DNA of 64,000 bases. Source: an uncultured Gammaproteobacteria bacterium. Lineage in GTDB: Bacteria > Pseudomonadota > Gammaproteobacteria > CAMYKB01. The stretch spans positions 12,358 through 76,357 of the forward strand of contig CAMYKB010000003.1 in NCBI GenBank assembly GCA_947258875.1, in the 5' to 3' direction. Positions 1 through 64,000 of the stretch are shown here, piece after piece (positions within the stretch are counted from its first letter, which is position 1; each line of letters begins with the position of its first letter). The notes beneath the pieces are model-generated. The model did no database searches. It worked only from the letters and a program-made list of their open reading frames with translations, and had not been told where the DNA came from. Both the position numbers and the translations under genes were made by a program.

Positions 1-371
1 AGCGCATCGACACGGCGAAACAAGGCCTTGATGCGCGCCAGTAGTTCGGGGATGCTGAATGGCTTGGTCAGGTAATCATCTGCGCCAACTTCCAGGCCGA
101 GCACGCGGTCAAGTTCGGTGGACTTGGCGGTAAGCATGAGGATAGGCACGTAGCCGGGCAGGGCTCGCAGTGCCTTGCATACGCTGAGGCCGTCCATCAC
201 CGGCAACATCAGGTCGAGTATCACCAGATCGAACTGGCCCTTGTGAAATAACTCCAGGCCTTCCTTGCCATCGCCGGCGATGACCGATTCACACTGGAGG
301 TCGCGCAGGTGCATTTGCACCAGGCGCGCAATGTCGGGTGTGTCTTCGATGATGAGGACGCTGTGAGTCAT
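1..371 (-). CDS. Response regulator receiver domain protein (N-terminal part; gene runs off window start)
   Basis: Reverse translation from ATG at 371 gives MTHSVLIIEDTPDIARLVQMHLRDL...DLVILDLMLPVMDGLSVCKALRA...ILMLTAKSTELDRVLGLEVGADDYLTKPF. This is a classic CheY-like receiver with phospho-acceptor Asp and an OmpR-type linker. Not in ORF track because it is truncated by the window edge. Confidence 0.8.
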   Translation of the reverse strand, partial: MTHSVLIIEDTPDIARLVQMHLRDLQCESVIAGDGKEGLELFHKGQFDLVILDLMLPVMDGLSVCKALRALPGYVPILMLTAKSTELDRVLGLEVGADDYLTKPFSIPELLARIKALFRRVDA

Positions 372-467
372 TCGTTTAGTTTAACCTGTGATGCGGCCAG
401 ACAGCGAAAAACACGTGCCGGGTATATGGCCCGGCACGTTTGTGGGGTACAGCTATGCATCAATACA

Positions 468-1175
468 CTATTGCACAGTGACGACAACCCGCGCCACCGG
501 GTTCAACCAGCGATGAATACTGCTGTCGAGGTCACTGACACCACCACTGGGGTCGCTATCACCCAGCGCGCCACGATGAATATGCACCGTCGCATTGCTG
601 TCTGCACCGGCCGCGCCACTGCCGCCTGTGCCGCCATCACCACCCGGTGCTGCAGGGATACCCGGTGTGCCTGGGGCGCCGCCACCGTTGATGATCTCGT
701 CATTCGCCTCGGTGCCGGCATCATAGCCATTGAGGTAATAGGTGTAGACGCCTTTTCGTTTGGGGATACGCACGGCATCCAGCCCTATGAAGCCGTCATT
801 GGTCGGTAACATCATGGCGACGACCGACAAACGCCTTTTTTTCACATCATCTTCGTCTAGCATAGCGGTGGCACTTGCGCCGGGGGCCAACAGGCCGCCT
901 GCGGGATTTTCGATGGCGGTGCCTCCACTGGCAACTACGTCGTATGCCAGCCCGGAAATATCACCACCCTCTGCCATGGCCTGAAGATTGGCGGATGCAG
1001 CGGTGCCTACTTCAAACAGGTCAGTGTGAGCGCGGTGGGCTGCAATCAACAAGGGAGTGAAGTAAAGGCCGTTGGTCAAATTGGTCACCTCGACGCTGAC
1101 ATCCTTGTCGGCAAACGCAGGTGCTGCTGAAATCAGCAGGGCAGCCGCCGCAATTGCGGAACGTGTTTTTTTCAT
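468..1175 (-). CDS. Secreted spondin_N-like domain protein (Gly-rich C-terminus)
   Basis: 235 aa ORF with N-terminal signal peptide (MKKTRSAIAAAALLISAAPAFA). Motif VEVTNLTNGLYFTPLLIAAH resembles bacterial spondin_N domains. Gly/Pro-rich tail. Confidence 0.55.
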   Translation of the reverse strand: MKKTRSAIAAAALLISAAPAFADKDVSVEVTNLTNGLYFTPLLIAAHRAHTDLFEVGTAASANLQAMAEGGDISGLAYDVVASGGTAIENPAGGLLAPGASATAMLDEDDVKKRRLSVVAMMLPTNDGFIGLDAVRIPKRKGVYTYYLNGYDAGTEANDEIINGGGAPGTPGIPAAPGGDGGTGGSGAAGADSNATVHIHRGALGDSDPSGGVSDLDSSIHRWLNPVARVVVTVQ

Positions 1176-1450
1176 TGCTTGATCCTCTTGGTAGTTAGCT
1201 TTATCAGGAATTGCACCGTTGCTATTAGAGCCACAAGAGGTTGCGGCAGCATCACGAAATTATCACGATTTCATAACATTCAGGATTAATGCCCCCTATA
1301 AATGCGCCATGTCGCGGGTAACGCATAAACGCCTACTAAGACGTAGGTGTGAGCCAAAGCCAGGAGCGATTGCCGAAGAATGACGTTAACTCCAATAAAA
1401 AATGCCGCCTGCCTGTCAGGGAAAACAGGCAGACGGCAGGGTGCGGCGAA

Positions 1451-2965
1451 TTATTCGCCAGGAAGCAGGGTGACTATGGTTTGTGCGTTGAAGTCCGGCG
1501 TGGCCATGCCGAAGGGCGTGACATGGCCGCGAACACCCGCGCGCCCCTCAACCATGAGTTCATCCAACGTCAGTGCACCGCTGTCGATCTCATAGTTCAT
1601 CGGATCGGCATCGTTTGCTGTATCAACGCCGGTGCCGGTGAAGTCATAGATCTCCGGGTTACGACCGTTAATTGCATGCAGATTCATGGTCAGGTAGTTG
1701 CCCGTGTCCGGCAGCTTGACCACCGTGCCGCGCAGGTTGGAGAGCAGCATGCGAAGGTAGCCGTTTGCAGCACTAAACTGCAGATCACTCAATTCATCGT
1801 TCGTGAGGGTACCAAACACGGTCACTCGCTGCCCGACGGAAACATCATCGATGCCTGCGAGTTCGCTGGCCAATTGTTTGGTTACCGTGGTGCTGTCATC
1901 AAGGCTGACAGTGACTGTGTCGTTGAATACCACAGTGCCATCGGTGCGCGTCAGGGTTGCGCCTTTAACAATAATATCATCACCACTGCGAGCGATTACA
2001 CTGCCCTTGACTACATCAAGATCGCCGCCGGGCACACTGCTACCGGCATAGACTTCGCGGGCTACAAAGCGTAGCGGATTCAGACGCAGCTTGCCGATTG
2101 CAACCGTGGCCGTGAACTGAGGCATGGTTGCCAGAACTTCAAGGCCAGCGGCACCTTCGTACATTACGCCATCGATTTCATAAACAGTAGTATCGTTGGT
2201 GTGAATTTTGAACTCACCAAAACGATGTTCTCTGTCAGCGATGCGATGATGGAACGGACGGATATAGACTTGGTAATAGCTATCTGCAACATTTACTTCT
2301 TTTAATGGCCCACGCAGGCGATGTTGCTTGTTAGGAGATTCGCGGTCGACTTCGGCAATCAACACAGCATCTACGGTAACCACCGGTTCACCATTGCTGA
2401 AGTCAACGTTGTTGGATGCTTCCAGATCGAAATCAAGGTTCAGCATGCTGGGTATCCCTGGTGCGATCGGTAGTTGATTGATACCGTCGAGTTGTACGCT
2501 CATGTTCATCGTGGTCACCGGATTACCGGCAGTGTCGAGAATGCTGTTGACCTTTATGCCAACACCATTGGCATCTTCTACCCAAATATCTGCGTTGCTG
2601 TAATCCAGTGTTACTGTGCCCTGAACGTAACGTCCAGCGGGTACAGTCGCGGCAGTCAGAAATTCAGTGAGATCGGTGTACTGGCTAAAATCCACGCGTG
2701 TCGTCAACGGCAGTGTGTCGACCACATTGCCGTCGGCACGAGTCAAAGAGATGGCGACAACATCGACAGTATAATTCACGAAATCGCCTTCGGCGTCAGT
2801 CAGGCCGATAAAGACTTCACCTGTGTCTTCTGTTATCCCAGTGGATCCACCGCAAGCGCTAAGCATTGCCATGCTGGTGAACAATACGAATGCCAGCAGC
2901 CAGCCACTGATAGTGTGTTGTGGCTGCCGAGAGTGGCTGGCGGACGGATAATATGTTGTCTGCAT
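1451..2965 (-). CDS. Lipoprotein, DUF4382-like (start at internal Met MQTTYY)
   Basis: Lipobox LSACGG after a hydrophobic segment. GGGAGA RBS 8 nt upstream of the ATG at 2965. Longer ORF extension to 3067 lacks an RBS. Confidence 0.6.
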   Translation of the reverse strand: MQTTYYPSASHSRQPQHTISGWLLAFVLFTSMAMLSACGGSTGITEDTGEVFIGLTDAEGDFVNYTVDVVAISLTRADGNVVDTLPLTTRVDFSQYTDLTEFLTAATVPAGRYVQGTVTLDYSNADIWVEDANGVGIKVNSILDTAGNPVTTMNMSVQLDGINQLPIAPGIPSMLNLDFDLEASNNVDFSNGEPVVTVDAVLIAEVDRESPNKQHRLRGPLKEVNVADSYYQVYIRPFHHRIADREHRFGEFKIHTNDTTVYEIDGVMYEGAAGLEVLATMPQFTATVAIGKLRLNPLRFVAREVYAGSSVPGGDLDVVKGSVIARSGDDIIVKGATLTRTDGTVVFNDTVTVSLDDSTTVTKQLASELAGIDDVSVGQRVTVFGTLTNDELSDLQFSAANGYLRMLLSNLRGTVVKLPDTGNYLTMNLHAINGRNPEIYDFTGTGVDTANDADPMNYEIDSGALTLDELMVEGRAGVRGHVTPFGMATPDFNAQTIVTLLPGE

Positions 2966-3422
2966 GATTAATTTCTCCCAAAAAAATACTACGGATGCCG
3001 ACACTGCAAACAGTTCGCTGTGCGGGCGTTTATTCCTGAAACGCAGCAACAGGAATTTGGTTGACACGAGGTTTCCTGCGTACGATGAGCTGAGTGGCGC
3101 TGCGTTATTGCGATGCGGGTTATGCGGGCGGTTTAGATGAAATTACCAAATGTAAACAAATGTAGTATCAATAGCTTAGGGCTGGTCATTCGGTGTGCGT
3201 ACAGGATAATGAATCCCCGAGCTCCTGGAGCCGTCCTCGAGAGTGCACACAGTCGAATACGGCTATTTCTGGCTAAAGGGGTTCGAAAGGTCGATAGCTG
3301 GGGGTGTCTATGGGCGCCCCCCGCTTTTAGTGTAGCCCGGTAACTGGTATAACACTCTTAACACTTCTGACACTCATGCCGGCGAAGGGCTATGCCGGTG
3401 CATAGAAAATGAGGTCTGCATA

Positions 3423-4469
3423 ATGAACGTGCTTCATCGCCAACAGTTCATCGCATTATTGTTGTGCCTGATCATTTCGGCACTTGTCTTTGCTGGTTCC
3501 GCGCGTGCTGGACATGACGGCGCCGCCTATCATGAGTTCTCAGCTGATGCCCGGCAACAGGGCCGCGAAGCGCATCTTGCTTTTGCCTGGACTTACGGTT
3601 TCTATGAAGAGCCTAAGGTTCTGAATTACTTGCGTTCAGTCGGGGCGCGTGTCACTGAGCGCCTGCCTTACCGCATCAGGTTTTATATCCTCGATACAGA
3701 TGATGTCAATGCCTATGCAGCCCCTGGCGGCTGTATTTATGTCACGCGGGGCATGTTGGTACATTTAAATTCTGAGGCTGAGTTGGCAGCGGTGCTGGGT
3801 CATGAACTGGCGCATGTCATGGGTGATATCGGTGGGCTTGATGAGGTGTCCAGGAATACCTTGCGTGCAATGCTCGATGACGGTGCTGAGTTAAATCTTA
3901 GTAATACGGGCGACACTCAGGCACAACCCGATATGTTGCATACTAGGATGCGCAGATACGAGTTGGAGGCGGACCGGATATCGTTCGAGTTGCTGGTGCT
4001 GAGAGGCTATAACGCGCGTGCTCTGATCGATGTAATTCGCATGTTTGACGATTATGACCGCATGGTTAATGACATTCCTAAATCACATGCGCCACACCAT
4101 CAGGGGCTGGTGCACCTGTCCAACATTCATCCCGATAATCAGCGGCGCATTATGATGCTGCAGGAGGCTGTGTCTCGTTTCGATGCACAACATGCTGAAG
4201 ATGGCCGCGGCCGTTATCTGGCAATGATTGAGAATATCCGCTTTGGTAATCAGCCCAATTTAAAGGCAACGGATTCCGCATCGGATTTTCTGCAGAGGCA
4301 TGAAGTACGCAAGTTAAAACTGCTGCGTGTAGAAGGTGGTGCGCGTTATGCCGATCTGGCTGCTGACAGTAGTCTGGGGGATTCTGCCGAAGCCGTGTTG
4401 CGCACCCTGAATCGCGCTTATCCTGTGGGAGAACCTATATCAGGCGAATTTATCAAAATAATCGAATAG
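3423..4469 (+). CDS. M48 family zinc metallopeptidase (secreted)
   Basis: HEXXH motif LGHELAHVMGD. Signal peptide present. Conserved C-terminal tail LRTLNRAYPVGEP shared with the downstream paralog. Confidence 0.8.
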   Translation: MNVLHRQQFIALLLCLIISALVFAGSARAGHDGAAYHEFSADARQQGREAHLAFAWTYGFYEEPKVLNYLRSVGARVTERLPYRIRFYILDTDDVNAYAAPGGCIYVTRGMLVHLNSEAELAAVLGHELAHVMGDIGGLDEVSRNTLRAMLDDGAELNLSNTGDTQAQPDMLHTRMRRYELEADRISFELLVLRGYNARALIDVIRMFDDYDRMVNDIPKSHAPHHQGLVHLSNIHPDNQRRIMMLQEAVSRFDAQHAEDGRGRYLAMIENIRFGNQPNLKATDSASDFLQRHEVRKLKLLRVEGGARYADLAADSSLGDSAEAVLRTLNRAYPVGEPISGEFIKIIE

Positions 4470-4877
4470 CCTGAGATCACAGAAATTCAAGCCGCTAGGG
4501 TTGTTTGTTGATGATATTGTGAACTACTGCAAATTTTTCTGTTTTAGCGTCCCTAAACCTTGCCATAGACCATCAAAAGTACATACTGATATTCGAAGCC
4601 TCCCGGACAATAAGTTGTGTTGGTGGGTTTGAAACGTCGACCGCGGATACCTACCGGTATTCGCGGTTTTTGTTGGCCGGGTTGCGGGGTTATTGTTCAC
4701 TGGGTTGGTGTACCCCACTACCGGAATATCAACATATTCTGAAATGCTGTGGTGTCATCAGGATGACTCACCACTTGTACCGTTAATTGATCCGCTGATC
4801 CGCTGCCAGGGTACTTGGGTAGTGGAATACGGTAGATTGAAGGTTCTCAAAAACATTCTGTTTGGGGAGTATCTGCG

Positions 4878-5924
4878 ATGCGTTGGTTTATAGCTTGCAC
4901 TTGTTTGCTACTGACCGCCTGTGCCACAAGCAATAATGCATTGCAGCCCACTTCACTGGCACCCACCCGTGCTTATGATGCGGCCGATCAGCATCGCAAT
5001 GCTGAGGCCAACGAGCGCTTCAACGAGCTATTCGGCTTCTATGAAAACAAAGCGTTGCATCATTATGTGCGCGCAGTAGGTTCGCGAGTCAGCGCGCACC
5101 TGCCCTACGATTTCAAATTTATTATTCTCGATACGGATTACGTTAATGCCTTTTCGGTGTCGGGTGGAGATATCTATATTACACGCGGCATGTTGGCGCA
5201 TCTCGCTACCGAAGCCGAACTCGCAGCCGTGTTGGCGCATGAGGTTGCTCATGTTGTAACGCAGCACAGTGTGCGGAACCATCAAACTATTCCCGCCACA
5301 CCTAAATTTACCAAGTTTTTCGCGAACTGGTCCGGTACGCAAAAATTTGAGGACGGTGTCAGACAAGGACGGACTTCCGGGGCGGTGCGCGGCGCAGCTC
5401 AGCAAGACGAATTAATGGCCGATCGCCTGGCCATCGATTACCTGAAAAAGAGTGGTTACCAGACTTCCGCCGTGCTGGGTATGTTGCGCCTGATCGAAAG
5501 TGTGCAGCAGCTTGAAAAAGAGCTGGCGACTTATGTTGAAAGCCCAAAATTTAACGGTCAGATGCTTACTGGCCATCCCGCTATCGGGCAACGTTATGCT
5601 GAAGTGGCCAAGTGGACCGAAACCGCGGATGTTGTGCAGAATCAGCGAGATCGTAAGCGTTACCTGGACATCATTGAAGGTATGGAATATGGCAACGATA
5701 TTCAAGATCCGCGCATGTATGCCTTGGGAACCAATGACATGCAACAGCAGCAGTCACAGCAGTTGCGCATCCAAGTGGTTGCAGCGGGTGATGGCGAAAC
5801 ATACGCCGAGCTATCCAGGTATTGCCGCCTGCAAAACAATGCCGAAGCCATAGTACGTACCCTGAATAGGGCCTACCCTGAGGGTGAGCCACAGCCGGGC
5901 CAGCTCGTCAAGATCGTCAAGTAA
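4878..5924 (+). CDS. M48 family zinc metallopeptidase, lipoprotein (tandem paralog of 3423..4469)
   Basis: Lipobox LLTACATS. HEXXH motif LAHEVAHVVTQH. Same length (348 aa) and shared C-terminal motif VRTLNRAYPEGEP. Confidence 0.8.
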   Translation: MRWFIACTCLLLTACATSNNALQPTSLAPTRAYDAADQHRNAEANERFNELFGFYENKALHHYVRAVGSRVSAHLPYDFKFIILDTDYVNAFSVSGGDIYITRGMLAHLATEAELAAVLAHEVAHVVTQHSVRNHQTIPATPKFTKFFANWSGTQKFEDGVRQGRTSGAVRGAAQQDELMADRLAIDYLKKSGYQTSAVLGMLRLIESVQQLEKELATYVESPKFNGQMLTGHPAIGQRYAEVAKWTETADVVQNQRDRKRYLDIIEGMEYGNDIQDPRMYALGTNDMQQQQSQQLRIQVVAAGDGETYAELSRYCRLQNNAEAIVRTLNRAYPEGEPQPGQLVKIVK

Positions 5925-6176
5925 AAAAATCACTTACAGGCAAAAATCGATTTGATCGTGGCGGCCAGCTCTTCGCTAGCTGGTATGTCGCGTTTCTCAA
6001 AATTCCTGTGCATCCACCACATATATGTCCAGCGGACTTCATCGCTGCGCCTGTGTCCGGTGGTAGGCATACCATGCCGTCATTGCAGGGCATCATATAG
6101 GCGTCGATAAATCCCTCAATTTAGTACGCGTTGTATTGAAGAGTGTCCCTGAGTGTTTGTTAAGGGTTGTTGTGTC

Positions 6177-6809
6177 TCAGTTGGTGTGCATTGTTGACAG
6201 TTTTTCATGTAAATGGATGGGTTGCTCGGAGAGGGTATAGATGTTTCTGTCGGTGAGACTGGTGTTCACATCCAGTGAGCCCTGGTGTATCACCAGTTCA
6301 CGTTCGCGAAGATCCAGTAATTCGATTATTTCGTGTTGGTAGAGGCACAGCATGCAGGTTAGCCAGTGGCCGAGTACTTCATGTTCTGCATCGATATCGA
6401 GTGATTTCATTATCGCGGGCCATTGAGATGATATCAGCCATGGTCCGCCGGCAACCCATTGATTTACGGTAAACCAGCACAGGGGCTGCCCCGCCTTGCC
6501 CATTGAGAGCCCGGCAACATGTGCCCAGCCATCGGGATGCGAGTCATTGACATTCAATTGCGCAAAAATATGAAAATGACCGTGCTCGTCATGAGTGTGA
6601 TCGGGTGTGTGATGGTGATGGTAATACGTGCGCCAGCGATTATGTCCAAAATAGAGGTCGTCGTATGGGCGGGTCTCATCCTGATTGATGATCTTGCAGT
6701 TATGTAGGTATTCCAGAAATAACTGATGGTCGTGTGTGGACATGCCATGCATGCACTCTCGCAGATAGTGCGAGGCTTTCTTTGGCGTAATAAACTCGTT
6801 AGGCGACAT
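6177..6809 (-). CDS. Hypothetical His-rich protein
   Basis: 210 aa ORF with HHHHTPDHTHDEHGHFH cluster. No recognisable family from sequence alone. Confidence 0.45.
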   Translation of the reverse strand: MSPNEFITPKKASHYLRECMHGMSTHDHQLFLEYLHNCKIINQDETRPYDDLYFGHNRWRTYYHHHHTPDHTHDEHGHFHIFAQLNVNDSHPDGWAHVAGLSMGKAGQPLCWFTVNQWVAGGPWLISSQWPAIMKSLDIDAEHEVLGHWLTCMLCLYQHEIIELLDLRERELVIHQGSLDVNTSLTDRNIYTLSEQPIHLHEKLSTMHTN

Positions 6810-7021
6810 TGCATTTTCCTGGGCTGTTGTCGTTTAACAAGCTTGTTTTGTTGGCATCATAGCTACCTGCAGGCTGGGAGATCGTTGCGAATTGCGCAAT
6901 GGAGATGCCAGTCTGGATTCGCAGGGCATATACATGGGCTGTGATGATTTCCACGAGCATCCCTAGGTTGTGCCTGGCTGTCAGTATAGGGTTGATGTTG
7001 AAAGTTCCATGAAAGTGCTAT

Positions 7022-7210
7022 TTACCGGGTCTTGCAAGTCTTGATGCCTAGCAGGGTATACAGTGGGCACCAGCCGGCAAATGCCGTTACCAGTGGTACG
7101 ATACCGATCCAGCCCCATACGATTTGTGGTCCTGTCAGGGCTATAGTGATTAGTCCCAGACCTACCACGATGCGCAGTATGCGATCCAGACTGCCTACAT
7201 TTCTGGTCAT
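7022..7210 (-). CDS. DUF2892 (YgaP-like) small inner-membrane protein
   Basis: 62 aa with two TM helices. Motif ILRIVVGLGLI...GWCPLYTLLGIKTC is typical of DUF2892. Confidence 0.6.
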   Translation of the reverse strand: MTRNVGSLDRILRIVVGLGLITIALTGPQIVWGWIGIVPLVTAFAGWCPLYTLLGIKTCKTR

Positions 7211-7307
7211 TCTGACGATCTCACAAGTTTTATCTTGATTGGCAGAAATAATGGGCCGTCGGGCGTTAGTACGCAGTGATCTGGATCAATTATCTCGTTG
7301 GTGGGGG

Positions 7308-8267
7308 TTAGTACTCAAACGTATCCTGTTGTTTTTTCAGTTTTTTAACCTGGTTCTCGATTGCCGGGATATAGCGCAAATACTCCACCAGGGCATCGAT
7401 ATCGTCGTCAGTGAGATGTTGTAGGCTGTTGTCGACGACCTCTGCCATGAGGCTACCGGTGAAATCACCATCGGGTGTCATGCCCTGTTTAAGGAAGCTA
7501 TGCAAGTCGTCAGCTGACCAGTTGCCGATGCCTGTTTTTTTGTGTGGGGTGATATTAGGAATGGTTTCTCCATCGGGCCCGTTTCTGGTGCCCGCATAAA
7601 ACATCTTTGCATTCAGTGCGCCGCGTGCATTACGTGGCGTATGACATTCCCCGCAATGTGCGATGGCGTTGGCAAGATACGCGCCTCGGTTCCAGATTTC
7701 ATTCTGGTCAGGGGCCGCTTGAAACTCGCCGGGCTTGAAGTACAGCTTCTGCCATGCCCAGTTGACCAGGCGTAAGCGCAGATACCATGGCAGCACGTGC
7801 GCCTTGTTGGCTTGATTAACAGATGGCAGGCCTTGCAGGTAGGTGAATATGACGGCCATATCCTGTGTTTGCATCTGGTGATACGAAGTATAGGGAAACA
7901 CCGGATAGTAGTAACGGCCCTTGGGGTCTATCCCGTAGCGCAGGGCGCGGATAAAATCACGCAGTTCCCAGTTGCCTATGCCGGTTTCTGTATCGGCCGT
8001 AATGTTAGGCGAATAAAACACGCCCAGATCAGTTTCAATGCGTCGCCCACCGGCGAGTGGAAGGCCGTTATTGTCGTCGTCGGTATGACAACCCAGGCAG
8101 CCTGCGGCGTTGAATATATATTCGCCTTGGCCGATTAAGTCGTTGTGATCAAGTAACTCTGGAGATGCGATGGGCCGCAAGCGCGGCCAGATCAGCGCAT
8201 CAAAAGAAGCCCATGCAACAACGAGTAGCAGGGGCCATAAAATAACACGGCGTAGTTTACGCAACAT
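7308..8267 (-). CDS. Dihaem c-type cytochrome (alcohol/gluconate dehydrogenase cytochrome-subunit-like)
   Basis: Two CXXCH motifs (CLGCH, CGECH), each followed by GIGNW segments. N-terminal TM/signal anchor. Confidence 0.75.
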   Translation of the reverse strand: MLRKLRRVILWPLLLVVAWASFDALIWPRLRPIASPELLDHNDLIGQGEYIFNAAGCLGCHTDDDNNGLPLAGGRRIETDLGVFYSPNITADTETGIGNWELRDFIRALRYGIDPKGRYYYPVFPYTSYHQMQTQDMAVIFTYLQGLPSVNQANKAHVLPWYLRLRLVNWAWQKLYFKPGEFQAAPDQNEIWNRGAYLANAIAHCGECHTPRNARGALNAKMFYAGTRNGPDGETIPNITPHKKTGIGNWSADDLHSFLKQGMTPDGDFTGSLMAEVVDNSLQHLTDDDIDALVEYLRYIPAIENQVKKLKKQQDTFEY

Positions 8268-8322
8268 CAATAATTAAGGGGAGTAGGATCACTTGTGATC
8301 CACTCCCCGTAATACAATTTGA

Positions 8323-8787
8323 CTATTCTTGTTTTTCGCGAAAATCCTTGTGACAGCCTTTGCAGGATTTGCCCAGTGCCTGGAATTTGGCGCCTATTGC
8401 TTCCTTGTTTCCGGATCCTGCAGCTTGCGCAAATTCATTTGCGGCCTTTGCTGACGCATCAGCGGCTTTTTTGAAGTCGTCCCATTTCTCCCAGACTTCG
8501 GGCTTGGCGCGTGTCGGGGTATCACCAAAGTCGGAACCTTCAGGGAAAAGCGCGGTGATCTCTTTCGATAAGTTTGCAATCGCGTCAGCGTGCATTTGTA
8601 AATGGCCCTCGGGGTTGACCTTGCCTTGTGCGATCTGGGCGGCTGCGCCGGTATGTCCGCCGAGTGCCTTCATCATAGCCTGTCGATACTTGATGCTGTT
8701 CTCTGGGCTGTCTCCAGCATAAGCAGCGGTTGTGCAAAACGACACTGCAGGCAGTGTAAGAGAAATAATAAGACGACTGATGTTCAT
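8323..8787 (-). CDS. Cytochrome c' (class II cytochrome c)
   Basis: Signal peptide. Four-helix-bundle-like sequence with a single C-terminal CKGCH. GGAGAGGAGAAC RBS before the ATG at 8787. Confidence 0.7.
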   Translation of the reverse strand: MNISRLIISLTLPAVSFCTTAAYAGDSPENSIKYRQAMMKALGGHTGAAAQIAQGKVNPEGHLQMHADAIANLSKEITALFPEGSDFGDTPTRAKPEVWEKWDDFKKAADASAKAANEFAQAAGSGNKEAIGAKFQALGKSCKGCHKDFREKQE

Positions 8788-8857
8788 GGTGTTCTCCTCT
8801 CCTTGTAGCAGATATTTAGTTCTCACTTACGAAATAACCAGACTCACTGGTTGTCGG

Positions 8858-9358
8858 TTACATGCCAATCTTGATCAGTTCAACATCAAATATCAGTGTG
8901 GCATTCGGACCAATCAGCTTACCGGCGCCGCGTTCGCCGTAGGCAAGTTCTGGCGGGATAAACAGGCGATGTTTGCCGCCTTCCTGCATCAGTTGCAAGC
9001 CTTCAGTCCAGCCTTTGATAACGCGATTGAGTGGAAAGCTTGCGGGTTTGCCGCGGCTGTAAGAGCTGTCGAACTCAGTGCCGTCAATCAAAGTGCCGCG
9101 GTAATGCACGGTGACCGCGTCAGTCACCTGCGGTGAGGCGCCAGTTCCTGGTGTTAGTACCAAATATTGCAGGCCGCTCGCTGTGGTGACAACGCCCTGT
9201 GTTTTTGCATTCTCGGCGAGAAAAGCCGCGCCAGCATCCAGGGGCGCTGATTGACTCTGCATTACCTGGTCTTGTCCATTGTCCTGGGTGCCGCAAGCGG
9301 CCTGGGTGGTTAACATAAACAGTGCCAGCAAGCTGGAGGTTATCAGGGGCTTTTTCAT
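8858..9358 (-). CDS. FKBP-type peptidyl-prolyl cis-trans isomerase, lipoprotein
   Basis: Lipobox TTQAACG. FKBP core [43 protein letters not shown]...[10 protein letters not shown]. Confidence 0.85.
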
Positions 9359-9527
9359 CGGATTCCTCGGTTATTGTTGTGTAGCCTTGGCTTCATCTGG
9401 TGCAGTGATGGCTAGGCCGGGATTATTGGTTAGTCGGATTGTATGAGAGAAGGTTCTACCGTTGCACGTGCGGTATGGCAAGGATGAAGATCACATACAC
9501 GGCCACGGGTGCAACCACAAATAAGGT

Positions 9528-10055
9528 TCAGCCTTGGCTCAGTCGCGTGGAAAGCTCGCGGGCGGCACGGTTCTGGTTGCGCGAACGTTCATCGCGCATG
9601 GCATCGACCAGCACCAGCAGTTCATATAGACCGCTATCATCCATGGCGGCGTCGGGCACGGATTTATACAGTGGCGAAAATGCGTAGCCCCGCACAGGGC
9701 CCCTAGGGTGCGGCCATACCGGTGGCAGGTCCTCGTTGGGTTTGTCGCCGCCGGCCAGCGGTGGCCCCGCATAACTGGTCGGTACGCCGAGAGTCAGTTC
9801 ACCGCGATCCGGTGGGAAGGCGAACTTGATGCCATGCACCAGGAACTCCTGCAGGGCCATGATGACGGGTCTGGGATGGGCGGCTTGTTCGCTGGATGCC
9901 GCCAACAGGCGGGCGCGGCGGCCGCGTTTGACCGCGGCATTAATCTCAGAGGCGCTCATATGCAGTTCAGCCGAGAGGCGCTGATATGACCAGGACTCCT
10001 GGCCCAAAGCCACGAGCTTGAGCGCCACCACGACATCCTGAGGCTTCAGAATCAT
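9528..10055 (-). CDS. Hypothetical protein, possible winged-helix regulator, divergent from the DUF4062 operon
   Basis: 175 aa. The N-terminal ~45 aa (VVVALKLVALGQESWSYQRLSAELHMSASEINAAVKR) look HTH-like. Shares a ~190 bp divergent intergenic region with the 10247 gene. Confidence 0.4.
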   Translation of the reverse strand: MILKPQDVVVALKLVALGQESWSYQRLSAELHMSASEINAAVKRGRRARLLAASSEQAAHPRPVIMALQEFLVHGIKFAFPPDRGELTLGVPTSYAGPPLAGGDKPNEDLPPVWPHPRGPVRGYAFSPLYKSVPDAAMDDSGLYELLVLVDAMRDERSRNQNRAARELSTRLSQG

Positions 10056-10246
10056 AGGCTTAGTCTATTCGCGATCAGCGAATTAAGCAAGGCATCGCTA
10101 AAATGAGCGCAAATAGTGAGGCCGGCGGTTGTTCAATAACCTTGGAGTTTAGGTAAAAGGGCTTCTATTATGCCTATACTTAAAAAAAAGAATCAATCAG
10201 GACCAGCAGTATCGGCGCCCAGTTGGTTACACATACAGGGAGCGGT

Positions 10247-11599
10247 ATGTACCAGGTTTATATCTCGTCGACTTATACAGATCTGCAGGATTTCCGTGCT
10301 ATCGCGGCCAAGGCTGTGCGTCATCTGCAGTGCCGCGCGGTCGCGATGGAGGACTACCTGGCCAGCGATGAGCGCCCGCTCGACCGCTGTCTGTCGGATG
10401 TGCGCGCCAGTAATGTGTATGTCGGTTTGTTCGCCCGGCGCTATGGCTTCACACCGCCCGGCCATGACAAGAGCGTCACCCACCTGGAATATGAGGAAGC
10501 CGGCCGGGCTGGTATACCGCGCCTGATATTTATCCTCGATGAGGCGGTGGACTGGCCGGATTCAAACTGTGATCCAGATCCTTCAGCGATCCGGCAACTG
10601 CGCACAGCACTACAGGAAAAGCACCTCGTCAGTACCTTTCGCAGTGGCGATGAGCTTGATGCCCGCCTGACGGCTGCGCTGAGCCAGGAATTGCTGAAGC
10701 GCGGCGGCAGTGGCAAGGTCGAAATACCGGAATTATTGCCCTATATGAGTGACCGCAGCCGGCAGCGTGACCAGTTGGCCGATGCGCTGGATGTCCACCT
10801 CGACAAGCGGCCACGGCGGCCCTTTGTCGCGATCGTCTATGGCGATGAACGCGAGGCGCACAGCGCCTTCCTGGAACGGCTGGAGCGGGTGACGTTCCCC
10901 GATCTGCTCGGGCTGAGTGCGGAAGCAGGGCCGGTGCATCATCTCGATCTGCGCTGGAGCGAACCTGGAGGTTCCCTGGACGAACGCGAACGACGCCTGC
11001 AGTGCCGTCTTTCCGAAAGCCTGACCGGCGAGCGCCGCGCGGATACACAGACCATGGCACAGGAACTTGCCCGGCACCGCTGCGCGGTGATGATTTCCAC
11101 CTCGATTCTGAGTGCCGACTGGCAGGCGGACGAGGCGAAACTCGTGCAACACTGGCTCAAGCTGTGGAAGGCCTGGCCGGACCTGCCACCTGGTCAGAGG
11201 TTGGTCATTGTATTGAGTTTTCATCTTAAGGACTGTTCGCAGGCCTCGTTCTGGGCGCATCGCAAACTCATCAAGAAGAATCGATGCGTCTGCGAATTCG
11301 TGACCGAACTCGAGCGGCTTGCCGGTGACGATCTATCGCTTGTAAGCCTCGACAGGCTGGAAGCTATACGCGAGTCTGATGTGCTGAACTGGCTGGAAGA
11401 GCATGCCGGGAAGTTCTGCCGTGAATCCCGTGGTGCGATCCGTGACCCACTGGTGCTCGCAGAACAGCTCAAGCCCTGGCTGCGCGAATTTTTTCGCAAG
11501 GAGGGTGTAGCGGACGAATCGGGTGGTATTCATATGGAGGAGCTGGCGCGTGAACTGCGGCGCCAGCTGCACCGCTGTTTAAACGAAGGAGGAATCTGA
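10247..11599 (+). CDS. DUF4062 (TIR-like) domain protein with C-terminal degenerate P-loop/STAND-like region
   Basis: N-terminal MYQVYISSTYTDLQDFRAIAAKAV...NVYVGLFARRYG is the DUF4062 signature. GGGAGCGG RBS before the ATG at 10247. Segment PFVAIVYGDEREAHSAFLERL looks like an NTPase strand-1/P-loop position lacking GK[ST]. Stop is 3 nt before the next gene. Confidence 0.7.
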   Translation: MYQVYISSTYTDLQDFRAIAAKAVRHLQCRAVAMEDYLASDERPLDRCLSDVRASNVYVGLFARRYGFTPPGHDKSVTHLEYEEAGRAGIPRLIFILDEAVDWPDSNCDPDPSAIRQLRTALQEKHLVSTFRSGDELDARLTAALSQELLKRGGSGKVEIPELLPYMSDRSRQRDQLADALDVHLDKRPRRPFVAIVYGDEREAHSAFLERLERVTFPDLLGLSAEAGPVHHLDLRWSEPGGSLDERERRLQCRLSESLTGERRADTQTMAQELARHRCAVMISTSILSADWQADEAKLVQHWLKLWKAWPDLPPGQRLVIVLSFHLKDCSQASFWAHRKLIKKNRCVCEFVTELERLAGDDLSLVSLDRLEAIRESDVLNWLEEHAGKFCRESRGAIRDPLVLAEQLKPWLREFFRKEGVADESGGIHMEELARELRRQLHRCLNEGGI

Positions 11600-11602
11600 C
11601 CC

Positions 11603-12598
11603 ATGGCAAACGCCAACTGGTATCAAGGCACGGGAGCACAAAGCACAACGGCGGTCGACCTGCCGGCATCGCTACTGGATCGGCACGCCAATCCGGCAGG
11701 CTATTTGGCTGATCCCGGTCTCGTAGACGCGGTCAACGTCGCGCTGCATCTTGGTCAACCCCTGCTGTTGACCGGGCAACCAGGTACCGGCAAGACCCAG
11801 CTCGCCAACAGCCTCGCCTGGGAACTCGGCTACGAGCCGTTGCTCAAGTTCGAGGCCAAGTCGACCAGCGTTGCGCGCGATCTGTTCTACACCTACGACA
11901 CCCTGGGCCGCTTCCACGCCGTGCATACCGGCCAGGGCGCTGCCGATAGCCTCGACTATATCCGCTTCAACGCCCTGGGGCTGGCGATCCTGCGCGCCAA
12001 CGATCCCGCCGACGTGGCCCAGCTGCTGGCCGATAATACGCAACATACCGGGCAGCAGCGCTCGGTGGTGTTGATCGATGAAATCGACAAGGCGCCGCGC
12101 GATTTCCCCAACGATCTATTGAACGAAGTGGAGGGCATGTATTTCAGGATCCCCGAGCTCGGCAATGCGACCGTGACCTCGGCGCCTGAGTTGCGGCCGA
12201 TCCTGGTGCTGACCAGTAATTCGGAAAAGAACCTGTCCGAAGCCTTTCTGCGGCGCTGCGTCTTCTACGACATCCCCTTTCCTGATCGCAAGCGTCTCAC
12301 CCACATTGTGCACTCGCGGCTGGGCGAGGCGATTACGGGGCAGGGGGCGCTGCTGGAGGATGCACTCAACCTGTTCGAACGCCTGCGCGATCCGGCCAGT
12401 GGCCTTCATAAGAAACCTTCGACGGGCGAATTGCTTGCCTGGCTGCAGGTACTTGTCACGCATTCGCAAGACAACGATGACTACATCCGCACTGCAGCCA
12501 TGGTCGAGCCGGCGCTTGCTGCGTTGATCAAGACCACCGAAGACCGGCCGAAAGCGCGCGAACTGCTCAAGGACTGGTTGAAAACGAAACCGGCGTGA
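11603..12598 (+). CDS. MoxR-family AAA+ ATPase
   Basis: Walker A LLTGQPGTGKTQLA. Walker B VVLIDEIDKA. Sensor/Arg finger region LVLTSNSEKNLSEAFLRRC. Stop codon overlaps the GTG start of the next gene (GTGA). Confidence 0.9.
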   Translation: MANANWYQGTGAQSTTAVDLPASLLDRHANPAGYLADPGLVDAVNVALHLGQPLLLTGQPGTGKTQLANSLAWELGYEPLLKFEAKSTSVARDLFYTYDTLGRFHAVHTGQGAADSLDYIRFNALGLAILRANDPADVAQLLADNTQHTGQQRSVVLIDEIDKAPRDFPNDLLNEVEGMYFRIPELGNATVTSAPELRPILVLTSNSEKNLSEAFLRRCVFYDIPFPDRKRLTHIVHSRLGEAITGQGALLEDALNLFERLRDPASGLHKKPSTGELLAWLQVLVTHSQDNDDYIRTAAMVEPALAALIKTTEDRPKARELLKDWLKTKPA

Positions 12599-15500
12599 GC
12601 ACGACCTCCGGCAACACGTCGATTGATCCCTCTGTCGAACCGGGAGACGCGGTAACGCTTGATGGCGACAACCTGCTTTCCCTGCTCGATAGCCTGCGAC
12701 ATGACGGGTTTCCCATCGGCGTTAAGGAATATATCACCGCACAGGAAGTCGCCATCGCCTGCAGTGATGATTATGGCATCGACCCAACGCGGCTACGCAA
12801 CTGGCTGGCGCCGGTCCTGTGCACTAACCCCGACGAACAGAGATTGTTTTACCAGCGCTTCGCCGACTGGTGGGTGCAGCGGCAACCGGTAACCGCTATA
12901 CACACGGTTGAACCAGCGCCGGTAAAAACCGAGCTTGACGAAGATGTACAACGCGCACGTCCCTGGAAGTGGGTGGCACTTGCGGTCGGGTTGATTGCAG
13001 TAGCAGTGCTTGTTCCGCCGCTGCTGAAGCAGCCCGAAAATATTACACCGCCGCCAGTCGTGTCGGGGACCGAACCATCGCAGCCAGTGCGTCCCGACCC
13101 GTCTGTTTCGGTTGAGCAGGAGCCGGTTGGGCCGCAATTGCTCGTCACGGGTGAGGTTAGGGATATTGATGGACGGGTGATTGACGGCGCGACGGTGGTA
13201 GCGGTGAAGGAGTTGAAAGGACATGATGACCATGTTTGGTCTATAAACTTCAGCCCGGATGACACACGCGTGGTTACGGCGTCAAGAGATAAAACAGCGC
13301 GCATCTGGGAGGCAGTCAGCGGGCGCGAGCTTGCACGATTGGCGCATGATAAGTGGATCCAGTCGGCCGTTTTCGGTCCGAATGGCAGGCGCGTGCTCAC
13401 GGCGTCACTAGACGGCACAGCGCGTATCTGGGATGCTGTCAGCGGGCGCGAGCTTGCACGATTGGTGCATGATGGTTGGGTCAGTTCAGCCGTTTTCGGT
13501 CCGAATGGCAGGCGCGTGCTCACGGCGTCACTAGACGGTACTGCACGCATCTGGGACGCGGATAGCGGGCGCGAGCTGAGGCGATTGCCGGGTACGGAAG
13601 GGATCCTTTCCGCTGTGTTTAGCCCGGATGGCAAGCTAATTGCCACAAACGGCGTTGGCGCGAAGCTCCTGCACTGGGCCGGTAGCGACTCCACCGGCAA
13701 CTTCGATCTCACCTCCAACCTGATCGGCGGCACCCGGCTCCGGGTTTCCCACCCTGACTATCAGGATGCCTCATTGCACGATATACCCGATGGTTTCGGC
13801 AAGTTAACTGTCGAGGCCAGCCTGGCGCCACGCCCGGCACAGTGGCTGGAGGTATTTATACGCAATCGTGAGCTGACCCGTGTCACGCTCACTCTGCTGC
13901 CATTGCTGGTTGTTACCGCCTGGTGGTTGTGGCGGCGCAAACGTCGGCAGCTGATCCTGGAGCGGCGCACGGTACGCAACGTTGACGCGCTTGCAGGTGT
14001 TGCGATGCCCGAGCCGCAGCACAACCTGTATCGCGACGAGTCCTTTGTGCGCGCACGCATCGAGGCGCGGCGGCACCAGGCAGGCGGGCAAGGCGATCTC
14101 GATGCTGATGCCACTGTCGACGAAACGGTGCGGCAGCTCGGCTGGTTCTCGCCGGTTTACAAGACGCGTCTGCGCCTGCCGGCCTATCTGGCGTTGATCG
14201 ACCGCAGCGGCTTCCGCGATCAGCAGGCACATCTGATCGACGAATTCCTCGACTGTCTGGAAGAAGGTGGCGTGACGGTCGACCGTTATTACTTCGATCG
14301 CGATCCACGCATGTGTGTCACAGCAGTGAGTGGCGACAGCACCCGGCGCGCGGTGCGTGAACTCGCCGGCCGTTATCCGCAGCATCGCCTGTTGCTGTTT
14401 AGCGATGGCAGTGGACTGCTTGATCCCGTGACCGGCCGGCCTGCAACCTGGACAGAACTGTTTTCCGCCTGGCGCGAACGTGCGCTGATGACACCGGTGC
14501 CGGCCTTTCACTGGTCATCACGCGAGGTCGAGCTGGCGCGGTTGGGTTGTAGCGTGTTACCCGCGACACCTGAGGGTCTGTTGGCCTTTGTCGAACAGCT
14601 GGATGTGCCGGACAGTATTGTGCTGCCGCCAACGACGCACTGGCGTGCGCCATTCCCCGAAATCATCGCGGCGCATCCGGCGCGTTGGTTGCAACGCAAT
14701 GAACCGCAGCCGGAGGACAGTGACGAACTGCTGCGTCAGCTGCGGCGTTATCTGGGTGACGACAGTTACCGCTGGCTGTGTGCGCTGGCTGTTTATCCCG
14801 AACTCGACTGGTACCTGACGCTGTATCTTGGTTTGCATCTGCAGCGTGAGAATGGCACGCCGGTACTCGACGAAACGGCGCTCCTGAGTCTGGTGCGTCT
14901 GCCCTGGCTGCGACGCGGCAACATGCCTGACTGGTTGCGCCTGCGTCTCATGGCCGAACTGTCCAGCGATGATGAAAACACCGTGCGCGGGTTTTTGCGC
15001 GAACTGTTGCGCGCCCGACTGGAGGCGCCCGGTAGTCGCTTCCGCCTGGATATCGCGCATCCATCCGACAACATGCAGCGGCGCGGCTGGACCCGGTTCT
15101 TTTCCGATCTGCTGCGTACCGAGCCTGATGATAGTCCGCTGCAGGATCGCGTATTCGTCAATTTTCTGCTCGGCAAGCGTCCGCAGCGCTTGCAGGTGCT
15201 GGCGCCGCGCAACTGGCATCGCTGGGTTTATGAACGGGGTTTGAGTGCATTGGGTTTGCGTGAACGCACAGGGTTGTTGCTGGCGGCCAGCACATCTGTG
15301 CTGCTGGCGGTCAGCGCCTTTTCGCTGATTGATCTTGCCAAGGCAATACAGGCGGGCGGTAACGACTCGCAGATTGTCCAGCGCGACTGGCAACCGGCGG
15401 ACGAGCAGGCTCCACCACAGATTAAAGATGTTTTCGTGGAGAAATTTGGTGGTGGCTCTGGTATTCGCTATTCAGTACGCGATCTCAAGCTCAACGGTGA

Positions 15501-16653
15501 GGGTAACAACATTCGCCTGGCACAGGGCGGTCAGGTGAAAGCGACTCTGGAAATCAATCACGACTGTCGCGAATGCGGCGGCGCCATCAATCAGATCATC
15601 GTTGGCCTGGCCGGTGAAGACAGGGCGCAGGCCTGCGTCTGGAACGGTGGGCAGTCCAGTCGCGGCTGGCAAACGGTATCGTTCACACTCAGGATTCCGC
15701 AAGCACCGGGGAGCTACGAGGTGCGTACCCGCTACGCCCAGGCCTACAACTGTAAAGATGCAATCGGCTGGTGGAAGATAGACCGTTCCCAGGGACCAGG
15801 CGAGCAATCGACCATCGGCGTGGTGGTCGTTGAAGCTGTCTCGCAGCAAAACGATACCCGGCAGACGACAGCTAAACAACAGCCCAAGGCATCGGACGTC
15901 GTTGCAACGTTGAACGAAAAATGGCTCGCGAACGTCCTGCCTTTCTATAAAAAGGCTATCGAGGGACGTTATCCTTTCGATCTGAAAAGTGAGAAGAGCG
16001 TGACCTTGAAAGATTTCGGCATGTTCTTCGGTGAAGGCGGAATTGTGCAGCGCTTCACTGAACAAGAGCTGGCGCCCTACCTGGATACCTCGGGTGGTCA
16101 ATGGCGTTGGCGTGCTGAAGCGCAGGGTTTTTCAAGCGCATCATTAGTCGAGCTTCAACGCGCGAACCGCATCCGCGCAGCGTTCTTCCAGGACGGCGGG
16201 GAAATACCGTTGCTGCGGTTCAGCCTTAAACCCAGTCAACTCGACAAGAAGGCTGTTCGCTTCACGCTGGAGATTGACGGGCAACGCCTTCAATATGCGC
16301 ATGGCCCGAAACGTACCACAGACATAACATGGCCGGGCAACACCAGGCTCAAGCGCGCACTGTACACGTTTGAAGGTCTGGATGGTAAAAGCGCGAGCGT
16401 TAAGGAGGAGGGTGCGTGGGCATGGTTGAAGATTCTGGACCAGGCCAAGATTAGTGCAACGAGGGGCCAGGATGTTTCGCGTGTAACCTTCAGTAAGAAT
16501 AGTCTTTCCGCTAGCTTCGATCTGCAGACAAGCAAAGGAATAAACCCTTTCGACCAAGACTTGCGGAAATTCCATTGTCCGCAGCGTTTAAGTTCAGGTG
16601 GCAGCAGTGAACTGTCTCCGCCTCAGCCACCAACAATTATCAGATCGAAATAA
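12595..16653 (+). CDS. Large multi-domain membrane protein: TM – WD40 repeats – TM – vWA-like – TM – IcmF/TssM C-terminal-like domain
   Basis: 1352 aa. TM helices at aa ~123-143, ~428-446 and ~893-912. Four WD40 blades, aa ~205-360 (GH...TASRDKTARIWEA, TASLDGTARIWDA x2). vWA-like strands LALIDRSGF and LLLFSDGSG. C-terminal ~230 aa contain GAWAWLKILDQAKI, IDGQRLQYAHGP...ITWPG and NPFDQDLRKFHCPQRL, patterns I recognise from the TssM/IcmF periplasmic C-terminal domain. Translationally coupled to the MoxR gene. Confidence 0.8.
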   Translation: MSTTSGNTSIDPSVEPGDAVTLDGDNLLSLLDSLRHDGFPIGVKEYITAQEVAIACSDDYGIDPTRLRNWLAPVLCTNPDEQRLFYQRFADWWVQRQPVTAIHTVEPAPVKTELDEDVQRARPWKWVALAVGLIAVAVLVPPLLKQPENITPPPVVSGTEPSQPVRPDPSVSVEQEPVGPQLLVTGEVRDIDGRVIDGATVVAVKELKGHDDHVWSINFSPDDTRVVTASRDKTARIWEAVSGRELARLAHDKWIQSAVFGPNGRRVLTASLDGTARIWDAVSGRELARLVHDGWVSSAVFGPNGRRVLTASLDGTARIWDADSGRELRRLPGTEGILSAVFSPDGKLIATNGVGAKLLHWAGSDSTGNFDLTSNLIGGTRLRVSHPDYQDASLHDIPDGFGKLTVEASLAPRPAQWLEVFIRNRELTRVTLTLLPLLVVTAWWLWRRKRRQLILERRTVRNVDALAGVAMPEPQHNLYRDESFVRARIEARRHQAGGQGDLDADATVDETVRQLGWFSPVYKTRLRLPAYLALIDRSGFRDQQAHLIDEFLDCLEEGGVTVDRYYFDRDPRMCVTAVSGDSTRRAVRELAGRYPQHRLLLFSDGSGLLDPVTGRPATWTELFSAWRERALMTPVPAFHWSSREVELARLGCSVLPATPEGLLAFVEQLDVPDSIVLPPTTHWRAPFPEIIAAHPARWLQRNEPQPEDSDELLRQLRRYLGDDSYRWLCALAVYPELDWYLTLYLGLHLQRENGTPVLDETALLSLVRLPWLRRGNMPDWLRLRLMAELSSDDENTVRGFLRELLRARLEAPGSRFRLDIAHPSDNMQRRGWTRFFSDLLRTEPDDSPLQDRVFVNFLLGKRPQRLQVLAPRNWHRWVYERGLSALGLRERTGLLLAASTSVLLAVSAFSLIDLAKAIQAGGNDSQIVQRDWQPADEQAPPQIKDVFVEKFGGGSGIRYSVRDLKLNGEGNNIRLAQGGQVKATLEINHDCRECGGAINQIIVGLAGEDRAQACVWNGGQSSRGWQTVSFTLRIPQAPGSYEVRTRYAQAYNCKDAIGWWKIDRSQGPGEQSTIGVVVVEAVSQQNDTRQTTAKQQPKASDVVATLNEKWLANVLPFYKKAIEGRYPFDLKSEKSVTLKDFGMFFGEGGIVQRFTEQELAPYLDTSGGQWRWRAEAQGFSSASLVELQRANRIRAAFFQDGGEIPLLRFSLKPSQLDKKAVRFTLEIDGQRLQYAHGPKRTTDITWPGNTRLKRALYTFEGLDGKSASVKEEGAWAWLKILDQAKISATRGQDVSRVTFSKNSLSASFDLQTSKGINPFDQDLRKFHCPQRLSSGGSSELSPPQPPTIIRSK
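13313..13560. repeat. Near-identical tandem ~123 bp nucleotide repeats encoding WD40 blades
   Basis: gtcagcgggcgcgagcttgcacgattgg(c/t)gcatgat...gccgttttcggtccgaatggcaggcgcgtgctcacggcgtcactagacgg occurs twice almost perfectly (13313-13435, 13436-13558), with a diverged third copy following. Confidence 0.85.
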
Positions 16654-16794
16654 TCGGCAGAAACATTAGGTGGGAGAATCGATCGATTATCTGCAATGTC
16701 TGAACGAACGGTATTAGCCGACTATCGAGGTCCGACCAGGCATTTAACAATTCGTCGGCTTGATCCGCCGAGGGCGACTGCCTAATGCCTAGGG

Positions 16795-17397
16795 CTAGGG
16801 CGCAAAGGACAGTGTGGAAAGTGCGCCCTGAATAATGTCTTTCGCCCGCGCATACTCATTGAAAAGGAATACTGAATAGGCATCCGCCTGTTCGTTTTTG
16901 TGGATCCCGATCAGTAGCGCCTGGCTGTAGCTAGCGGAAAATTGCGGGTCGACATCAAATACCGCTGCCGCGGCCCAGTTCGCGTTAAACAGCTCACGCG
17001 CCTGCGACTGCTGATATTCCGTATTCGGTGTATTTCCGCCATTCGACATCTGCGCGGTCAACGATTCAAACAGCAATGGAAAAAGATGGTTGGGTTCGGG
17101 CGCCGCATTGTGGGGGTCATTGTAATCAATAGAGATTCGCGCTAGTGGACGGATCACGAACCGTATCTCGAGTTCACCCGAGACATGTTTCAATGCACGT
17201 TCATAGTGAAGTACTGGATTGGCCGCGGGTTCAATGTCGGTAAAATCCGGGGGCGGCTCAAATCGCAGGCCGGATTCCTTAAGCAACTGTTCGAATAGTG
17301 CCTGGGAAGATTCCGCAGAACTTGAGGCGGTTGTCGTCAGCGCAGGCGCGACTAGCAGCAACACCAACAGCCACTGTCTTGATGGCACACCTGTCAT
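16795..17397 (-). CDS. Hypothetical secreted protein
   Basis: 200 aa with signal peptide. 4 bp overlap with the upstream TPR gene, giving an operon with the multihaem cytochrome. Confidence 0.5.
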   Translation of the reverse strand: MTGVPSRQWLLVLLLVAPALTTTASSSAESSQALFEQLLKESGLRFEPPPDFTDIEPAANPVLHYERALKHVSGELEIRFVIRPLARISIDYNDPHNAAPEPNHLFPLLFESLTAQMSNGGNTPNTEYQQSQARELFNANWAAAAVFDVDPQFSASYSQALLIGIHKNEQADAYSVFLFNEYARAKDIIQGALSTLSFAP

Positions 17398-18155
17398 GAA
17401 AGATCTGCTTTATTTGCCGGTACATCCTCTGCTTGCCATCGCTGTAATAGTGCTTTGGCGGCATCCTTCCATTCTTCAGAAGGCGCTATCTCCAGAAAAC
17501 GCTTGAGGTCGGCGATGGCCAGTGCCCGGTTGCCCATTACATCATGCACTGAAGCACGGTTGAAATATGGTGCTGCAGAGTGTGGATCCGCCGCAACACA
17601 GGCATCAAAGTCCTCCAGCGCCTGCGGGTATCTGCCTGCGTTAAAGGCAAGCGAACCGCGGTTGAAACGCGCAGCGATAAACCCGCTGTCTGTTTCGATG
17701 GCTTTATCGAGGTCTGCCATCGCCTCATCAATGCGGCCGAAATTGCGGTAGGCCTGGGCGCGATTGGTGAGAAACATCGGGTTGTGCGCATCCAGCTCCA
17801 GCGCTCTGTTAAGGTCGGCCAGTGCCGCCGAACTACGTCCCTGTTCCAGTAACAGGCTGCCGCGCACGCCATGCAAGTTTGCGTTATCCGGATACATTTC
17901 TACGGCCTGGTTGAGGCTATCTATGGCTTGCGTCGCACGGCCCTCAGCCAGGTGCTGCAGGGCGACCTGAACATGCTTGTCCGGCGTCAGGCTGGCGTGA
18001 GGATCATAGCTGCTGTGCGGGCGCACACGCGGGGCATCGGTCCCGGTATTAGGGATTTGCTGAACGATGGCTTCAGACTCGACTTGTGCGTCAGCAGTCG
18101 ACTTACCGGGGCCGCTGTCACAAGCAGACAGGCTTATGGTGACGAGCGTCGCCAT
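17394..18155 (-). CDS. TPR-repeat lipoprotein
   Basis: Lipobox LVTISLSACDSG. Multiple TPR motifs (AxxxYxxGxxxEA pattern repeated). Start chosen at MATLV (ATG 18155) to avoid overlap with the cytochrome gene. Confidence 0.6.
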   Translation of the reverse strand: MATLVTISLSACDSGPGKSTADAQVESEAIVQQIPNTGTDAPRVRPHSSYDPHASLTPDKHVQVALQHLAEGRATQAIDSLNQAVEMYPDNANLHGVRGSLLLEQGRSSAALADLNRALELDAHNPMFLTNRAQAYRNFGRIDEAMADLDKAIETDSGFIAARFNRGSLAFNAGRYPQALEDFDACVAADPHSAAPYFNRASVHDVMGNRALAIADLKRFLEIAPSEEWKDAAKALLQRWQAEDVPANKADLS

Positions 18156-18223
18156 AAGCCTTGCCTGAATCACTATCGAGCGCCTGGCAGCAGAGTGTTT
18201 TCTCAAAAATAGTCTCACCCTGC

Positions 18224-20605
18224 TTATTTGGTCTCGCTGTAGGCCTTGAGCAATTTGTTCATTAGCTCGATGTGCTGCGCGTCGTTCAGCTGACCTTTGG
18301 TGGACACTTTTGCCCACAACTCTGCATTGGTCATTTCACGATGGCAGCCCATGCACAATCCGGTACGATCCATGGCGTCACGCATCTCTTTGGGTAATGC
18401 GCGCGATAACGGCCAGTGTGTGCCGACTGTCTGAACCTGTTGGTCATCCTTGATAATCGTCGACCAGTCAAAATCCAGGGCCTCAATCTTGGGAATCTGG
18501 ATCTGGTAGTTCCTGGGGATGACTTTACCGGTCTTCTGATCAATCAGGTCTTCAACGATATCCACCGGATAACGCGTCTGGAATACACCACCGGAAATAC
18601 CGTACCCCATTGCCTTCGGATTGTTATGGCAGGACTCGCAGGTACGGGCCTTGCGCTGTGCCGAATGCGGTTGCACCGGTGCCATATCAAGTGCCAACGG
18701 AGTACGCTCCTGTCCCAGCTCTTTCTGCTCGTCGTACGATAAAGCTATCTGGTCGAGAGCAACGGTTCTGCCGTCACGCGCTTTAACGGTGTAAACGATC
18801 TGGCAGCCCGGCATTAATGGGGTAACACGGCCCTCACCGTTGATACCCAGTACCGGTTCTTCCCAACGCAGGTAAGCACGAGTTTCATACACCTTACCAG
18901 GACTCTGAATACCTTTTACGCCTAGCGGTGACTCAGCGGTTGAACCGTCCGGGTTGCGTTGACTGCCGGATGCAATCCAGTCGGTATCATGTTTAGGTTT
19001 ACCATCTTTGTCTTTGCCGTAGTCAACCTGTACATGGCAGCCATAACATTGTGGCACCCATGATGCGTGGCAGGCATAACATTCCAGGCTTTCGGCATGT
19101 TTTTGGACCCGGCTCATGGCCACCATGGCATCCGGACTCTTCCACGCGTTGTCGATCTGCAGCTGTTTAAGCAACGGAACTTCAAAGTCATTGCCGGTTG
19201 CCGAATGCAACATGGCCTTCTTGCCATCCTTGACAACGTTGCCGAATGGATTGCCACGGGCGGTCTTCAGATAACCATCCTTCTTGTCGTACAGCGTGGC
19301 GAAGGCTGCGGTTTCCGGCAGTGGGCTCGTGGCCAGACCACGCGCTTTGCCGGTCAGTGGTTGGTCAAATTCCTCGCCATGTCCCAGCGGTAATTCCCAG
19401 GGGAATTGCTCTGGCGTGCCATGGCAGTCCTGGCATTCAATTTCCACCTGTGCCAGCGTGGTGCCCGGAATATTGCCATCACCATGCATGTCGATCGATG
19501 TATGACAATCCTGGCATAGCAGGCCACCTTCGGGATTCCCCGGGCGGCTCTTGATCTGGTGATGCAGATCATCAGAGATAAACAGGTACTGCTTGGTGTG
19601 CAGTTTTGGCTGTTTTTCGCCTTTCTCGTTGAACGGCGAACCGTAAGGGAACTCCATCAATCCCTGATACGTCACGCCGATACGCTTGCCGCGATTGTGG
19701 CAGGAGTTGCAGGTCTCGACGGGGATACCCGAATACTCAATACCACCATGAGTCACTTTGGACTTGCGAGTAGACTGTATCTGGTGGGTCAGCATGTGGC
19801 CCTTTTCTGTCTTGTCGATGGTCGGGTCATTACCTTCGTAGATGCCTTCATTGCCATAGGCTATGTGGCAGGCTGAACACCCCTGACCGCGGTAATCACC
19901 GCGTTTTTCACGGCCCTTGACTGTAACGTGGCAGCGTTGGCATTGCTGGCGCTGGTAGGTAAAGCCAGCAAGCTTCGGGTTTTTCTCGATGTCTTCGACC
20001 GATGGGTTGGGTATTTGCGACAATTCAGTGGGGAACTGTTCCTTGTGCGCGGCTATCATGTCCTTCATGTAGGCCTTGTAGTCATCGGTACCCACAGCAG
20101 GTACAGGTCCGTCACCGTCCTTGATATCATAATTACCCCAGGGAACCTTATGATTCTGCACCTCTTCGATGCCCCAGGTGTGCAGGTTGCCCTGAATCTT
20201 ACCGGCTTCGGTATTCATTAAGGATTTTTCCAGACGTTCAGAATAGCCCAGGTGGCAGGCGCTCTGACCACAGGTAAATTTGTTGACATCCATCGCCCCG
20301 GGATCTGGGTAAAACGTTTGCGGGCCGTTGGCTTGCTTTAGTGTCGCCGGTGAGCCGCTGTGAGCCGCTTTTGCCTCGCTTGCGCCTGGGTTGCCGCCAT
20401 GGCACATGACGCAACCTTGGCTATCCCCGTGCGATGAACCCAACGCCTTGATCATTGCCATCATGGCGCTGCCTTCCTGGCGTATCTGTTCGAGGCCGTT
20501 GTGACAACTCATGCAGCCTTCGCCGGCTCCGATCTTGGCATCTGCAGTGAACGTGATAAATAGCGTAACGAGGAATAAAGCTAGTGCCCTTGCGGTCGTT
20601 CCCAT
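18224..20605 (-). CDS. Multihaem c-type cytochrome (~12 haem-binding motifs), secreted
   Basis: 793 aa with signal peptide and GAGAGGG RBS. 11 CXXCH motifs (CMSCH, CVMCH, CQRCH, CSACH, CNSCH, CQDCH x2, CYACH, CYGCH, CESCH, CMGCH) plus one CX4CH (CGQSACH). Confidence 0.85.
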   Translation of the reverse strand: MGTTARALALFLVTLFITFTADAKIGAGEGCMSCHNGLEQIRQEGSAMMAMIKALGSSHGDSQGCVMCHGGNPGASEAKAAHSGSPATLKQANGPQTFYPDPGAMDVNKFTCGQSACHLGYSERLEKSLMNTEAGKIQGNLHTWGIEEVQNHKVPWGNYDIKDGDGPVPAVGTDDYKAYMKDMIAAHKEQFPTELSQIPNPSVEDIEKNPKLAGFTYQRQQCQRCHVTVKGREKRGDYRGQGCSACHIAYGNEGIYEGNDPTIDKTEKGHMLTHQIQSTRKSKVTHGGIEYSGIPVETCNSCHNRGKRIGVTYQGLMEFPYGSPFNEKGEKQPKLHTKQYLFISDDLHHQIKSRPGNPEGGLLCQDCHTSIDMHGDGNIPGTTLAQVEIECQDCHGTPEQFPWELPLGHGEEFDQPLTGKARGLATSPLPETAAFATLYDKKDGYLKTARGNPFGNVVKDGKKAMLHSATGNDFEVPLLKQLQIDNAWKSPDAMVAMSRVQKHAESLECYACHASWVPQCYGCHVQVDYGKDKDGKPKHDTDWIASGSQRNPDGSTAESPLGVKGIQSPGKVYETRAYLRWEEPVLGINGEGRVTPLMPGCQIVYTVKARDGRTVALDQIALSYDEQKELGQERTPLALDMAPVQPHSAQRKARTCESCHNNPKAMGYGISGGVFQTRYPVDIVEDLIDQKTGKVIPRNYQIQIPKIEALDFDWSTIIKDDQQVQTVGTHWPLSRALPKEMRDAMDRTGLCMGCHREMTNAELWAKVSTKGQLNDAQHIELMNKLLKAYSETK

Positions 20606-21013
20606 GGCGCCCTCTCTTGGTATTGTGTTTTTTTTATATATGCAGTGCTTATATTCGCCACTTAATGCGGCATTGCGACTTGCAATGAGTATAGACGAGA
20701 TTACTATAGAAAGTCGTAGTAATTGTGAGATCGATCAGTTGAAGGATTGGGGTATTGATTGAACAGCCGTCTGCTGCGGCGCCGGGTATGACTTAAGTCT
20801 GTTGTATCAACGCGTTTTTCCAGGATGGGAGCGCACATATAAAATGACAGTATGTGCCGTGGTTTGGTTACGAAAATCCGTTGCAGTCACTTCGAGGGGC
20901 GTGAGTTCTGCAGCACCTGGGATAGTGTGTATTCAGCAGCTCTTACTTATCTGTACACGAACGAGCCTTGTTGGCTCACACTACCCGTCATACCTGATAT
21001 GAACGACTACCCC

Positions 21014-22558
21014 TTATTCCACTAACGCGGCCTGGATCACGCCGACGCGAATGCTGTTAAGCACGGCCTTATCTTTCGCCGGGCCCAACCCTGTAGGAAC
21101 CACTACGGCCTTGCCCGCGGCGAGGCTGCGAATATCGCGGGTGATCTGGCGGCGCTTTCCCTGTGCATCCGGGTATTGTACGGCGACCTTAACATTGCGC
21201 ACTGCATAGGATGTCGGGTTTTGTACCTGCACCACCACATAGCCGTTCTGATTGAGACCAACCCGGGTCTTAATGTAATTACCCGGGTTTTGCGGCAGAT
21301 CCAGTCGCAGCAGTGATTGCGAGGCCTGCTTGCCGGGTTCGGAGTTGGAACCCGCTGCTGCCTTGTAATATTTCAGGGCGCTGGCACGATCACCGGCGGC
21401 CAATGTCAGGTTGCCGAGTGAATTCAGCGCGGTCGCGGTGGGCAACAATTTAACACTTTGCTCGAGATCGCTGCGTGCACCGCTGCGATCACCAAGACGC
21501 TCGCGTGTGAGGCCGCGCTGTACGTAGTAATGAAAAAACTGATTGTTATACTGCAACGCCTTGTTGTAGTCGGCGAGTGCTGATTTGAGGTTGTTTTGCT
21601 GAAACTTTGCGTCGCCGAACAACGAATGAAATTGTGCCTCTCGCGGTTCCATACGAATGGCTTTTTGTGCCAGAGTCATCGCCTTACGGGTATCGCCCTT
21701 GGCCAGGGCTTTGCGGCCCTCGTCGTGGGCCTTGTAGGCTTCGCGGCTGCGTTTGATGTGCGCTATCTTGCTTTGATAGCGCTGTGTGCCCAGTTCTCCA
21801 CCTGATGGCAGGCTTTTCGCGTGTTCGATGTTGTTATCGACACGTTCCTGTGACGGCGGGTGGCTGGCAAACAGGCCGGATAACCAATCTGACCGCCGGC
21901 CTTCGGACAGGCGTACGAAGGTTTCTTGTAGGCTGATGGCGGCACGCGGATCGTAACCGGCTTTGGACATGTAGTTCATGCCATAAAAATCGGATTCGCG
22001 TTCCGCGTCACGGCCGTATTTTTGATTAAGCAGGCCCGCCGCAAGTTGCGCGCCACCGACAGCGAGATTGGCGTAATCGCTATCGCGTGCGGCAATGCCG
22101 GTTGCCATGATGGCGCCTTGCAGCAGCATGCCGCGTTCCATACCTTTGGCGCCATGACGTGCGGCGGCATGTACCACTTCGTGACCCAGTACCGCGGCAA
22201 CTTCAGCTTCGTTATTGAGTTCCACCAGCAGTCCACGGTTGACGGCGATTTTGCCGCCGGGCAGCGCCCATGCGTTAGGTGTGGAGTTGTTGAGTACCAC
22301 GAATTCATAGGGTAATTGCCGGTCACTGACGGCGGCCAGGCGGTTGCCGATACTCTGCACATAACGCGTCAGTTCCTGATCGACGTTGTATTGGCCACCC
22401 TGCATCTGCTGGCTCACCAAGTAGTTCTGTTTGCCCAGCTGGATTTCCTGGGCTTCAGACACCAATGTGAGTTCGCGTTCTCCCGTTACAGGATTAACGG
22501 CACAGCCCTGTAACGCAACCGCCGCAAGTATGAATGCATAAAGGATGTTTCGCATCAT
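21014..22558 (-). CDS. BepA/YfgC-like M48 metallopeptidase with C-terminal TPR domain, lipoprotein
   Basis: Lipobox ALQGCAV. HEXXH motif LGHEVVHAAARH. TPR-like C-terminal half. Start at MMRNILY (22558), preceded by GGGGA. Confidence 0.8.
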   Translation of the reverse strand: MMRNILYAFILAAVALQGCAVNPVTGERELTLVSEAQEIQLGKQNYLVSQQMQGGQYNVDQELTRYVQSIGNRLAAVSDRQLPYEFVVLNNSTPNAWALPGGKIAVNRGLLVELNNEAEVAAVLGHEVVHAAARHGAKGMERGMLLQGAIMATGIAARDSDYANLAVGGAQLAAGLLNQKYGRDAERESDFYGMNYMSKAGYDPRAAISLQETFVRLSEGRRSDWLSGLFASHPPSQERVDNNIEHAKSLPSGGELGTQRYQSKIAHIKRSREAYKAHDEGRKALAKGDTRKAMTLAQKAIRMEPREAQFHSLFGDAKFQQNNLKSALADYNKALQYNNQFFHYYVQRGLTRERLGDRSGARSDLEQSVKLLPTATALNSLGNLTLAAGDRASALKYYKAAAGSNSEPGKQASQSLLRLDLPQNPGNYIKTRVGLNQNGYVVVQVQNPTSYAVRNVKVAVQYPDAQGKRRQITRDIRSLAAGKAVVVPTGLGPAKDKAVLNSIRVGVIQAALVE

Positions 22559-22829
22559 GTAGATCGTCCCCGGTGGGTTTGGGTAAGTGCACAGGCAATA
22601 TTGCCTGGAACCTATCTCAAAGTTTGTCTCACACGCCAATTCAGTGCTGCGGTCCGCGCCTTTATGTCATCAGGTATTGTTATGACGCGCGATCCACGAG
22701 TTGAGATAGATTCTGGTAGTTAATTTATACGGACTCTAGCATGTGTTTGTGCCTCCGGTGCCTGGTGAGCGCCGGGATCAGCGGGGATTTCACAAAACGT
22801 TACAAAATAGAGACCGGGCAGGGCAGTGA

Positions 22830-23321
22830 CTACAGACCGATATTGACGCCAATGCCAAAGTGGACTTTGGGTTTGTCATATTCATGTGTTTCGTTGGACC
22901 ACAGATGCATGTCTTCGGCATTCACGACCGGATAGTTGTAATCAGCCTGGCCAACCTTGCCGGGGCGTGTTTCTGTAATGGTGCCCGCCACGGTAATGCG
23001 CTTGCCATTATGGAGGTCCATGGTCTCGAGGTAACCGTCCTGTGACACCATGAACCGCCCCGTTGGCGTGGAACGCAGTTTGGGTTGTTGCTTGCGGTCG
23101 AGTGGATAACCCAGTACTTCCACCAAGGTGCTGTTTTCCAGGTTGGTGCTACTGATGATCGTGCCACCCCATAACACGCGTTGTCCGGTGGTGCTTTGTG
23201 TAGATGCGCGTGCGGGAGTTAGACTGCTGTCGATGTTGGCTGTTTCGAAACGCGGTGTACTGGCACAGGCCGAAAGCAAACCTATGTACAATGCTATAAT
23301 CACAAAGCGGCTGATAATCAT
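22830..23321 (-). CDS. Slp family outer-membrane lipoprotein
   Basis: Lipobox LLSACAS. Slp hallmark QRVLWGGTIISSTN...GRFMV...YNYPVV. Confidence 0.7.
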   Translation of the reverse strand: MIISRFVIIALYIGLLSACASTPRFETANIDSSLTPARASTQSTTGQRVLWGGTIISSTNLENSTLVEVLGYPLDRKQQPKLRSTPTGRFMVSQDGYLETMDLHNGKRITVAGTITETRPGKVGQADYNYPVVNAEDMHLWSNETHEYDKPKVHFGIGVNIGL

Positions 23322-23329
23322 TATGGTAC

Positions 23330-23875
23330 TCACCAATAGTAGGGATGACGGCGGTAATATGGCCAGTAGAATGGGTCGTAATAGTATGGACGATACCAGG
23401 GATCATACCAGAATGGGTCGTAGTAGCGCGCGGGTTGCTCGACGTGTTTTTCCCATAAGTAATGACTGGTGACTGAAACCAGAGGGAAGTTATAGGCGTG
23501 TTCACCAATCTTGCCCTGTTCAGCACCGGTCAGGGTGCCTGATACGGTCATTTCGCGTCCCTTGGCATAGATGGCAGGATCGAGAAAACCATCCACCTGT
23601 GCAAGGAAACGGCCAGGGCTGCTGTCCTGTTCCAGTGGGCGGCCTGATCTGCCCAGATCACGCGCCACGATTTCCACCACGCTGTCCTGTTGACGGTTAG
23701 TCACTGACACAATGGTGCCACCCCAACGTACCTGGCTGCCGGTGAACTGTTGTGGATTGCTACGGACTTCGGCCACGCTCGGGGTATTGGTTCTGGCGCT
23801 GATCTCTTGTGGGACATTACTGGCGCAGGCCGTCAATAACAATCCTGCAATTAGCAGTGATAACAGCTGTTTCAT
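23330..23875 (-). CDS. Slp family outer-membrane lipoprotein with aromatic/Pro-rich C-terminal tail
   Basis: Lipobox LLTACAS. Hallmark SQVRWGGTIVSVTN...GRFLAQ...YNFPLV. Tail YYDPFWYDPWYRPYYYDPFYWPYYRRHPYYW. Confidence 0.7.
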   Translation of the reverse strand: MKQLLSLLIAGLLLTACASNVPQEISARTNTPSVAEVRSNPQQFTGSQVRWGGTIVSVTNRQQDSVVEIVARDLGRSGRPLEQDSSPGRFLAQVDGFLDPAIYAKGREMTVSGTLTGAEQGKIGEHAYNFPLVSVTSHYLWEKHVEQPARYYDPFWYDPWYRPYYYDPFYWPYYRRHPYYW

Positions 23876-23988
23876 GGTTTCCACCCTACCTTGATAGAGG
23901 TCTATGTTTGATAAGACAGGCCTATCGAAAAGGAGTTCTATAACCCAATAAGTCTACTTGGCCTGGCTGAACGCAAGCTTAACCTGCA

Positions 23989-26900
23989 TCAACTGGGTTC
24001 ACTACGGAGTTTGGACTGTTTGATGACCAGGTAGACTGCGGGTATCACCACCAGCGTCAGCAGGGTAGCGCTGATCATACCGCCCACCATGGGGGCGGCG
24101 ATGCGGCGCATGACCTCTGAACCGGTGCCGCTGCCCAGCATAATAGGTAACAGGCCGGCGATGATTGCGGAGACAGTCATCATGATGGGTCGCACTCGCA
24201 GCAAGGCACCTTCAGTAATGGCTTCGCGTAATTCATCGAGTGTTATTCGGTGGGCGCGTTCGCCGTGATGTGTCATGCGATTATAGGCCTGGTTGAGATA
24301 CACCAGCATGATGACGCCGATTTCTACAGCGACGCCGGCCAGGGCGATGAAGCCGACGCCAACGGCAACAGATATATTATAGTCCAGTAAGTAGAGCAGC
24401 CAGAATCCACCCACCAGCGCCATCGGCAAGGTACCCATTATAATGAGCACTTCCGTGAGGTTGCGGAAATTCAGGTACAGCAACAGCATGATGATCAGTA
24501 TCGTAACGGGCACCACCAGCGTGAGGCGCTCTTTGGCACGCACCATGTATTCGTACTGGCCGGACCAGTTAATTGAATAACCGGCGGGTAATTCGACATT
24601 GTCGGCCACGACCTGGCGCGCTTCTTTTACATAAGAACCCACGTCGCGGTCCTTGATGTCGACAAAGGTCCAGCCGTTGGGGCGTGCGTTTTCGCTCTTG
24701 ATCATGGCTGGGCCATCCTCGACGCGAATATCGGCGACTTCGCCCAGCGGAATGCGGGCGCCACCCGGCGTTACCACCGGCAGGTTGCGTAACTTGGTGA
24801 CCGAATCACGGATGTCGCGAGGATAACGCACATTGATCGGGTAACGTTCCAGGCCTTCCACGCTCATGGCGACATTCATGCCACCGACTGCGGTACGCAC
24901 CACGTCATGCACGTCACTGATGTTAAGACCATGGCGTGAGGCGGCAATACGATCGATATCAGCAACAATATAACGGCCACCGGCGACACGTTCGGAGAAT
25001 GCTGACGCAGTGCCAGGCACCTGGCTAACAACCTTTTCAAGATCCTGGCCGATTTCCTGAATAACACCCAAATCCGGCCCGGCCACCTTGATGCCGACAG
25101 GCGTCTTAATGCCGGTCGCCAGCATATCGATGCGCGTCTTGATCGGCATCACCCAGGCGTTGGTTAGGCCGGGGTATCTCACCATTTCATTCAGTTCTTG
25201 CCTGATTTTTTCAGGTGTAATACCGGGGCGCCATTGATCGCGGGGTTTGAAGATAATGGTGGTTTCGATCATGGTTAGCGGCGCCGGGTCAGTGGCGGTT
25301 TCGGCGCGGCCGATCTTGCCGAAGACGCGTTCCACTTCGGGGTGCGAGCGTATTATTTTATCGGTTTGTTGCAGCAACTCCTGTGCCTTGCCAATGGAGA
25401 CACCCGGGAAGGTGGTCGGCATGTACATCAGGTCGCCTTCATCCAGGTCAGGCATGAATTCGGAACCGAGTTGCGTGACCGGCCATAAACCCACCGCCAT
25501 GATGATGATGGAAGCGAGTAAAACGGTTTTAGGTATCCTTAGTATGATGTTAATAAACGGCCGGTAGACCGCAATCAAAATCCGGTTGATCGGATTTTTA
25601 TGCTCGGGCGTGATATGGCCGCGGATGAAGTAACCCATCAAGACCGGTACCAGGGTAATTGACAAGCCAGCGGCGGCGGCCATGGCATAGGTCTTGGTGA
25701 AGGCCAGCGGCGCAAACAAGCGGCCTTCCTGTGCTTCCAGCGTGAACACCGGCAGGAAGCTCAACGTAATAATGAGTAACGAGAAGAATAACGGCGGGCC
25801 GACTTCCAGAGTCGCTTCGCGGACAATGCGCCAGCGGTTTTCATCGGTTAGCGGTTCACGTTCGATATGCTTGTGCACGTTCTCGATCATCACGATGGCG
25901 GCATCGACCATGGCGCCGATGGCGATGGCGATACCACCCAGCGACATGATGTTGGCATTAATGCCCTGGTTGTACATGACCACGAAGGCAATAAGGATGC
26001 CGATGGGTAAACTGACAATGGCGACAAAGGCTGAACGCAGGTGAAACAGGAATACCACACACACCAGTGCCACTACAATGAACTCTTCTACCAGTTTACC
26101 CTGCAGTGTGCTGACGGCACGTTTGATCAGCGATGAGCGATCATAGGTGGTGACGATCTCGACACCGTCCGGCAAGCCGTTTTGTAATTCCTCAAGTTTT
26201 TGTTTAACGCCTTCGATGGTCTTCAGCGCATTCTCGCCGTAGCGCATGATGATGATGCCGCCGACCACTTCGCCTTCGCCATCGAGTTCGGCAATGCCGC
26301 GGCGCATCTGTGGCCCGAGGCGGATATCGGCCACGTCCTTCAATAGGATAGGCGTGCCTTGTGCGTTCACACCCAGCGGAATACGCCGCAGGTCATCCAG
26401 CTCATTGATGTAACCGGTGGCGCGCACCATGTATTCGGCCTCGGCCATTTCAATTACCGAGCCACCGACTTCCTGGTTGGCCATCTTGATGGCCATACGG
26501 ATCTTGGCGAGCGGTAAGCCATAGGCGCGCAAGCGGTCAGGATTGAGTACCACCTGGTATTGCTTGACCATGCCGCCAACCGTGGCGACCTCAGACACGC
26601 CGGCTACGGTTTGCAATTCATACTTAAGAAACCAGTCCTGCAAGGAACGCAGTTGCGACAAATCCTGTGTGCCCTTGCGGTCGACGAGTGCGTATTCGTA
26701 GACCCAGCCGACACCGGTCGCATCCGGACCCAATGCCGGACGTGCCTCTGCCGGCAAGCGCGTGGCGACCTGACTTAAATATTCCAATACCCGTGAGCGT
26801 GCCCAGTAAGGGTCAGTGCCGTCCTTGAAAATTACGTACACATACGAGTCATTGAAAAACGAGTAGCCGCGGACGTTCACTGCACCCGGTACCGATAACA

Positions 26901-27117
26901 TCGCCGTGGTGAGTGGGTAGGTGACTTGATCCTCCACCACGCGCGGCGCTTGACCGGGATAGGTGGTCTTGATGATAACCTGTACATCGGACAGGTCCGG
27001 GATCGCATCCAGCGGTGTGTTCTTGACCGAGTAAATACCCCAGCCGGTGAGCAATACCGTGAGCAGGATCACCAGGAAGCGATTGTTGAGTGACCAATCA
27101 ATAATGCGTGCAATCAT
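23989..27117 (-). CDS. cusA: Heavy-metal efflux RND transporter CusA (HME-RND)
   Basis: 1042 aa with 12-TM RND topology. N-terminus MIARIIDWSLNNRFLVILLTVLL and conserved HME-RND motifs. Operon with an MFP and an OMF. Confidence 0.9.
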   Translation of the reverse strand: MIARIIDWSLNNRFLVILLTVLLTGWGIYSVKNTPLDAIPDLSDVQVIIKTTYPGQAPRVVEDQVTYPLTTAMLSVPGAVNVRGYSFFNDSYVYVIFKDGTDPYWARSRVLEYLSQVATRLPAEARPALGPDATGVGWVYEYALVDRKGTQDLSQLRSLQDWFLKYELQTVAGVSEVATVGGMVKQYQVVLNPDRLRAYGLPLAKIRMAIKMANQEVGGSVIEMAEAEYMVRATGYINELDDLRRIPLGVNAQGTPILLKDVADIRLGPQMRRGIAELDGEGEVVGGIIIMRYGENALKTIEGVKQKLEELQNGLPDGVEIVTTYDRSSLIKRAVSTLQGKLVEEFIVVALVCVVFLFHLRSAFVAIVSLPIGILIAFVVMYNQGINANIMSLGGIAIAIGAMVDAAIVMIENVHKHIEREPLTDENRWRIVREATLEVGPPLFFSLLIITLSFLPVFTLEAQEGRLFAPLAFTKTYAMAAAAGLSITLVPVLMGYFIRGHITPEHKNPINRILIAVYRPFINIILRIPKTVLLASIIIMAVGLWPVTQLGSEFMPDLDEGDLMYMPTTFPGVSIGKAQELLQQTDKIIRSHPEVERVFGKIGRAETATDPAPLTMIETTIIFKPRDQWRPGITPEKIRQELNEMVRYPGLTNAWVMPIKTRIDMLATGIKTPVGIKVAGPDLGVIQEIGQDLEKVVSQVPGTASAFSERVAGGRYIVADIDRIAASRHGLNISDVHDVVRTAVGGMNVAMSVEGLERYPINVRYPRDIRDSVTKLRNLPVVTPGGARIPLGEVADIRVEDGPAMIKSENARPNGWTFVDIKDRDVGSYVKEARQVVADNVELPAGYSINWSGQYEYMVRAKERLTLVVPVTILIIMLLLYLNFRNLTEVLIIMGTLPMALVGGFWLLYLLDYNISVAVGVGFIALAGVAVEIGVIMLVYLNQAYNRMTHHGERAHRITLDELREAITEGALLRVRPIMMTVSAIIAGLLPIMLGSGTGSEVMRRIAAPMVGGMISATLLTLVVIPAVYLVIKQSKLRSEPS

Positions 27118-27126
27118 GACGGCCCC

Positions 27127-28704
27127 TTATTTCGCTTGTTTTTGAATGGACGAAATCACATAGCCCTGATCGGTCTGTTCCAGTTCGAACATGACCGCAT
27201 CTTGCGCCGCCAAACCCTCAAGACTCACGCCCGGTTTCACATTGAAATCCATGGTCATGGAGGGCCAGCCGATGTCGGGGATTGGCTCATGAGACATGTT
27301 GAGTTTGTTTTCTGCAGCCATGATTGTCTTGAGTACACCGTTACCGGTGATTACTGCTGTGTCTTTTTCTGCAGCAGAGGCTGCCGCATCACTCATACGC
27401 ATCAGGCTGGCTTTCTGGCTGGCCTCTGAATCGATCAGGAACTGGCCCGAAGTCACTACTTTCTCGCCTTCACGCAAACCACTTTGCACTTCAATGAAAT
27501 CACCGCTCTCTATCCCGGCGGTAACCTCGCGTGACGCAAAACTACCATCACCGTTATCGATGATGACACGCTGCGTCTGCCCGGTGCGGATCAACGCCTC
27601 GCGCGGAATCGCCAATACATCGCGTTTGGCACCGCCATAGATCGTGATATCAGCGAACATGTTGGGCTTGAGCGCTTCGTCCGTATTGTCGAACTTGAGA
27701 CGCACCTTGAGTGTACGGGTCTTGGGGTCGAGTCGCGGATAGATATATTCAACCTGGCCTTCCCAGCTGCGGCCCGGCAGGTAACTCAGGCGCACGTCGG
27801 CAGTTTGTCCGGTTTTGACCCAGTCGGCCTGTGACTCAAACACCTCGGCCAGCAACCAGACATTGGACAGATCGGCAAGTGTCATCACTTCCATGGCCGG
27901 CTTAACATACATGCCTTCGCGAATCTTGAGGTTGGCAACGATGCCATCCTGCCTTGCATAGATCTTGAGCATCTGTTGTGCGCGGCGCGTTTTATTAAGC
28001 TGATTGATTTGACCCTTGCTTATGCCCAGTGCAAGCAGGCGGTCTTTTGAGGCGCCGATTAAGGAGCGGCTGCCTGAAGCCAGCGCCTGCAGGTATTCTT
28101 CCTGTGCATTGACGAGTGTGGGTGAATAGAGTTCGAACAGTGTGTCGCCTTGTTTGACGCGCTCGCCTTCCGATTTAACATGCAGTTTTTCGATCCAACC
28201 GTCGGTGCGCAGGTGCACATGGCTCACCAGTTCTTCGTTGAAATCGACATAGCCTACGGTATCGATGCGACGCCACAGACGTGAACGTTCGACACTGGCG
28301 GTACGTATCCCCATGTTTTGTACGACTGCGGGCGATATTTTTACGTCTGTACCACCGCCTTCATCGTAAACGGGTACCAGGTCCATACCCATGGGCGATT
28401 TGCCCGGCTCATCACGACGATAATTAGGATCCATGGGCGCGACCCAATACAGGATTTTCTTTTCCTTTGGTGCGGCATCGTCCTGTTTGACTTCGACCAG
28501 ATCCATACCACAGATCGGGCACGAACCAGGTTCTCCACGGATGATCTGCGGGTGCATGGGGCAGACATAATTCGGGTCAGCATGTTTAAGCCCGTGTTCG
28601 ACAGCGGTCTCACCTGTAGCGGACGGGGTTTCCGGCGGCTTTTCACACGCAGTCAGGACTAGTGATGCCATGATGAGGCTGAGTATTATTGTTGTTGATT
28701 TCAT
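27127..28704 (-). CDS. cusB: Efflux RND periplasmic adaptor CusB with N-terminal metal-binding module and C-terminal CusF-like domain
   Basis: Lipobox LTACEK. N-terminal CPMHP...CPICGM heavy-metal-binding motif. MFP core. C-terminal ~70 aa resemble CusF-like Cu(I)/Ag(I)-binding folds (MTMDFNV...). Confidence 0.85.
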   Translation of the reverse strand: MKSTTIILSLIMASLVLTACEKPPETPSATGETAVEHGLKHADPNYVCPMHPQIIRGEPGSCPICGMDLVEVKQDDAAPKEKKILYWVAPMDPNYRRDEPGKSPMGMDLVPVYDEGGGTDVKISPAVVQNMGIRTASVERSRLWRRIDTVGYVDFNEELVSHVHLRTDGWIEKLHVKSEGERVKQGDTLFELYSPTLVNAQEEYLQALASGSRSLIGASKDRLLALGISKGQINQLNKTRRAQQMLKIYARQDGIVANLKIREGMYVKPAMEVMTLADLSNVWLLAEVFESQADWVKTGQTADVRLSYLPGRSWEGQVEYIYPRLDPKTRTLKVRLKFDNTDEALKPNMFADITIYGGAKRDVLAIPREALIRTGQTQRVIIDNGDGSFASREVTAGIESGDFIEVQSGLREGEKVVTSGQFLIDSEASQKASLMRMSDAAASAAEKDTAVITGNGVLKTIMAAENKLNMSHEPIPDIGWPSMTMDFNVKPGVSLEGLAAQDAVMFELEQTDQGYVISSIQKQAK

Positions 28705-29966
28705 GATTGATCTCCTGCGAGATACAGCAGTCCGGCCAGGGTTTTGCTGTAATCGACGCGAATACGTAAGGCATCCAATTGGGTGTTGAGTGCGGTGATT
28801 CTGGCGCGCATTAACATGGTGAAATCACCGCGGTTACTTTGGTAGGCGTGCAATGCCGCTTCGGCATTCTGTCGGGCGCGTGAAATGAGGGTTTCATCAT
28901 AACGCGCCTGGCGTTCCGCCAGCTTTTGCGAGTTAGCGTAAAGTTCGTCGAGCGCCCGTTTCAGTTCCCTGTATTGCAGCTCGCGTGTTTGTAATGCGGC
29001 ATTGGTTTCGAATTGGCTGGCTGCAAGCTTTCGGTCCTGGCGCTTGTCTTTGAATAATGGAATATCGACGAGCACCATTGCAGATAAAAAATCAGCGCGG
29101 TCGCTGCCGTCCATGTTCTCGCCATCGCGGTTGCCATAAGTCACATCCAGCATCCATTTGGGTTTGTAGGCGGCGCGTGCAACAGCGACTGATTCCTGCG
29201 AAGCCTTTACGCGTGCATCCTGTGAACGCAACATGGGATGCTTGGCCAGATTTTCGAGTAACGTCGGGTAGTCGCCCGGTTGCGCAGTTGTGGGTAGCGA
29301 AGTCGTCAATGGACGTTGTGCAGCTTCATCACCAATCCAGCGTGCCAGCTTGGCGCGCGCCCTGGCTTCCATGTTTTCGACCTGTGTTTGTCGGTCGTTT
29401 AATAGTTCCAGTTCCAGTTCAGCGCGAATTACGTCCTGTTGATTACTGCGGCCAGCAGCATATTGTGAGCGTGTGATTTTAATCAGCTGCCTGAATAGAG
29501 ATTGATTGCGGCGTACAATCTGTTTTGCCTGACCCCAATAATAGGTTTCGAGGTAGAGCTCGTGAACCTGCTGTCGAATTTTCTGTTGTTTGTCGGCGGC
29601 CTGCTCACGTTCGGCATCAGCCATATGCGAAACCTGGCTGCTGCGGTGTTCCAGTGTGCCTCCGGAGGGAAACATCTGTTGCACGCCCAGCTGGACCTGT
29701 GTCATGGGTTCCTGTTCGCGGGCAAAGGTGTCGGTAGGAAAATTCATTAACCCAAGTTTTAATTTCGGGTCCGGCAGCTGTTTGCTGGCAATGGCGCGCT
29801 CATCCAGGGCCTGTGCCTTCTCGTAATGACGTTGCACCAGAGGGTCTTGCTGCATCGCCAGTTGCAGCGCATCTTCAAGCGCCAGTTCGGTAGCGGAAGC
29901 GTTACCGCCAAATACAGCAAATAGTGTTAGCAGACCTAACACGGCAAATCGAAATTGATAGTTCAT
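28701..29966 (-). CDS. cusC: Outer membrane efflux protein CusC (TolC family)
   Basis: OMF repeats. Start at MNYQFRF (ATG 29966) with GGAG RBS. 4 bp overlap with cusB. Confidence 0.85.
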   Translation of the reverse strand: MNYQFRFAVLGLLTLFAVFGGNASATELALEDALQLAMQQDPLVQRHYEKAQALDERAIASKQLPDPKLKLGLMNFPTDTFAREQEPMTQVQLGVQQMFPSGGTLEHRSSQVSHMADAEREQAADKQQKIRQQVHELYLETYYWGQAKQIVRRNQSLFRQLIKITRSQYAAGRSNQQDVIRAELELELLNDRQTQVENMEARARAKLARWIGDEAAQRPLTTSLPTTAQPGDYPTLLENLAKHPMLRSQDARVKASQESVAVARAAYKPKWMLDVTYGNRDGENMDGSDRADFLSAMVLVDIPLFKDKRQDRKLAASQFETNAALQTRELQYRELKRALDELYANSQKLAERQARYDETLISRARQNAEAALHAYQSNRGDFTMLMRARITALNTQLDALRIRVDYSKTLAGLLYLAGDQS

Positions 29967-30080
29967 TGTACTAACTCCAACGCAGCTGCAGGTTGCGCAC
30001 TTAGCTGTGTATGATGCAGCGCATCTTCCGTAAACAAAAGAAAATAAGACCAACGCGGTTAGCGTAGGCTAACAGTGAGT

Positions 30081-30419
30081 CTAGTAGATGCGTGGAGGTC
30101 GCAGTTCGATCGGATGGTCGATATCGTGAGGTGTTGAGTAGAGGCGTACGATCTGTTGGTTGCCCGCCATTGTGCTGGGAGAATAATCAGAGATGATGAA
30201 TGTGAAGCCTGTGGATGAGTCACAATCAAGGCAGTTGCAGCATTGTGTGTGATCGGTATGTAACTTAAATACATGGTTTGCGTGATCTTTCAGCATGGAA
30301 TCGCAGTGGCAGCTGCTTGAAGTGTTGGTATTGAATGGGGGGCTGCTGATAGCATTAAACGGCGCCATGATCATCATGACGGCCAGTATTGCTACCACAG
30401 GGTTTAACAGCTTCTTCAT
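30081..30419 (-). CDS. Small secreted Cys/His-rich protein (copper-island family member 1)
   Basis: 112 aa with signal peptide. CHCD, CCNCLDCD and His clusters. C-terminal ...HPIELRPPRIY tail shared with two other ORFs in this island. Confidence 0.55.
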   Translation of the reverse strand: MKKLLNPVVAILAVMMIMAPFNAISSPPFNTNTSSSCHCDSMLKDHANHVFKLHTDHTQCCNCLDCDSSTGFTFIISDYSPSTMAGNQQIVRLYSTPHDIDHPIELRPPRIY

Positions 30420-30604
30420 GCTGTTAGAGCATAGAGAGTGAATATATGTGTGTCAATCGGGCGCCAATCGTTATTTGCATATCGTCGCTCCCGAGTTAGC
30501 GCTCATTTGATTTCGGTCAATATTTGGGAACATACGGTAAACCAGACTGTCTACTATGATTAGGTCAATACCAATCATGGGCATCTCAACAGGCTGAATA
30601 TGCC

Positions 30605-31060
30605 ATGTGTCGTCGACAGATCAATGAAGAACCAGCGTGCCTCGTGAGGTTGTTGTTGGTTCTGATGATTGGTTTTATGCCCATGCAGCTCGTTGTGGCC
30701 GGCTTGCCTGCTCATGTTGCTGGCGAGCAGGCGCTCGTAACAACACAAAAGCTATGCCGTGGCTATGATGAAACCAAGCTTGATAGTGTAAGGTATGACC
30801 ATAACCACACTGCAAATACCGCTGCCAGCAGTGATAGCCAGAACAGCGATGAAGTCTGCGCTTGTTGTTATGATCAAGCATGCAATGGGATTGTGTGTGT
30901 CAGTAGTTGCGGCGGGGCGCCTGGCGGCACAATGATTCCAGCCCATACTTCAGATCTCTTTAACTTTACAGCGCACAAGCTGAGTCCGTTTCATTTGCTT
31001 ACCAAGCGCGAACTCCATATTTCTCCTCCCCAAAGACCTCCACGTACTGTCACTCTCTAA
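30605..31060 (+). CDS. Small secreted Cys-rich protein (copper-island family member 2; true start probably downstream Met)
   Basis: Hydrophobic N-terminus. CACCYDQACNG...CVSSCGG. C-terminal ...FHLLTKRELHISPPQRPPR tail. Confidence 0.45.
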   Translation: MCRRQINEEPACLVRLLLVLMIGFMPMQLVVAGLPAHVAGEQALVTTQKLCRGYDETKLDSVRYDHNHTANTAASSDSQNSDEVCACCYDQACNGIVCVSSCGGAPGGTMIPAHTSDLFNFTAHKLSPFHLLTKRELHISPPQRPPRTVTL

Positions 31061-31242
31061 AGCGCGCTTGCCTGTAGGGCAGGCTTAGCGTCGTAACCTG
31101 TTGGCCGCAGCGATACGGAGCTATGCATATGCATGGATTCCATGTGGATAGGCACTCACCTGCAAGCAACGCCTGATGGATAGTGTCACTGGAGTCGAGA
31201 ATAGTAACGGCAAATCAATGGACAGTAATTTGGAGAAATATT

Positions 31243-31752
31243 ATGAAGTCATTATACAAACATGGTTTACAAAAAAATCTTGCTGGTGGCGCCTACTGGT
31301 ACATAATTGTCGGTGGGCTTGTATTAGCATTGATCGCGTCATTCATGATTTGGATGCCTGTGCGCAATGCCGACGCTGATGCCATTGAGATCACCGTTTA
31401 CAAGAGCCCGACATGCGGGTGTTGTAACAAATGGATCAGCCATCTGAGTGATAACGGATTTAAGGTCAAAGCTGTGAACATGCCCAATATGGATCAGATC
31501 AGGGCGCGGTCTGGAATCACGTCCGAATTATCTTCGTGCCATACAGCGCTGGTAGATGACTACATTGTAGAGGGGCATGTGCCGGCTGATGTGGTCAAGC
31601 GTTTACTGCAGGAGCGTCCCGAAGTCAGGGGTATTTCGGTGCCGGGAATGGTAATGGGTTCGCCGGGCATGGAGGGTAATCGTCGCGATGCTTATAATAT
31701 CCTGACCTTTGATGCTGAGGGCAATACTGCTGTTTATGCCAGTCGACGGTGA
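31243..31752 (+). CDS. DUF411 family metal-binding protein (CopG-like of copper resistance clusters)
   Basis: GGAGA RBS before the ATG at 31243. N-terminal TM anchor. CGCC motif (KSPTCGCCNKW) typical of DUF411. Confidence 0.75.
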   Translation: MKSLYKHGLQKNLAGGAYWYIIVGGLVLALIASFMIWMPVRNADADAIEITVYKSPTCGCCNKWISHLSDNGFKVKAVNMPNMDQIRARSGITSELSSCHTALVDDYIVEGHVPADVVKRLLQERPEVRGISVPGMVMGSPGMEGNRRDAYNILTFDAEGNTAVYASRR

Positions 31753-31861
31753 CTCATTGGTCTATATGGTTAGAACAGGATTAAAAGGATGATGTGAGAC
31801 CTGCTGTTAAATAGAGTTGCGCTATCGGTGTTAGATATCGCGATTGCCGGAGGGTGACGAT

Positions 31862-32212
31862 ATGAACGAAACAATCATCGAAATACTCAGTTATCCGCGT
31901 GCATTAATGCATCAATACATTGAGCTCGAAGACTGCGCTCATGCCGGACACTATGCAGCAAAGGAGAAGGAATGTCAGCGATGTGATTACGAGTTCGAGT
32001 GTCAATGGCTATTCGGTAATGATGAATGTGTCGCGCTAGAACAGAAATCCAGTGAGGCAGTCGCTTGTTCGTTTGAATCCGCAATAGCCTATGTCGAAGG
32101 GATGAGTATACTGAATGGACATGATACGCATCGCTGTACCTGTGATAACTGTACATGGACCAGGGATGCATTGCTGTTTATCGGTGAATTAAAATGCCGC
32201 CAGATGCGGTGA
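31862..32212 (+). CDS. Hypothetical Cys-rich cytoplasmic protein
   Basis: GGAGGG RBS before MNETI. ~13 Cys in 116 aa, including CQRCDYEFEC and CTCDNCTW. Confidence 0.45.
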   Translation: MNETIIEILSYPRALMHQYIELEDCAHAGHYAAKEKECQRCDYEFECQWLFGNDECVALEQKSSEAVACSFESAIAYVEGMSILNGHDTHRCTCDNCTWTRDALLFIGELKCRQMR

Positions 32213-32318
32213 GTAGAGGAAAACGAACGTGCGTAATATTGCATGCATATAACGAATTAAACGAAAGTATCGCGATACCTGATTATATTTAATAGGTTTC
32301 ACGATCGGGAGGTTTCGA

Positions 32319-32930
32319 ATGTCAAATAATATACGCGTGAAGATTGTTCTGGCAATGGTGGTCGGTATGGGTTTGCCTGTCGTGGCATCAAGTTGTGAGA
32401 TGGGCTCAGATTCGGGTGAATCTACTAATGAGCGCGATACTCATGAAAGCATGGATCATGGTGACGAGGGTATGCAGGGTGATAAGCATGCTATGGATAT
32501 GGCGGGTCACCAGCATGGTGAGTGGGTAGCACCGCCAGCCGATTACAGCGAAAAGGTAAATGCTGACTGGAACGATGAGGCTGCGGCCCTGCGCGGGAAA
32601 ACGCTATACCAGCAAAACTGCGCAAGCTGCCATGGTGCAGATGGAAAAGGTACGGGGCCAGTGGCAAAATCTCTGGAGCATCCTCCGGCTGATTTGACAA
32701 ATCATTTTCACAAGAAGGCCGGTGATGGCGACGCTTATCTTTTCTGGAGAGTGAGTGAGGGTGGTGTCGTGGCGCCTTTTAAAGCAATGAAATCAGGTAT
32801 GCCACCATTCAAATCCAGCTTGAGTGAGCCGCAACGCTGGGATGTTCTGACTTATGTCCATAAGGCGTTTCATAAAGGTTTTTCTGATGAAGATAAACGT
32901 GACGACAGCCATAAAGATCATACTCATTGA
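32319..32930 (+). CDS. Monohaem c-type cytochrome with Met/His-rich N-terminal region, lipoprotein
   Basis: Lipobox VVASSC. Single CASCH. Met/His-rich stretch MDHGDEGMQGDKHAMDMAGHQHGEW reminiscent of Cu-binding MXXM/HXXM motifs. Confidence 0.7.
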   Translation: MSNNIRVKIVLAMVVGMGLPVVASSCEMGSDSGESTNERDTHESMDHGDEGMQGDKHAMDMAGHQHGEWVAPPADYSEKVNADWNDEAAALRGKTLYQQNCASCHGADGKGTGPVAKSLEHPPADLTNHFHKKAGDGDAYLFWRVSEGGVVAPFKAMKSGMPPFKSSLSEPQRWDVLTYVHKAFHKGFSDEDKRDDSHKDHTH

Positions 32931-33161
32931 TGGTGCAAGGCAGGTAATGGGTATGATCAACATCATGTGCGCTGAACGCAATGTGTCTGTGGCAAAGCGA
33001 CCTGAAGTCAGTTTACTCAACGGCTCGCAATCGAGGGCGCTCTCTTAAGAATCAGACGCTGCCCGAATGACAGGGTGGCGCAACGAGTTTCAGTGTTATG
33101 CGTGTTGTTACCAATGAGGTTGCTTGGTGCGGCATGTGTGATCAAACCAGGAGGTGATGTT

Positions 33162-33485
33162 ATGAGTTTCCAAATGGTGGTAGCGATGTTTCCGGAATTA
33201 GCCCTGGAGCAGGTTGAGCTGGATTTGATGGACCTGGGTGTTCCTGGGATGACGATATCTAGAGTGCATGGTTTGGGAGAATACCGAAATTACTACACAA
33301 AGGATTGCATGGCTGATTGCATCCGCATGGAGATATTTACAGAGACTGAGAAGACAAGAGAAATAGTAAACACTATTGCGAAAACTGTGCATCAAGGCTT
33401 GGCTAGCGACGGTATTATTGCGATTCTTCCTGTAGAAGAATTCATACACATCAAAAACTTTATTGGGATGCCAGATGATGGGTAA
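33162..33485 (+). CDS. P-II (GlnB-like) family small protein often associated with HME-RND operons
   Basis: GGAGGTGA RBS. MSFQMVVAMFPELALEQVELDLMDLGVPGMTISRVHGLGEY resembles the GlnB-like ferredoxin-like fold (DUF3240-type). Confidence 0.55.
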   Translation: MSFQMVVAMFPELALEQVELDLMDLGVPGMTISRVHGLGEYRNYYTKDCMADCIRMEIFTETEKTREIVNTIAKTVHQGLASDGIIAILPVEEFIHIKNFIGMPDDG

Positions 33486-34041
33486 TAATGTAAAGCGTAT
33501 TTATCTGGGAGCTGTTTCAAGATCTTGTGATAGCGCGTGATCTTGCGCCTTTTGTTTCAGTGCCACAGTAAAAATGGAGGCGCCAACGACCATTGGAAAA
33601 ATGACACACCTCCTGCGTTGATCACCGGTATCAATGGCGCCCGCTTCATATGGTTGCATGTCCCATTGCTGCGAACATTCAATATTTCGCTGTATGTAAT
33701 ATATGTGACCTCAACAATGATGAAGAAGGATGTGCAGGCATACCAATAGCGATTTTCCATAAAGGTTTCAGTGAGGGCGTGAACGTAACCACAAATACTT
33801 GTGGTTGTTGGTGTCAGGCAATGCCTGATTTTGTGGTGGCAGCCAGGCACGGCCGCATAGCAATTTTATCAATACAATGATTGCGGCAATGGTGATCACC
33901 CAAATTAACAGGCCAAAAATCTATGTCCGAAACCGAAACATAGTTGGTGACCATCATGCATGGTTTTATACCTCTATAAAATGCTGCAAGGGTGCCGTCC
34001 TGTTTTTATTCCGCAGAACGGCACCACAGGATCGCAAATAC

Positions 34042-34563
34042 TTAATGTCCCATCATGGAATGATCCATCTGGAAGGTATCGCCCGTACCTTCCTTGTTCC
34101 ATGGCGGCATGGCTGGGTAATGCCCCGGACCTTTGGAAGCACCTTCGGATTTGCCGCCGCACTTATCCCAGGTGGCGTTATCCAGCATGATCAAACCACG
34201 GCTACCATTGGCGCACAGCGTTGCCAGCTCGTGCTGCGCTGACGTGGGTTCCATGGCATAACGACCATCAAAACCCGCCTCGCGAGCACGGCCGCTCGGC
34301 GGAATGGTGTTGAGTTTGTCTAGCGTTTTTACTTCACCGGTGTCTCTGTATTGAGGGCTTGCCGCGGGTGCATGTTGAGAATGGTCCATAGGCATCGCGT
34401 GTTTGCTATGGTCCATCTCCGGTTGCATCGTCTGTTGCATTTGATCAGGGTGCTGCATCTGCCCTGCATGGCCACTGTGATCGGGTTCAGCCGCGATCAA
34501 TGCGCCACTCGTAGCCAGGGTCAATCCAGTCATAAAAATTAATATTTGCATATGAAGTTTCAT
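34042..34563 (-). CDS. Met/His-rich periplasmic protein (putative copper-binding; resembles the CopB N-terminal Met-rich module)
   Basis: Signal peptide. Repeats MDHSKHAMPMDHSQHA and HSGHAGQMQHPDQMQQTMQPEMDH. Immediately downstream of copB. Confidence 0.6.
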   Translation of the reverse strand: MKLHMQILIFMTGLTLATSGALIAAEPDHSGHAGQMQHPDQMQQTMQPEMDHSKHAMPMDHSQHAPAASPQYRDTGEVKTLDKLNTIPPSGRAREAGFDGRYAMEPTSAQHELATLCANGSRGLIMLDNATWDKCGGKSEGASKGPGHYPAMPPWNKEGTGDTFQMDHSMMGH

Positions 34564-34577
34564 GTTATTGCCCCCAC

Positions 34578-35780
34578 TTATCGTGTGATGTAGTTGTGTT
34601 CTGTATCGAGGATTGATGTACGCTCGCCAATGGTGTCATTGAATGTCATATCGAAATTGAACGATAAACCCACCATGACCGCGGTCTCCTTGTCATAGCC
34701 GGTGATTGCTGCAATGCCATCATCAAGATCGGTGTAGCTGAGTTGGCCGATCAGGTCGACACCTGATCCCAGTCGATACGCAATGCTGGGGATGATGCTG
34801 AACTGACTGGCGTTGCTGTCATCGTAGTCCTTATAGGCTAGTGTCAACCCCGCCTGCCAGCGTGTCAGTAGCTTGGGTCGGCGCGTGTAGCGCAGTGAGC
34901 TTACGGCAGACCATGAGGCGGTGCGTCGCAAACCATTGGCATCGAGCAAAGTGATGTCGTCGAGGCCTTCGCTGTAGATGATTTGCAGGCCCGTTGACCA
35001 GTTGGCTAATGGGTTGTTGTTGAGATTGAACTCAGCACCTGCGATGACTGAATTACTGCTGGAATCGTTGACGCTATCGTCAACGTCCTGGTAATCGACC
35101 AGTAGGCCGAGGGTGCGCAGGCGTTTGAGATACACCAGTTCTTCAGGTATGACATAGACGAGACCGATACCGGCCGAGTTCATGTTGAATTCATCGCGTT
35201 TTTCACCATTGGGCTCGGTTTCTGCGCGTGTACCAGCCCATACTGACGCCGTTGTATAGGGTGTGATATGCCAGCCGAGCGACATGATGTCGCCGAACAT
35301 CTGGTATTGATCGTTTTCCGCGAACGATGACAGATTGAGTGCATGGGTGTAGGTCATCAGGTCGTCGTCGCGCAGGGTTGGAAATTCGATCAGTGTGTTG
35401 GGCAGGCGGGTGCGCCCGAGCAGCACATCGTAATTCTTGTTCCAGTAAAACGCGTTGAACTGATGGAAGAACACATCATCATCAAGATCGCTGTCCTGGT
35501 CCGGCTTGGTGAAACCGACCATGGCGCCTGCGACCCCGGTTTCATAGATGCGCTTGTCGAAACGCAGTAATAACCCCGAATCAGAAATATCGATGGCATT
35601 GTGATCTTCGTCTTCGTTACCGGCGAAGCCGTCCAGCTGACTCGCTGAGGGGGTGGCGATCACACGGCCACCGACGGTGACACGCGGCATGACTTTGCGG
35701 TCTACTTCAAGCGCTTGTGCCGACTGCAAACCGAGTAATGCGGCGAGCGCTGAAAATAATAAAGTGTATTGTGTTTTCAT
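34578..35780 (-). CDS. copB: Copper resistance protein B (CopB/PcoB outer-membrane protein)
   Basis: 400 aa with signal peptide. Beta-barrel-like sequence ending in aromatic residues. Positioned after copA as in pco/cop operons. Lacks the usual N-terminal Met-rich region. Confidence 0.75.
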   Translation of the reverse strand: MKTQYTLLFSALAALLGLQSAQALEVDRKVMPRVTVGGRVIATPSASQLDGFAGNEDEDHNAIDISDSGLLLRFDKRIYETGVAGAMVGFTKPDQDSDLDDDVFFHQFNAFYWNKNYDVLLGRTRLPNTLIEFPTLRDDDLMTYTHALNLSSFAENDQYQMFGDIMSLGWHITPYTTASVWAGTRAETEPNGEKRDEFNMNSAGIGLVYVIPEELVYLKRLRTLGLLVDYQDVDDSVNDSSSNSVIAGAEFNLNNNPLANWSTGLQIIYSEGLDDITLLDANGLRRTASWSAVSSLRYTRRPKLLTRWQAGLTLAYKDYDDSNASQFSIIPSIAYRLGSGVDLIGQLSYTDLDDGIAAITGYDKETAVMVGLSFNFDMTFNDTIGERTSILDTEHNYITR

Positions 35781-35803
35781 GATTATATTCCTTCTCGCAA
35801 CAG

Positions 35804-37147
35804 TTACTGGTCCACAGACGTCGAGGGTATGTAGCTGGGCTGGAAGTCCTCGTACTCGAGCACCGTCAGCATGCCTCCGGGGTAAATGCCGTTATTGGTG
35901 GCGTGGGTCGTCTTGTGGTCGTGGAAAGTCCAGTAGCCGGGGTTGTCGCCGTACACCATAATGTCGTAGGTGCCGCCTGGTTCCACATGAATAGTATTGA
36001 TCTGGCGGGGTTCAGCCAGGTCATTACCGTCTTGTGCCACCCACCAGAAGTCATGGCCATGCAGATGCATGTGATGGGTCAGGCCACTGGCGTTGATCAT
36101 GCGGATGCGTATCCATTCGCCCTGTCGGATACTGATGCGCTTGGTTGCGGGATAGGCCTTACCGTTGATGCCGAAGAAGTTTTGCTTCATGTGCATCCCG
36201 TTAGAACGGCTTTGCAGATATGGCGCCTTGTAGTCGCCGCTATCAACAGCCTGTTTGAACTCAGCGTAGTCCTTGAAGAAGCCGTGTGTCTTATAGTCCA
36301 GCTTGCCTTGTGACATCAACAGGTTGACCTCTTTCATGCCGCGCAAGAGTTCATTGATTTCTTCACGTGAAAAATCGATGTCCCAGGCCTCGAGCATGAG
36401 GGTATAGTCCCGTGTGTAAGGGAAGCGTTTTTTCAGAGGTTCGTGCTTGCGGTGCACGATGAATGCGCCGTGCATCGCATGGGTGGCATGTAAAGGCGTC
36501 CCCCAGTGGCAGTGATACCAGCGGGTACCTGATGGTTTAGCTTGAAAGCGATACACAAAGGTCTGGCCGGGATGCACCGGATCCTGGGTGATCATAGGTA
36601 CGCCATCCATGGTGTATGGCAGCACGATGCCATGCCAGTGGATGGTGTGCATCTCCTCTGTATGGTTAGTGAAATTGACCTTGACCCAATCACCTTCGGT
36701 GACATGGAATTCAGGTCCCGGCACCTGGCCATTGAAGGCGAAGAAGTGTGTCTTGATGCCAGGCAGGATTTCGTGCTCGGCCAAACGGATGTCGATATCG
36801 AACACCTTGTAATCAACCTCATGGTCGGCGGGTGAGCCGGGGGGTTCGGTCAACAGGCCGGGCTGCATGGCATGACCTTCCACGAACATCATGGAGCTGT
36901 AACCGTTACCGGCCTGTCCCATCTGAGCATGCATGCTGTGATCCATGCCGCCTTGAGCCATGTGTGCAGAGTGATCTGTTTTATCTGTCTGGGCGGCCAG
37001 TTGGCTGCTCGCTGCCAGCGCGGCCGAGCCGGTGGCGGCTACGGCGCCGCGCAAGAAGTTACGGCGCGAAGTATCGGCTGATGGTGGTGTAATATCCGCA
37101 GCCTGCAGTATGCGCTGCTTGTCGTGCTCGAGGTTTTTAGATTTCAT
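35804..37147 (-). CDS. copA: Multicopper oxidase CopA/PcoA (Tat-secreted)
   Basis: Tat motif RRNFLRGAVAATGSAALA. Copper ligand motifs HWHG, HCHW...H.H.MHG and HMHLHGH. Met/His-rich loop. Confidence 0.9.
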   Translation of the reverse strand: MKSKNLEHDKQRILQAADITPPSADTSRRNFLRGAVAATGSAALAASSQLAAQTDKTDHSAHMAQGGMDHSMHAQMGQAGNGYSSMMFVEGHAMQPGLLTEPPGSPADHEVDYKVFDIDIRLAEHEILPGIKTHFFAFNGQVPGPEFHVTEGDWVKVNFTNHTEEMHTIHWHGIVLPYTMDGVPMITQDPVHPGQTFVYRFQAKPSGTRWYHCHWGTPLHATHAMHGAFIVHRKHEPLKKRFPYTRDYTLMLEAWDIDFSREEINELLRGMKEVNLLMSQGKLDYKTHGFFKDYAEFKQAVDSGDYKAPYLQSRSNGMHMKQNFFGINGKAYPATKRISIRQGEWIRIRMINASGLTHHMHLHGHDFWWVAQDGNDLAEPRQINTIHVEPGGTYDIMVYGDNPGYWTFHDHKTTHATNNGIYPGGMLTVLEYEDFQPSYIPSTSVDQ

Positions 37148-37243
37148 CCTCTATCTCCTGATCAATTACCTGAGACCCAATAACCCGCACTAAAGGAATC
37201 CGTGCAAGTAAAGCCTTAGTAGCCGTATGGCTACGGGTAGTGA

Positions 37244-37600
37244 TTAGAGATAGCGGGGTGGGCGGTATTCCAGGGAGGGCAGAAATTCGTGTGGGGCGAA
37301 GCCGGGCTTGCTGATCAAGACAGATATGATTTCTGAATCGCCAGTGGAATTGGCTGTCAGCATGGTCTGCGTGAAACTGCTATCAGCGCAGTTATTGCAT
37401 TGGCCGTTATGATCACAGCCCTTGTTTTGATCCTGTTGCTTGTCCATTTTGCAGTGTGTGGCCTGCTCAGACATTTGTTGGCAGTGTTTGCAGTCGTCAG
37501 CATCGGTGAGATGTGCAGGTGCAGCCATAGCCTGCAAGGGCGCAAAAATCAGGCTGCAGACCAAAAGGAATATCCACCATATATTGCGGCGAGTTTTCAT
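37244..37600 (-). CDS. Small secreted Cys/His-rich protein (copper-island family member 3)
   Basis: Signal peptide. CKHCQQ, HCKMD, CDHNGQCNNC. C-terminal ...PHEFLPSLEYRPPRYL tail matching the 30081 and 30605 ORFs. Confidence 0.55.
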   Translation of the reverse strand: MKTRRNIWWIFLLVCSLIFAPLQAMAAPAHLTDADDCKHCQQMSEQATHCKMDKQQDQNKGCDHNGQCNNCADSSFTQTMLTANSTGDSEIISVLISKPGFAPHEFLPSLEYRPPRYL

Positions 37601-37843
37601 ATAGAACGAAGCTTAACTCCCACTATTTCCATTTACAAGCAAGTGATAATAGTAAGCTGATATAAATCAAGACCAGTAATCAAGCCTGATAGTTCCGATT
37701 GTTGTGTAAACTGAGGTATGGGAACGACGGATCAGCAGCTCTATTCGTCAGGCTTAAGGGAGGTCACCTCATTAGTAAGATGCAGCAAGTCGCGTGATGG
37801 GGGAATGGTTTTCATCGCGCTGCCCTGGTGAGGCTGGGCTGCC

Positions 37844-40800
37844 TCAGGCGGACTGGCTTGCGTTCAGCGTTTCCTGCTTTTGCTTGCCAAACACCTCATC
37901 GAATGGCGTAGCGCGGCCTAATAAAAAACCTTGAACGTAATCTATGCCAATCTCTTTGAGGAGGCTGAGCGTCTCTTCATTCTCGACACATTCCGCGATG
38001 GTCTTAATGCCCATGATCTCACCCACTTCGTGAATAGCGGCCACCATGGCGCGATCTACGGAGTCATTAGCAATGCCGCGAACGAAGTGCCCGTCAATTT
38101 TCAGAAAATCGACAGGTAGGTTTTTTAGATAGTTGAAAGATGACAGCCCGCTGCCGAAATCATCCAGCGAGAAACTGCAACCGGTATCACGCAGTGAGGT
38201 GATGATATTGGAGGCCTGTGCGATATTGCTCACAGCAGCGGTTTCAGTGATTTCAAAGCAAACGCATTCTGGTGGCACATGGAACTCAATCAACGTCTGG
38301 CAGACATAGGACACCAGATCACGGTCATTCAGCGATGTTCCGGACAGGTTGATCGTCATTTTGCTGGCTGGCGGGGTGTCCGTATTGCTCATATAGCGAC
38401 GTAATGCTTCATAAATCACCCAACGGTCGATCTTGCTCATCAGGTTATAGCGTTCCGCAGCCGGTATGAACGCGCCGGGTGAAACCAGCTGGCCGTCTTC
38501 ACCTGTCAGCCGCAACAGGATCTCATAGTATGTGGCGGGGCTGCCATCTGCGGGCAGGCTAATGATAGGTTCGCAATACAAATCAAATTTTCCCTGCGTC
38601 ATAGCATCTGATAATGCCGCCGCACGGAATAACTCATTGTGCCGTTTACCGGATTCATCGTCTTCAAACTGGTAGATGTGCAACCGGTTGCGGCCTTGTT
38701 CTTTTGCGGTATAACAAGCGACATCGGCGCGGGTAAGGAGTTGCACTGCACTGTCTGCGTTATCGGAAATCGGTGTAATGCCTATGCTTACGCCTATGCT
38801 GAAACTGTGGTCTTTCCACAAAAACCGGTAGTCGTTCAATGCGCTAATGAGTGTTTCCGCGATATGTTCGGCGTGATGCAATGAACAGCTATGTAATAAC
38901 AAGCAGAATTCATCGCCGCCTATCCGGGCTAGTGTGTCAGCCGCACGTATCTTATGTAACAGCAGGTTGCTGACCTGCTTGAGTAGTTTGTCCCCTGCGA
39001 TATGCCCGACTGTATCATTGATGACCTTGAACTGGTCCAGGTCCAGGTAGCACAGCACGTGTTGTTGATCCGAGTTTTTAACGTCCTTGAGGGCCTGCTT
39101 TATCAGACGTTCGCATTCACTGCGATTGACGAGGCCTGTGAGTGAATCGTGGGTCGCCTGATAGGCCATTTGTCTGGCAAGATGTCGTGATTCGCTGATA
39201 TCTATGAACGTAAAAACATAGCCGCGGTAGGTGCTGTCTTCACCAATGATGGCTGATGCCGAACTCTGGATGGAGAATTCACGGCCATTGCGACTGGTCA
39301 TGATGATGTCATCATTAACGCCGATCGAATCCTGCTGATGAATATAAGCGTCAATGGGAGACGTGACTGGTTCGCGTCCCAGTTCAGTCATCACTTTGAA
39401 TACCTCGTTGATAGGTGTCCCAATCGCTTCGCTTTCAGCCCATTCCGTTAGCTCCCCGCTAACCGGGTTCATATAGGTAATGATACCTTCCGGGTCGGTA
39501 GTAATTACGCCTTCATTGATTGAGTCGAGCGTAGTCTGAATACGATTTTTTTCGGTAGCCAGGGTGGCTTGTGCCTGCTGACGTTCACTGACCTCGGTTT
39601 GTAGCTGGGTGTTGGCTTCATGTATCTCAACAAACTGATTGCATAATGATTCTGTCATGGTGTGCAGGGTGTTGGTGAGGGAGCGAATCTCGGAAATTCT
39701 GCTTTTTGGCCATTCGATGAAACGTCCGCTAACCAGGCGGTTGGAGAGTGCCGATGTTTCGTTTACCAGACGTACCAGCGTATCGGTTGCGCGTCGGCTG
39801 AGGATGGCTGATACCAGGGCAGAGATAAGGGAAACAAGAAACGCAAAACCGAGGTACTTAACATATACATTCTGTAACTCTGTGATGTTGCCAGATAATG
39901 GTTTTTCAATGACTGCATGGGCGTTTAGCAAGGCGCCGTCAAGATCAGGTTCGATGATGGCAACAGAATTCCTCCAACGTGCCAGCGCGGGCATTGCTTC
40001 ATTCGGCAGGAAGTTCGGTATCTTGTCTGCGAAGGAGAGCGTGGCCTGAGCTCTCTTGTGCGCATAGTCATCTCCAGGGGCCAGATCTGGGCTGGTAGCG
40101 GCGATGACGCGGCCATTTTCACTTACTATGGCGGCCTTTGCGCCAATGGATTCTGTGAATTCGGCGAAGACCTCGAGTAGGCCCTGGCTTGACAGATTAT
40201 AGCTCACGCTTGCCAATTTCCGCTGATTCTCCAGCAAGTCGATGCTGTAAGTGATGCGGTCACTATTACCACTACCACTCGTCCCTCGTGGCTGGCGGAA
40301 ACTCCTTTGATAAAGAAGTTTATTGTTGGCATCAGACAAGACGATTTTGCTGGGTGCGAGTTTAGCGAACTGATCGTGCAGGTTGCTTTGATTCAATCTG
40401 CTTGCCAGGCGTCTGGGATTGTTGATTAATTCAGAAAGCTTATCGCCCTTGTCAGTGACGCTAACTGTAAGTTGGTTTGATATGGTGTGCGATGTGGCTG
40501 CTAAATTCTGTTTAATCTCATCAAGGATCTTTGTGTGGTCCTGTCTTGCCTGGTAGGCGAAAATACTGATTGCCGGGATTACAGCGAAAGAGATCAGCAG
40601 GCTTTGCAGTGATCCCGTGATGGAAACAAAATTTCTATTATCGTTCTGATTGCGCCAGAACACGGAAGGGGTAATGGCCGCCAACAGTATGGCCGCCACC
40701 GCATTGGTGATGCCGTTAACCGGCTGCTTGAACAGGATAGTCAGTGCTTGAGGGTTATCGATATGCAATGTCCCGGAATAGAAAAACCAGGTCATCGGCA

Positions 40801-41131
40801 TGCCCAGCAACAGCCAAAAGGCGATATCTGCGGCTACGATGTCTGTTTGTGTGCGGCGGATTAATGTACCGACGAACAGCGCCTCGGCAGTGAAGGTGAT
40901 CAGCGCGTAGGGATGCCCCCAGTGCAATAAGGTGTAGCTACTGGCGGCAATGGCAACGACCACCCCCCAGAAAGTGCCAAGATGGCGGGTCACGGTCAGT
41001 GTGGCTATGCTGCCGAACAGGTAATTGACGCCCAGGAAAAGAGGCAGGCTATAGTAATTGCCAGCGAATCCCGCTATTGAAAACAGTAGGACGATAGACA
41101 GGGTCTTGATCATCGCTACAAAATTATTCAA
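37844..41131 (-). CDS. Membrane-anchored sensory protein with PAS, GGDEF and EAL domains (c-di-GMP turnover)
   Basis: 1095 aa. N-terminal multi-TM region. PAS (LDSINEGVITTDPEGIITYMNP). GGDEF (RIGGDEFCLLL). EAL (EALRRY...CFEITETAAV). Confidence 0.9.
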   Translation of the reverse strand: MNNFVAMIKTLSIVLLFSIAGFAGNYYSLPLFLGVNYLFGSIATLTVTRHLGTFWGVVVAIAASSYTLLHWGHPYALITFTAEALFVGTLIRRTQTDIVAADIAFWLLLGMPMTWFFYSGTLHIDNPQALTILFKQPVNGITNAVAAILLAAITPSVFWRNQNDNRNFVSITGSLQSLLISFAVIPAISIFAYQARQDHTKILDEIKQNLAATSHTISNQLTVSVTDKGDKLSELINNPRRLASRLNQSNLHDQFAKLAPSKIVLSDANNKLLYQRSFRQPRGTSGSGNSDRITYSIDLLENQRKLASVSYNLSSQGLLEVFAEFTESIGAKAAIVSENGRVIAATSPDLAPGDDYAHKRAQATLSFADKIPNFLPNEAMPALARWRNSVAIIEPDLDGALLNAHAVIEKPLSGNITELQNVYVKYLGFAFLVSLISALVSAILSRRATDTLVRLVNETSALSNRLVSGRFIEWPKSRISEIRSLTNTLHTMTESLCNQFVEIHEANTQLQTEVSERQQAQATLATEKNRIQTTLDSINEGVITTDPEGIITYMNPVSGELTEWAESEAIGTPINEVFKVMTELGREPVTSPIDAYIHQQDSIGVNDDIIMTSRNGREFSIQSSASAIIGEDSTYRGYVFTFIDISESRHLARQMAYQATHDSLTGLVNRSECERLIKQALKDVKNSDQQHVLCYLDLDQFKVINDTVGHIAGDKLLKQVSNLLLHKIRAADTLARIGGDEFCLLLHSCSLHHAEHIAETLISALNDYRFLWKDHSFSIGVSIGITPISDNADSAVQLLTRADVACYTAKEQGRNRLHIYQFEDDESGKRHNELFRAAALSDAMTQGKFDLYCEPIISLPADGSPATYYEILLRLTGEDGQLVSPGAFIPAAERYNLMSKIDRWVIYEALRRYMSNTDTPPASKMTINLSGTSLNDRDLVSYVCQTLIEFHVPPECVCFEITETAAVSNIAQASNIITSLRDTGCSFSLDDFGSGLSSFNYLKNLPVDFLKIDGHFVRGIANDSVDRAMVAAIHEVGEIMGIKTIAECVENEETLSLLKEIGIDYVQGFLLGRATPFDEVFGKQKQETLNASQSA

Positions 41132-41621
41132 CAGTCATGCCCGTTGGTCGTTATCATCATACAGCCCAGCCCCCTGCCCAAGATGCCCAAAGATATAGTA
41201 AATACGCAGAATTTAACGCTTTTTCTCGTACATAGCTATTTTAAGTTAACCAATCTGCTGCTCAGTGCCGCAGCTGATACTGCGACGGAGGGCGGTGGAT
41301 AGGGGCAAAACAGGCTATGGGTTAATTGTTGGAGTTGGGCTGTTTCAGTGCTGTCAGCGGGTTATGCATAAATAAATCTTCCGCGATCTGTGGCTTAAAG
41401 GGGACGAATCCAGCGCGCTTCCCAGGATGGTAGGCTATGTGCAGGTGCTGCGCTGGCGGGTAATAGTTGCTTATGGAGAAACCATTATTATTGTAAGTTT
41501 GTTCAGTTTACATTCAGGTCTTTTCTTGTAACATGCGAGTCTAAATTATGGGGGTTCCCGCTAGGGGGCTGTTTGAAATATTTTTTATATTCATATAGAT
41601 ATGGTAATTAGGAGAGGTGAA

Positions 41622-41933
41622 ATGATCAGGTTAGCACGCATTATTGTTGTATTAGGCTTGCTGATTAGCGGTAGCGCGATGGCTGCCGGGGATGCAGCAG
41701 CAGGTAAAACTAAGGCGGCATCCTGTGCCGGTTGTCACGGCGCTAATGGTATTAGCAATGTCCCGATGTACCCTAATCTGGCAGGCCAAAAGGAAGCCTA
41801 TATTGTCACCACATTGAAGGGTTTCAGATCCGGTGAACGCAAGAACGCCACCATGAAGGCGATGGCGGCAGGCCTGTCCGATGCGGATATCGATAACCTC
41901 GCTGCTTACTTCTCGGGCTTGAGTTGCAATTAA
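41622..41933 (+). CDS. Monohaem class I cytochrome c (c552/c4-like)
   Basis: GGAGAGG RBS. Signal peptide. CAGCH, then ...PNLAGQ...Y.V..L..F...R. Confidence 0.8.
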
Positions 41934-41951
41934 CGAAATTATATTTGCACA

Positions 41952-41984
41952 ATAAAAAGGCCCGCTTTAGCGGGCCTTTTTATT
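41952..41984. terminator. Bidirectional rho-independent terminator
   Basis: aaaaaGGCCCGCtttaGCGGGCCtttttatt between convergent genes. Confidence 0.8.
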
Positions 41985-41999
41985 GTGCTGGCATTGTGG

Positions 42000-42452
42000 T
42001 TACAGGTATTTTCCAAGTATGACGAGCGCAATCAGTAGCAGCCCAAGGGTAAGGTTGATGCCGATTAATATTCGAATCTGGTTTAGGCTTTTACCGGCCG
42101 CCTGAAAATCCTCTGCATCAACAGCGCGAGATAAACGTTTGAATGGCCCAAAGAACACATGCAGGTAGATCAGGATCATGATGATCCCCAGCAGCTGCAT
42201 GGTATGGATATACCCGGCCGTTGTGGCCATGCCGCCGAAATAACTGAATAGCATCCAGTAGCCGGTTACGGGTAACAAGATGATCGCGGCCCACACCCAT
42301 GGGAAAAACCTGCGAAAGGTGTCGCGCCACAAGGTCAGGCGTAGGGGGGGATCCAGCAGTTGTGCGGCCACCGGGCGTAACGCCACATAAGCGAAAAACA
42401 TACCGCCTACCCAGATAACAGAGGCGAGTACATGTAATGTGTAGGCAATAGA
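42000..42452 (-). CDS. Conserved integral membrane protein (4 TM, CopD-like)
   Basis: GGGAG RBS before MSIAYT. Four hydrophobic helices. Family unassigned. Confidence 0.5.
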   Translation of the reverse strand, partial: SIAYTLHVLASVIWVGGMFFAYVALRPVAAQLLDPPLRLTLWRDTFRRFFPWVWAAIILLPVTGYWMLFSYFGGMATTAGYIHTMQLLGIIMILIYLHVFFGPFKRLSRAVDAEDFQAAGKSLNQIRILIGINLTLGLLLIALVILGKYL

Positions 42453-42633
42453 CATTCGGGCTCCCGGGTGCTCAGTCGTGGATTGTGTTGAACGCTTCAT
42501 TCTCCTGAAACTGGCGCCCAGGCACAACAAAGACTTTAGTATTTACGGAGATTAAGTCGTTTTGGGCTGAAAAATGTGTCCTGATCGGGTAAAGTCCCCG
42601 CTTCCTGAGATTTTGAGTAACGAGGCAACCCGT

Positions 42634-43326
42634 ATGGCTAGGCAGCAAGATCATATCGCCCCGTCCATCCTGTCCGCTGATTTCGCCCGCCTGGGTGAGG
42701 AAGTCGGCAATGTATTGAAGGCTGGCGCCGACATCGTGCACTTCGATGTTATGGATAACCACTATGTACCCAATCTGACGATTGGTCCCCTGGTATGCGA
42801 AGCACTGCGCAAGCATGGTGTTACAGCGCCTATCGATGTGCACTTGATGGTGAAGCCGGTGGATCGGATCATTCCCGATTTTGCCAAGGCTGGTGCCAGC
42901 TATATCACCTTCCACCCTGAAGCCAGTGAGCACATCGACCGTACCCTGCAACTCATTAAGAACGAGGGTTGCAAGGCCGGATTGGTATTCAATCCTGCGA
43001 CCTCCTTAAGTTACCTTGAGTATGTCCTCGACAAGATAGACATGGTGTTGTTGATGTCGGTGAATCCCGGTTTCGGTGGGCAGAGCTTCATCCCTGCGAC
43101 CCTGGAGAAACTGCGCCAGGCACGCAAGCTGATCGATGGCAGTGGCCGTGACATTCGGCTTGAGATCGACGGCGGCGTCAAGGTGGATAACATCCGTGAG
43201 ATCAAGGAAGCAGGCGCCGATACCTTTGTAGCTGGTTCTGCGATTTTTGGTGCAGCCAACGCCAGCGATCCGAACCATTACGATAGCATTGTCAAGGCGA
43301 TGCGCGAGGAGCTGGCCAAGGCCTAA
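42634..43326 (+). CDS. rpe: Ribulose-phosphate 3-epimerase
   Basis: [24 protein letters not shown]...[17 protein letters not shown]...HLMV matches Rpe throughout. Confidence 0.9.
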
Positions 43327-43344
43327 TTGAGAAGGATGCAGGGC

Positions 43345-44025
43345 ATGAGTTTGCATAAACCCAAAATGGTGCTCATTGATGTCGATGGTACACTGGTCGA
43401 TAGCGTGCCTGACCTTGCGTACTGTGTTGACGAAATGATGTCCCACCTGGAGATGCCGCGGCGTGGTGAAGACGCCGTGCGCAACTGGGTCGGTAACGGT
43501 GTGGAGCGCCTAGTAGAACGCGCGCTGGTTAACCAGCTCGATGGCAAGCCTGAGCGGGTGTTATTCGACAAGGCGCTGCCGATTTTTATGGACCTGTACG
43601 CCGAAAATACCAGCAAGCGCAGCCGTCTGTATCCGGGGGTGGAAGAAGGCTTAGCCTATCTCAAGTCACTGGGTGTGCGCTTGGGTTGTGTGACCAACAA
43701 GGCGGAGCGTTTCACCCTTCCTTTGTTGCGAGAGCTGGGGATCCATGACCATTTTGAAATTGTCATCAGTGGCGACGTGCTGCCCCGCAAGAAACCCGAT
43801 CCCATGCCCTTGTTGCATGGTGCCGAGCAACTCGGTGTCGATCCCGGCGAGGCGCTGATGCTGGGTGATTCCATTAGCGACGTCAAGGCCGCGCGTGCCG
43901 CCGGTTTCCAGATTATTTGCATGAGTTATGGTTATAATCATGGCGAAGATATCCGTGACTACAATCCGGATGCCGTGATTGACTCCATGGCGGAGTTGAG
44001 TACCCTGTTGGAACAAGCGGCATAG
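43345..44025 (+). CDS. gph: Phosphoglycolate phosphatase (HAD superfamily)
   Basis: HAD motif I LIDVDGTLVDS. Follows rpe, as in many Proteobacteria. Start could also be at 43327 or 43336. Confidence 0.8.
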   Translation: MSLHKPKMVLIDVDGTLVDSVPDLAYCVDEMMSHLEMPRRGEDAVRNWVGNGVERLVERALVNQLDGKPERVLFDKALPIFMDLYAENTSKRSRLYPGVEEGLAYLKSLGVRLGCVTNKAERFTLPLLRELGIHDHFEIVISGDVLPRKKPDPMPLLHGAEQLGVDPGEALMLGDSISDVKAARAAGFQIICMSYGYNHGEDIRDYNPDAVIDSMAELSTLLEQAA

Positions 44026-44125
44026 AGACATGATGATGCTCATTCAAGCTGAAGTTTGGCAAGGCGCAGGACAGCGATGGTGGTAAACCATCTGCAAACC
44101 TGTGCCCGACAACTTTTGACTTGGA

Positions 44126-45622
44126 ATGAGCCGTATGAAACCTGAACAATTCGAACACCTGGCCGCACAAGGCCACAACCGCATCCCCATGGTCCGCGAA
44201 GTGCTCGCCGACCTCGATACACCATTAAGTGCCTATCTGAAGCTGGCCGCCGGCCCCTATTCCTATTTATTCGAGTCCGTGCAGGGCGGTGAGCAATGGG
44301 GGCGATATTCCATTATTGGCTTACCTTGTCGCAGCGTGCTCAAGGTGTCCGGCCACCGCATTGTTGTTGAGACCGATGGCAGGATTGTCGAAGAGATTGA
44401 TGCAGACGACCCCCTGGCCTGGCTAGAGGATTACCAACGGCAGTTTTCAGTGGCCCAGGTGAATGGCTTGCCACGGTTTACTGGCGGACTGGTAGGTTAC
44501 TTTGGTTACGATACTATTCGTTATATCGAACCCAAGCTGGCCAAATCTGGCGGAGTACATAAATCCGACCCGTTAGGGACACCTGATATCCTGTTGATGG
44601 TATCGGAAGAAGTGGTGGTGTTCGATAATCTCAGTGGCAAGCTGTACATCATAGTTAACGCGACTCCCGGTAATTATGCGTCTGCTGTGCAACGACTCGA
44701 TAAGTTGGAAGCAATACTGCGCACCGCCACGCCGGTGTACAAGGTCAATCAACATGCGCGTAGCGTCACGGAAGCGGACTTCGTGTCCGGTTTTACTGAA
44801 GACGGTTTCAAGTCGGCAGTAGCAAAGGCCAGGGAATATATCATTGAGGGTGATGTGATGCAGGTGGTGCTGTCGCAACGCCTGTCAGTTCCGTTCGAGG
44901 CGCGGCCACTGGATCTGTACCGTGCCCTGCGCAGCCTCAACCCGTCACCGTATATGTATTTCCTTGATCTCGGGGATTTTTATATTGTGGGCTCTTCACC
45001 AGAAATCCTGACGCGCTTGGACGAGGGTGAAGTTACTGTCAGGCCTATCGCGGGTACTCGCAAGCGCGGCAGTACGCATGAACGTGATATAGAGCTGGAG
45101 CGCGAACTGTTAGCCGATCCCAAAGAACTGGCCGAGCACCTGATGCTGATCGATCTGGGGCGCAATGACATCGGCCGTGTCAGTGAAACGGGCAGCGTGC
45201 AACTCACCGAGCAGATGTTGATCGAGCGCTACTCGCATGTGATGCATATCGTCTCCAATGTGATTGGCAAGTTGTTACCGGGCAAGAGCGCCATTGATGT
45301 ATTGCGTGCCACATTCCCGGCAGGCACCGTCAGCGGCGCCCCCAAGATTCGCGCCATGGAGATCATCGACGAACTTGAACCCGTAAAACGTGGTGTGTAT
45401 GCCGGCGCCGTGGGTTATCTTTCCTGGAACGGTAATATGGATACCGCGATCGCCATACGCACTGCGGTGATCAAGGACAAGACCCTGCACATCCAGGCGG
45501 GTGCGGGCATAGTCTATGATTCTATTCCCGAGCTGGAATGGAAGGAGACCATGAATAAGGGGCGTGCGGTGTTCCGCGCCGTGGCGATGGCCGAAGCGGG
45601 TCTCGATGGCGTGCATAAATAG
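44126..45622 (+). CDS. trpE: Anthranilate synthase component I
   Basis: Full-length chorismate-binding enzyme with the LLESV-equivalent LFESVQGGE motif. Followed by trpG. Confidence 0.9.
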
Positions 45623-45629
45623 GGGTTGG

Positions 45630-46211
45630 ATGATGCTTTTGATGATCGATAATTATGACTCCTTCACCTATAACCTGGTGCAGTATCTCGCTGAGCTGCA
45701 GACCGATGTCAAGGTGGTGCGCAATGATGCAATCAGTATTGCAGAGATCGAAGCGCTGGCGCCTGAACGCATTGTGATTTCACCAGGGCCGTGTACACCC
45801 AATGAGGCCGGAATTTCGTTGCAGGTGATCGAGCATTTTGCCGGCAAGCTGCCGATTCTGGGTGTGTGTCTGGGGCATCAGTGTATCGGTCAGGCCTTCG
45901 GTGGGCGTATCGGACACGCCGGCGAAATCATGCACGGCAAGACCTCGATGATTCACCATAAAGATCAAGCGGTATTCAAGGGTCTGGAAAACCCCTTTGA
46001 GGCGACGCGTTACCATTCATTAGTGATCGAGAAAGATAGCCTGCCGGAGTGTCTGGAGATCACAGCCTGGACCGAAATCAAAGATGGGCAACTGGATGAG
46101 ATCATGGGTGTACGCCATAAGGAATACGACATTGAGGGCGTACAATTTCATCCGGAGTCTATTTTGACGCGGCATGGACATGATTTGTTGCGGAATTTTC
46201 TTGGCGATTAG
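45630..46211 (+). CDS. trpG: Anthranilate synthase component II (glutamine amidotransferase)
   Basis: [20 protein letters not shown]... with GVCLGHQ catalytic Cys and H...E triad. Confidence 0.9.
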
Positions 46212-46301
46212 TGTCGTTAACGTAAAGGCCATTAGGTAATGTATCCGATAGAATCGATCTCGTAGGCTAATGAGAATCTAATAATTCAGGTTAAAGTCAC
46301 T

Positions 46302-47318
46302 ATGAACATCCAACAAGCCATAGCCGCAGTTATCGAACATCGGGATTTGAATGCTGATGATATGACTTCTGTGATGCGCAGTATTATGACGGGTGAGAGC
46401 ACGCCGGCGCAGATCGGGGGATTTCTCATCGGACTGCGCATGAAGGGCGAGACGGTAGATGAGATCGCCGCTGCGGCCACTGTGATGCGTGAGCTGGCGG
46501 CGCATGTGGAGGTCGATAAGACGCATCTGGTGGATACCTGTGGCACGGGTGGCGATGCCTCAGGCAGTTTTAATGTGTCTACTGCCAGCGCGCTGGTGGT
46601 GGCCGCTGCGGGCGGGCGTGTCGGCAAGCACGGTAATCGTTCGGTATCCAGCAAGTCAGGTAGTTCGGATGTGTTGGAGGCGGCCGGGGTGAAGCTGGAC
46701 TTGAATCCACAACAGGTTGCGCGTTGTATCGATGAGGTCGGTGTGGGCTTTATGTTTGCACCCATGCACCACAGTGCAATGAAACATGCCATTGGGCCGC
46801 GTAAGGAGATGGCGGTTCGTACTATTTTCAATCTGTTGGGTCCGTTGACGAATCCTGCTGGTGCGCCCAATCAGGTGCTGGGTGTGTTCAGCGAGCATTG
46901 GTTGGAAGCGATGGCTGAGGTGCTCGGCAAACTGGGCAGCCGGCATGTTGTGGTGGTGCATTCCGAGGATGGCCTGGACGAGATCAGCATTGGTGCGCCC
47001 ACGCGTATTGCCGAATTGAAGCAGGGCAAAGTCGAGACCTACAGCGTATCGCCAGAGGATTTTGGCCTGCTGCGCAGTCCCTTGGATGCCATCAGGGCTG
47101 ATTCCGCGGAGCATAGCCTGGCTATCATCAAAAGTGTGCTGGCTAATGAGCCGGGCGCGGCGCGTGACATTGTGTGTTTGAACGCCGGTGCGGCGATTTA
47201 TGTGGCTGGCCTTGTTGATGATCTTAAGGCGGGTGTGACTAAAGCGGCCGAAAATATAGCCAGTGGCGCAGCGGCCAAAAAGTTGCAATCCCTGGTCGAC
47301 CTAACACAATCTTTCTGA
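46302..47318 (+). CDS. trpD: Anthranilate phosphoribosyltransferase
   Basis: GTGGDG motif ([20 protein letters not shown]) and overall TrpD similarity. Confidence 0.9.
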
Positions 47319-47362
47319 TTTTCTAGTAACTAAATTCCAAGCATTCACAACCAAGAACTATC

Positions 47363-48166
47363 ATGCCTTCACCTCCTGATATTCTGCAAAGGATCCTGCG
47401 CCGTAAGGCTGAGGAGGTTGCCGAGCGTAGCGAGCACAATAGTGTGCAAGATCTGCTGCAGCGCATCGAAAATGCCCCGTCAGTGAGGCCCTTCGCTGCT
47501 GCCATGGCAGCGCGAATTGATGCGCAACGGCCAGCAGTGATTGCTGAGATCAAGAAGGCCTCGCCCAGCAAGGGTGTATTGCGCGAAGATTTTAATCCGG
47601 CAGCAATAGCCACAAGCTATGCTGCGGGCGGCGCTACCTGTTTGTCAGTGCTGACAGACCACGACTTCTTTCAAGGCTCTGAGAATTACCTGCAGGCTGC
47701 GCGTGCCGCTTGTGAGTTGCCGGTGCTACGCAAGGATTTTATTATCGACCCGTACCAGGTGTACGAGGCACGCAGCATCGGCGCCGATTGTATTTTGCTG
47801 ATCGTCGCTGCACTGCATGATACAGGTCTGCGTGAACTCTATGGCCTTGCGCGCGAACTCGGTATGGATGTGCTGATCGAAGTGCACGACGCTGTTGAAC
47901 TCGAACGTGCCCTGCAGCTGAAACCCCGATTGTTAGGAATTAATAACCGTAACCTACGCAGCTTCGAGACGCACCTGGAGACCACGTTGGATTTGCTGGA
48001 CAAAATCCCACAGGAAAGTCTGGTGATTACTGAGAGTGGCATACTGCAGCCGGATGATGTGGCGTTGATGCAAGCGCATCACGTAAACGCCTTCCTGGTC
48101 GGGGAAGCCTTCATGCGAGCCAAAGATCCGGGTTTAGCTTTAAAGGCAATGTTTAGTTTTAGTTGA
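47363..48166 (+). CDS. trpC: Indole-3-glycerol phosphate synthase
   Basis: [12 protein letters not shown]...[11 protein letters not shown]...LLI TIM-barrel signature. Confidence 0.9.
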
Positions 48167-48280
48167 AAAGCAAAATTAGTAGTGTAGGTTGGGCTGCGCA
48201 ACGCGCTGCTCAAGCGACAGATTTGGCTTGCTTTCATCGTTCCTTAATTAAGCATTAAGTACTTGAAACTAAAGTTGCTC

Positions 48281-48946
48281 TTAGCGCGTGCCGAATACCA
48301 CTATGGTCTTGCCGTGTGCAGAGATTAGGCCGCGGTCTTCAAGTTCCTTGAGGACGCGCCCGGCCATTTCGCGTGAACAGCCAACAATCTTGGAAATTTC
48401 CTGGCGAGTAATTTTGATCTGCATCCCATCGGGATGGGTCATGGCGTCCGGTTGCTTGGCGAGATCAAGCAGGGTCAGGGCGATGCGGCCTGTGACATCG
48501 AGAAACGCCAGATCGATGACCTTGCGGCTGGTATCGCGCAAACGGGCTGCAATCTGCGACGCCAGCGAGAACAGTAGGTCAGGGTCCTCAGCTGCCAGTT
48601 CGCGGAATTTGGTGTAGTGCATTTCCGCCAGTTGACATTCGGTGCGGGCAACAACCAGCGCGCTGCGCGGGTCGGTCTCGAACATGCCCATCTCACCAAA
48701 GAAGTCGCCCTTGTTGAGGTAGGCGAGTACCATTTCATGGCCGCTTTCGTCTTCGATCATTACGCTGACCGAACCGTCAATTATATAGTAGAGTGTGTCT
48801 GCAATGTCGCCGGCGTGGATGATGACGCTACGTCCAGCGTAGTGTTTTTTGTGGCAGTGCCCCAGGAATCTTTCCAACGAGGGATCCAGGTCCGGTTTCT
48901 GTGGTTTAAGTGTAGGCATTGCTTGGCTCAAGGCGTTATTAGTCAT
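48281..48946 (-). CDS. crp: cAMP receptor protein family global regulator (CRP/Vfr)
   Basis: [23 protein letters not shown] and the surrounding HTH are essentially identical to E. coli CRP. AGGA RBS before the ATG at 48946. Confidence 0.9.
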
Positions 48947-49026
48947 TGTATGTCCTAAGTTTAGCAAGGATTGAGTTTTTCCCGAAATCTATTGACTGAA
49001 ATATTTGAGGAAGGTTCATTAATATT

Positions 49027-49452
49027 ATGAAAGCGCGTGTTAAATGGCTGGATCATATGAGTTTTGTCGGCGAGTCGGACAGCGGTCACAGTGTTGTCAT
49101 GGACGGCGCGGCGGAGTATGGAGGGCGGAATATGGGTATCCGCCCCATGGAAATGGTGCTGCTAGGCATGGGGGGCTGTACCGCCTTCGACGTGGTTCAA
49201 ATACTGAAAAAGGCGCGCCAGCCAATTACGGATTGCATCATTGAATTGCAGGCTGAGCGCGCCGATAGCGTGCCCGCCGTATTTACCCGCATCCATGCCC
49301 ATTACATCATTAAGGGCAGAGGACTGGTTGACAAGCAGGTAAAACGTGCAGTCGAGCTTTCGGCAGATAAATACTGTTCGGTATCAATGATGCTGGGCGA
49401 GTCCGTTGAGATCACCCACGATTACGCAGTGGTAGATGAAGCGAACCCATGA
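49027..49452 (+). CDS. OsmC/Ohr family protein
   Basis: 141 aa with OsmC-like conserved Cys context (GMGGCTAFDVVQILKK). Confidence 0.7.
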   Translation: MKARVKWLDHMSFVGESDSGHSVVMDGAAEYGGRNMGIRPMEMVLLGMGGCTAFDVVQILKKARQPITDCIIELQAERADSVPAVFTRIHAHYIIKGRGLVDKQVKRAVELSADKYCSVSMMLGESVEITHDYAVVDEANP

Positions 49453-49850
49453 ATAGGCCCCCAGTGACCGGTGGTCTGCGCCATGTGGCCCTCAATGTCG
49501 ATGACATGGCGGCGGCTGAACATTTCTATAGCGAATTGCTGGGCATGCAGGTCGAATGGCGTCCAGATGCGGAGAATCTCTATCTGAGCTCCGGCTGCGA
49601 TAACCTGGCCCTGCACAAGGCGAAAACGCACTCAGATTCAGAGCAGCGTCTTGATCACATTGGGTTTATACTGCGCCGCCCTGAGGATGTGGATGCCTGG
49701 TATGATTTTCTCTGCGCACATGAAGTACTGGTGGAGAAGTCTCCACGCACCCATCGCGATGGTGCGCGCAGTTTTTATTGCCGCGACCCGGAAGGTAATA
49801 CTGTGCAAATGATTTATCATCCGCCAATCGCGGAGAAGTGTCCTGGGTAA
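49449..49850 (+). CDS. VOC (glyoxalase/bleomycin resistance/dioxygenase) family protein
   Basis: [24 protein letters not shown]... is the typical VOC beta-alpha-beta-beta-beta module. Confidence 0.7.
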
Positions 49851-50725
49851 CCGATCTATATTCTTATCCGGGTTTAATATTTAGCAGCCATCTGCCGGCT
49901 GCTTGTAACGAGGCTGGTGCGTTCGTGCGTAAACTCAATCCGAAACTCAAACTCTACGGTTTTAACAATCTGACCAAAACCCTGAGCTTTAATATATACG
50001 ACATCTGCTACGCAAAAACGCCTAAGCATCGTGAAGAGTATATTGAGTATATCGATGAGGCCTATAACGCCGAGCGCCTGACGCAGATTCTGACAGATGT
50101 TGCCGAGATCATTGGCGCCAATGTACTTAACACCGCGCGTCAGGATTATCACCCTCAGGGTGCCAGTGTCACTATGCTGATTGCTGAAGACGAAGTCACC
50201 ACCGAGCAAATTTCCAATACCGAAGCGCCTGGTCCGCTGCCGGATGCTGTCGTGGCGCATCTCGACAAAAGCCACATTACGGTGCATACCTATCCGGAAT
50301 CCCACCCGGACAATGGTATTAGTACTTTCCGCGCCGATATCGATGTTTCGACTTGTGGACGAGTCTCACCCTTGAAGGCTTTGAATTACCTGATCCACAG
50401 CTTCGATGAGGATATTGTGATCATGGATTATCGGGTGCGTGGATTTACCCGTGATGTGAGAGGTAAGAAGCACTATAACGATCACAAGATCGATTCCATC
50501 CAAAATTTTTTGAGCAAGGACACCAAGAAGCGTTATCAGATGATTGATGTCAATGTCTATCAGGAAAACATCTTTCATACCAAGATGATGCTGAGGGATT
50601 TTAATATGGGCAGTTATTTGTTTGGTTCAGGTGTTGATGATTTTGATAAGCGCGAGCTGGCCAACATCGAAAAGCGTCTGCGTAAAGAAATGGCGGAGAT
50701 CTTTTACGGGAGAAACATGAGCTAA
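49838..50725 (+). CDS. speD: S-adenosylmethionine decarboxylase proenzyme
   Basis: Strong collinear similarity to E. coli SpeD: [26 protein letters not shown]...[20 protein letters not shown]...STCG. The start may actually be the downstream GTG (~49925), matching E. coli MKKLKLHGFNN. Confidence 0.85.
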
Positions 50726-50860
50726 CCGTAAATTTTGGTTTTTAATTCTTAATTTTAATTAAAAATACGAATAATTGTCTGTTCCCATTAGCTTTGCGGT
50801 AAACCGCAGGGCGGTTCTTCCAATCAATAATTAAATATTCAAAACTAAAAACTGCCTAAC

Positions 50861-51505
50861 CTATATCCAGTAAGCCGTCGTCGTCATTACTTTCGATACC
50901 ATTTTCATCAGGCCTTTGATGGGTGCAGGGAGTTGTGCAGCGCCGGCGTCGTGAGCGATGTCTGCATGATGGGTTTCATCGATGCGCATTTGTTCGAGGA
51001 TGGCGCGGCTTTTTTCATCTGCTGGCGAGATGCGTTGCAGGTGGTTGTCGAGATGCTTCACTACCTGACGTTCGGTTTCGTTGACGAAGCCCAGGCTCCA
51101 GCGGTCACCAGCCAGTCCGGCAGCGGCGCCCATGGTAAACGAGCCCAGGTACCATAGCGGGCCAAGCATGCTTTTGTTGCTGTCAAGCTCTTCCAGGCGT
51201 TGTTCGCACCAGGCGAGGTGGTCGGTCTCCTCGTCTGATGACTGCTGCATCTGTGCGCGCACCAGTTCGTTGCGGGCGGTCAGTGCCTGACCATGATATA
51301 GACCTTGCGCGGCTACCTCGCCAGCATGATCCACGCGTAACAGACGGGCGGATAACTTTTGTTCCTCATCGCTCAGATCGATGGCATCCTCGACGCCGCT
51401 CGCCGGGTTGTCACGCTCAGGTTTAGGCGCCCGTGCGTGAATCGTCCGCATGGCCTGATCAGCCTGCATGAGCAGGCGGTCTATCGGTGAATAGTTGCGC
51501 ATCAT
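50861..51505 (-). CDS. coq7: Demethoxyubiquinone hydroxylase, COQ7 family (di-iron)
   Basis: LRVDHAGEVAAQGLY...E..HL...E di-iron carboxylate motifs. Start at MMRNYSP. Confidence 0.75.
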   Translation of the reverse strand: MMRNYSPIDRLLMQADQAMRTIHARAPKPERDNPASGVEDAIDLSDEEQKLSARLLRVDHAGEVAAQGLYHGQALTARNELVRAQMQQSSDEETDHLAWCEQRLEELDSNKSMLGPLWYLGSFTMGAAAGLAGDRWSLGFVNETERQVVKHLDNHLQRISPADEKSRAILEQMRIDETHHADIAHDAGAAQLPAPIKGLMKMVSKVMTTTAYWI

Positions 51506-51563
51506 GCCATGGAGTATAAAGATTAAACCGCCAAGACACCAAGGGTGCCAAGAAGTATTTCCC

Positions 51564-51586
51564 GTTCCCACGCTCCCGCGTGGGAA
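51564..51586. repeat. REP-like perfect palindrome
   Basis: GTTCCCACGC-tcc-GCGTGGGAAC in the intergenic region between the Fe-S protein gene end and the coq7 start. No T-tract. Confidence 0.5.
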
Positions 51587-51729
51587 CGCATGCCTTGTTC
51601 TTGGTTGAGTTCAGTATCGGTAGCCACGGCGGACCGTGGGCGCCAGGAAAAGGTGTTGGAGTGGTAACGCCCTCGGCTTGTATCCGTGCCACGCAAGCTG
51701 TGTATTTAATAAAAATTATGAATTCAAAA

Positions 51730-52956
51730 CTAAAAATTGCCTTTAAGCTGCCTTGCCAGCATCGTCACTGGATGCACGACCTCGATATCCAGTCCCTCCC
51801 GGCGTAAGCCAGCCTGTAAATGCAGTGCACAGCCTATATTGCTGGAAACCAGGGTGTCGATATCGTGTTCCTTGATATGTTCCAGCTTGTCCTGGAGTAA
51901 GCTATCGGCCATTTCAGGGTGGGTCATCATATAATTGCCTGCCGCGCCGCAGCACAACTCATTTCCCGGTAATTCAACCACATCGATGCCAGGTATCTTT
52001 TGCAGTAACTCAAATGGTTGCTGTGAACATTTAAGTACATTTCTCAGACTGCAGGGACTATGCACAGCAACGTGGCGATACAGTGGTTCCAGTTGTACAT
52101 CGTCATTCCAGTGATCGAGTAAAAACGTGCTGATATCGAAGTGCTTGTGAGCCAGTGTCCGACTTTCGCTGTTATCAATATGGTCTGGATACTCCAGTAG
52201 CATAGCGCCACAGCCACTGGCGCTGGATACAACAAAATCAGATTCTGCAAAGGCCTCGATATTGCGTTGCATTAGTGTCAGCGCTTGAGGGGATCTTCCA
52301 GCATGCAAATCCAGTGCGCCGCAACAACACTGGTGTTCGGCGTTGGCAACAGAATAACCCAGGGCACTGATCAGCAAACGACTTGCCGCCAGGGTTTCGT
52401 GCTCAAATAGTTCGGCAACACAACCTGTGAACAGCGCCACGCTCTGGGATTTGTGTGGCCGGTGGTTTGCGCCGGCTTCAAGTCTGAAGCGGCGCTGTCT
52501 TGGGATGATGCTCTCTGCACGTGCCAGTCCCAGTAGCTCCAGGGCCCCGCTTTTACGCGTTAGGGTCTGCAAGCCGCTGCGTTGATAACCTATAAGCAGG
52601 AGGCCGCTGAGTTGGCGCACTACACGGTGTTTCAGAAAAGCGCGTCGGAACAATTCTGCGAGGCGGAGGTGTTGCTTGTTGTTACTCTGCAGTAGCGCAT
52701 GGGCCGCGTCGATCAGTTCGCCATAGGGCACCAGGGCAGGACACATTGCCTCGCAGGCGCGACATTGCAGGCAGCTCTCTATGTGTCCAGTGAGGTTTTC
52801 ATCAGGACCGAGCTGACCATTGTTGAGTGCCTGCATCAGTGCAATACGCCCGCGCGGTGATTCGGCTTCGTTGCCGGTTTTCATATAGGTGGGGCAGTGC
52901 GGCAGGCACATGCCGCACATCACGCAACGGTCGGTGGCATCAAGCGCCTTATCCAT
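51730..52956 (-). CDS. (Fe-S)-binding oxidoreductase subunit with two CCG domains (GlcF/GlpC family)
   Basis: From MDKALDATDRCVMCGMCLPHCPTY: two 4Fe-4S Cys clusters (CxxCxxCxxxCP x2) followed by two CCG motifs. 408 aa, matching GlcF length. The longer ORF extension is invalidated by the divergent ferredoxin gene. Confidence 0.75.
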   Translation of the reverse strand: MDKALDATDRCVMCGMCLPHCPTYMKTGNEAESPRGRIALMQALNNGQLGPDENLTGHIESCLQCRACEAMCPALVPYGELIDAAHALLQSNNKQHLRLAELFRRAFLKHRVVRQLSGLLLIGYQRSGLQTLTRKSGALELLGLARAESIIPRQRRFRLEAGANHRPHKSQSVALFTGCVAELFEHETLAASRLLISALGYSVANAEHQCCCGALDLHAGRSPQALTLMQRNIEAFAESDFVVSSASGCGAMLLEYPDHIDNSESRTLAHKHFDISTFLLDHWNDDVQLEPLYRHVAVHSPCSLRNVLKCSQQPFELLQKIPGIDVVELPGNELCCGAAGNYMMTHPEMADSLLQDKLEHIKEHDIDTLVSSNIGCALHLQAGLRREGLDIEVVHPVTMLARQLKGNF

Positions 52957-53127
52957 GTGAATCTGTGAAATGCTGATGATATGGCTATGGGCTGAAATAT
53001 TGGCAGTGTAAGGGGCTGGCCGGTTTGTCGCCAGCACTATAGCAATCCCGGTTTTCTGGTTATGACATGCGTTCCGCGTGGCTGCGCTATATAATCTGCC
53101 GCCAGTATCACACGGGATATTAGCTGA

Positions 53128-53433
53128 ATGTCTTATTACAAGCGGCACATGTTCTTTTGCACTAACCAGCGCGAGGATGGCGTATGCTGTCAGGATCATG
53201 ATGCGTTGGCGTTTCGCAATCATGCCAAGCAACGCAGCAAAGAGCTGGGCATAGCCGGGCAGGGTGGTGTTCGCATCAATACAGCAGGTTGCCTGGATCG
53301 CTGTAGTGAGGGGCCGGTTGCAGTGATCTACCCGGAAGGGATCTGGTATACCTATGGAAGCACCGCCGATATCGATGAAATCATGGATGAGCACCTGGTC
53401 AACGGTCGCATTGTTAAACGCCTTAAGCTCTGA
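53128..53433 (+). CDS. Thioredoxin-like [2Fe-2S] ferredoxin family protein
   Basis: YKRHMFFCTNQREDGVCC...GCLDRCSEGPVAVIYPEGIWY is a canonical Cys spacing and motif set. Confidence 0.8.
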   Translation: MSYYKRHMFFCTNQREDGVCCQDHDALAFRNHAKQRSKELGIAGQGGVRINTAGCLDRCSEGPVAVIYPEGIWYTYGSTADIDEIMDEHLVNGRIVKRLKL

Positions 53434-53754
53434 ACACGGCCTTTCGGCTAAATAATTCAGGAAATACAATCACATAGTGGCATGCATCGAACCGGTGCGC
53501 GGGGGTTGACAAGTAAATAGTTATATTAGACAATTATTATATTCTGAATGAGAGCTCCTCGTTCTCAACAGAAAAATCCTCCATCCTCCCTTGGTGGTAT
53601 ATTTGGCGCGGCTTCCTACCTATTGGCCGCGCTTTTTTTTTGTCTTAAATTTGGGGTTGTAGCTGGCATTCAGCTTGTATCCCAGGGCTATCTTGGGTAG
53701 TATTGCGCGCCTTCCGTGTGGTGCTGACAGCCAACTTTTGGAGTTTTTTCTCGG

Positions 53755-54183
53755 ATGAAGACATTTAGTGCAAAGCCGGAAACGGTGAAACGCGACTGGT
53801 ACGTCGTCGATGCAGATGGCAAGGCCCTCGGCCGCCTGGCTAGCGAGGTTGCGCGCCGACTGCGTGGCAAACATAAGCCAGAATATACCCCGCATGTGGA
53901 TACGGGCGATTACATTGTGATCGTCAATGCCAGTAAAGTACGCGTCACTGGCAACAAGGCTGCCAACAAGATGTACCACCATCACACAGGTTATATCGGT
54001 AACCTCAAATCGATCAGCTTCGAGAAGATGATCCGCAAATCGCCCGAAAGGGTGATTGAGCTGGCGGTCAAGGGTATGTTGCCCAAGAATCCGCTGGGCC
54101 GGTCGATGTACCGTAAACTCAAGGTCTATGCAGGCGCGGAACATATGCACGCCGCACAGCAACCTCAAACACTCGAATTATAA
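53755..54183 (+). CDS. rplM: 50S ribosomal protein L13
   Basis: [20 protein letters not shown]... Confidence 0.95.
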
Positions 54184-54201
54184 GTCAGGCATAAGACGGT
54201 T

Positions 54202-54594
54202 ATGGCAAATACAAATTATTACGGCACGGGCCGCCGCAAAAGTTCAACAGCGCGCGTATTTCTGCGCAGCGGCAATGGCGATATCACTATCAATCAGCGT
54301 TCGATAGATACTTACTTCGGTCGTGAAACGTCGCGCATGATCGTGCGCCAGCCACTCGAGGCAACCGAGCTCCTCAAAAATTTCGACGTGCGCATCACGG
54401 TTGCCGGAGGCGGTGCCAACGGCCAGGCTGGTGCCATACGCATGGGTATCGCGCGCGCTTTGCTGAACTATGATGAAGGCCTGCGTCCCGCGTTACGCAA
54501 AAAAGGTTTCCTGACACGTGATGCACGCGAAGTTGAGCGCAAGAAAGTTGGCCTGCGCAAGGCACGTAAGGCAACCCAATACTCCAAGCGTTAA
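54202..54594 (+). CDS. rpsI: 30S ribosomal protein S9
   Basis: [16 protein letters not shown]...[31 protein letters not shown]. Confidence 0.95.
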
Positions 54595-54637
54595 ACGGGA
54601 CCATCACGTCCACCCCTGGATCGCTTCATCAGTTTAT

Positions 54638-54711
54638 TGGGGGATCGTCTAGTGGTAGGACTGCGGACTCTGACTCCGCCAACCTAGGTTCGAATCCTAG
54701 TCCCCCAGCCA
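54638..54711 (+). tRNA. tRNA-Gln (anticodon CUG)
   Basis: Cloverleaf folded by hand. 7-bp acceptor TGGGGGA/TCCCCCA plus discriminator G and CCA. D arm GTCT-AGTGGTA-GGAC. Anticodon stem GCGGA/TCCGC with loop cuCUGac. T arm CTAGG-TTCGAAT-CCTAG. Confidence 0.85.
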
Positions 54712-54935
54712 ATAAGGAACCCGCCGTCAGGCGGGTTTTTTGTTGGCTGGGGGACGAAGGATGAGAAGCTAGTGGTTCGACAAAATTGCCGGGAGCAATT
54801 TTGAACAGCGGAGCGCAGCGACGCTGGCCCCGCAGGGGTGAGTCTACGCGACTGAGCAGAAGGCGCGCCGAGTAATCCTAGTCCCCCAGCCAATAAGGAA
54901 CCCGCCGTCAGGCGGGTTTTTTTGTTGGCTGGGGA
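54693..54935. repeat. ~61 bp direct repeat of tRNA-Gln 3' end plus terminator (copy 1 54693..54753, copy 2 54874..54935)
   Basis: aatcctagtcccccagccaataaggaacccgccgtcaggcgggtttttt(t)gttggctgggg occurs twice, ~120 bp apart, differing by one T. Confidence 0.85.
54720..54741 (+). terminator. Rho-independent terminator after tRNA-Gln
   Basis: CCCGCC-gtca-GGCGGG followed by TTTTTT. Confidence 0.85.
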
Positions 54936-55678
54936 AGCCTGCGCGGCTGAGCGAAAGAAGTTTGCGAGTTTGCTGCAGAATTGCTTGGGTCAATTTTATT
55001 TGCCATGTTCGTGTGTTCAGCCTTACAGGCTTCTTTCTGTTCACCGAACACTTCACGATCTTTAAAAGTGTGTTTAGCGTTATTGTAAGCAGAGCAATGA
55101 TCCTGCCCTTGTGTCTTTATGTGTAGTGCGGAAGTTACAAGTATGAATTCATTTTGATGCGGGTTGCATAGATGCAAGCATGGGTGTCGCAGTCCGAAAT
55201 AGCATGCGTTTGTAACATGAGTGAATTAATGTGCATTAGCGTGGTAACCGGGGTGAGGTGAAGCGTGAGCTGCAGGTTTAAAGGAAATTACGGTTGCCCT
55301 GGAGCGTGTCAATGCGGCGAACGTAAGCTGTTTGGCTTGCTTTTGTGCTTTTCCGATACAGGCCGTTATCCTGGGAGAGTGACCTCTATCGCATAAATAT
55401 CAGTAAGTTATCGGTGCTACTTGTTAATTTACAGGAGCTTGTTTATACTCATTCGCAACTTGGCATTCATTTTGTTGTTTTTGAACAACAAAATGAATGC
55501 CAAAAAAGGTCTCAATGCGGCTAAACCCGCTTGATACCGAGCAGAAATGTCATTGTTTTCATAAGAAATTAGAACTAACTGTGGTTTTTTTGAGATAAAG
55601 TGTTGCATATTTGTCTGTATGCGACTATAACGTATCTCGACTACACAATCTCATCACTCGTTTATTGGGAGTCTTAAC

Positions 55679-56761
55679 ATGAACAAGAAACTTATTGCAG
55701 TAGCAGTTGCTGCAGCTGTGGCAGCTCCTGGCGCCGCATTCGCAGGTTCAACACTTTATGGTCAGGCACATGTATCCGTTGGGTATTATGATGATGACAT
55801 CTCCAACAACCTCCGCGTTTCCAGTAACACCTCACGCATCGGTGTGAAGGGTTCTGAAGATCTGGGCGGTGGTTTAAAGGCCTTGTATAAGGCTGAATGG
55901 GAAGTCGGTATGTCCGATACATTCCGCGACTTCAGTGGCGCTACCCGTAACCGTGATCAGTTCATCGCATTACGAGGCGGCTTCGGTACCTTTAAGTTGG
56001 GTCGTGAAGACACCATCGTTAAAGTGGTCGGTCGTAAGGTGGATTTGTTCTGGAGCACTCAGGTTGGCCAGAACCGTAGTGTGGCGCGTGGCCTGGATGG
56101 CAAAGACAGCCGCCTCGGTAACACCATTATGTATGCTTCACCGAAGATCGCTGGTGGTTTGACTCTGGAACTTGGTTATAACACGGACGTGAATGCCAGT
56201 AACAATGAGGACGATGTCAACACAAGTGGCGATATCAATAACGATAACGATATGGTCAGTGTAGGTGCTACCTGGGCGAATGGTCCGCTGTACCTTGGGC
56301 TGGCCTATGAATCCCGTGGTATCGATGACGGCGGCTCGCCACTCATCGATAATGCAGATACGATACGTTTTGGCGTTACTTATAAGATCGGTGCCGTGAA
56401 ATTGGCCGGTTTTTATCAGGATGCCACCAACCAGGGTTTTGTTTCTGACTTAGATCGCTCGATCTGGGGTATTGGCGCAGCTTACACCGCCGGTAAGAAC
56501 ACCTTTAAGGCTCAGTACTATGCTGCAGATGAGTTTGATACACCTGTAGGCACTGCCGCTGATACTGGCGAAGCGCTGTTTTCAATTGGCTGGGATCACA
56601 AGATGTCCAAGCGTACCCATACCTATGTTCAATACGCGCAGAATGAAGGCGACAACAACATTGGCCCCCGCCTGGGTGGCAGTGGTCATGCTGAGACAGT
56701 TGTCGGACCAGCAGGCGGCACAGTTTCTGTGATCGACTTCGGTATCCGTCACAAGTTCTAA
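55679..56761 (+). CDS. Outer-membrane general porin (Gram-negative porin superfamily)
   Basis: Signal peptide MNKKLIAVAVAAAVAAPGAAFA. Alternating amphipathic beta-strands. C-terminal ...IRHKF terminal Phe. Long AT-rich upstream leader. Confidence 0.8.
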   Translation: MNKKLIAVAVAAAVAAPGAAFAGSTLYGQAHVSVGYYDDDISNNLRVSSNTSRIGVKGSEDLGGGLKALYKAEWEVGMSDTFRDFSGATRNRDQFIALRGGFGTFKLGREDTIVKVVGRKVDLFWSTQVGQNRSVARGLDGKDSRLGNTIMYASPKIAGGLTLELGYNTDVNASNNEDDVNTSGDINNDNDMVSVGATWANGPLYLGLAYESRGIDDGGSPLIDNADTIRFGVTYKIGAVKLAGFYQDATNQGFVSDLDRSIWGIGAAYTAGKNTFKAQYYAADEFDTPVGTAADTGEALFSIGWDHKMSKRTHTYVQYAQNEGDNNIGPRLGGSGHAETVVGPAGGTVSVIDFGIRHKF

Positions 56762-56787
56762 AAGCAATAGCAAAGCAGTGTAAATTT

Positions 56788-56816
56788 AATGGGCGCCTTC
56801 GGGCGCCCATTTTTTA
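56788..56816 (+). terminator. Rho-independent terminator after porin gene
   Basis: ATGGGCGCC-ttc-GGGCGCCCAT followed by TTTTT. Confidence 0.85.
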
Positions 56817-56919
56817 TGCGTGAAATCTGATATGAGATATGTTCACCGCAAAGACGCTAACGACTCCCAGGATGGAGGAGGTGGCGTCTTTGCGGTGAAA
56901 TATTTTGGCGTAAATTAGA

Positions 56920-57576
56920 CTAGGTCAGTGTCTTAACCCCATCTTTGTCACCCAGCAGCAAAACGTCTGCGGGACGCTGCGCGAAAATCCCCACGGTAAC
57001 GATACCGGGTATTGCATTCAGCTCTATTTCGAGTTCTACCGGATCCAATATGTCCAGGTTGTGGATATCCAGAATCAGGTTGCCGTTGTCGGTAATGAAA
57101 TCTTCGCGTAACACGGGTTGTCCGCCGTGTTTTAATAGTTGACGCGCGACAAAGCTGCGTGCCATGGGGATGACCTCGATTGGCAACGGGAATTTACCCA
57201 GCACGTCTACCAGCTTGGAATCGTCGGCGATGCAGATGAATTTACTGCTGGCACCTGCGACTATTTTCTCACGAGTGAGTGCACCACCACCGCCCTTGAT
57301 GAGGTGTAAATGACGGGTCGCCTCATCGGCGCCATCGACGTAAACCGGAAGATCACCGACCGCATTGAGATCCAGTACCGTAATACCATGTGACTGCAGG
57401 CGTTGGGCAGAGGCTTCTGAACTGGCGACGGTGCCATCGATCTTGCCCTTCAGGCCTGCGAGCGCATCAATGAAGAAATTGGCTGTAGAACCTGTGCCGA
57501 CTCCTACGATATCACCTGCTTCGATATAATCCAGTGCCGCTTCTGCGGTGAGTTTTTTCATGTCATCTTGTGTCAT
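56920..57576 (-). CDS. rpiA: Ribose-5-phosphate isomerase A
   Basis: MTQDDMKKL...GVGTGSTA...DGADE...[11 protein letters not shown] matches E. coli RpiA throughout. Confidence 0.9.
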
Positions 57577-57693
57577 CACTGTTTCCTGCCGGAGTAATCG
57601 AGCCGGAATGATACCGTTTGTGGCGGTGGATGTCATGATAGGCGCAGGCTTGCTATGCTGTGTCGTAGCGCACTTTACAACCTAGCTGGAACC

Positions 57694-59205
57694 ATGACAA
57701 AAAAATACATTGATATGATCCTTTCATCGCGCGTCTATGACGTCGCGGTAGAATCAACGCTTGATCTGGCGCCATCATTATCCAGGCGTTTTGATAACCA
57801 TGTTTACCTCAAGCGCGAAGACAAGCAGGCTGTGTTTTCGTTTAAATTGCGTGGTGCCTATAACAAAATTTATCACCTGAGTGAGGCAGAAAAGGCTCGT
57901 GGGGTTATCGCCGCATCTGCCGGTAATCATGCGCAAGGCGTGGCACTTGCCGCGCATCAGCTGAAGATCAAGGCGGTCATTGTGATGCCCAGGACAACGC
58001 CCAGTATTAAGGTTGAAGCCGTACGATCATACGGTGCACGTGCATTATTGCATGGTGACACCTATGACGAAGCCTACGAACATGCATTACAGCTGGCAGA
58101 CAAGCAGCGCATGACCTTTATCCATCCATTCGATGATCCTTTGGTGATCGCTGGGCAAGGCACTGTTGGTGTTGAGATTGCGCGCCAGCATCCTGACGAT
58201 ATCGAGGCGATCTTTGTGCCGGTGGGCGGCGGTGGATTGATCGCAGGGATCAGTACCTATTTCAAATACCTGCGCCCCGAGGTCAAGATCATCGGTGTCG
58301 AGCCTGAGGATGCGCCATCAATGCACGCGGCCATGAACGCAGGGCGTCGTGTGGTATTGGATCAGGTTGGGATCTTTGCTGACGGCGTCGCCGTACGGCA
58401 AATTGGCAAAGAAACCTTCAGATTGGCGCGAAAGAGCGTTGATGAGGTGATCCTGGTGACTACTGACGAGATCTGTGGCGCGATTAAAGACATTTTTGAC
58501 GATACTCGCAGCATTTCAGAGCCTGCAGGGGCCCTGGCACTGGCAGGAATGAAGAAATATATCGAGCGCGAGGGCGTCAAAAACAAGAATTTGATCGTCA
58601 TAAACAGTGGCGCCAACATCAATTTCGACCGATTACGGCACGTGGCGGAGCGTGCCGAACTGGGTGATCGCCGCGAATTCCTCTTGGCGGTGACGATTCC
58701 GGAGCGTCCCGGCAGCTTCCGAAAATTCTGCCGTCTGCTGGGCAAGCGCGGTATCACCGAGTTCAATTACCGTTATGCAGATGAAAAAATTGCTCACGTC
58801 TTTGTAGGTATGCAGATGGAAGATGCAGATATGCAGGGCCCCGAGCTTTTAAGTGAACTGGCCGATAAGGGTTATACGGTGTTGAACATTAGCGACAATG
58901 AAATGGCCAAGGTTCACTTGCGCTATATGGTAGGCGGGCGCGCGCCCGGAGTGAAAAATGAAATACTGTATCGATTCGAGTTTCCAGAACGACCGGGTGC
59001 GTTACTTCAGTTCCTGAATGCAATGAGTCACGATTGGAATATCAGCTTGTTTCATTATCGAAATCATGGTGCAGCGTATGGGCGGGTTTTGGTAGGAGTG
59101 CAGGTAGCGAAAAAAGATCGCTCTGAGTTCGTCGCGTCGCTCAAGGACTTGGGCTATCCTTATGCAGATGAAACGGCTAATCCGGCTTATAAGTTATTCC
59201 TCTAA
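57694..59205 (+). CDS. ilvA: Threonine dehydratase, biosynthetic (PLP; two C-terminal ACT-like domains)
   Basis: SFKLRGAYN PLP-Lys motif, GNHAQGVA and C-terminal regulatory repeats, collinear with E. coli IlvA. Confidence 0.9.
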   Translation: MTKKYIDMILSSRVYDVAVESTLDLAPSLSRRFDNHVYLKREDKQAVFSFKLRGAYNKIYHLSEAEKARGVIAASAGNHAQGVALAAHQLKIKAVIVMPRTTPSIKVEAVRSYGARALLHGDTYDEAYEHALQLADKQRMTFIHPFDDPLVIAGQGTVGVEIARQHPDDIEAIFVPVGGGGLIAGISTYFKYLRPEVKIIGVEPEDAPSMHAAMNAGRRVVLDQVGIFADGVAVRQIGKETFRLARKSVDEVILVTTDEICGAIKDIFDDTRSISEPAGALALAGMKKYIEREGVKNKNLIVINSGANINFDRLRHVAERAELGDRREFLLAVTIPERPGSFRKFCRLLGKRGITEFNYRYADEKIAHVFVGMQMEDADMQGPELLSELADKGYTVLNISDNEMAKVHLRYMVGGRAPGVKNEILYRFEFPERPGALLQFLNAMSHDWNISLFHYRNHGAAYGRVLVGVQVAKKDRSEFVASLKDLGYPYADETANPAYKLFL

Positions 59206-59290
59206 TCTGCCTGGGGTTACCGGGGCATCCTATGTTTAACTTATTGATATTTATACTAATTTTTCTTAGCGTTAGGTGGTTTTTAGGCAC

Positions 59291-59317
59291 AAAAAAGGGC
59301 CCCTTTCGGGGCCCTTT
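59291..59317. terminator. Rho-independent terminator (mainly for the minus-strand Lys-rich gene; possibly bidirectional)
   Basis: aaaaaaGGGCCCCtttcGGGGCCCttt. On the minus strand the hairpin is followed by TTTTTT. Confidence 0.8.
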
Positions 59318-59338
59318 GCAGTCTTCGTAAACGACTAC

Positions 59339-59806
59339 TTACTTTTTCCTTTTAGCTGTTTTGCGCTTGGCTGTTTTACGTTTAGCCGTTTTACGTTTAG
59401 CCGTTTTACGTTTCGCCGTTTTCCTTTTGGCTGTTTTACGTTTAGCCGTTTTCTTTTTCTTTGCTACCTTGCGCTTGGCTGTCTTACGTTTCGCCGTTTT
59501 GCGCTTGGCAGTTTTTTTCTTTTTAGCTGTTTTCTTTTTCTTAGCTACCTTTTTCTTCTTGGCAGTTTTTTTCTTTTTAGCTGTTTTCTTTTTCTTGGCT
59601 ACTTTGCGTTTCGCCGTTTTACGTTTTGCGGTTTTGCGTTTCGCCGTTTTCTTTTTCTTGGCTACTTTGCGTTTCGCCGTTTTACGCTTTGCGGTTTTGC
59701 GCTTGGTAGTTTTCCTTTTCGCAACTTTCCTTTTGGTCGTTGCGCGTTTCGCTTTAGCTTTCGTTCGAGACTTTTTCTTCGTTGATGCTCTGCGTTTGAT
59801 GGCCAT
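59339..59806 (-). CDS. Highly basic Lys/Ala/Thr-rich repeat protein (histone H1-like / AlgP-like nucleoid protein)
   Basis: GGAGGGAG RBS before ATG 59806. 155 aa almost entirely TAKRK/VAKKKK repeats. Terminator immediately downstream. Confidence 0.7.
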   Translation of the reverse strand: MAIKRRASTKKKSRTKAKAKRATTKRKVAKRKTTKRKTAKRKTAKRKVAKKKKTAKRKTAKRKTAKRKVAKKKKTAKKKKTAKKKKVAKKKKTAKKKKTAKRKTAKRKTAKRKVAKKKKTAKRKTAKRKTAKRKTAKRKTAKRKTAKRKTAKRKK

Positions 59807-60146
59807 CAAATCTCCCTCCAAACAGTTAGTTAACAAAAGTGCACGGGCTGAGTATAAACCACAAAATGGAAAATACTAGCCAATAAGTAATGTTTTTTTA
59901 GCACGTTTTTTTAGAAAAAAGTAGTTTTTTTTAAAATTTGCATTGTCGAACACATGTTTTTGCTAACTGAACGGCGAAGAATCGGCGATAAAAGGATGTG
60001 TTAAACGGTATGTTTGTGCGCATATCACGTGTCGGAATTTAGAAACCGGTAGTGTCAAACGGGCATGATGTCTGAGCTGCGAATATAGCGGGAGATTCGT
60101 GATACTAGGGAAAGACTATGGTGTGCAGCGTAATCAAAAGCTGGTT

Positions 60147-60599
60147 TTATTCCAGCTCCAGTATGTAGTCCCATTGTTTTCTAGTAACAGACATGACGGA
60201 AAGGCGGTTGCCTTTACGCAGCAGGGTCATATCAGCGAGCGCTCGGTGCTGTTTGAGCTCGTTGAGTGTAATCACACGCTTGAGTTTGCGCTTATAACGC
60301 ACATCAACCATGAACCAGCGTGGATTGTCAGGGTCGCTCTTGGGGTCGTAATGGTTGTCATCAGGGTCGAATGCGGTGTGGTCTGGATAAGCCTCCCGTG
60401 CAATGGTCATGACACCGACAATGCCGATTTCATCACAGTTTGAGTGATACAGAAATGCGAGATCGCCCTTTTTCATGTCGTCGCGCATCATGTTGCGGGC
60501 CTGATAATTTCTTACGCCATCCCATGGTTCGACCTTAACGCGTTTGAGGTCGTCGATACTGAATTCGCTGGGTTCCGATTTCATTAGCCAGTATTGCAT
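60147..60599 (-). CDS. EVE (PUA-like) domain protein
   Basis: MQYWLMKSEPSEFSIDDL...WDGVRNYQARN...GDLAFLYHS...IVGV is the EVE domain signature. The upstream extension of the ORF overlaps the 6S RNA and is spurious. Confidence 0.8.
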   Translation of the reverse strand: MQYWLMKSEPSEFSIDDLKRVKVEPWDGVRNYQARNMMRDDMKKGDLAFLYHSNCDEIGIVGVMTIAREAYPDHTAFDPDDNHYDPKSDPDNPRWFMVDVRYKRKLKRVITLNELKQHRALADMTLLRKGNRLSVMSVTRKQWDYILELE

Positions 60600-60844
60600 G
60601 TCCGCTATCCTGTATTTGGGGAGCTGCTGAGTATAAAGCCGCTGGCGGTGCAGACAAGTGCTGGAGGTATGTATAGCTATACACGCTCGTTGTAAGCCTG
60701 GAGGTAATGCTTGGGGTAGATAGCTGTGCTGCAGTGGCTGCTTTATGTTGAAACTGTGGTGGAATCGGCGTGTACTAGTAGGAGGTTCAGTAGATTGTGT
60801 GTGGAAAGTCAGCGGCGCTCTCCGCAGCGTCGCTCTTGAAGGGG

Positions 60845-61032
60845 AAGGGTGCTCCGCCCTGCCGTTACAGCTTTCGACCTTGAACCAGAGGTTCAGGTGG
60901 GGGCTTCGGTGATGCTTAAGGCTTTCCGTTGACCGGACATGCACACCACATCATCTACTCGGCTCCCGGGGTAAAGAAATAGGCTCAAGGATTTTACCCA
61001 GCTGCTCACGTACAGGGCAGAGCGACCCAAAC
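60845..61032 (-). ncRNA. ssrS: 6S RNA (SsrS)
   Basis: Minus-strand sequence aligns to E. coli 6S: AUCCUUGAGCCUAUUUCUUUACC vs GUCCCCUGAGCCGAUAUUUCAUACC. GAAAGCCUUAA...CACCUGAACCUCUGGUUCAAGG...ACGGCAGGGCGGAG vs GAGAAGCCUUAA...CACCUUGAACCAAGGGUUCAAGG...ACAGCCUGCGGCGG. Located directly downstream of zapA, as in enterobacteria. Ends approximate (±10 nt). Confidence 0.75.
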
Positions 61033-61054
61033 TTTAAATCTTTAATACAGGCGC

Positions 61055-61372
61055 TTAAAACTCCATCTGTTGGCTGTCTTTGAGTGCCACATCGACTCGC
61101 TCCTGGAGTGAACGAATACGGTTGAAGAACTTGTCGGCAAAGTTTTCCTGACTGTTCTTCTGGTTCAGCATTTCGTGTGTCAGATTCAGGGCTGCCATTA
61201 CCGCAATACGGTCTGCACCCACGACCTTGCCGCTGTCACGGATCTCCTTCATGGTCTTGTGTAGGTAGTTTGCCGAAGCCAACAGTTCATTCTGTTGTTC
61301 CGCAGGGCAGCCGATACGGTATTCCTTGTCCAGGATGTTGACGGTGACAGGGATGTTGTCGTTTGCGCTCAT
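61055..61372 (-). CDS. zapA: Cell division protein ZapA
   Basis: MSANDNIPVTVNILDKEYRIGCP...AANYL... is a typical ZapA. Followed by 6S RNA. Confidence 0.85.
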   Translation of the reverse strand: MSANDNIPVTVNILDKEYRIGCPAEQQNELLASANYLHKTMKEIRDSGKVVGADRIAVMAALNLTHEMLNQKNSQENFADKFFNRIRSLQERVDVALKDSQQMEF

Positions 61373-61602
61373 GCGGTCTGTTCCATGGACTTCAGTCGGT
61401 TCAGGATAGCCTCGACACGCGTCCGCACCTGCTCATGTTTATCAATAAGATTGGCGCGTTCGGTGGACTGATGGTCCTGCTGAGTGCGCAGTAGGCGATT
61501 TTCTTCCTTGAGGTGCTCGCAGGTACGAATCAGTTCATTAATGCGGGACTCGAGCCGCTGTAGCTCGTGTTCCATGACTTGCTGTGCTTTATCTTTTTCC
61601 AT
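61369..61602 (-). CDS. ZapB-like small coiled-coil protein
   Basis: 77 aa. All-helical heptad pattern ELQRLESRINELIRTCEHLKEENRLLR. 4 bp overlap with zapA. Confidence 0.6.
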   Translation of the reverse strand: MEKDKAQQVMEHELQRLESRINELIRTCEHLKEENRLLRTQQDHQSTERANLIDKHEQVRTRVEAILNRLKSMEQTA

Positions 61603-61734
61603 GGGTCAATAGTAGGCCGCTGCAATGCGGGGGTCAACCGGCCATAGCGCCAATTGCGGCGCTGGCTTGTGAAATCTGTCAAGGCTGCCGCAACTTGATT
61701 ATTGTGCGCCGTTTTAGTGCCGACTGGTGATAAG

Positions 61735-62295
61735 ATGCAGGGCATGCAAATGCCGGAATATCACGAAGTCAGCAATGCACTGCGCAATGCCGATGTGGAC
61801 ATCGACGCTGCCGATTGCCATGGATCATTATGCGGTGTGCTGGTGGTGAATGCCGCTGTGCCAGTGCAGCTTTGGCTGGATGAGGTGTTATCCGAGGCTG
61901 ATTCCGCGAATGCGCTGGTGAGAGAAACGCGTGCGCTGCTGGAAACCTTGTGTACCGCGACCCGCGAGCAGCTCAACAGCAGTAATCTGGATTTTCAGTT
62001 ACTGTTGCCTGGTGATGATTGCTCGCTGCAAGAGCGTGCGGGTGCACTGGCACTCTGGTGTCGGGGCTTTCTTTTCGGCACTGCCTTGGCGGGTGTCAAG
62101 GCGGATACTTCGCTACCGGCAGACAGTGCAGAGCTATTTAAGGACTTGGCTGAGATCGTTAAACTTGGTATCGGCGAGATCGCGGACGAAGAGGATGAAA
62201 ACGCCTACACTGAGATTCTGGAATATGTCCGCATGGGCGTATTGCTGGTAAATGAAGAGCTGCAGCCCATGAAGCTGCAGGCATCAATTCACTGA
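61735..62295 (+). CDS. ygfB: UPF0149 family protein YgfB
   Basis: MPEYHEV... aligns with E. coli YgfB MPGYNEM.... GVLVVN..., ...WCRGFLFG... and acidic C-terminus. Precedes pepP-ubiH as in E. coli. Confidence 0.8.
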   Translation: MQGMQMPEYHEVSNALRNADVDIDAADCHGSLCGVLVVNAAVPVQLWLDEVLSEADSANALVRETRALLETLCTATREQLNSSNLDFQLLLPGDDCSLQERAGALALWCRGFLFGTALAGVKADTSLPADSAELFKDLAEIVKLGIGEIADEEDENAYTEILEYVRMGVLLVNEELQPMKLQASIH

Positions 62296-62320
62296 TTTAA
62301 CCTCAATAATTGGTAAAACA

Positions 62321-63631
62321 ATGCAGAGCAAGGAATACGTTAAACGCCGCAAGACCTTAATGCGCATGATGGGAAATGATGCCATTGCAATCCTACCCTC
62401 GGCGCCGGTGCGCATTCGTAACCGGGATGTCGATTATCCTTACCGCCAGGACAGCGATTTTTTGTATCTCACCGGATTCGAAGAGCCGGAATCAGTTGCG
62501 GTGCTGATTCCCGGTCGCAAGCACGGGCAGTACATTCTGTTTTGCCGGGAAAAAGATCCCGAACAGGAAACCTGGCATGGCCGGCGCACAGGGCAAGAGG
62601 GTGCAATCGAAACCTATGGCGCGGATGACGCTTTCCCGATCACGGATATCGACGACATCCTGCCTGGTTTGCTGGAGGAGCGTGATCGCGTGTTCTACAG
62701 CATGGGTCGGGATCCGGAATTCGACCACCAGCTCATGAGTTGGGTGAACAGTATTCGTGAGCGTGCCCGTGCCGGTAGCCAGGCCCCGCATGAGTTCGTG
62801 TCGCTGGAGTATCCCTTGCATGACATGCGTCTGTACAAATCGCGTGCCGAAGTCAGTGCCATGAGAAAAGCAGCAAAAGCAGCAATCTCGGCACACCAGC
62901 GTGCCATGATGTATTGCGAACCAGGTATAAATGAACACCATATCGAAGCGGAGCTCATGTATGAGTTTCATCTTGCCGGCACGGTCCCATCCTATACGCC
63001 GATCGTCGGCGGTGGTGATAACAGTTGCATCCTGCATTACACGGACAACAACCAGCTACTTGAAGACGGTGATCTGTTGTTGATTGATGCCGGTGCTGAG
63101 CACGATGGTTATGCCAGTGACATCACGCGCACCTTCCCCGTAAATGGCCGCTTTAAACCTGCGCAGCGCGATATCTATGAGCTGGTGCTGGCGGCGCAAG
63201 AGGCTGCCATTAAAAAAGCGATCCCCGGTAATCACTGGAATGATCCGCACGATGCCGCGGTGAAAGTATTGACCAAAGGGCTGGTTAGGCTCGGCTTGCT
63301 GAAGGGGCGGCCCGCGCAATTGATCCGCGATGAAGCCTATAAGCGATTTTACATGCACCGAACCGGTCACTGGCTGGGACTGGATGTCCACGATGTGGGT
63401 GATTACCGCGTTGATGAAGAGTGGCGTTTGCTGGAACCAGGTATGGTGATGACCGTTGAGCCTGGTATTTATATACCCGCGGGCAGCAAGGGTGTTGCCA
63501 GGCGTTGGTGGAACATCGGTGTCCGCATCGAAGATGATGTGCTGATTACGCGCGATGGTAACGAGGTGTTGAGCCGTGGACTGACGCGTGATCCCGACGA
63601 GATCGAAGGCCTGGTTGGGTCCGCGTTGTAA
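62321..63631 (+). CDS. pepP: Xaa-Pro aminopeptidase
   Basis: N-terminal Creatinase_N-like region plus M24 pita-bread motifs (DAGAEHDGYASDITRT, HGTGHWLGLDVHD, VMTVEPGIY, GVRIEDDVLIT). Confidence 0.9.
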   Translation: MQSKEYVKRRKTLMRMMGNDAIAILPSAPVRIRNRDVDYPYRQDSDFLYLTGFEEPESVAVLIPGRKHGQYILFCREKDPEQETWHGRRTGQEGAIETYGADDAFPITDIDDILPGLLEERDRVFYSMGRDPEFDHQLMSWVNSIRERARAGSQAPHEFVSLEYPLHDMRLYKSRAEVSAMRKAAKAAISAHQRAMMYCEPGINEHHIEAELMYEFHLAGTVPSYTPIVGGGDNSCILHYTDNNQLLEDGDLLLIDAGAEHDGYASDITRTFPVNGRFKPAQRDIYELVLAAQEAAIKKAIPGNHWNDPHDAAVKVLTKGLVRLGLLKGRPAQLIRDEAYKRFYMHRTGHWLGLDVHDVGDYRVDEEWRLLEPGMVMTVEPGIYIPAGSKGVARRWWNIGVRIEDDVLITRDGNEVLSRGLTRDPDEIEGLVGSAL

Positions 63632-63650
63632 CTGGAGTCTCTGCGCACTA

Positions 63651-64000
63651 CTCAATCCTATGCAAGACGATTGCGATATTCTGATAGTTGGTGGTGGCCT
63701 GGTGGGTGCTACGCTGGCGTGTGCGCTTGCCAATTGTGATTACCGAGTGGTGTTACTCGAGGCGCGACCTCTCGGTACGCCCGGTCAACCCAGTTATGAC
63801 GAGCGTACCGTTGCGCTGTCATACAGTTCACGGCGTATCTTCGAAGCGCTGGGTTTGTGGGATGAACTGCTACAGGTGGCAACATCCATCAATACGATCC
63901 ATATTTCTGAGCGCGGCCGTTTTGGTGTAACGCGTTTACATCATGCTGATGAAGATGTAGATGCATTAGGTTATGTTGTCGCAAATCGAAACATCGGTGA
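63651..64000 (+). CDS. ubiH: 2-octaprenyl-6-methoxyphenol hydroxylase (FAD monooxygenase), 5' part; continues beyond window
   Basis: DILIVGGGLVGATLACALA...VVLLEA is an FAD GXGXXG fingerprint. Synteny ygfB-pepP-ubiH. Confidence 0.8.

Follow-up and report, generated by a model that had tools for sequence, protein, structure and literature searches.

An operon for an ExtM-related twelve-haem cytochrome and two conserved partner proteins: a candidate periplasmic redox module

A chromosomal operon of three genes, located on the minus strand of the window (the whole 64-kb stretch of DNA that was analysed), encodes a twelve-haem c-type cytochrome, a TPR protein and a secreted protein of 200 amino acids. 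Sequence comparison places the cytochrome on a divergent branch, without characterised members, of the twelve-haem superfamily of ExtM (Geobacter GSU2935). The three proteins may form a periplasmic redox module, induced by low oxygen in many lineages, that works as an enzyme or in an enzyme-like manner on a soluble sulfur or nitrogen substrate. This reading is tentative and is held at a little less than even confidence. The module is probably an enzyme rather than a conduit for mineral respiration.

The cytochrome gene (18224..20605, minus strand) is intact and starts with ATG. Its product of 793 amino acids was identified from the count of haem motifs, the match to the NCBIfam ExtM model and its homologues, which align with it over the full length at up to 88% identity. 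CXXCH motifs are found at residues 31, 65, 222, 243, 299, 364, 391, 509, 520, 656 and 751, far beyond chance expectation for eleven such motifs within 793 residues, and a single CGQSACH provides the twelfth site. The sequence-only reading had given the same count, which is upheld; a frameshift, named beforehand as grounds for discarding the count, was not found in the reading frame. Family alignments show that all twelve haem sites are conserved. The protein contains 25 cysteines, 24 of them in the haem motifs and one, Cys601, outside, and its sequence holds no CXXCK or long-spacer motif. The N-terminus, MGTTARALALFLVTLFITFTADA, resembles a Sec signal peptide (residues 1-23, ending in FTADA; 20537..20605, minus strand) and has no lipobox. 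Among the relatives, the Flavobacteriales cytochrome does carry a lipobox, and the archaeal-looking P0270 has a C-terminal anchor.

Of the named families, ExtM alone has significant homology to the cytochrome over a full domain. The NCBIfam model NF040943 matches it with 199.6 bits (E=7e-59), the best stretch covering residues 203-531; since the curated cut-off is 800 bits, the protein is homologous to the equivalog but lies outside it. Two relatives, P0270 and P0278, give full-length alignments to the same profile. ExtM is itself a twelve-haem protein (PMC5877670). Both proteins are predicted to hold twelve haems, eleven at CXXCH and one at CX4CH sites in the present case, and neither has an assigned function. 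The ExtM-like representatives that align with the profile also retain haem 10 and a cysteine equivalent to Cys601. The cytochrome differs from ExtM in being about 200 amino acids longer, and the extHIJKLMNOPQS cluster of Geobacter sulfurreducens has no described TPR or PsbP-like partners. Genes for ExtN, a Rieske Fe-S protein (ExtO), a cytochrome b (ExtP) and ExtKL/MccSep are absent from the window genes flanking the operon, and genes for ExtN, Rieske protein, cytochrome b and MccSep/ExtKL do not recur in the flanks of 80 related loci. In Geobacter, the gene for ExtM (gsu2935) lies directly downstream of that for MccSep, a newly described selenoenzyme that reduces polysulfide and has a His/Cys haem (PMC13510729).

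Other multihaem families could be set aside. The OmcA/MtrC model TIGR03507 gives 17.7 bits against a cut-off of 209.3, which agrees with the view of the sequence-only reading that the protein belongs to neither the MtrA/MtoA nor the OmcA/MtrC type. Membership of the NrfA, HAO, OTR and MccA families was rejected on the lack of sequence similarity to their conserved haem core and of the CXXCK or long-spacer motif. Sequence and profile searches of solved structures in the PDB returned no real match, with motif-level hits at E 0.005 or weaker. Pfam recognises electron-transfer modules of the c3, c7 and MtrC types and nothing else. A likeness to MtrC, OmcA and MtrF is seen in a pentahaem stretch (residues 219-398) that marginally matches PF22113, the domain II/IV family (31.9 bits against a cut-off of 30), and in beta-rich segments interleaved with haem segments in an AF2 model of low quality (pLDDT 52). 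The cytochrome differs from these proteins in having twelve haems rather than ten and no lipobox, and genes of the MtrA/MtrB type are absent from the window.

Evidence that the three genes form a unit is provided by their conservation. The TPR gene follows the cytochrome gene at 75 of the 80 related loci and the 200-aa gene is present at 65, whereas every other gene cluster of the flanks recurs in 17 loci at most. The flanking genes of the window, for an M48 peptidase and a WD40/IcmF-like protein, are not conserved at these loci. The operon proposed by the sequence-only reading is thereby borne out: the partners are kept and the flanks vary. At the Flavobacteriales loci the gene for the 200-aa (PsbP-like) protein was not detected.

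Relative to the window's copy, the cytochrome has a median identity of 78% and each partner one of 46%. Over the same loci the minimum is 67% for the cytochrome (range 67-88%) and 31% for both partners. An identity of 67% or more across the sampled phyla points to unusually strong constraint on the cytochrome, although strong conservation by itself is no proof of catalysis. At least 547 species genomes from several phyla contain relatives, and the homologues fall into more than 2500 clusters of proteins at 90% identity. Among the hosts are Gamma- and Alphaproteobacteria, Planctomycetota, Flavobacteriales, Poribacteria and Dadabacteria. The carriers include hundreds of marine-sediment bacteria and chemosynthetic symbionts, some of these well studied, such as Thiosymbion, the Olavius Gamma3 symbiont and Sedimenticola. 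Every source that names members of the family calls them 'hypothetical' or 'cytochrome C'. The cassette encodes no quinol dehydrogenase or other defined electron partner.

The second gene (17394..18155, minus strand) encodes a protein of 253 amino acids, identified by its Pfam TPR families, lipobox and homologues; the match to TPR_1 has E=2e-25. The mechanically called frame starts at a GTG at 18317, overlapping the cytochrome gene. Homologues and the lipobox favour the ATG at 18155 (MATLVTISLSAC/DSG), and therefore a gap of 68 bp after the cytochrome gene, as in the sequence-only reading. In this lineage the protein is a predicted lipoprotein, with the lipobox LSAC at 18120-18131 and Asp at +2. 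A lipobox is present in a subset of the homologues (nine with Asp at +2) and most have a plain signal peptide, so the predicted lipid anchor is not a feature of the whole family. Histidines near the N-terminus (H47, P52-H53 and H68) are conserved.

An assembly or partner role for the TPR protein is plausible. TPR chaperones of apocytochromes, such as CcmI and NrfG, are an established precedent. On this model the TPR protein, possibly together with the PsbP-like one, would work alongside a haem lyase as a chaperone dedicated to maturing or assembling this large apocytochrome, like NrfG, CcmI or SirG, and would not be a stable subunit. The resemblance is that the protein faces the periplasm and is encoded beside a multihaem cytochrome, as its most constant partner, with cytochrome synthase genes adjacent in a few lineages. 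P0241 lies beside genes for a fused CcmF-CcmH and a CcmI-like TPR protein, P0246 is followed by a CcsBA gene, and the TPR gene of the two Flavobacteriales loci has CcsBA downstream, immediately next to it in L077. Against this, the protein matches none of the CcmI, CycH and NrfG models among its Pfam and NCBIfam hits, nor is it similar to the CcmI-like protein of L090. A lyase gene of the CcmF/NrfE type is likewise missing from the annotated window genes around the operon, and for most related loci the retrieved flanks also yielded no haem lyase gene. All haem sites are of the C(Xn)CH type, with a spacer variant that does not correlate with the partners, and the conserved N-terminal His motif is no known chaperone feature. 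A dedicated chaperone is rather unlikely, at about one chance in four.

The third gene (16795..17397, minus strand) overlaps the stop of the TPR gene by 4 bp (ATGA). Its product is a secreted protein with a hydrophobic, signal-like N-terminus. Searches with 43 members, at E values of up to 5, assigned it to no Pfam family, PsbP and DcrB included. An alpha-beta-alpha sandwich does match solved members of the PsbP/Mog1 superfamily, although the identity to PsbP, PNSL1, MTC28, LpqN and DcrB is just 7-11%. The protein is further set apart from these by its own invariant His/Glu-rich loop, D-P-H-N-A-x-P-E-P-N-H. By analogy with other proteins of this fold, it would be typical of an adaptor or extrinsic subunit.

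The CGQSACH motif of haem 3 (residues 112-118; 20252..20272, minus strand), recognised by motif count and alignment of homologues, is a CXXCH site with an insertion of two residues. Among related loci the spacer at this site is CX4CH in 47, CXXCH in 24 and CX5CH in two, and more distant aligned relatives in the superfamily have CXXCH there (for instance CGQCH and CGKCH). At the two loci with CX5CH the TPR gene is retained, but no homologue of the 200-aa protein was found. In Desulfovibrio, cytochrome c3 naturally carries CX4CH, and the ordinary Ccm system deals with it. The CX4CH site does not account for the partner genes, because both partners occur with CX4CH and with CXXCH alike; the TPR and 200-aa proteins are therefore not CX4CH maturation factors. 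The motif appears to be an incidental and harmless local variant: the spacer at this one site is free to vary in evolution among CX2, CX4 and CX5, and gives no sign of special maturation.

Clues to the regulation of the cassette can be found upstream of its relatives. An FNR/CRP-type box precedes the cassette at 35 of 77 related loci (about 45%). The pattern TTGA[TC]N4[AG]TCAA has 35 matches in 21.9 kb of upstream sequence against 14 in the other 1038 kb, a 118-fold enrichment, and most of the matches sit 70-145 bp 5' of the ATG. P0241, a relative of 59% identity, adjoins a divergent gene for a regulator of the Crp/FNR family. In 11 loci, a bacteriohaemerythrin gene lies just 3' of the cassette. 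All of these features favour control by low oxygen. The window's copy has no adjacent regulator gene, and the 408-bp region 5' of its cytochrome gene (20606..21013, minus strand) holds no FNR-type box within two mismatches.

A gene for a small porin of the Porin_5 family (PF16930) is linked to the cassette at 12 of the 80 loci, in at least five phylum-level groups; the window's copy has none. The encoded porins are 356-455 amino acids long, a size that points to a soluble substrate and not to a mineral; sheaths of the MtrB type have about 700 amino acids and 26 strands. The size difference bears on a proposal that takes up the sequence-only reading, namely extracellular or metal-directed electron transfer of the porin-cytochrome type, with a CX4CH haem that needs the adjacent proteins for its maturation. 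The linkage of a porin gene speaks for that proposal, as do the weak match to domain II/IV of MtrC and MtrF and the lipobox and C-terminal anchor of the two relatives described above. The window, however, contains no large beta-barrel, sheath gene or outer-membrane cytochrome partner, the window's cytochrome lacks a lipobox, the OmcA/MtrC model does not recognise it, and the three spacer forms alternate at haem 3 with the partners indifferent to the first two. A porin-cytochrome conduit is accordingly not supported, and the proposal as a whole is very improbable. The link drawn earlier to other cytochromes in the window is also weak. These are generic (cytochrome c' and class I c-type) and are separated from the operon by about 10 kb or more of DNA with unrelated genes; no cytochrome of this sort is encoded by the genes that recur in the flanks of related loci.

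Hints of function may come from Cys601 (18803..18805, minus strand), which the cysteine count and the family alignment mark as the sole cysteine outside the haem motifs. It lies in a conserved stretch, RWEEPxLGINGEGRVTPLMPGCQ, and is invariant among aligned and detected full-length members of the core family. Its presence co-varies with that of the haem-10 site CYGCH (residues 520-524; 19034..19048, minus strand): among 61 cluster representatives from the whole superfamily, 34 of the 44 that have haem 10 also have the cysteine, against 2 of the 17 that lack this haem (Fisher p=4e-6, without correction for phylogeny). Co-occurrence and invariance indirectly make Cys601 a candidate sixth, thiolate ligand of a c-type haem. 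A single conserved cysteine outside the motifs and tied to a particular haem recalls TsdA, SoxAX, DsrJ and MccSep, and the hosts of the cytochrome family are mostly sulfur oxidisers. No sequence similarity to these proteins is detectable, however, and their haem count and size are quite unlike those of the cytochrome. A lone cysteine of this kind provides a first comparative handle on the ExtM superfamily.

The haems can also be accounted for without the cysteine. The core family has 13 invariant histidines outside the haem motifs, enough to ligate all twelve haems, which argues against a role for Cys601 as a ligand. The cytochrome might then be a non-catalytic carrier or store of electrons in the periplasm, a 'capacitor' or wire between inner-membrane complexes and periplasmic reductases or oxidases as oxygen fluctuates, with the TPR and PsbP-like proteins docking or stabilising it. 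Twelve ordinary His-containing motifs with the potential for bis-His ligation throughout, Pfam matches confined to electron-transfer modules and a cassette that encodes no recognisable catalytic cofactor protein all fit this picture, and redox buffering agrees with FNR-type control and with sandy or sediment habitats. Carriers usually diverge fast, however, whereas this protein keeps at least 67% identity across phyla, against minima of 31% for its partners. The carrier model also offers no explanation for an unpaired cysteine in the periplasm that is invariant and tracks one haem, and the small porin at 12 loci suggests a solute as substrate. A pure carrier is possible but doubtful.

If the cytochrome is instead a periplasmic redox enzyme or an enzyme-like terminal module, the preferred reading, it would be produced when oxygen is scarce in many lineages. 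Most of its haems would be of the His/His type, with one of His/Met type at residue 374, where family members have either His or Met, and would act as a wire exchanging electrons with soluble periplasmic carriers. Haem 10 and the invariant Cys601 would form a special site, in which the cysteine may be an axial ligand or an active-site residue, by analogy with TsdA, SoxAX, DsrJ and MccSep. The substrate would be a small soluble inorganic compound of sulfur or nitrogen, entering the periplasm through the dedicated porin where one exists. The TPR and PsbP-like proteins would be non-catalytic docking, assembly or extrinsic subunits.

A more specific version is a speculation to which roughly one chance in five can be given. 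It describes a new class of multihaem enzyme in which an eleven-haem wire leads to a Cys-ligated or Cys-assisted haem 10, with PsbP-like and TPR subunits as a cap and induction by FNR at low oxygen. Its substrate, to be oxidised or reduced, would be a small sulfur compound (thiosulfate, polysulfide or sulfite) or a nitrogen-oxide compound, delivered by a porin where present. If true, such a class would represent a respiratory step that is widespread among marine-sediment bacteria and chemosynthetic symbionts but has gone unrecognised. The constraint on the cytochrome, its two private partners, the frequent FNR-type control and the occasional porin do suggest an unrecognised respiratory reaction in oxygen-limited marine sediments. 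In 11 loci, a bacteriohaemerythrin gene lies just 3' of the cassette.

The cassette consists of three genes on the minus strand. The first, at 18224-20605 (-), is an intact open reading frame that starts with ATG and encodes a cytochrome of 793 aa. A motif scan finds eleven CXXCH motifs and one CGQSACH site at residues 112-118, and no CXXCK anywhere in the full 793 aa. The protein contains 25 cysteines, 24 of which belong to the twelve haem motifs; the other is Cys601. It begins with a typical Sec signal peptide, which lacks a lipobox.

The second gene (17394-18155) encodes a TPR protein. Its mechanical start, a GTG at 18317 (-), overlaps the cytochrome gene; the ATG at 18155 (-) is preferred, based on the N-termini of homologues and on the lipobox MATLVTISLSAC/DSG. 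This lipobox, with Asp at +2, is found in a subset of homologues only, most having a plain signal peptide. The N-terminal extension of the TPR protein carries conserved histidines (H47, P52-H53 and H68). The third gene, at 16795-17397 (-), encodes a PsbP/Mog1-like protein of 200 aa with a signal-like N-terminus. A sequence-only reading had described these genes as an operon of a twelve-haem cytochrome, a TPR protein and a secreted protein, and the intact reading frame, motif scan and gene spacing confirm it. The 68-bp gap between the first two genes is reproduced with the ATG at 18155, as is the 4-bp overlap (ATGA) of the third gene with the TPR stop codon.

This operon is widely distributed. 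The cytochrome matches more than 2500 protein clusters at 90% identity, the best 120 all being at least 72% identical to it, and at least 547 stretches in one-genome-per-species contigs encode a relative. The gammaproteobacterial hosts are uncultured and include Sedimenticola, Chromatiaceae, Ectothiorhodospiraceae, the Olavius algarvensis Gamma3 symbiont, Ca. Thiosymbion and Ca. Ruthturnera. Relatives also occur in Hyphomicrobiales, Planctomycetota, Flavobacteriales, Poribacteria, Dadabacteria and Burkholderiales.

Of the 80 best loci among the at least 547, 75 have the TPR gene after the cytochrome gene and 65 have the 200-aa gene. Any other cluster of flanking genes recurs in at most 17, and the M48 peptidase and IcmF-like flank genes of the window are not conserved. 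The operon is self-contained and encodes a periplasmic cytochrome of twelve haems together with two periplasmic partners of its own. Identity to the window's proteins has a median of 78% (minimum 67%) for the cytochrome and of 46% (minimum 31%) for each partner. The cassette is thus old, and its cytochrome is evolving several times more slowly than the partners. A 203-aa gene that follows the relative P0262 is unrelated to the third gene. One Ectothiorhodospiraceae MAG, ES_Gamma_071, carries two full paralogous cassettes (loci L001 and L003), each about 85% identical to the window's and each with a divergent Porin_5 gene upstream.

Pfam recognizes only generic c3 and c7 modules in the cytochrome, besides a marginal match to MtrC/MtrF domain II/IV (31.9 bits against a cut-off of 30). 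Membership of the OmcA/MtrC family is ruled out by NCBIfam, at 17.7 bits against a cut-off of 209. The match to the NCBIfam model of ExtM is significant yet sub-threshold (199.6 bits, E=7e-59, cut-off 800). ExtM is GSU2935 of the Geobacter extHIJKLMNOPQS cluster, a predicted 12-haem cytochrome without a known role (PMC5877670). An exhaustive search of 50%-identity representatives found 1253 related clusters at E <=1e-3 and 210 at E <=1e-30. Several relatives, including P0270 and P0278, align with the ExtM profile end to end. Sequence comparison thus places the cytochrome in the twelve-haem ExtM superfamily, as an enlarged and divergent branch. Many distant ExtM-like relatives (P0244, P0246, P0252, P0261-P0263, P0270 and P0281) differ from the core family in having a C-terminal transmembrane anchor.

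UetJ of the marine gammaproteobacterium Ca. Tenderia electrophaga, with 11 CXXCH motifs, was set apart by gene context. The uet context comprises 18 genes, including a 28-strand barrel, c7 trihaems and NHL proteins, which are absent around the cytochrome here. The AF2 model of the cytochrome has a pLDDT of 52 and is too poor for fold comparison. In the PDB, sequence and profile searches with the full protein, the 425-668 segment and a profile of 22 sequences gave motif-level or chance matches only and no solved structure. The only source names found for family members are "hypothetical protein", "cytochrome C" or a domain label, and a search of the full-text literature found no description of the family or cassette. 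The cassette is an uncharacterised, unusually conserved variant inside a poorly known ExtM-type superfamily.

The CX4CH site of haem 3 had been taken as a reason for the partner genes, which would serve its maturation. CX4CH motifs are handled by the Ccm system. In more distant superfamily relatives the CGQSACH site aligns with a plain CXXCH (CGQCH, CGKCH or CGMCH), and among the 80 loci the spacer has four residues in 47, two in 24 and five in 2. The five-residue form (CGQSAACH) belongs to the two Flavobacteriales loci, where the TPR gene is retained and no homologue of the 200-aa gene was found. Both partner genes accompany the CX4CH form as well as the CXXCH form, so the motif has no bearing on them and the proposal is not borne out. 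By alignment, CX4CH is a lineage-specific insertion.

Alternatively, the TPR protein could be a maturation chaperone rather than a subunit. This is rather unlikely, and it is compatible with the other readings. Synthases do lie beside some relatives: CcsBA follows P0246 and is found downstream of the cassette in Flavobacteriales loci. Beside P0241 (Pelagibius-like, 59% identical), the divergent operon at 4002-8700 of locus L090 encodes a Crp/FNR-family regulator, an 805-aa CcmF-CcmH fusion and a CcmI-like TPR protein, a dedicated lyase set resembling NrfEFG. The TPR and PsbP-like partners are absent from this locus, and the cassette's TPR protein has no similarity to its CcmI-like protein, nor any match to the CcmI, NrfG or CycH models. 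For most loci the flanks retrieved contain no cytochrome synthase gene, and none was seen among the window genes flanking the operon.

A Porin_5 beta-barrel gene (PF16930, 356-455 aa) abuts the cassette in 12 of the 80 loci, spanning Gammaproteobacteria, Planctomycetota, Poribacteria, Dadabacteria and Flavobacteriales; the window has no such gene. The linked porins end in ...RFRxDFNxKF, and in size they match a solute channel rather than a cytochrome sheath. In the Flavobacteriales locus L077 (4953-14529) the order is a divergent TlpA-like thioredoxin, Porin_5, the cytochrome (which has a lipobox, and CX5CH at haem 3), a TPR lipoprotein and a 1053-aa CcsBA, the PsbP-like gene being absent. At locus L080 the cassette likewise lies between an upstream porin gene and a downstream CcsBA gene. 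Remote relatives have MMPL transporter, CcsBA, GMC oxidoreductase and thioredoxin/DsbD genes as neighbours, an inconsistent set that gives no lead to function. At L084 (10547-12811) the P0244 gene and an MMPL-family transporter gene share a 4-bp overlap.

In many lineages an FNR-type site precedes the operon. In 35 of 77 loci the 300 bp before the cytochrome gene contain the FNR/CRP-type box TTGA[TC]N4[AG]TCAA, mostly 70-145 bp ahead of the ATG. The 21.9 kb of upstream sequence hold 35 boxes and the other 1038 kb hold 14, so that the box is enriched 118-fold upstream. In the window itself, the region ahead of the cytochrome gene (20606-21013) contains no such box within two mismatches. A divergent Crp/FNR-family regulator lies beside P0241, and a bacteriohaemerythrin gene lies directly downstream of the cassette in 11 loci. 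A sigma-54 promoter was considered at TGGCGAATATAAGCA, 55 bp upstream in the window, where the spacing is wrong by one missing base. With correct spacing the motif is only 1.5-fold more frequent upstream of the cytochrome gene across loci, which is not an enrichment, and sigma-54 was rejected as a general feature. NtrC-type regulators flank about 10 loci.

The most conserved stretch outside the haem motifs, RWEEPxLGINGEGRVTPLMPGCQ, contains Cys601. All 41 sequences of the core alignment have this cysteine, and every full-length cytochrome reading frame of the 80 loci has its motif. Of 61 superfamily representatives, 44 retain haem 10, and 34 of these have Cys601; of the 17 in which haem 10 is lost, 2 have it (Fisher p=4e-6, uncorrected for phylogeny). 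By analogy, a single unpaired periplasmic cysteine tied to one haem is reminiscent of the His/Cys haems of TsdA, SoxAX, DsrJ and MccSep. MccSep is a polysulfide-reducing selenoenzyme encoded directly upstream of gsu2935 (extM) (PMC13510729). Position 374 alternates between His and Met, as is characteristic of an axial ligand.

These features suggest a redox module in the periplasm that would be induced at low oxygen and would more likely be an enzyme than a passive carrier. Most of the haems would form a wire, and the reactive site would be haem 10 together with Cys601. The substrate may be a small soluble sulfur or nitrogen compound, and the TPR and PsbP-like proteins could serve as docking, assembly or extrinsic subunits. 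This composite is proposed tentatively, at somewhat less than an even chance. A cytochrome that is a non-catalytic carrier or electron store is a somewhat less likely alternative.

The sequence-only reading also suggested a lifestyle of metal or sulfur redox. A specific metal-respiring lifestyle finds no support in the surrounding genes, which comprise a copper-resistance island (CusCBA, multicopper oxidase, DUF411), Slp lipoproteins and M48 peptidases. The window's other cytochromes are a cytochrome c', a dihaem and two monohaem class I proteins. Unrelated genes and a distance of about 10 kb or more separate them from the operon, and no cytochrome gene of these kinds was seen among the recurrent flank genes of related loci. 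The three-gene operon is real, the mechanism first proposed for it is supported only in part, and an extracellular or CX4CH-maturation role is very improbable.

By domain matches, the copper-homeostasis island occupies 23989-37147. Genes for a CusA-like RND protein, a CusB that carries a fused CusF domain, and an OEP lie at 23989-30053, one for a DUF411 protein at 31183-31752 and one for a multicopper oxidase with a Tat signal at 35804-37147. After the oxidase come a secreted protein of 400 aa with neither a Pfam nor an NCBIfam match (34578-35780) and a His/Met-rich protein of 173 aa. Two tandem, overlapping Slp-family outer-membrane lipoprotein paralogues, of 168 and 184 aa, lie at 22830-23884 (-). 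The window has three M48-family peptidase genes, at 3423-5924 (+) and 21014-22639 (-). The product of the one directly upstream of the operon has TPR repeats at its C-terminus and resembles BepA at 103 bits, a score below the cut-off; an M48 gene beside the cassette is not conserved at other loci.

Three co-directional genes at 10223-16653 (+) encode a 458-aa DUF4062 and inactive-STAND protein, a 331-aa AAA ATPase and a 1352-aa protein with WD40 repeats and a TssM/IcmF C-terminal region (TIGR03348, 225 bits, below the cut-off). No further type VI secretion genes are found nearby, and by their domains the three look like an unusual STAND/NTPase-type system. The palindrome TTGATNNNNATCAA occurs exactly once in the window, at 59796-59809; matches with up to two mismatches number 52, more than the 30 expected from shuffled sequence. 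At 59344-59720 there are T/G-rich imperfect tandem repeats with periods of 15, 30 and 63 bp, whose opposite strand would encode Lys/Ala/Arg-rich repeats.

Follow-up and report, generated by a model that had tools for sequence, protein, structure and literature searches.

Three small ORFs, called A, B and C, probably act in cis as copper-sensing leader ORFs of the CutF/CruR/CopL/CzcI (DUF2946) superfamily. They were analysed in the window, a stretch of DNA of 64,000 nucleotides. From sequence and predicted RNA pairing, their products look like short-lived leader peptides rather than copper chaperones. If true, copper outside the cytoplasm switches on translation of the gene located just downstream.

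Architecture of the three ORFs and their operons

The first-pass annotation had reported three small Cys/His-rich ORFs with signal peptides, and these are present where it placed them, on the same strands, with 112 (A), 151 (B) and 118 (C) residues. The amino-termini, as read from the translations, are basic and continue into a hydrophobic stretch, resembling signal peptides. ORF A contains six cysteines and seven histidines, B nine and seven, and C seven and five. In all three, an RPPR motif is located 3–5 residues from the stop codon; the similar tails had been quoted correctly, in the order A, C, B. A carboxy-terminal [RK]PP followed by 1–5 residues occurs in four of the 263 ORFs of at least 60 amino acids in the six frames of the window. 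Three of these are A, B and C, all inside 7.5 kb, while the fourth (51459..51692, minus strand) is without a hydrophobic amino-terminus and has one cysteine only. The tail pattern is above chance, for which the expectation is well under three clustered cases.

Each ORF heads a copper operon on its own strand: A precedes cusCBA, C a Tat multicopper oxidase (MCO) gene and B a DUF411 gene, with gaps of 114, 96 and 182 nt, respectively, in which no terminator-like sites were found. The ORFs had been described as flanking cusCBA and copAB; A is the first gene of the cusCBA operon rather than a mere flank, and the names copA and copB were not borne out (see the features of C). The features of A and its operon are:

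30081..30419, minus: ORF A, candidate CutF-like leader ORF heading the cusCBA operon, 112 amino acids (translation, BLASTP, hhalign)
30345..30419, minus: export signal of A, MKKLLNP-VVAILAVMMIMAPF-NAIS, end approximate (translation; 12-residue hydropathy maximum 3.0)
30222..30242, minus: Cys cluster C60-C61-x-C63-xx-C66 (CCNCLDC), putative metal site (translation)
30090..30101, minus: RPPR codons CGA CCU CCA CGC, then Ile-Tyr-stop; putative ribosome-arrest motif (RPP without variation among the HMMER-derived relatives)
30089..30097, minus: anti-SD CUCCACGCA, within the Pro-Pro-Arg codons (MFE fold)
29975..29984, minus: cusC Shine-Dalgarno (SD) region UGCGUUGGAG, 8 nt before the ATG at 29966; partner of the anti-SD
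30428..30456, minus: promoter-like TTGACA-17-TATGCT, ending 8 nt before the ATG of A (consensus match only)
23989..29966, minus: downstream operon cusC-cusB-cusA (Pfam, NCBIfam, as for its three genes)
28701..29966, minus: cusC, OEP
27127..28704, minus: cusB, two HMBD domains and a carboxy-terminal CusF fusion
23989..27117, minus: cusA, RND

Upstream of its CCNCLDC cluster, A contains C37-H38-C39 and further histidines, and 42 residues separate its last cysteine from the first proline of RPPR. No SD was found upstream of its start codon, and the promoter-like site suggests a leaderless or near-leaderless mRNA. The features of C are:

37244..37600, minus: ORF C, candidate CutF-like leader ORF heading the multicopper-oxidase operon, 118 amino acids (BLASTP, hhalign)
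37523..37600, minus: export signal MKTRRNIWWIFLLVCSLIFAPLQAMA, with an AxA cleavage-type end (translation, hydropathy)
37388..37417, minus: Cys cluster C62-x-H64-xxx-C68-xx-C71 (translation)
37451..37492, minus: further Cys/His, C37-x-H39-C40 and H49-C50
37253..37264, minus: RPPR codons CGC CCA CCC CGC, then Tyr-Leu-stop
37246..37253, minus: anti-SD CUAUCUCU (MFE fold, z = -2.2)
37151..37158, minus: SD of the MCO gene, GGAGAUAG, with the ATG at 37147
37610..37638, minus: promoter-like TTGTAA-17-TAAGCT, ending 9 nt before the ATG of C (weak, 7/12 matches)
34042..37147, minus: downstream operon (Pfam, NCBIfam)
35804..37147, minus: Tat MCO, 447 amino acids, the short 'copA' of the annotation; 139 bits against a CopA model cut-off of 479
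34578..35780, minus: 400-residue protein, the annotated 'copB', without a CopB or other Pfam/NCBIfam match
34042..34563, minus: 173-residue His/Met-rich protein

The amino-terminus of C reads MKTRRN-IWWIFLLVCSLIFAPL-QAMA, with AP following the putative cleavage site. Residues C68 and C71 are nearly invariant columns in an alignment of 47 sequences, and C71 is located 43 residues before P114, the first proline of RPPR. As for A, no SD was found upstream of the start codon; two relatives (L004 and L009) have a promoter-like site placed as in C. The third ORF is divergent from A:

30605..31060, plus: ORF B, candidate CutF-like leader ORF upstream of the DUF411 gene, 151 amino acids
30857..30910, plus: Cys cluster C85-x-C87-C88 ... 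C93 ... C98-xxx-C102 (translation)
31034..31045, plus: RPPR codons AGA CCU CCA CGU, then Thr-Val-Thr-Leu-stop
31038..31051, plus: anti-SD segments CUCCA and UACUGUC (MFE fold)
31220..31235, plus: SD region of the DUF411 gene, GGACAGUA...UGGAG, with the ATG at 31243
31243..31752, plus: DUF411 (CopG-like) gene (Pfam DUF411, 1.2e-25), the likely target of B

The tail of B is SPPQRPPR, continuing as ...RPPRTVTL, with a second PP four residues upstream; its last cysteine lies 43 residues before the first proline of RPPR.

Relatives and conserved geometry

The homology of ORFs A and C extends from end to end (BLASTP E 3e-8), while B matches C in the amino-terminus only (E 3e-4) and has no significant pairwise BLASTP match to A. 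When compared by hhalign with a profile of 44 relatives from outside the window, C scores 98.9%, A 96.3% (tail only) and B 95.6% (full length). Taken with the profile matches of the relatives and the positions in copper operons, these comparisons agree with the earlier proposal: judged by sequence, the three ORFs are one related, copper-linked family.

Homologues exist outside this genome, a point on which the first-pass annotation had made its proposal depend. Exhaustive HMMER and synteny searches recruited about 50 very divergent relatives with a Cys cluster and a PP tail, in equivalent operon positions and from several proteobacterial classes. A profile of A and C gave 15 weak matches, 14 of which were retrieved and aligned; 11 of these cover the profile nearly end to end (117–133 amino acids), and all 14 have [RK]PP 1–5 residues before the stop, a motif that was not imposed. 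Downstream on their contigs are cusB-cusA, OEP or MCO genes, the homologues of A being located upstream of cusB/cusA or OEP genes. For the MCO loci, the first filter imposed R or K before PP; eight additional loci have xPP[R/K] or PPP tails. The co-occurrence with copper genes, which had been put forward as a check, extends to about 51 of 64 loci with a relative of the window MCO, where such an ORF is immediately upstream; in relative L008, the gene order that follows is identical to that of the window's MCO operon. The exact sequence of B was found in an NCBI record, those of A and C had no match in a collection of 15 billion proteins, and a word-indexed search returned no relatives.

Alignment of the homologues, likewise suggested earlier, shows Cys columns that hardly vary and a PP that does not vary at all. 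Only the export signal (retained in all members by hydropathy), the Cys cluster and [R/K]PP 1–5 residues before the stop are kept; the rest of the mature region is almost unconserved, with a mean column identity of 19–21%. From the last cysteine of the cluster to the first proline there are 32–43 residues (median 38, interquartile range 37–40; 48 proteins of 103–153 amino acids), and 1–5 residues follow the PP. Since the length of this segment is conserved and its sequence is not, a spacer fits better than a fold.

A, B and C all stay below the curated cut-offs of DUF2946, CopL_fam and CzcI. ORF B has sub-threshold matches to CzcI (1e-3; 19.7 bits against a cut-off of 100) and, across the full profile, to CopL_fam (0.025; 15.2 bits against 40), while A and C do not match either model. 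Across the relatives, DUF2946, CopL_fam and CzcI are the only families matched recurrently below threshold, and the ORF of one relative (L067) scores above the Pfam DUF2946 gathering score over profile positions 4–111 of 117. On this profile evidence, A, B and C are linked transitively to DUF2946, and the earlier 'DUF2946-like' guess holds at the superfamily level, but not for the window proteins themselves, which are below the cut-off.

Predicted pairing of the ORF tails with the downstream SD

In the MFE folds of A, B and C, the tail of the ORF is paired with the downstream SD, with modest fold z-scores for the three intergenic regions (-2.2 for C, -1.5 and -1.4 for the others). The anti-SD duplex of A with the cusC SD has an energy of -15.1 kcal/mol, that of B -11.6 kcal/mol (rank 2 of 122) and that of C -15.9 kcal/mol (rank 1 of 89); CCUCC-type Pro codons complement any SD by composition, which inflates the pairing signal for A and B. 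In C, the anti-SD begins at the third position of the Arg116 codon, runs through the Tyr and Leu codons and ends at the first stop-codon base, and L008 has compensatory changes, ACAUCUC pairing with GAGAUGU. The predicted probability that the SD pairs with the footprint zone of a stalled ribosome is 0.73 for A, 0.33 for B and 0.82 for C. ORF B is the weakest of the three cases because of this low value, its wide gap, its lack of significant pairwise similarity to A and the presence of a CutF-like ORF upstream in only 2 of 69 related DUF411 loci.

Over 48 loci, the SD window is bound more strongly by tail windows (-12.9 kcal/mol) than by windows inside the ORF (-9.1 kcal/mol; Wilcoxon p = 2.4e-7); in 29% of loci, the tail ranks first among the roughly 100 windows. 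Cognate tail:SD duplexes average -15.2 kcal/mol, against -10.7 kcal/mol for non-cognate ones (z = -11.5, 0 of 20000 permutations), downstream start codons in the MCO loci having been picked partly by SD score. Positions -10 to +9 relative to the stop codon make up the paired zone. In free RNA, most of the SD is predicted to be paired, its unpaired probability averaging 0.19, and its main partner in 30 of the 48 loci is the segment that a PP-stalled ribosome would cover. When this footprint is forced to be single-stranded, the mean predicted accessibility of the SD rises to 0.31 only, since alternative pairings form instead in the equilibrium model.

Proposed mechanism, known systems and alternatives

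In the proposed mechanism, each copper-defence transcript would begin with its leader ORF as first cistron (A before cusCBA, C before the MCO operon, B before DUF411), A and C possibly being translated from leaderless mRNAs, and the nascent chain would be exported co-translationally by Sec. In free mRNA, the final codons of the leader, stop codon included, would be paired with the SD of the gene that follows; in A and B the predicted partner of this SD is the CCUCCA of the Pro-Pro codons themselves. These three steps are based on sequence and in-silico RNA analysis, the remaining two on published CutF work. With the ribosome at RPPR, the Cys/His cluster would be about 42–43 residues back, just outside the ribosome-translocon conduit, where periplasmic copper bound to it would block the pulling or folding by which the slow Pro-Pro step is normally overcome, and the ribosome would therefore dwell on RPPR. 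Parked 3–5 codons before the stop, it would cover the anti-SD and free the SD, and the efflux pump, oxidase or CopG-like protein would be made. Without copper, synthesis of the peptide would run to its end, and the peptide would be released and probably degraded.

CutF of Rhodobacter capsulatus (cutFOG) is, like C, a small Sec-exported ORF of 118 amino acids directly upstream of a Tat-exported multicopper oxidase. Its C69xxHC73 motif and PEPEGPPPRL118 tail give a Cys-to-Pro distance of 41 residues (PMC8456105). A central Cys motif about 41–43 residues before the carboxy-terminal Pro motif is shared, as are the Arg and 1–2 residues after the prolines (...GPPPRL in CutF, ...RPPRYL in C, ...RPPRIY in A) and the masking of the downstream SD by mRNA pairing. 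CutF needs its signal peptide, Cys motif, Pro motif and SD-masking stem-loop, and acts only in cis, with copper-induced stalling and involvement of EF-P (PMC9973294; bioRxiv 10.1101/2025.02.05.636593). Its tail is PPP, whereas the window ORFs have RPP(R), and their Cys motif is of the CxxC type (A, C) or CxxxC (B), without a histidine at the position of CutF H72. The window anti-SD is in the last codons and stop, while cutF-cutO has a separate intergenic stem-loop; the absent SD and perhaps leaderless mRNAs of A and C are not reported for cutF, and the device is found here in front of an RND pump operon and a DUF411 gene as well. No pairwise sequence similarity route from the window proteins to CutF was detected.

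CruR (Bp2923) of Bordetella pertussis, prototype of Pfam DUF2946, also heads a copper operon, with an export signal, a CxxC motif and a conserved, functionally required Cys-to-RAPP spacing; its transcription starts 45 bp upstream of the start codon (PMC9426467). It differs in its RAPP motif with 45 intervening residues (RPP and 40–41 in the window ORFs, which are under the DUF2946 gathering score). CopL (Xanthomonas/Stenotrophomonas copLAB; NF033807) and CzcI (Cupriavidus czcICBA; NF045614) are small Cys/His-rich ORFs directly before a copper oxidase gene (copL-copA), the position of C, and directly before an RND CBA operon (czcI-czcCBA), the position of A. They are the sole NCBIfam families matched repeatedly by B and the relatives, although B is far below the cut-offs and A and C have no match. 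According to work cited in PMC9973294, copL is active in cis only; the same paper reports that CzcI and CzcI2 are without a carboxy-terminal proline motif. In SecM and the RAPP-type ApdA/ApdP, a comparison drawn in PMC9426467 and bioRxiv 10.1101/2025.02.05.636593, an exported leader also stalls the ribosome at a carboxy-terminal Arg/Pro motif and an SD-masking helix opens, but these monitor the secretion machinery rather than a metal, have RAGP or RAPP motifs and lack a Cys cluster. The window motif RPPR differs from both CutF PPP and CruR RAPP, and its arrest role is putative.

The first-pass annotation had favoured stable periplasmic copper chaperones or metallothionein-like buffers, on which RPPR would be a tag recognised by a partner, for instance the RND pump or a TonB receptor. 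The signal-peptide-like amino-termini, the Cys/His clusters, the location in a copper island and the name of the nearest NCBIfam family ('CopL family metal-binding regulatory protein') would all suit this reading, which is nevertheless unlikely, a secondary role of the released peptide being possible. No match to CusF, CopC, PCuAC or other chaperone families and no relative of solved structure was found for A, B or C, and the mature region behaves as a spacer. What is conserved instead, the geometry and the tail:SD pairing, are hallmarks of the nascent-peptide sensors CutF and CruR, and CutF itself escapes detection in cells and does not work in trans (PMC9973294). The conserved tail stands as a functional element, but not as a tag: its codons are complementary to the SD of their own locus, which docking does not predict, and unrelated proteins (OEP, MFP, MCO, DUF411) follow the same tail, so a common partner is lacking.

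Quite improbable is a default RPP arrest of the CruR type that shields the transcript from Rho, with copper relieving the arrest and causing Rho-dependent termination and downstream repression. CruR is of the same superfamily and has R-x-P-P three residues before the stop, as in A and C (PMC9426467), the R before PP resembles RAPP/RAGP arrest motifs (PMC9426467; bioRxiv 10.1101/2025.02.05.636593), and intergenic regions of about 100–180 nt leave room for rut sites. However, CruR represses a TonB-dependent importer via Rho when copper is present, with signal peptide and EF-P dispensable (PMC9426467), whereas the genes downstream here are for detoxification (RND efflux, MCO, CopG-like), so copper should induce rather than repress them; the export signal is kept in all relatives, and a conserved pairing in which the ORF tail hides the SD is a CutF-type device rather than a Rho-type one. 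Very improbable are spurious ORFs, or plain translational coupling that opens the SD on every translation without metal sensing. Any ribosome terminating at the stop codon would briefly open the helix, and the failure of the exact-sequence search for A and C and of the word-indexed search would fit chance ORFs, but the architecture is kept in about 50 loci, the clustered tails exceed the chance expectation, and simple coupling needs no export signal, Cys cluster or fixed Cys-PP distance. Many members of the family, A and C included, look leaderless.

Probable leader ORFs of the copper island

The analysis recasts three hypothetical 'metal-binding proteins' as probable regulatory leader ORFs: A, B and C most likely belong, as divergent and for the most part unannotated members, to the known class of nascent-peptide metal sensors that includes CutF, CruR, CopL and CzcI. 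All three were found exactly at the coordinates and on the strands given by the first-pass annotation:

30081..30419, minus strand: ORF A, 112 aa
30605..31060, plus strand: ORF B, 151 aa
37244..37600, minus strand: ORF C, 118 aa

A and C fall within the <150-aa filter applied to CutF-like proteins (PMC9973294), which B exceeds by two residues. Each amino-terminus consists of a basic stretch followed by a hydrophobic core (12-residue hydropathy 2.7–3.0), with an AxA-type site present in C, and each ORF contains 6–9 cysteines and 5–7 histidines. A and C contain a CxxC motif (C63-LD-C66 and C68-NN-C71, respectively), while B contains a CxxxC motif as in CutF (C98-VSS-C102), together with C85-A-C87-C88. 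The carboxy-terminal RPPR is followed by two residues in A and C and by four in B. The six reading frames of the window contain 263 ORFs of 60 aa or more; only four have a tail of [RK]PP plus 1–5 residues, and three of these are A, B and C. ORF 51459..51692 (minus strand) was rejected as a fourth member, its hydrophobic amino-terminus being absent and its cysteine single. Homology between A and C extends from end to end (BLASTP E 3e-8), B resembles C weakly and at the amino-terminus only, and pairwise comparison of B with A gave no significant similarity.

Pfam and NCBIfam scans place cusC, cusB and cusA, in this order, downstream of A on the same strand. The cusC start is likely the ATG at 29966, with GGAG 8 nt upstream, and this start yields a signal peptide. 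OEP genes are the commonest neighbour class of CutF-like proteins (PMC9973294). B runs divergently from A and has a DUF411 (CopG-like) gene downstream. By the same scans, the gene after C encodes a multicopper oxidase (MCO) of 447 aa with a Tat signal; behind it come a 400-aa protein without family match and a 173-aa His/Met-rich protein. The 'copAB' label once given to this operon had to be dropped, the oxidase scoring 139 bits against a cut-off of 479 for the CopA model. The intergenic regions measure 114 nt (A to cusC/OEP), 182 nt (B to DUF411) and 96 nt (C to MCO), and in none of the three was a terminator-like site found between the small ORF and the downstream gene. Given this gene order and the lack of terminator-like sites, A, B and C are the first cistrons of operons, and not, as had been supposed, merely flanking genes. 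The module at 34042..37147 (minus strand) is conserved at metagenome locus L008 (4466..6884), being made up of the short Tat MCO (447 aa), a protein of about 400 aa with no Pfam or NCBIfam match and a His/Met-rich protein of 140–173 aa. Further features of the window are:

18224..20605, minus strand: multihaem cytochrome of 793 aa with MtrC/MtrF-like domains, upstream of the island
27127..28704, minus strand: cusB, a membrane-fusion protein with two HMBD domains at the N-terminus and a fused CusF domain at the C-terminus
31844..32212, plus strand: Cys/His-rich ORF of 122 aa in the island, no signal peptide and no family match
32319..32930, plus strand: cytochrome c with a His/Met-rich N-terminal extension, in the island
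33075..33485, plus strand: P-II-like protein, in the island
37844..41131: GGDEF-EAL protein, neighbour of the island
54638..54708, plus strand: tRNA
60847..61026, minus strand: 6S RNA (100 bits)

The tRNA and the 6S RNA are the two Rfam matches in the window; no known RNA family was matched in the copper island. The HMBD/CusF-fused CusB architecture also follows an A-like ORF in metagenome loci L001–L003. Other neighbours of the island are Slp lipoproteins, an M48 peptidase and the housekeeping genes rpe, trpE, crp, coq7 and rpiA. No regulator of the CusRS, CopRS or CueR type was found among the ORFs scanned in or beside the island (part of the ORFs in 16795..64000). The G+C content dips to 0.46–0.48 at 30000..34000, with 0.50–0.55 through most of the flanks; a horizontal origin for part of the island would be compatible with this.

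Relatives and profile families

No Pfam family matches A, B or C, and DUF2946 (PF11162), the family to which the first-pass annotation had tentatively likened them, is absent even at E <= 10. It matches 11 of 47 relatives below threshold, and the ORF of one relative, L067, reaches 24.2 bits (profile positions 4–111 of 117), above the gathering score of 23.7. The proposed likeness thus survives as a transitive link through such relatives and not as a direct match of the three ORFs. B matches CopL_fam (NF033807) with 15.2 bits (E 0.025, profile 1–127 of 129; cut-off 40 bits) and CzcI (NF045614) with 19.7 bits (E 1e-3; cut-off 100 bits), in both cases below the cut-off; A and C match neither family. 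Among the 47 relatives, CopL_fam is matched below its cut-off in 16 (best E 3.1e-7) and CzcI weakly in three. DUF2946, CopL_fam and CzcI are the only families that recur across the relatives, always sub-threshold except for L067 with DUF2946.

A PDB profile search gave nothing below E 0.4 and no relatives, a word-indexed search of 5.8 billion proteins with all three ORFs recovered B itself only, the exact sequences of A and C are not in a 15-billion-protein collection, and no contig carrying the exact product of B was located. Plasmids searched by tblastn with C, B and the L060 ORF gave nothing useful, and a locus search with the C-subgroup alignment matched 26 stretches, none of which was confirmed.

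An A+C profile, run exhaustively with HMMER on 1.84 billion representatives, gave 15 weak matches (E 8.5e-10 to 9e-4), 14 of which were retrieved and aligned without imposing the tail motif. Eleven of the 14 are 117–133 aa long and cover the profile nearly end to end, and all 14 combine a signal peptide and a C..C..C cluster with [RK]PP 1–5 residues before the stop. The alignment of homologues, a check proposed in the first-pass annotation, shows that the cysteine cluster and the tail are kept outside this genome. The proposed co-occurrence with cus/cop-type genes was likewise found. The genes downstream are cusB (HMBD+CusF) and cusA for proteins P0002 and P0003, and OEP for P0005 and P0007; the genes after P0013 encode an MCO, proteins of 390 and 140 aa and a cytochrome c, in the same order as in the C operon.

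When the window MCO was compared with GTDB genomes, 64 loci were obtained, mainly from gammaproteobacterial MAGs, the closest (81% identity) from a Granulosicoccaceae MAG. In about 43 of the 64, an upstream ORF on the same strand has the signal, Cys-His and [RK]PP architecture; in eight more the leader ORF ends in xPP[R/K] or PPP, and in two of the remaining 13 under 30 nt of sequence lies upstream. The position before PP can thus hold residues other than Arg or Lys. The variant tails, upstream of the MCO match in loci L025, L026, L044, L045, L051–L053 and L056, are TPPPTFYL and TPPPTLFA, with a CutF-like PPP, and EPPR, QPPR, QPPK and HPPK. A basic residue after PP is common in the leader ORFs of the MCO loci.

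Identity among the small ORFs is only about 20%, and the nearly invariant columns of their alignment are two cysteines (C68 and C71 of C) and PP. Against a profile of 44 non-window relatives, C matches at 98.9% and B at 95.6%, both over their full length, and A at 96.3% over the tail only. The DUF411 route, followed for B, led to 80 related metagenome loci, with a CutF-like ORF in two of the 69 with enough upstream sequence; the ORF of L086, the better of the two, shows no pairwise similarity to B. The B-DUF411 pairing is therefore rare and not a conserved module.

The Cys-Pro spacer, predicted tail-to-SD pairing and proposed copper sensing

In 48 proteins of 103–153 aa, the distance from the last cluster cysteine to the first proline of PP is 32–43 residues (median 38, IQR 37–40; 42, 43 and 43 in A, B and C), with 1–5 residues after PP. 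The amino-terminal part varies in length by tens of residues and the Cys-Pro spacer does not, so the spacer fits the span of ribosome tunnel plus translocon better than a folded domain.

In silico, the mRNA is predicted to form a structure that masks the downstream Shine-Dalgarno sequence (SD) and that a ribosome finishing the leader ORF could reach. In all three cases the MFE fold brings the end of the small ORF into pairing with the downstream SD. In C, GGAGAUAG is paired with CUAUCUCU, which begins on the last base of the Arg116 codon, spans the codons for Tyr and Leu and closes on the first base of the stop; in A, CUCCACGCA, inside the Pro-Pro-Arg codons, pairs with UGCGUUGGAG; and in B, two segments, CUCCA and UACUGUC, are matched to GGACAGUA...UGGAG. 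Across 48 loci, the tail window (33 nt: the last 30 nt of the ORF including the stop codon, plus the next 3 nt) binds the SD window at -12.9 kcal/mol versus -9.1 kcal/mol for interior windows of the same ORF, which controls for base composition (Wilcoxon p = 2.4e-7), and it ranks first among about 100 windows in 29% of loci. Cognate tail:SD pairs reach -15.2 kcal/mol versus -10.7 for non-cognate ones (z = -11.5; none of 20000 permutations), and the paired bases lie mostly between -10 and +9 relative to the stop codon. The helices differ in sequence among loci (CUCCUAAGCA/UGCUUGGGAG in L016, UUCCUGAAAC/GUUUCAGGAG in L018, ACAUCUC/GAGAUGU in L008 versus CUAUCUC/GAGAUAG in the window), which indicates that the tail and SD sides co-vary.

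Partition-function calculations on the 48 loci show mostly paired SD cores (mean unpaired probability 0.19), pairing in 30 loci mainly with the ribosome zone, defined as the roughly 30 nt covered by a ribosome whose P site holds the second Pro codon. In the window, the values for pairing between SD and zone are 0.82 for C, 0.73 for A and 0.33 for B. When the zone is forced open, mean predicted SD accessibility rises no further than 0.31, as competing pairings form at equilibrium. With its long intergenic region, its lower pairing probability and a similar arrangement in two of 69 DUF411 metagenome loci, B is the weakest of the three cases. A near-perfect small hairpin begins 6–10 nt past the stop codon of each ORF:

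30058..30073, minus strand: hairpin after A, GTTAGC-CTAC-GCTAAC
31066..31084, plus strand: hairpin after B, GCTTGCC-TGTAG-GGCAGGC
37219..37234, minus strand: hairpin after C, GTAGCC-ATAC-GGCTAC

Similar positions are occupied in L005, L006, L008 and L009, and the hairpins sit inside the long-range tail:SD helix.

Rhodobacter capsulatus CutF, a Sec-exported ORF of 118 aa, lies upstream of the gene for CutO, a Tat multicopper oxidase, and contains C69xxHC73 and the tail PEPEGPPPRL118 (PMC8456105); its spacer of 41 residues (PMC8456105) compares with those of A, B and C. Its nascent chain, exported co-translationally, senses periplasmic copper, and a ribosome stalled on the Pro motif melts a stem-loop hiding the cutO SD; CutF acts in cis only and is not detectable in cells (PMC9973294). 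A 2025 preprint implicates the PPP motif and EF-P (10.1101/2025.02.05.636593). Catalogued CutF-like proteins lie upstream of OEP/RND, MCO, TonB and other copper genes, and CopL and CzcI belong to the same network (PMC9973294). CruR of Bordetella, the DUF2946 prototype, has a CxxC motif and RAPP three residues from its end, at a conserved spacing of 45 residues that is needed for function; it works in the opposite direction to CutF, through Rho (PMC9426467).

The data fit a CutF-type logic for A, B and C, in which copper would lengthen the ribosome pause on RPPR and the paused ribosome would uncover the SD of the detoxification gene. A and C have the CxxC motif of CruR, and B has CxxxC. The CruR-type logic, in which copper relieves the arrest and Rho then terminates, is less likely, since the target genes here serve efflux and oxidation and what is conserved is the masking of the SD. 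The details also differ: RPPR contains no alanine, PP is followed by three residues in A and C and five in B, and 40, 41 and 41 residues separate the cysteine motif from the arrest-motif arginine of A, B and C, in contrast to the 45 (+/- 1–2) of CruR; in the relatives a median of about 36 residues intervenes from the last cysteine, a tight spacer, but of another length. A, B and C score below the curated thresholds, differ from CruR in their RPPR motif and spacer length, and have the anti-SD, the segment that pairs with the SD, on the stop codon.

A periplasmic copper chaperone or metallothionein-like buffer, the function originally proposed, would agree with the putative export signal and with the Cys/His content. 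Copper-chaperone families (CusF, CopC, PCuAC and similar) gave no Pfam or NCBIfam match for A, B or C, and such a function accounts neither for the constant spacer nor for the RNA complementarity or the varied downstream partners; as the main function it is not borne out, and the peptides may have it as a secondary role. Under the CutF-type logic, a device of export signal, cysteine site, fixed spacer, Pro arrest motif and masked SD would be present in about 50 uncultured proteobacterial lineages, where Pfam and NCBIfam leave it unlabelled. Tail-to-SD complementarity and a 32–43-residue spacer are its sequence-level predictions, and the transmembrane-stalling model becomes testable in a second, very divergent subfamily, on three target operons together. 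For annotation, this makes a case for a rule- or profile-based caller of such ORFs upstream of cus, czc and MCO genes.

Starts of the putative sensor ORFs

An SD in the -18..-4 region was found for none of 47 small ORFs versus 38 of the 47 downstream genes, a comparison biased by the downstream starts having been picked partly by SD score. A TANNNT hexamer ends 4–10 nt before the ATG in 23 of the 47 small ORFs, versus 3.1 +/- 1.8 at random positions in the same loci (maximum 8 in 200 draws), and a -35/-10 pair matching at 8 or more of 12 positions stands there in 14 of 47, versus 0.52 at random positions (maximum 3 in 300 draws). Both counts are independent of any choice of start codon from upstream sequence. 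The promoter-like elements upstream of A and C are:

30428..30456, minus strand: TTGACA-17-TATGCT, then 8 nt and the ATG of A
37610..37638, minus strand: TTGTAA-17-TAAGCT, then 9 nt and the ATG of C

The hexamers and the missing SD suggest that the sensor ORFs may be leaderless. The CruR mRNA has a leader of 45 nt (PMC9426467), and in the literature searched no link of leaderless mRNA to DUF2946, CutF or CruR was found; the signature, if real, would be a new element in the transmembrane-stalling model. We consider it possible, if rather doubtful, that A, B and C represent a distinct RPP(R)-tailed branch of copper sensors, with no SD of their own, leaderless mRNA and a near-consensus promoter, with the anti-SD in the last codons plus the stop codon or in CCUCCA Pro-Pro codons, and with three paralogues that gate, through translation only, an RND pump, a multicopper oxidase and a CopG-like protein. 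A leaderless switch without a transcription factor would be more novel than membership of the class. Small ORFs without an SD and preceded by a -10-like hexamer include those of loci L008, L012, L016, L017, L028, L047, L060, L061 and L068.

Follow-up and report, generated by a model that had tools for sequence, protein, structure and literature searches.

In the window, the whole 64-kb stretch of DNA analysed here, the tRNA-Gln(CTG) gene is followed by one unit of a tRNA-linked repeat (TLR) that is very probably homologous to the rrB and RtT RNAs of E. coli. The body of this element (54758-54879) is a member of a conserved, covarying family of structured RNAs that includes both rrB and RtT. 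The kind is known, a TLR of the rrB/RtT family; the lineage and the host tRNA in which it is seen here are new. As an overall explanation of the locus we consider it probable that tRNA-Gln and its single TLR unit are expressed and processed in the manner of rrB and that the RNA would be bound by a CsrA-type protein. The original prediction had described the repeated tRNA 3' end as att-like and suggested that it might be the scar of an excised element, a minimal attL/attR pair or a tandem duplication. Its integrase reading did not survive, as the spacer between the repeats is a covarying RNA and neither an integrase or island around the element nor an attP in phages, plasmids or viral contigs was found. 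The tandem duplication came nearest to the truth because the locus amounts to 1.3 units of a tandem-repeat family.

Layout of the locus

The tRNA-Gln(CTG) gene starts 44 nt behind the stop codon of rpsI, and the element begins 1 nt past its CCA on the same strand (Table 1). Repeat finding confirmed a second copy of the 19-nt tRNA tail, the terminator and TTGGCTGGGG, which lies 181 bp further downstream and is longer by a single T; the distance between the copies, put earlier at about 120 bp, measured 119 nt (54755-54873). The direct repeat is 62 nt long (54693-54754 and 54874-54935, with a start-to-start period of 181 bp), and a near-perfect repeat of about 60 nt is far beyond chance in 64 kb. 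Read directly, both copies consist of the tail AATCCTAGTCCCCCAGCCA, the hairpin ATAAGGAACCCGCC-GTCA-GGCGGG, a T-run and TTGGCTGGGG, and the repeat extends 43 nt beyond the tRNA end and takes in the terminator, which is how the units of TLR arrays are built. The sole mismatch is the extra T of copy 2 (T7 versus T6 in copy 1); past the repeat, copy 1 runs on as GAC and copy 2 as AAG. The order within the unit is tRNA tail, T1, anti-tail, J motif, P2-P5, second tRNA tail and T2, and the array at tRNA-Gln covers 1.3 repeat periods with one unit. ARAGORN, used to look for the partial second tRNA that had been proposed as a check, called neither a second nor a partial tRNA.

Table 1. Features of the tRNA-Gln locus (positions in the window)
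Feature	Position	Strand	Description and basis
tRNA-Gln(CTG)	54638-54711	+	Host gene of the repeat; ARAGORN and Rfam tRNA (61.7 bits)
Tail copy 1	54693-54711	+	Last 19 nt of the tRNA, T-loop A58 to CCA; repeat finding
Terminator T1	54712-54742	+	From the sequence; fold -20.8 kcal/mol
Anti-tail TTGGCTGGGGGAC	54743-54755	+	Reverse complement of the tRNA 3' strand including GCCA
P1b 5' strand AGGAT, J motif GAGAAGC and GGTTCGA	54758-54780	+	GAAGGATGAGAAGCT and GGTTCGAC in common with E. coli RtT; GGA at 54759
Hairpin P2	54781-54803	+	9 bp, loop CGGGA, GGA at 54792; covariation at 9/9 pairs
Hairpin P3	54806-54826	+	CAGCG/CGCTG, tandem G.A/A.G, inner GC/GC stem
Hairpin P4	54828-54838	+	CCCC-GCA-GGGG
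P5 region	54839-54873	+	Aberrant in the window copy
Tail copy 2	54874-54892	+	19/19 identical to the tRNA 3' end (54693-54711)
Terminator T2	54893-54924	+	Copy of T1 with T7; fold -18.8 kcal/mol
Partial second anti-tail TTGGCTGGGGA	54925-54935	+	End of the 1.3-unit array

Within T1, CCCGCC (54720-54725) and GGCGGG (54730-54735) enclose the loop GTCA and are followed by T6 (54736-54741), and the stem can lengthen through pairing of AAUAAGGAA with UUUUUUGUU to about 14 bp. The anti-tail forms the 5' strand of the closing helix P1, in which 54746-54755 pairs with 54881-54890, while the AGGAT strand of P1b pairs with 54875-54879. Tail copy 2 supplies the 3' strand of P1b and P1 and is presumed to be a 3'-processing signal. 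An alternative partner of the anti-tail is tail copy 1, in which case tail, terminator and anti-tail can form a hairpin of 26 bp (-52.9 kcal/mol). The stretch that begins with the anti-tail and ends with the second CCA (54746-54892) has a fold energy of -68.4 kcal/mol (z = -4.9 versus shuffles), with the anti-tail/tail pairing closing the fold. For the window copy, the family-consensus fold (-93.5 kcal/mol) lies 0.8 kcal/mol from the minimum free energy structure (-94.3 kcal/mol).

A structured-RNA family and its hosts

The seed of our covariance model (R1) comprised the window copy together with four units from metagenomes; P1b, P2, P3, P4 and P5 were set explicitly as its structure, and all E. 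coli sequence was excluded. R1 gave a single match, one unit, in the 64-kb window (54758-54879), at 105 bits, a score that is partly circular with the window copy in the seed. The rrB RNA of E. coli, searched as the rrnB T1-T2 interval, was matched over the full model length (53.9 bits, E 8e-18). Each of the four tyrT/tyrV RtT units was matched too, with scores of 28-39 bits (E 1e-6 to 1.5e-10). The match to rrB does not depend on tRNA-like sequence, since the rrB tail derives from 5S. In 600 kb of fetched loci, R1 found 140 matches at E <= 1e-3. The resulting family alignment (A5) holds standard pairs in 93.0% of cells (73.3% when shuffled), with changes on both sides in 30 of 31 pairs, and these pair counts are biased towards structure in that A5 was fitted to the model. 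Its covariation score was 0.409, against 0.126 for shuffled alignments and about 0.04 for registers slid by 1-3 columns. The covariation of P2 was found independently by MAFFT/RNAalifold, which recovered no helix other than P2 when applied to mixed subtypes.

TLRs go back to Egan & Landy (1978), and Rudd counted 22 copies at 10 loci of E. coli K-12 in 1999, with 1-5 copies per locus; their hallmark is that the final 18-19 nt repeat, without mismatch, the 3' end of the stable-RNA gene ahead of them (PMC8144298). RtT is one of the TLRs, of which the same paper states that "TLRs have no known function", and the role in the stringent response once proposed for RtT was retracted by its authors (PMC8144298). 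The rrn-linked members rrA, rrB and rrF (RrA/RrB/RrF) lie between T1 and T2 of rrnA/B/D, are transcribed by read-through of a T1 that is 87% efficient, and are processed, the repeated tail being a proposed RNase E signal; conservation of rrB has been reported only within Enterobacterales (PMC8144298). Within the literature that could be searched, only Stenum et al. 2021 (PMC8144298) and an editorial use the term "tRNA-linked repeat". The window element shows every TLR feature that could be tested, namely a co-oriented position next to a tRNA, 19-nt tail identity and homology of the body.

The likeness to rrB extends through the whole arrangement of stable-RNA gene, T1, structured RNA, 18-19-nt copy of the host 3' end and T2. 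Hairpins P2 (loop CGGGA), P3, P4 and P5 (loop CAGGAC) of rrB are homologous to those of the window (alignment A6), with GGA in the P2 loop of both. The two differ in their hosts, tRNA-Gln behind rpsI in the window and 5S rRNA for rrB, where the 5S 3' end takes the place of the tRNA tail. The window copy further has a 10+5-bp anti-tail/tail closing helix, an RtT-type J motif and a P5 without a GGA loop, and its organism is a deep-branching gammaproteobacterium whereas rrB has been reported only in Enterobacterales. Like the window copy, RtT is linked to a tRNA, carries a 19-nt copy of the tRNA tail and has a tandem-repeat unit about 180 bp long. Outside the tRNA-derived part both carry GAAGGATGAGAAGCT, GGTTCGAC and GAGTAATCC, motifs that we verified by reading the tyrT-tyrV region of E. 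coli K-12. RtT differs in its host (tRNA-Tyr), in lacking a terminator hairpin between units, in its shorter inner hairpins without GGA loops and in its overlap with the tpr ORF. The tyrT-tyrV repeats, as RtT or RttR, were reportedly described by Bosl and Kersten in 1991.

The RtT model of Rfam (RF00391, gathering threshold 45) is narrowly enterobacterial. It scored 133-137 bits on the E. coli units and 18.0 bits (E 0.21 in 161 nt) on the window, there in a full-length alignment over 54739-54892 in which GGAUGAGAAgCU and CGAGUAAUCC are identities outside the tRNA-derived tail. Another family, AaHKsRNA22 of Aggregatibacter (RF02902, gathering threshold 39.8), is collinear over P2-P5 with 20.5 bits on the window and 27.1 bits on the related locus L046, which suggests that AaHKsRNA22 may be a Pasteurellaceae member of the same superfamily. 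Rfam 15 contains no rrB family and had no family at threshold on rrB or on seven related loci, and the window itself gave only the sub-threshold RtT and AaHKsRNA22 matches. The E. coli RNA 3'ETS-leuZ is a sponge sRNA derived from a tRNA trailer that pairs with RyhB/RybB (PMC8144298). It resembles what the window element would be, a regulatory RNA taken from the 3' trailer of a tRNA transcript; the tRNA tail is not repeated in 3'ETS-leuZ, and the two are not homologous.

The window genome is phylogenetically isolated. An exact look-up of RpsI gave nothing, a search of 15 billion proteins gave one RpsI identical to that of the window, with a runner-up at 82%, and the best RpsI identity among the matches listed in a scan of genome collections was 75%, with no close relative. 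We surveyed 80 rpsI loci from reference genomes, among the matches listed, and found tRNA-Gln(CTG) directly behind rpsI in 14. In three of these 14 a homologue of the element follows, again with a second copy of the tRNA tail, and the other 11 have the tRNA and a terminator alone. The three are Dyella marensis (tail period 182 bp, 2+ units), a Gammaproteobacteria MAG (173 bp, 2+ units) and Rhodanobacter caeni (one degenerate unit), and their units score 59-69 bits with R1. In the nearest relatives with sequence (L203-L205, RpsI 80-82%), the rpsI-tRNA-Gln arrangement is present and the element is absent there; upstream of rplM, these relatives carry repeats of the same GGA hairpins with no tRNA attached. 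Given this absence, the window copy could be dispensable or decaying. Genomes of the Pseudomonas group carry free-standing versions with their own terminator and without a tail.

Metagenomes, scanned once for the pattern of the conserved hairpin P2, gave at least 120 matches, from which 80 loci were retained. In these loci the core lies 35-130 nt 3' of tRNAs for Ser (TGA, CGA, GCT, GGA), Gln (CTG, TTG), Arg (TCG, CCG, ACG), Tyr, Met, Thr and Asp. At least 13 tRNA species thus serve as hosts, and the tail behind the core is the local tRNA's own, often 19/19 exact. For 62 of the 140 copies found by R1, a tRNA stands no more than 130 nt upstream; another 23 sit behind a further unit in arrays of 2, 3 or 5, 18 just ahead of an intact tRNA and 9 at contig edges; the 28 "orphans" include several truncated or weak antisense matches. 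The array at L123 has 5 units, and E. coli tyrT has 3.14. Of the tRNAs within 130 nt of copies, 82 are on the same strand and 2 on the opposite strand.

Pairing of the anti-tail is more stable with the tail of its own unit than with those of other tRNA types; globally the effect is modest (p 9e-5). This comparison used model-anchored flanks. It was clear for the well-formed units, namely the window copy, L064, L068, L108, L126, L133, L136 and those of E. coli, in which just 0-3% of the foreign tails equalled the own tail. In the window copy the own tail outdid every foreign tail tried, and its closing helix is the strongest among the units examined (-33.8 kcal/mol).

The flanks of the core bear on how it came to its hosts. 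About 13 loci, which we call B-type, have a whole tRNA 5' body joined to the core, so placed that GGTTCGA and AATCC of the T-loop directly border the core on either side; an intact copy of that tRNA stands 30-60 nt further downstream. The 5' flank of the rrB core, GAGTAGGA, is a copy of the 5S sequence just ahead of the repeated tail. In ordinary units the 5' flank is host-specific in part, strongly so in Arg-linked units and weakly in Ser- and Gln-linked ones. We also considered that the 5' flank might always be a copy of the host T-arm; this holds for B-type and Arg-linked units, is weak for Ser/Gln units including that of the window, and fails as a rule. Placement of the module 18-19 nt from the 3' end could possibly reflect recombination through the conserved T-loop sequence or an active mechanism.

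Proposed read-through expression and CsrA-type binding

By analogy with rrB, we lean towards the view that the window element would be expressed by read-through of T1, and no promoter-like site was seen between rpsI and the element. Polymerase arriving from rplM-rpsI-tRNA-Gln would pass T1 in a minority of rounds, and the downstream RNA would fold with anti-tail and tail as its closing helix. As proposed for rrB, it would then be freed by enzymes cutting behind tRNA 3' ends (RNase E-type, after CCA / AUAAGG), or it would end at T2. The product would be a protein-binding sRNA in which the GGAs at 54759 (J) and 54792 (P2 loop) could contact a CsrA/RsmA-type regulator, and such binding would tie that regulator to the transcription of stable RNAs and ribosomal proteins. 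The fold of T1 suggests a strong terminator, an observation that counts against expression by read-through. We rather doubt that the window copy is still fully active, and the tRNA-Gln copy may be partly degenerate.

Besides the GGA of the P1b/J segment and that of the P2 loop, the window copy has one inside P3 (54810) and has lost the one in the P5 loop; its P5 is 12 nt longer than that of relatives, and the loop is without the AUGGAU/AGGGAU motif. Across the family, 117 of 135 units have a GGA in the P5 loop (ATGGAT, AGGGAT, AGGAT or similar), and the P2 loop reads CNGGA in 43 of the 49 units outside the selection by the search pattern; a GGA in the P3 loop is found in only 3 of 82. The P5 hairpin GUACAGGGAUGUAC, present in L112, L118 and L122, agrees with RUACARGGAUGU, the CsrA SELEX consensus.

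The rrn-linked TLRs bind Hfq and CsrA, the latter through GGA motifs that include two in hairpin loops, and in the rrB hairpin homologous to P2 the loop GGA is needed for CsrA binding (PMC8144298). The two loop motifs that were mutated in these rrB experiments have their counterparts in hairpins P2 and P5, so the hypothesis of Csr/Rsm binding has experimental precedent within the family. From this parallel we infer that tRNA-linked members may bind Csr/Rsm proteins as well, and for the TLR family at large we regard binding of CsrA-type proteins as a serious possibility that falls a little short of probable. The tRNA-linked TLRs of E. coli have been predicted not to bind CsrA (PMC8144298), and these copies are without GGA loops. 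Overexpression of RttR gave no biofilm or motility phenotype (PMC4606813). Deletion phenotypes of rrA/B/F are modest. No CsrA motif was seen within the 64-kb window, a scan that is uninformative about the genome beyond it.

GGA hairpin loops, as A-N-G-G-A-U hexaloops on GC stems in most of the family, recall the Csr/Rsm sponge sRNAs (CsrB/C, RsmX/Y/Z), and tandem repetition multiplies GGA sites as it does in these sponges. The sponges differ in having their own GacA/UvrY-type promoters, in being unattached to tRNA genes and in being little conserved beyond the GGA hairpins. The RsmY model of Rfam gave only 13 bits on a free-standing relative. RsmU of Xanthomonas was considered as a family member and set aside as an unrelated RNA from the comEA 3'UTR.

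TLRs have been seen since 1978 and have gone without an assigned function for more than 40 years. The sole functional lead has been CsrA binding by rrn-linked copies, which was believed to occur in Enterobacterales alone and not in copies linked to tRNAs. The family now reaches Xanthomonadales, genomes of the Pseudomonas group and many uncultured lineages. Its covarying fold is well defined, and outside E. coli its tRNA-linked copies retain the GGA-loop hairpins that bind CsrA in rrB. Because TLRs are widespread and structurally defined and have kept these hairpins, the old question of their function is now directly testable, and a covariance-model seed is available for a family missing from Rfam. 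Tentatively, we hypothesize that TLRs are ancient and widespread CsrA/RsmA-binding modules, and no peculiarity of enterobacteria, lodged in duplicated 3' ends of the genes for at least 13 tRNA species and 5S rRNA, in tRNAs precisely where the two T-loop halves meet, and that ancestrally they would have reported stable-RNA transcription to Csr/Rsm. If so, growth rate or stringent control would be what TLRs report to the Csr/Rsm network, RtT and the other tRNA-linked copies of E. coli would be degenerate survivors that have lost their GGA loops, and the position of the module, 18-19 nt before the 3' terminus of its host gene, would be due to a recombination or retro-type mechanism.

Competing readings of the repeated tail

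The strongest competitor, which we nonetheless think improbable, is that the window copy is a true TLR by descent and now a mere spacer in a dual terminator behind rplM-rpsI-tRNA-Gln. The lengthened P5 without its loop motif would fit such decay, as would the presence of one unit and one copy in 64 kb and the absence of the element from the nearest relatives. Against this, P1, P1b, J, P2, P3 and P4 are intact, the closing helix is the strongest among the units examined, and the R1 score, though partly circular for a seed member, is high. The two tails are moreover identical and the terminators near so (T6/T7), which implies recent homogenisation or selection.

Somewhat less probable again is that the TLR core is a selfish repeat, a small non-autonomous mobile or recombinogenic module that settles at stable-RNA 3' regions without benefit to the host. 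Such a module would account for the patchy occurrence among rpsI-tRNA-Gln loci and in the nearest relatives, for one core at many tRNAs with the local tail at each, for the exact T-loop position of the B-type core in a duplicated tRNA gene, for tandem amplification and for the changes of RtT copy in Erwinia (PMC7542023). It does not explain why loops (GGA) and junctions are conserved like stems, why co-orientation with transcription is so strict, or why versions stand free in Pseudomonas-group genomes and upstream of rplM in relatives. In addition, rrB is a processed, protein-binding RNA (PMC8144298), and no transposase or known mechanism is associated with the core. Mobility and function can also coexist.

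Direct repeats running from the T-loop to the tRNA 3' end are what tRNA-targeting integrases typically leave. That the two tails are attL/attR, or the scar of an integrative element with tRNA-Gln as attB, is nevertheless highly improbable, for although the repeated tail has this extent, as at islands and phages with P4-type integrases, and the element is missing behind tRNA-Gln in L203-L205, the 119-nt spacer is a conserved covarying RNA homologous to rrB/RtT, the repeat runs on through terminator and anti-tail, arrays of 2-5 units occur, and one architecture at 13 or more tRNA species and 5S rRNA would demand many integrase specificities. The proposed search for integrases found no integrase domain in the 20 ORFs scanned, none within +-10 kb and none among the integrase-sized ORFs of the window, and the 119 nt between the repeats hold no cargo; the neighbours of the element are COQ7, an Fe-S protein, rplM, rpsI, porin, rpiA and ilvA. 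A matching attP was likewise not found: phage matches cover only the phages' own tRNA-Gln genes, and plasmids and viral contigs gave none. Presence/absence variation among the nearest relatives, which the original prediction proposed to look for, does exist, but what varies is a 180-bp RNA gene and not an island. Duplications without an island, which it took as a sign of a stable terminator duplication, are found at the level of the family (L064, L068 and L046). The second tail and terminator are thus probably the integral functional end of an RNA gene rather than a recombination footprint. For annotation, this cautions that a repeated tRNA 3' end is not invariably an att site, and the window locus itself is an ordinary member of its family.

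tRNA-interrupting, truncated and inverted copies

In the B-type metagenome loci (L099, L109, L121, L122, L143, L144, L147, L149, L152, L153, L159, L085 and L095), the core of the tRNA-linked repeat (TLR) is inserted exactly between GGTTCGA and AATCC, interrupting the T-loop of a full-length copy of a tRNA, mostly tRNA-Ser. The acceptor 3' strand of the interrupted copy is usually degenerate; 30-60 nt further downstream stands a second, intact copy of that tRNA.

In E. coli K-12, the serV-argVYZQ tRNA operon comes directly after csrA. Truncated TLRs occupy its 198-nt argV-argY and argZ-argQ spacers, scoring 13-14 bits with our covariance model R1 and reduced to the J motif, P4, P5 and the tail. 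Downstream of a degenerate TLR unit in Rhodanobacter caeni (L046, 3744-3910), weaker model matches of 31-32 bits overlap on both strands, as if part of the unit had been copied in inverted or palindromic form.

Relatives without a tRNA

Two free-standing relatives of the TLR core, from Phytopseudomonas daroniae and a Pseudomonas MAG, carry P2-P5 with GGA loops along with their own terminator, whose loop also contains GGA. Neither has a tRNA tail or a tRNA nearby, and neither matched an Rfam family; the P. daroniae element is convergent with rpsI. Tandem repeats of GGA hairpins were also found upstream of rplM in the window genome's nearest relatives (80-82% RpsI). In these relatives the TLR element is absent after tRNA-Gln, and in L204 and L205 a resolvase gene follows this tRNA at a distance of ~1.2 kb.

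Features in the window and in related loci
Feature	Locus	Position	Strand	Remark
Tandem paralogous M48-family peptidase genes	Window	3423-4469, 4878-5924		348 aa
TTGACA-type promoter-like sequence, then GC hairpin with T9 run	Window	53508-53641		Upstream of rplM
Sigma-70-like site	Window	55421-55449		Sole such site in region
Perfect 20-bp inverted repeat	Window	55460-55505		TTGGCATTCATTTTGTTGTT / AACAACAAAATGAATGCCAA
Porin gene	Window	55679-56761
Free-standing TLR-core relative	L010	3437-3537	(-)	Phytopseudomonas daroniae
Free-standing TLR-core relative	L015	6284-6378	(-)	Pseudomonas MAG
P2/P4/P5-type GGA hairpins in tandem, no tRNA	L204, L205, L202	1-120, 1-59, 5-89		Upstream of rplM
csrA and serV-argVYZQ operon	L207	2816000-2819000		E. 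coli K-12

Leaders of the porin gene and rplM-rpsI

The porin gene is preceded by a 743-nt untranslated stretch containing the inverted repeat, which lies directly 3' of the sigma-70-like site and could control the porin, either as an operator or as a hairpin in the 5' leader. In front of rplM-rpsI, the GC hairpin with its T9 run (GGCGCGGC...GGCCGCGCTTTTTTTTT) follows the promoter-like sequence by ~100 nt, and the arrangement could represent a short leader or sRNA preceding this operon.
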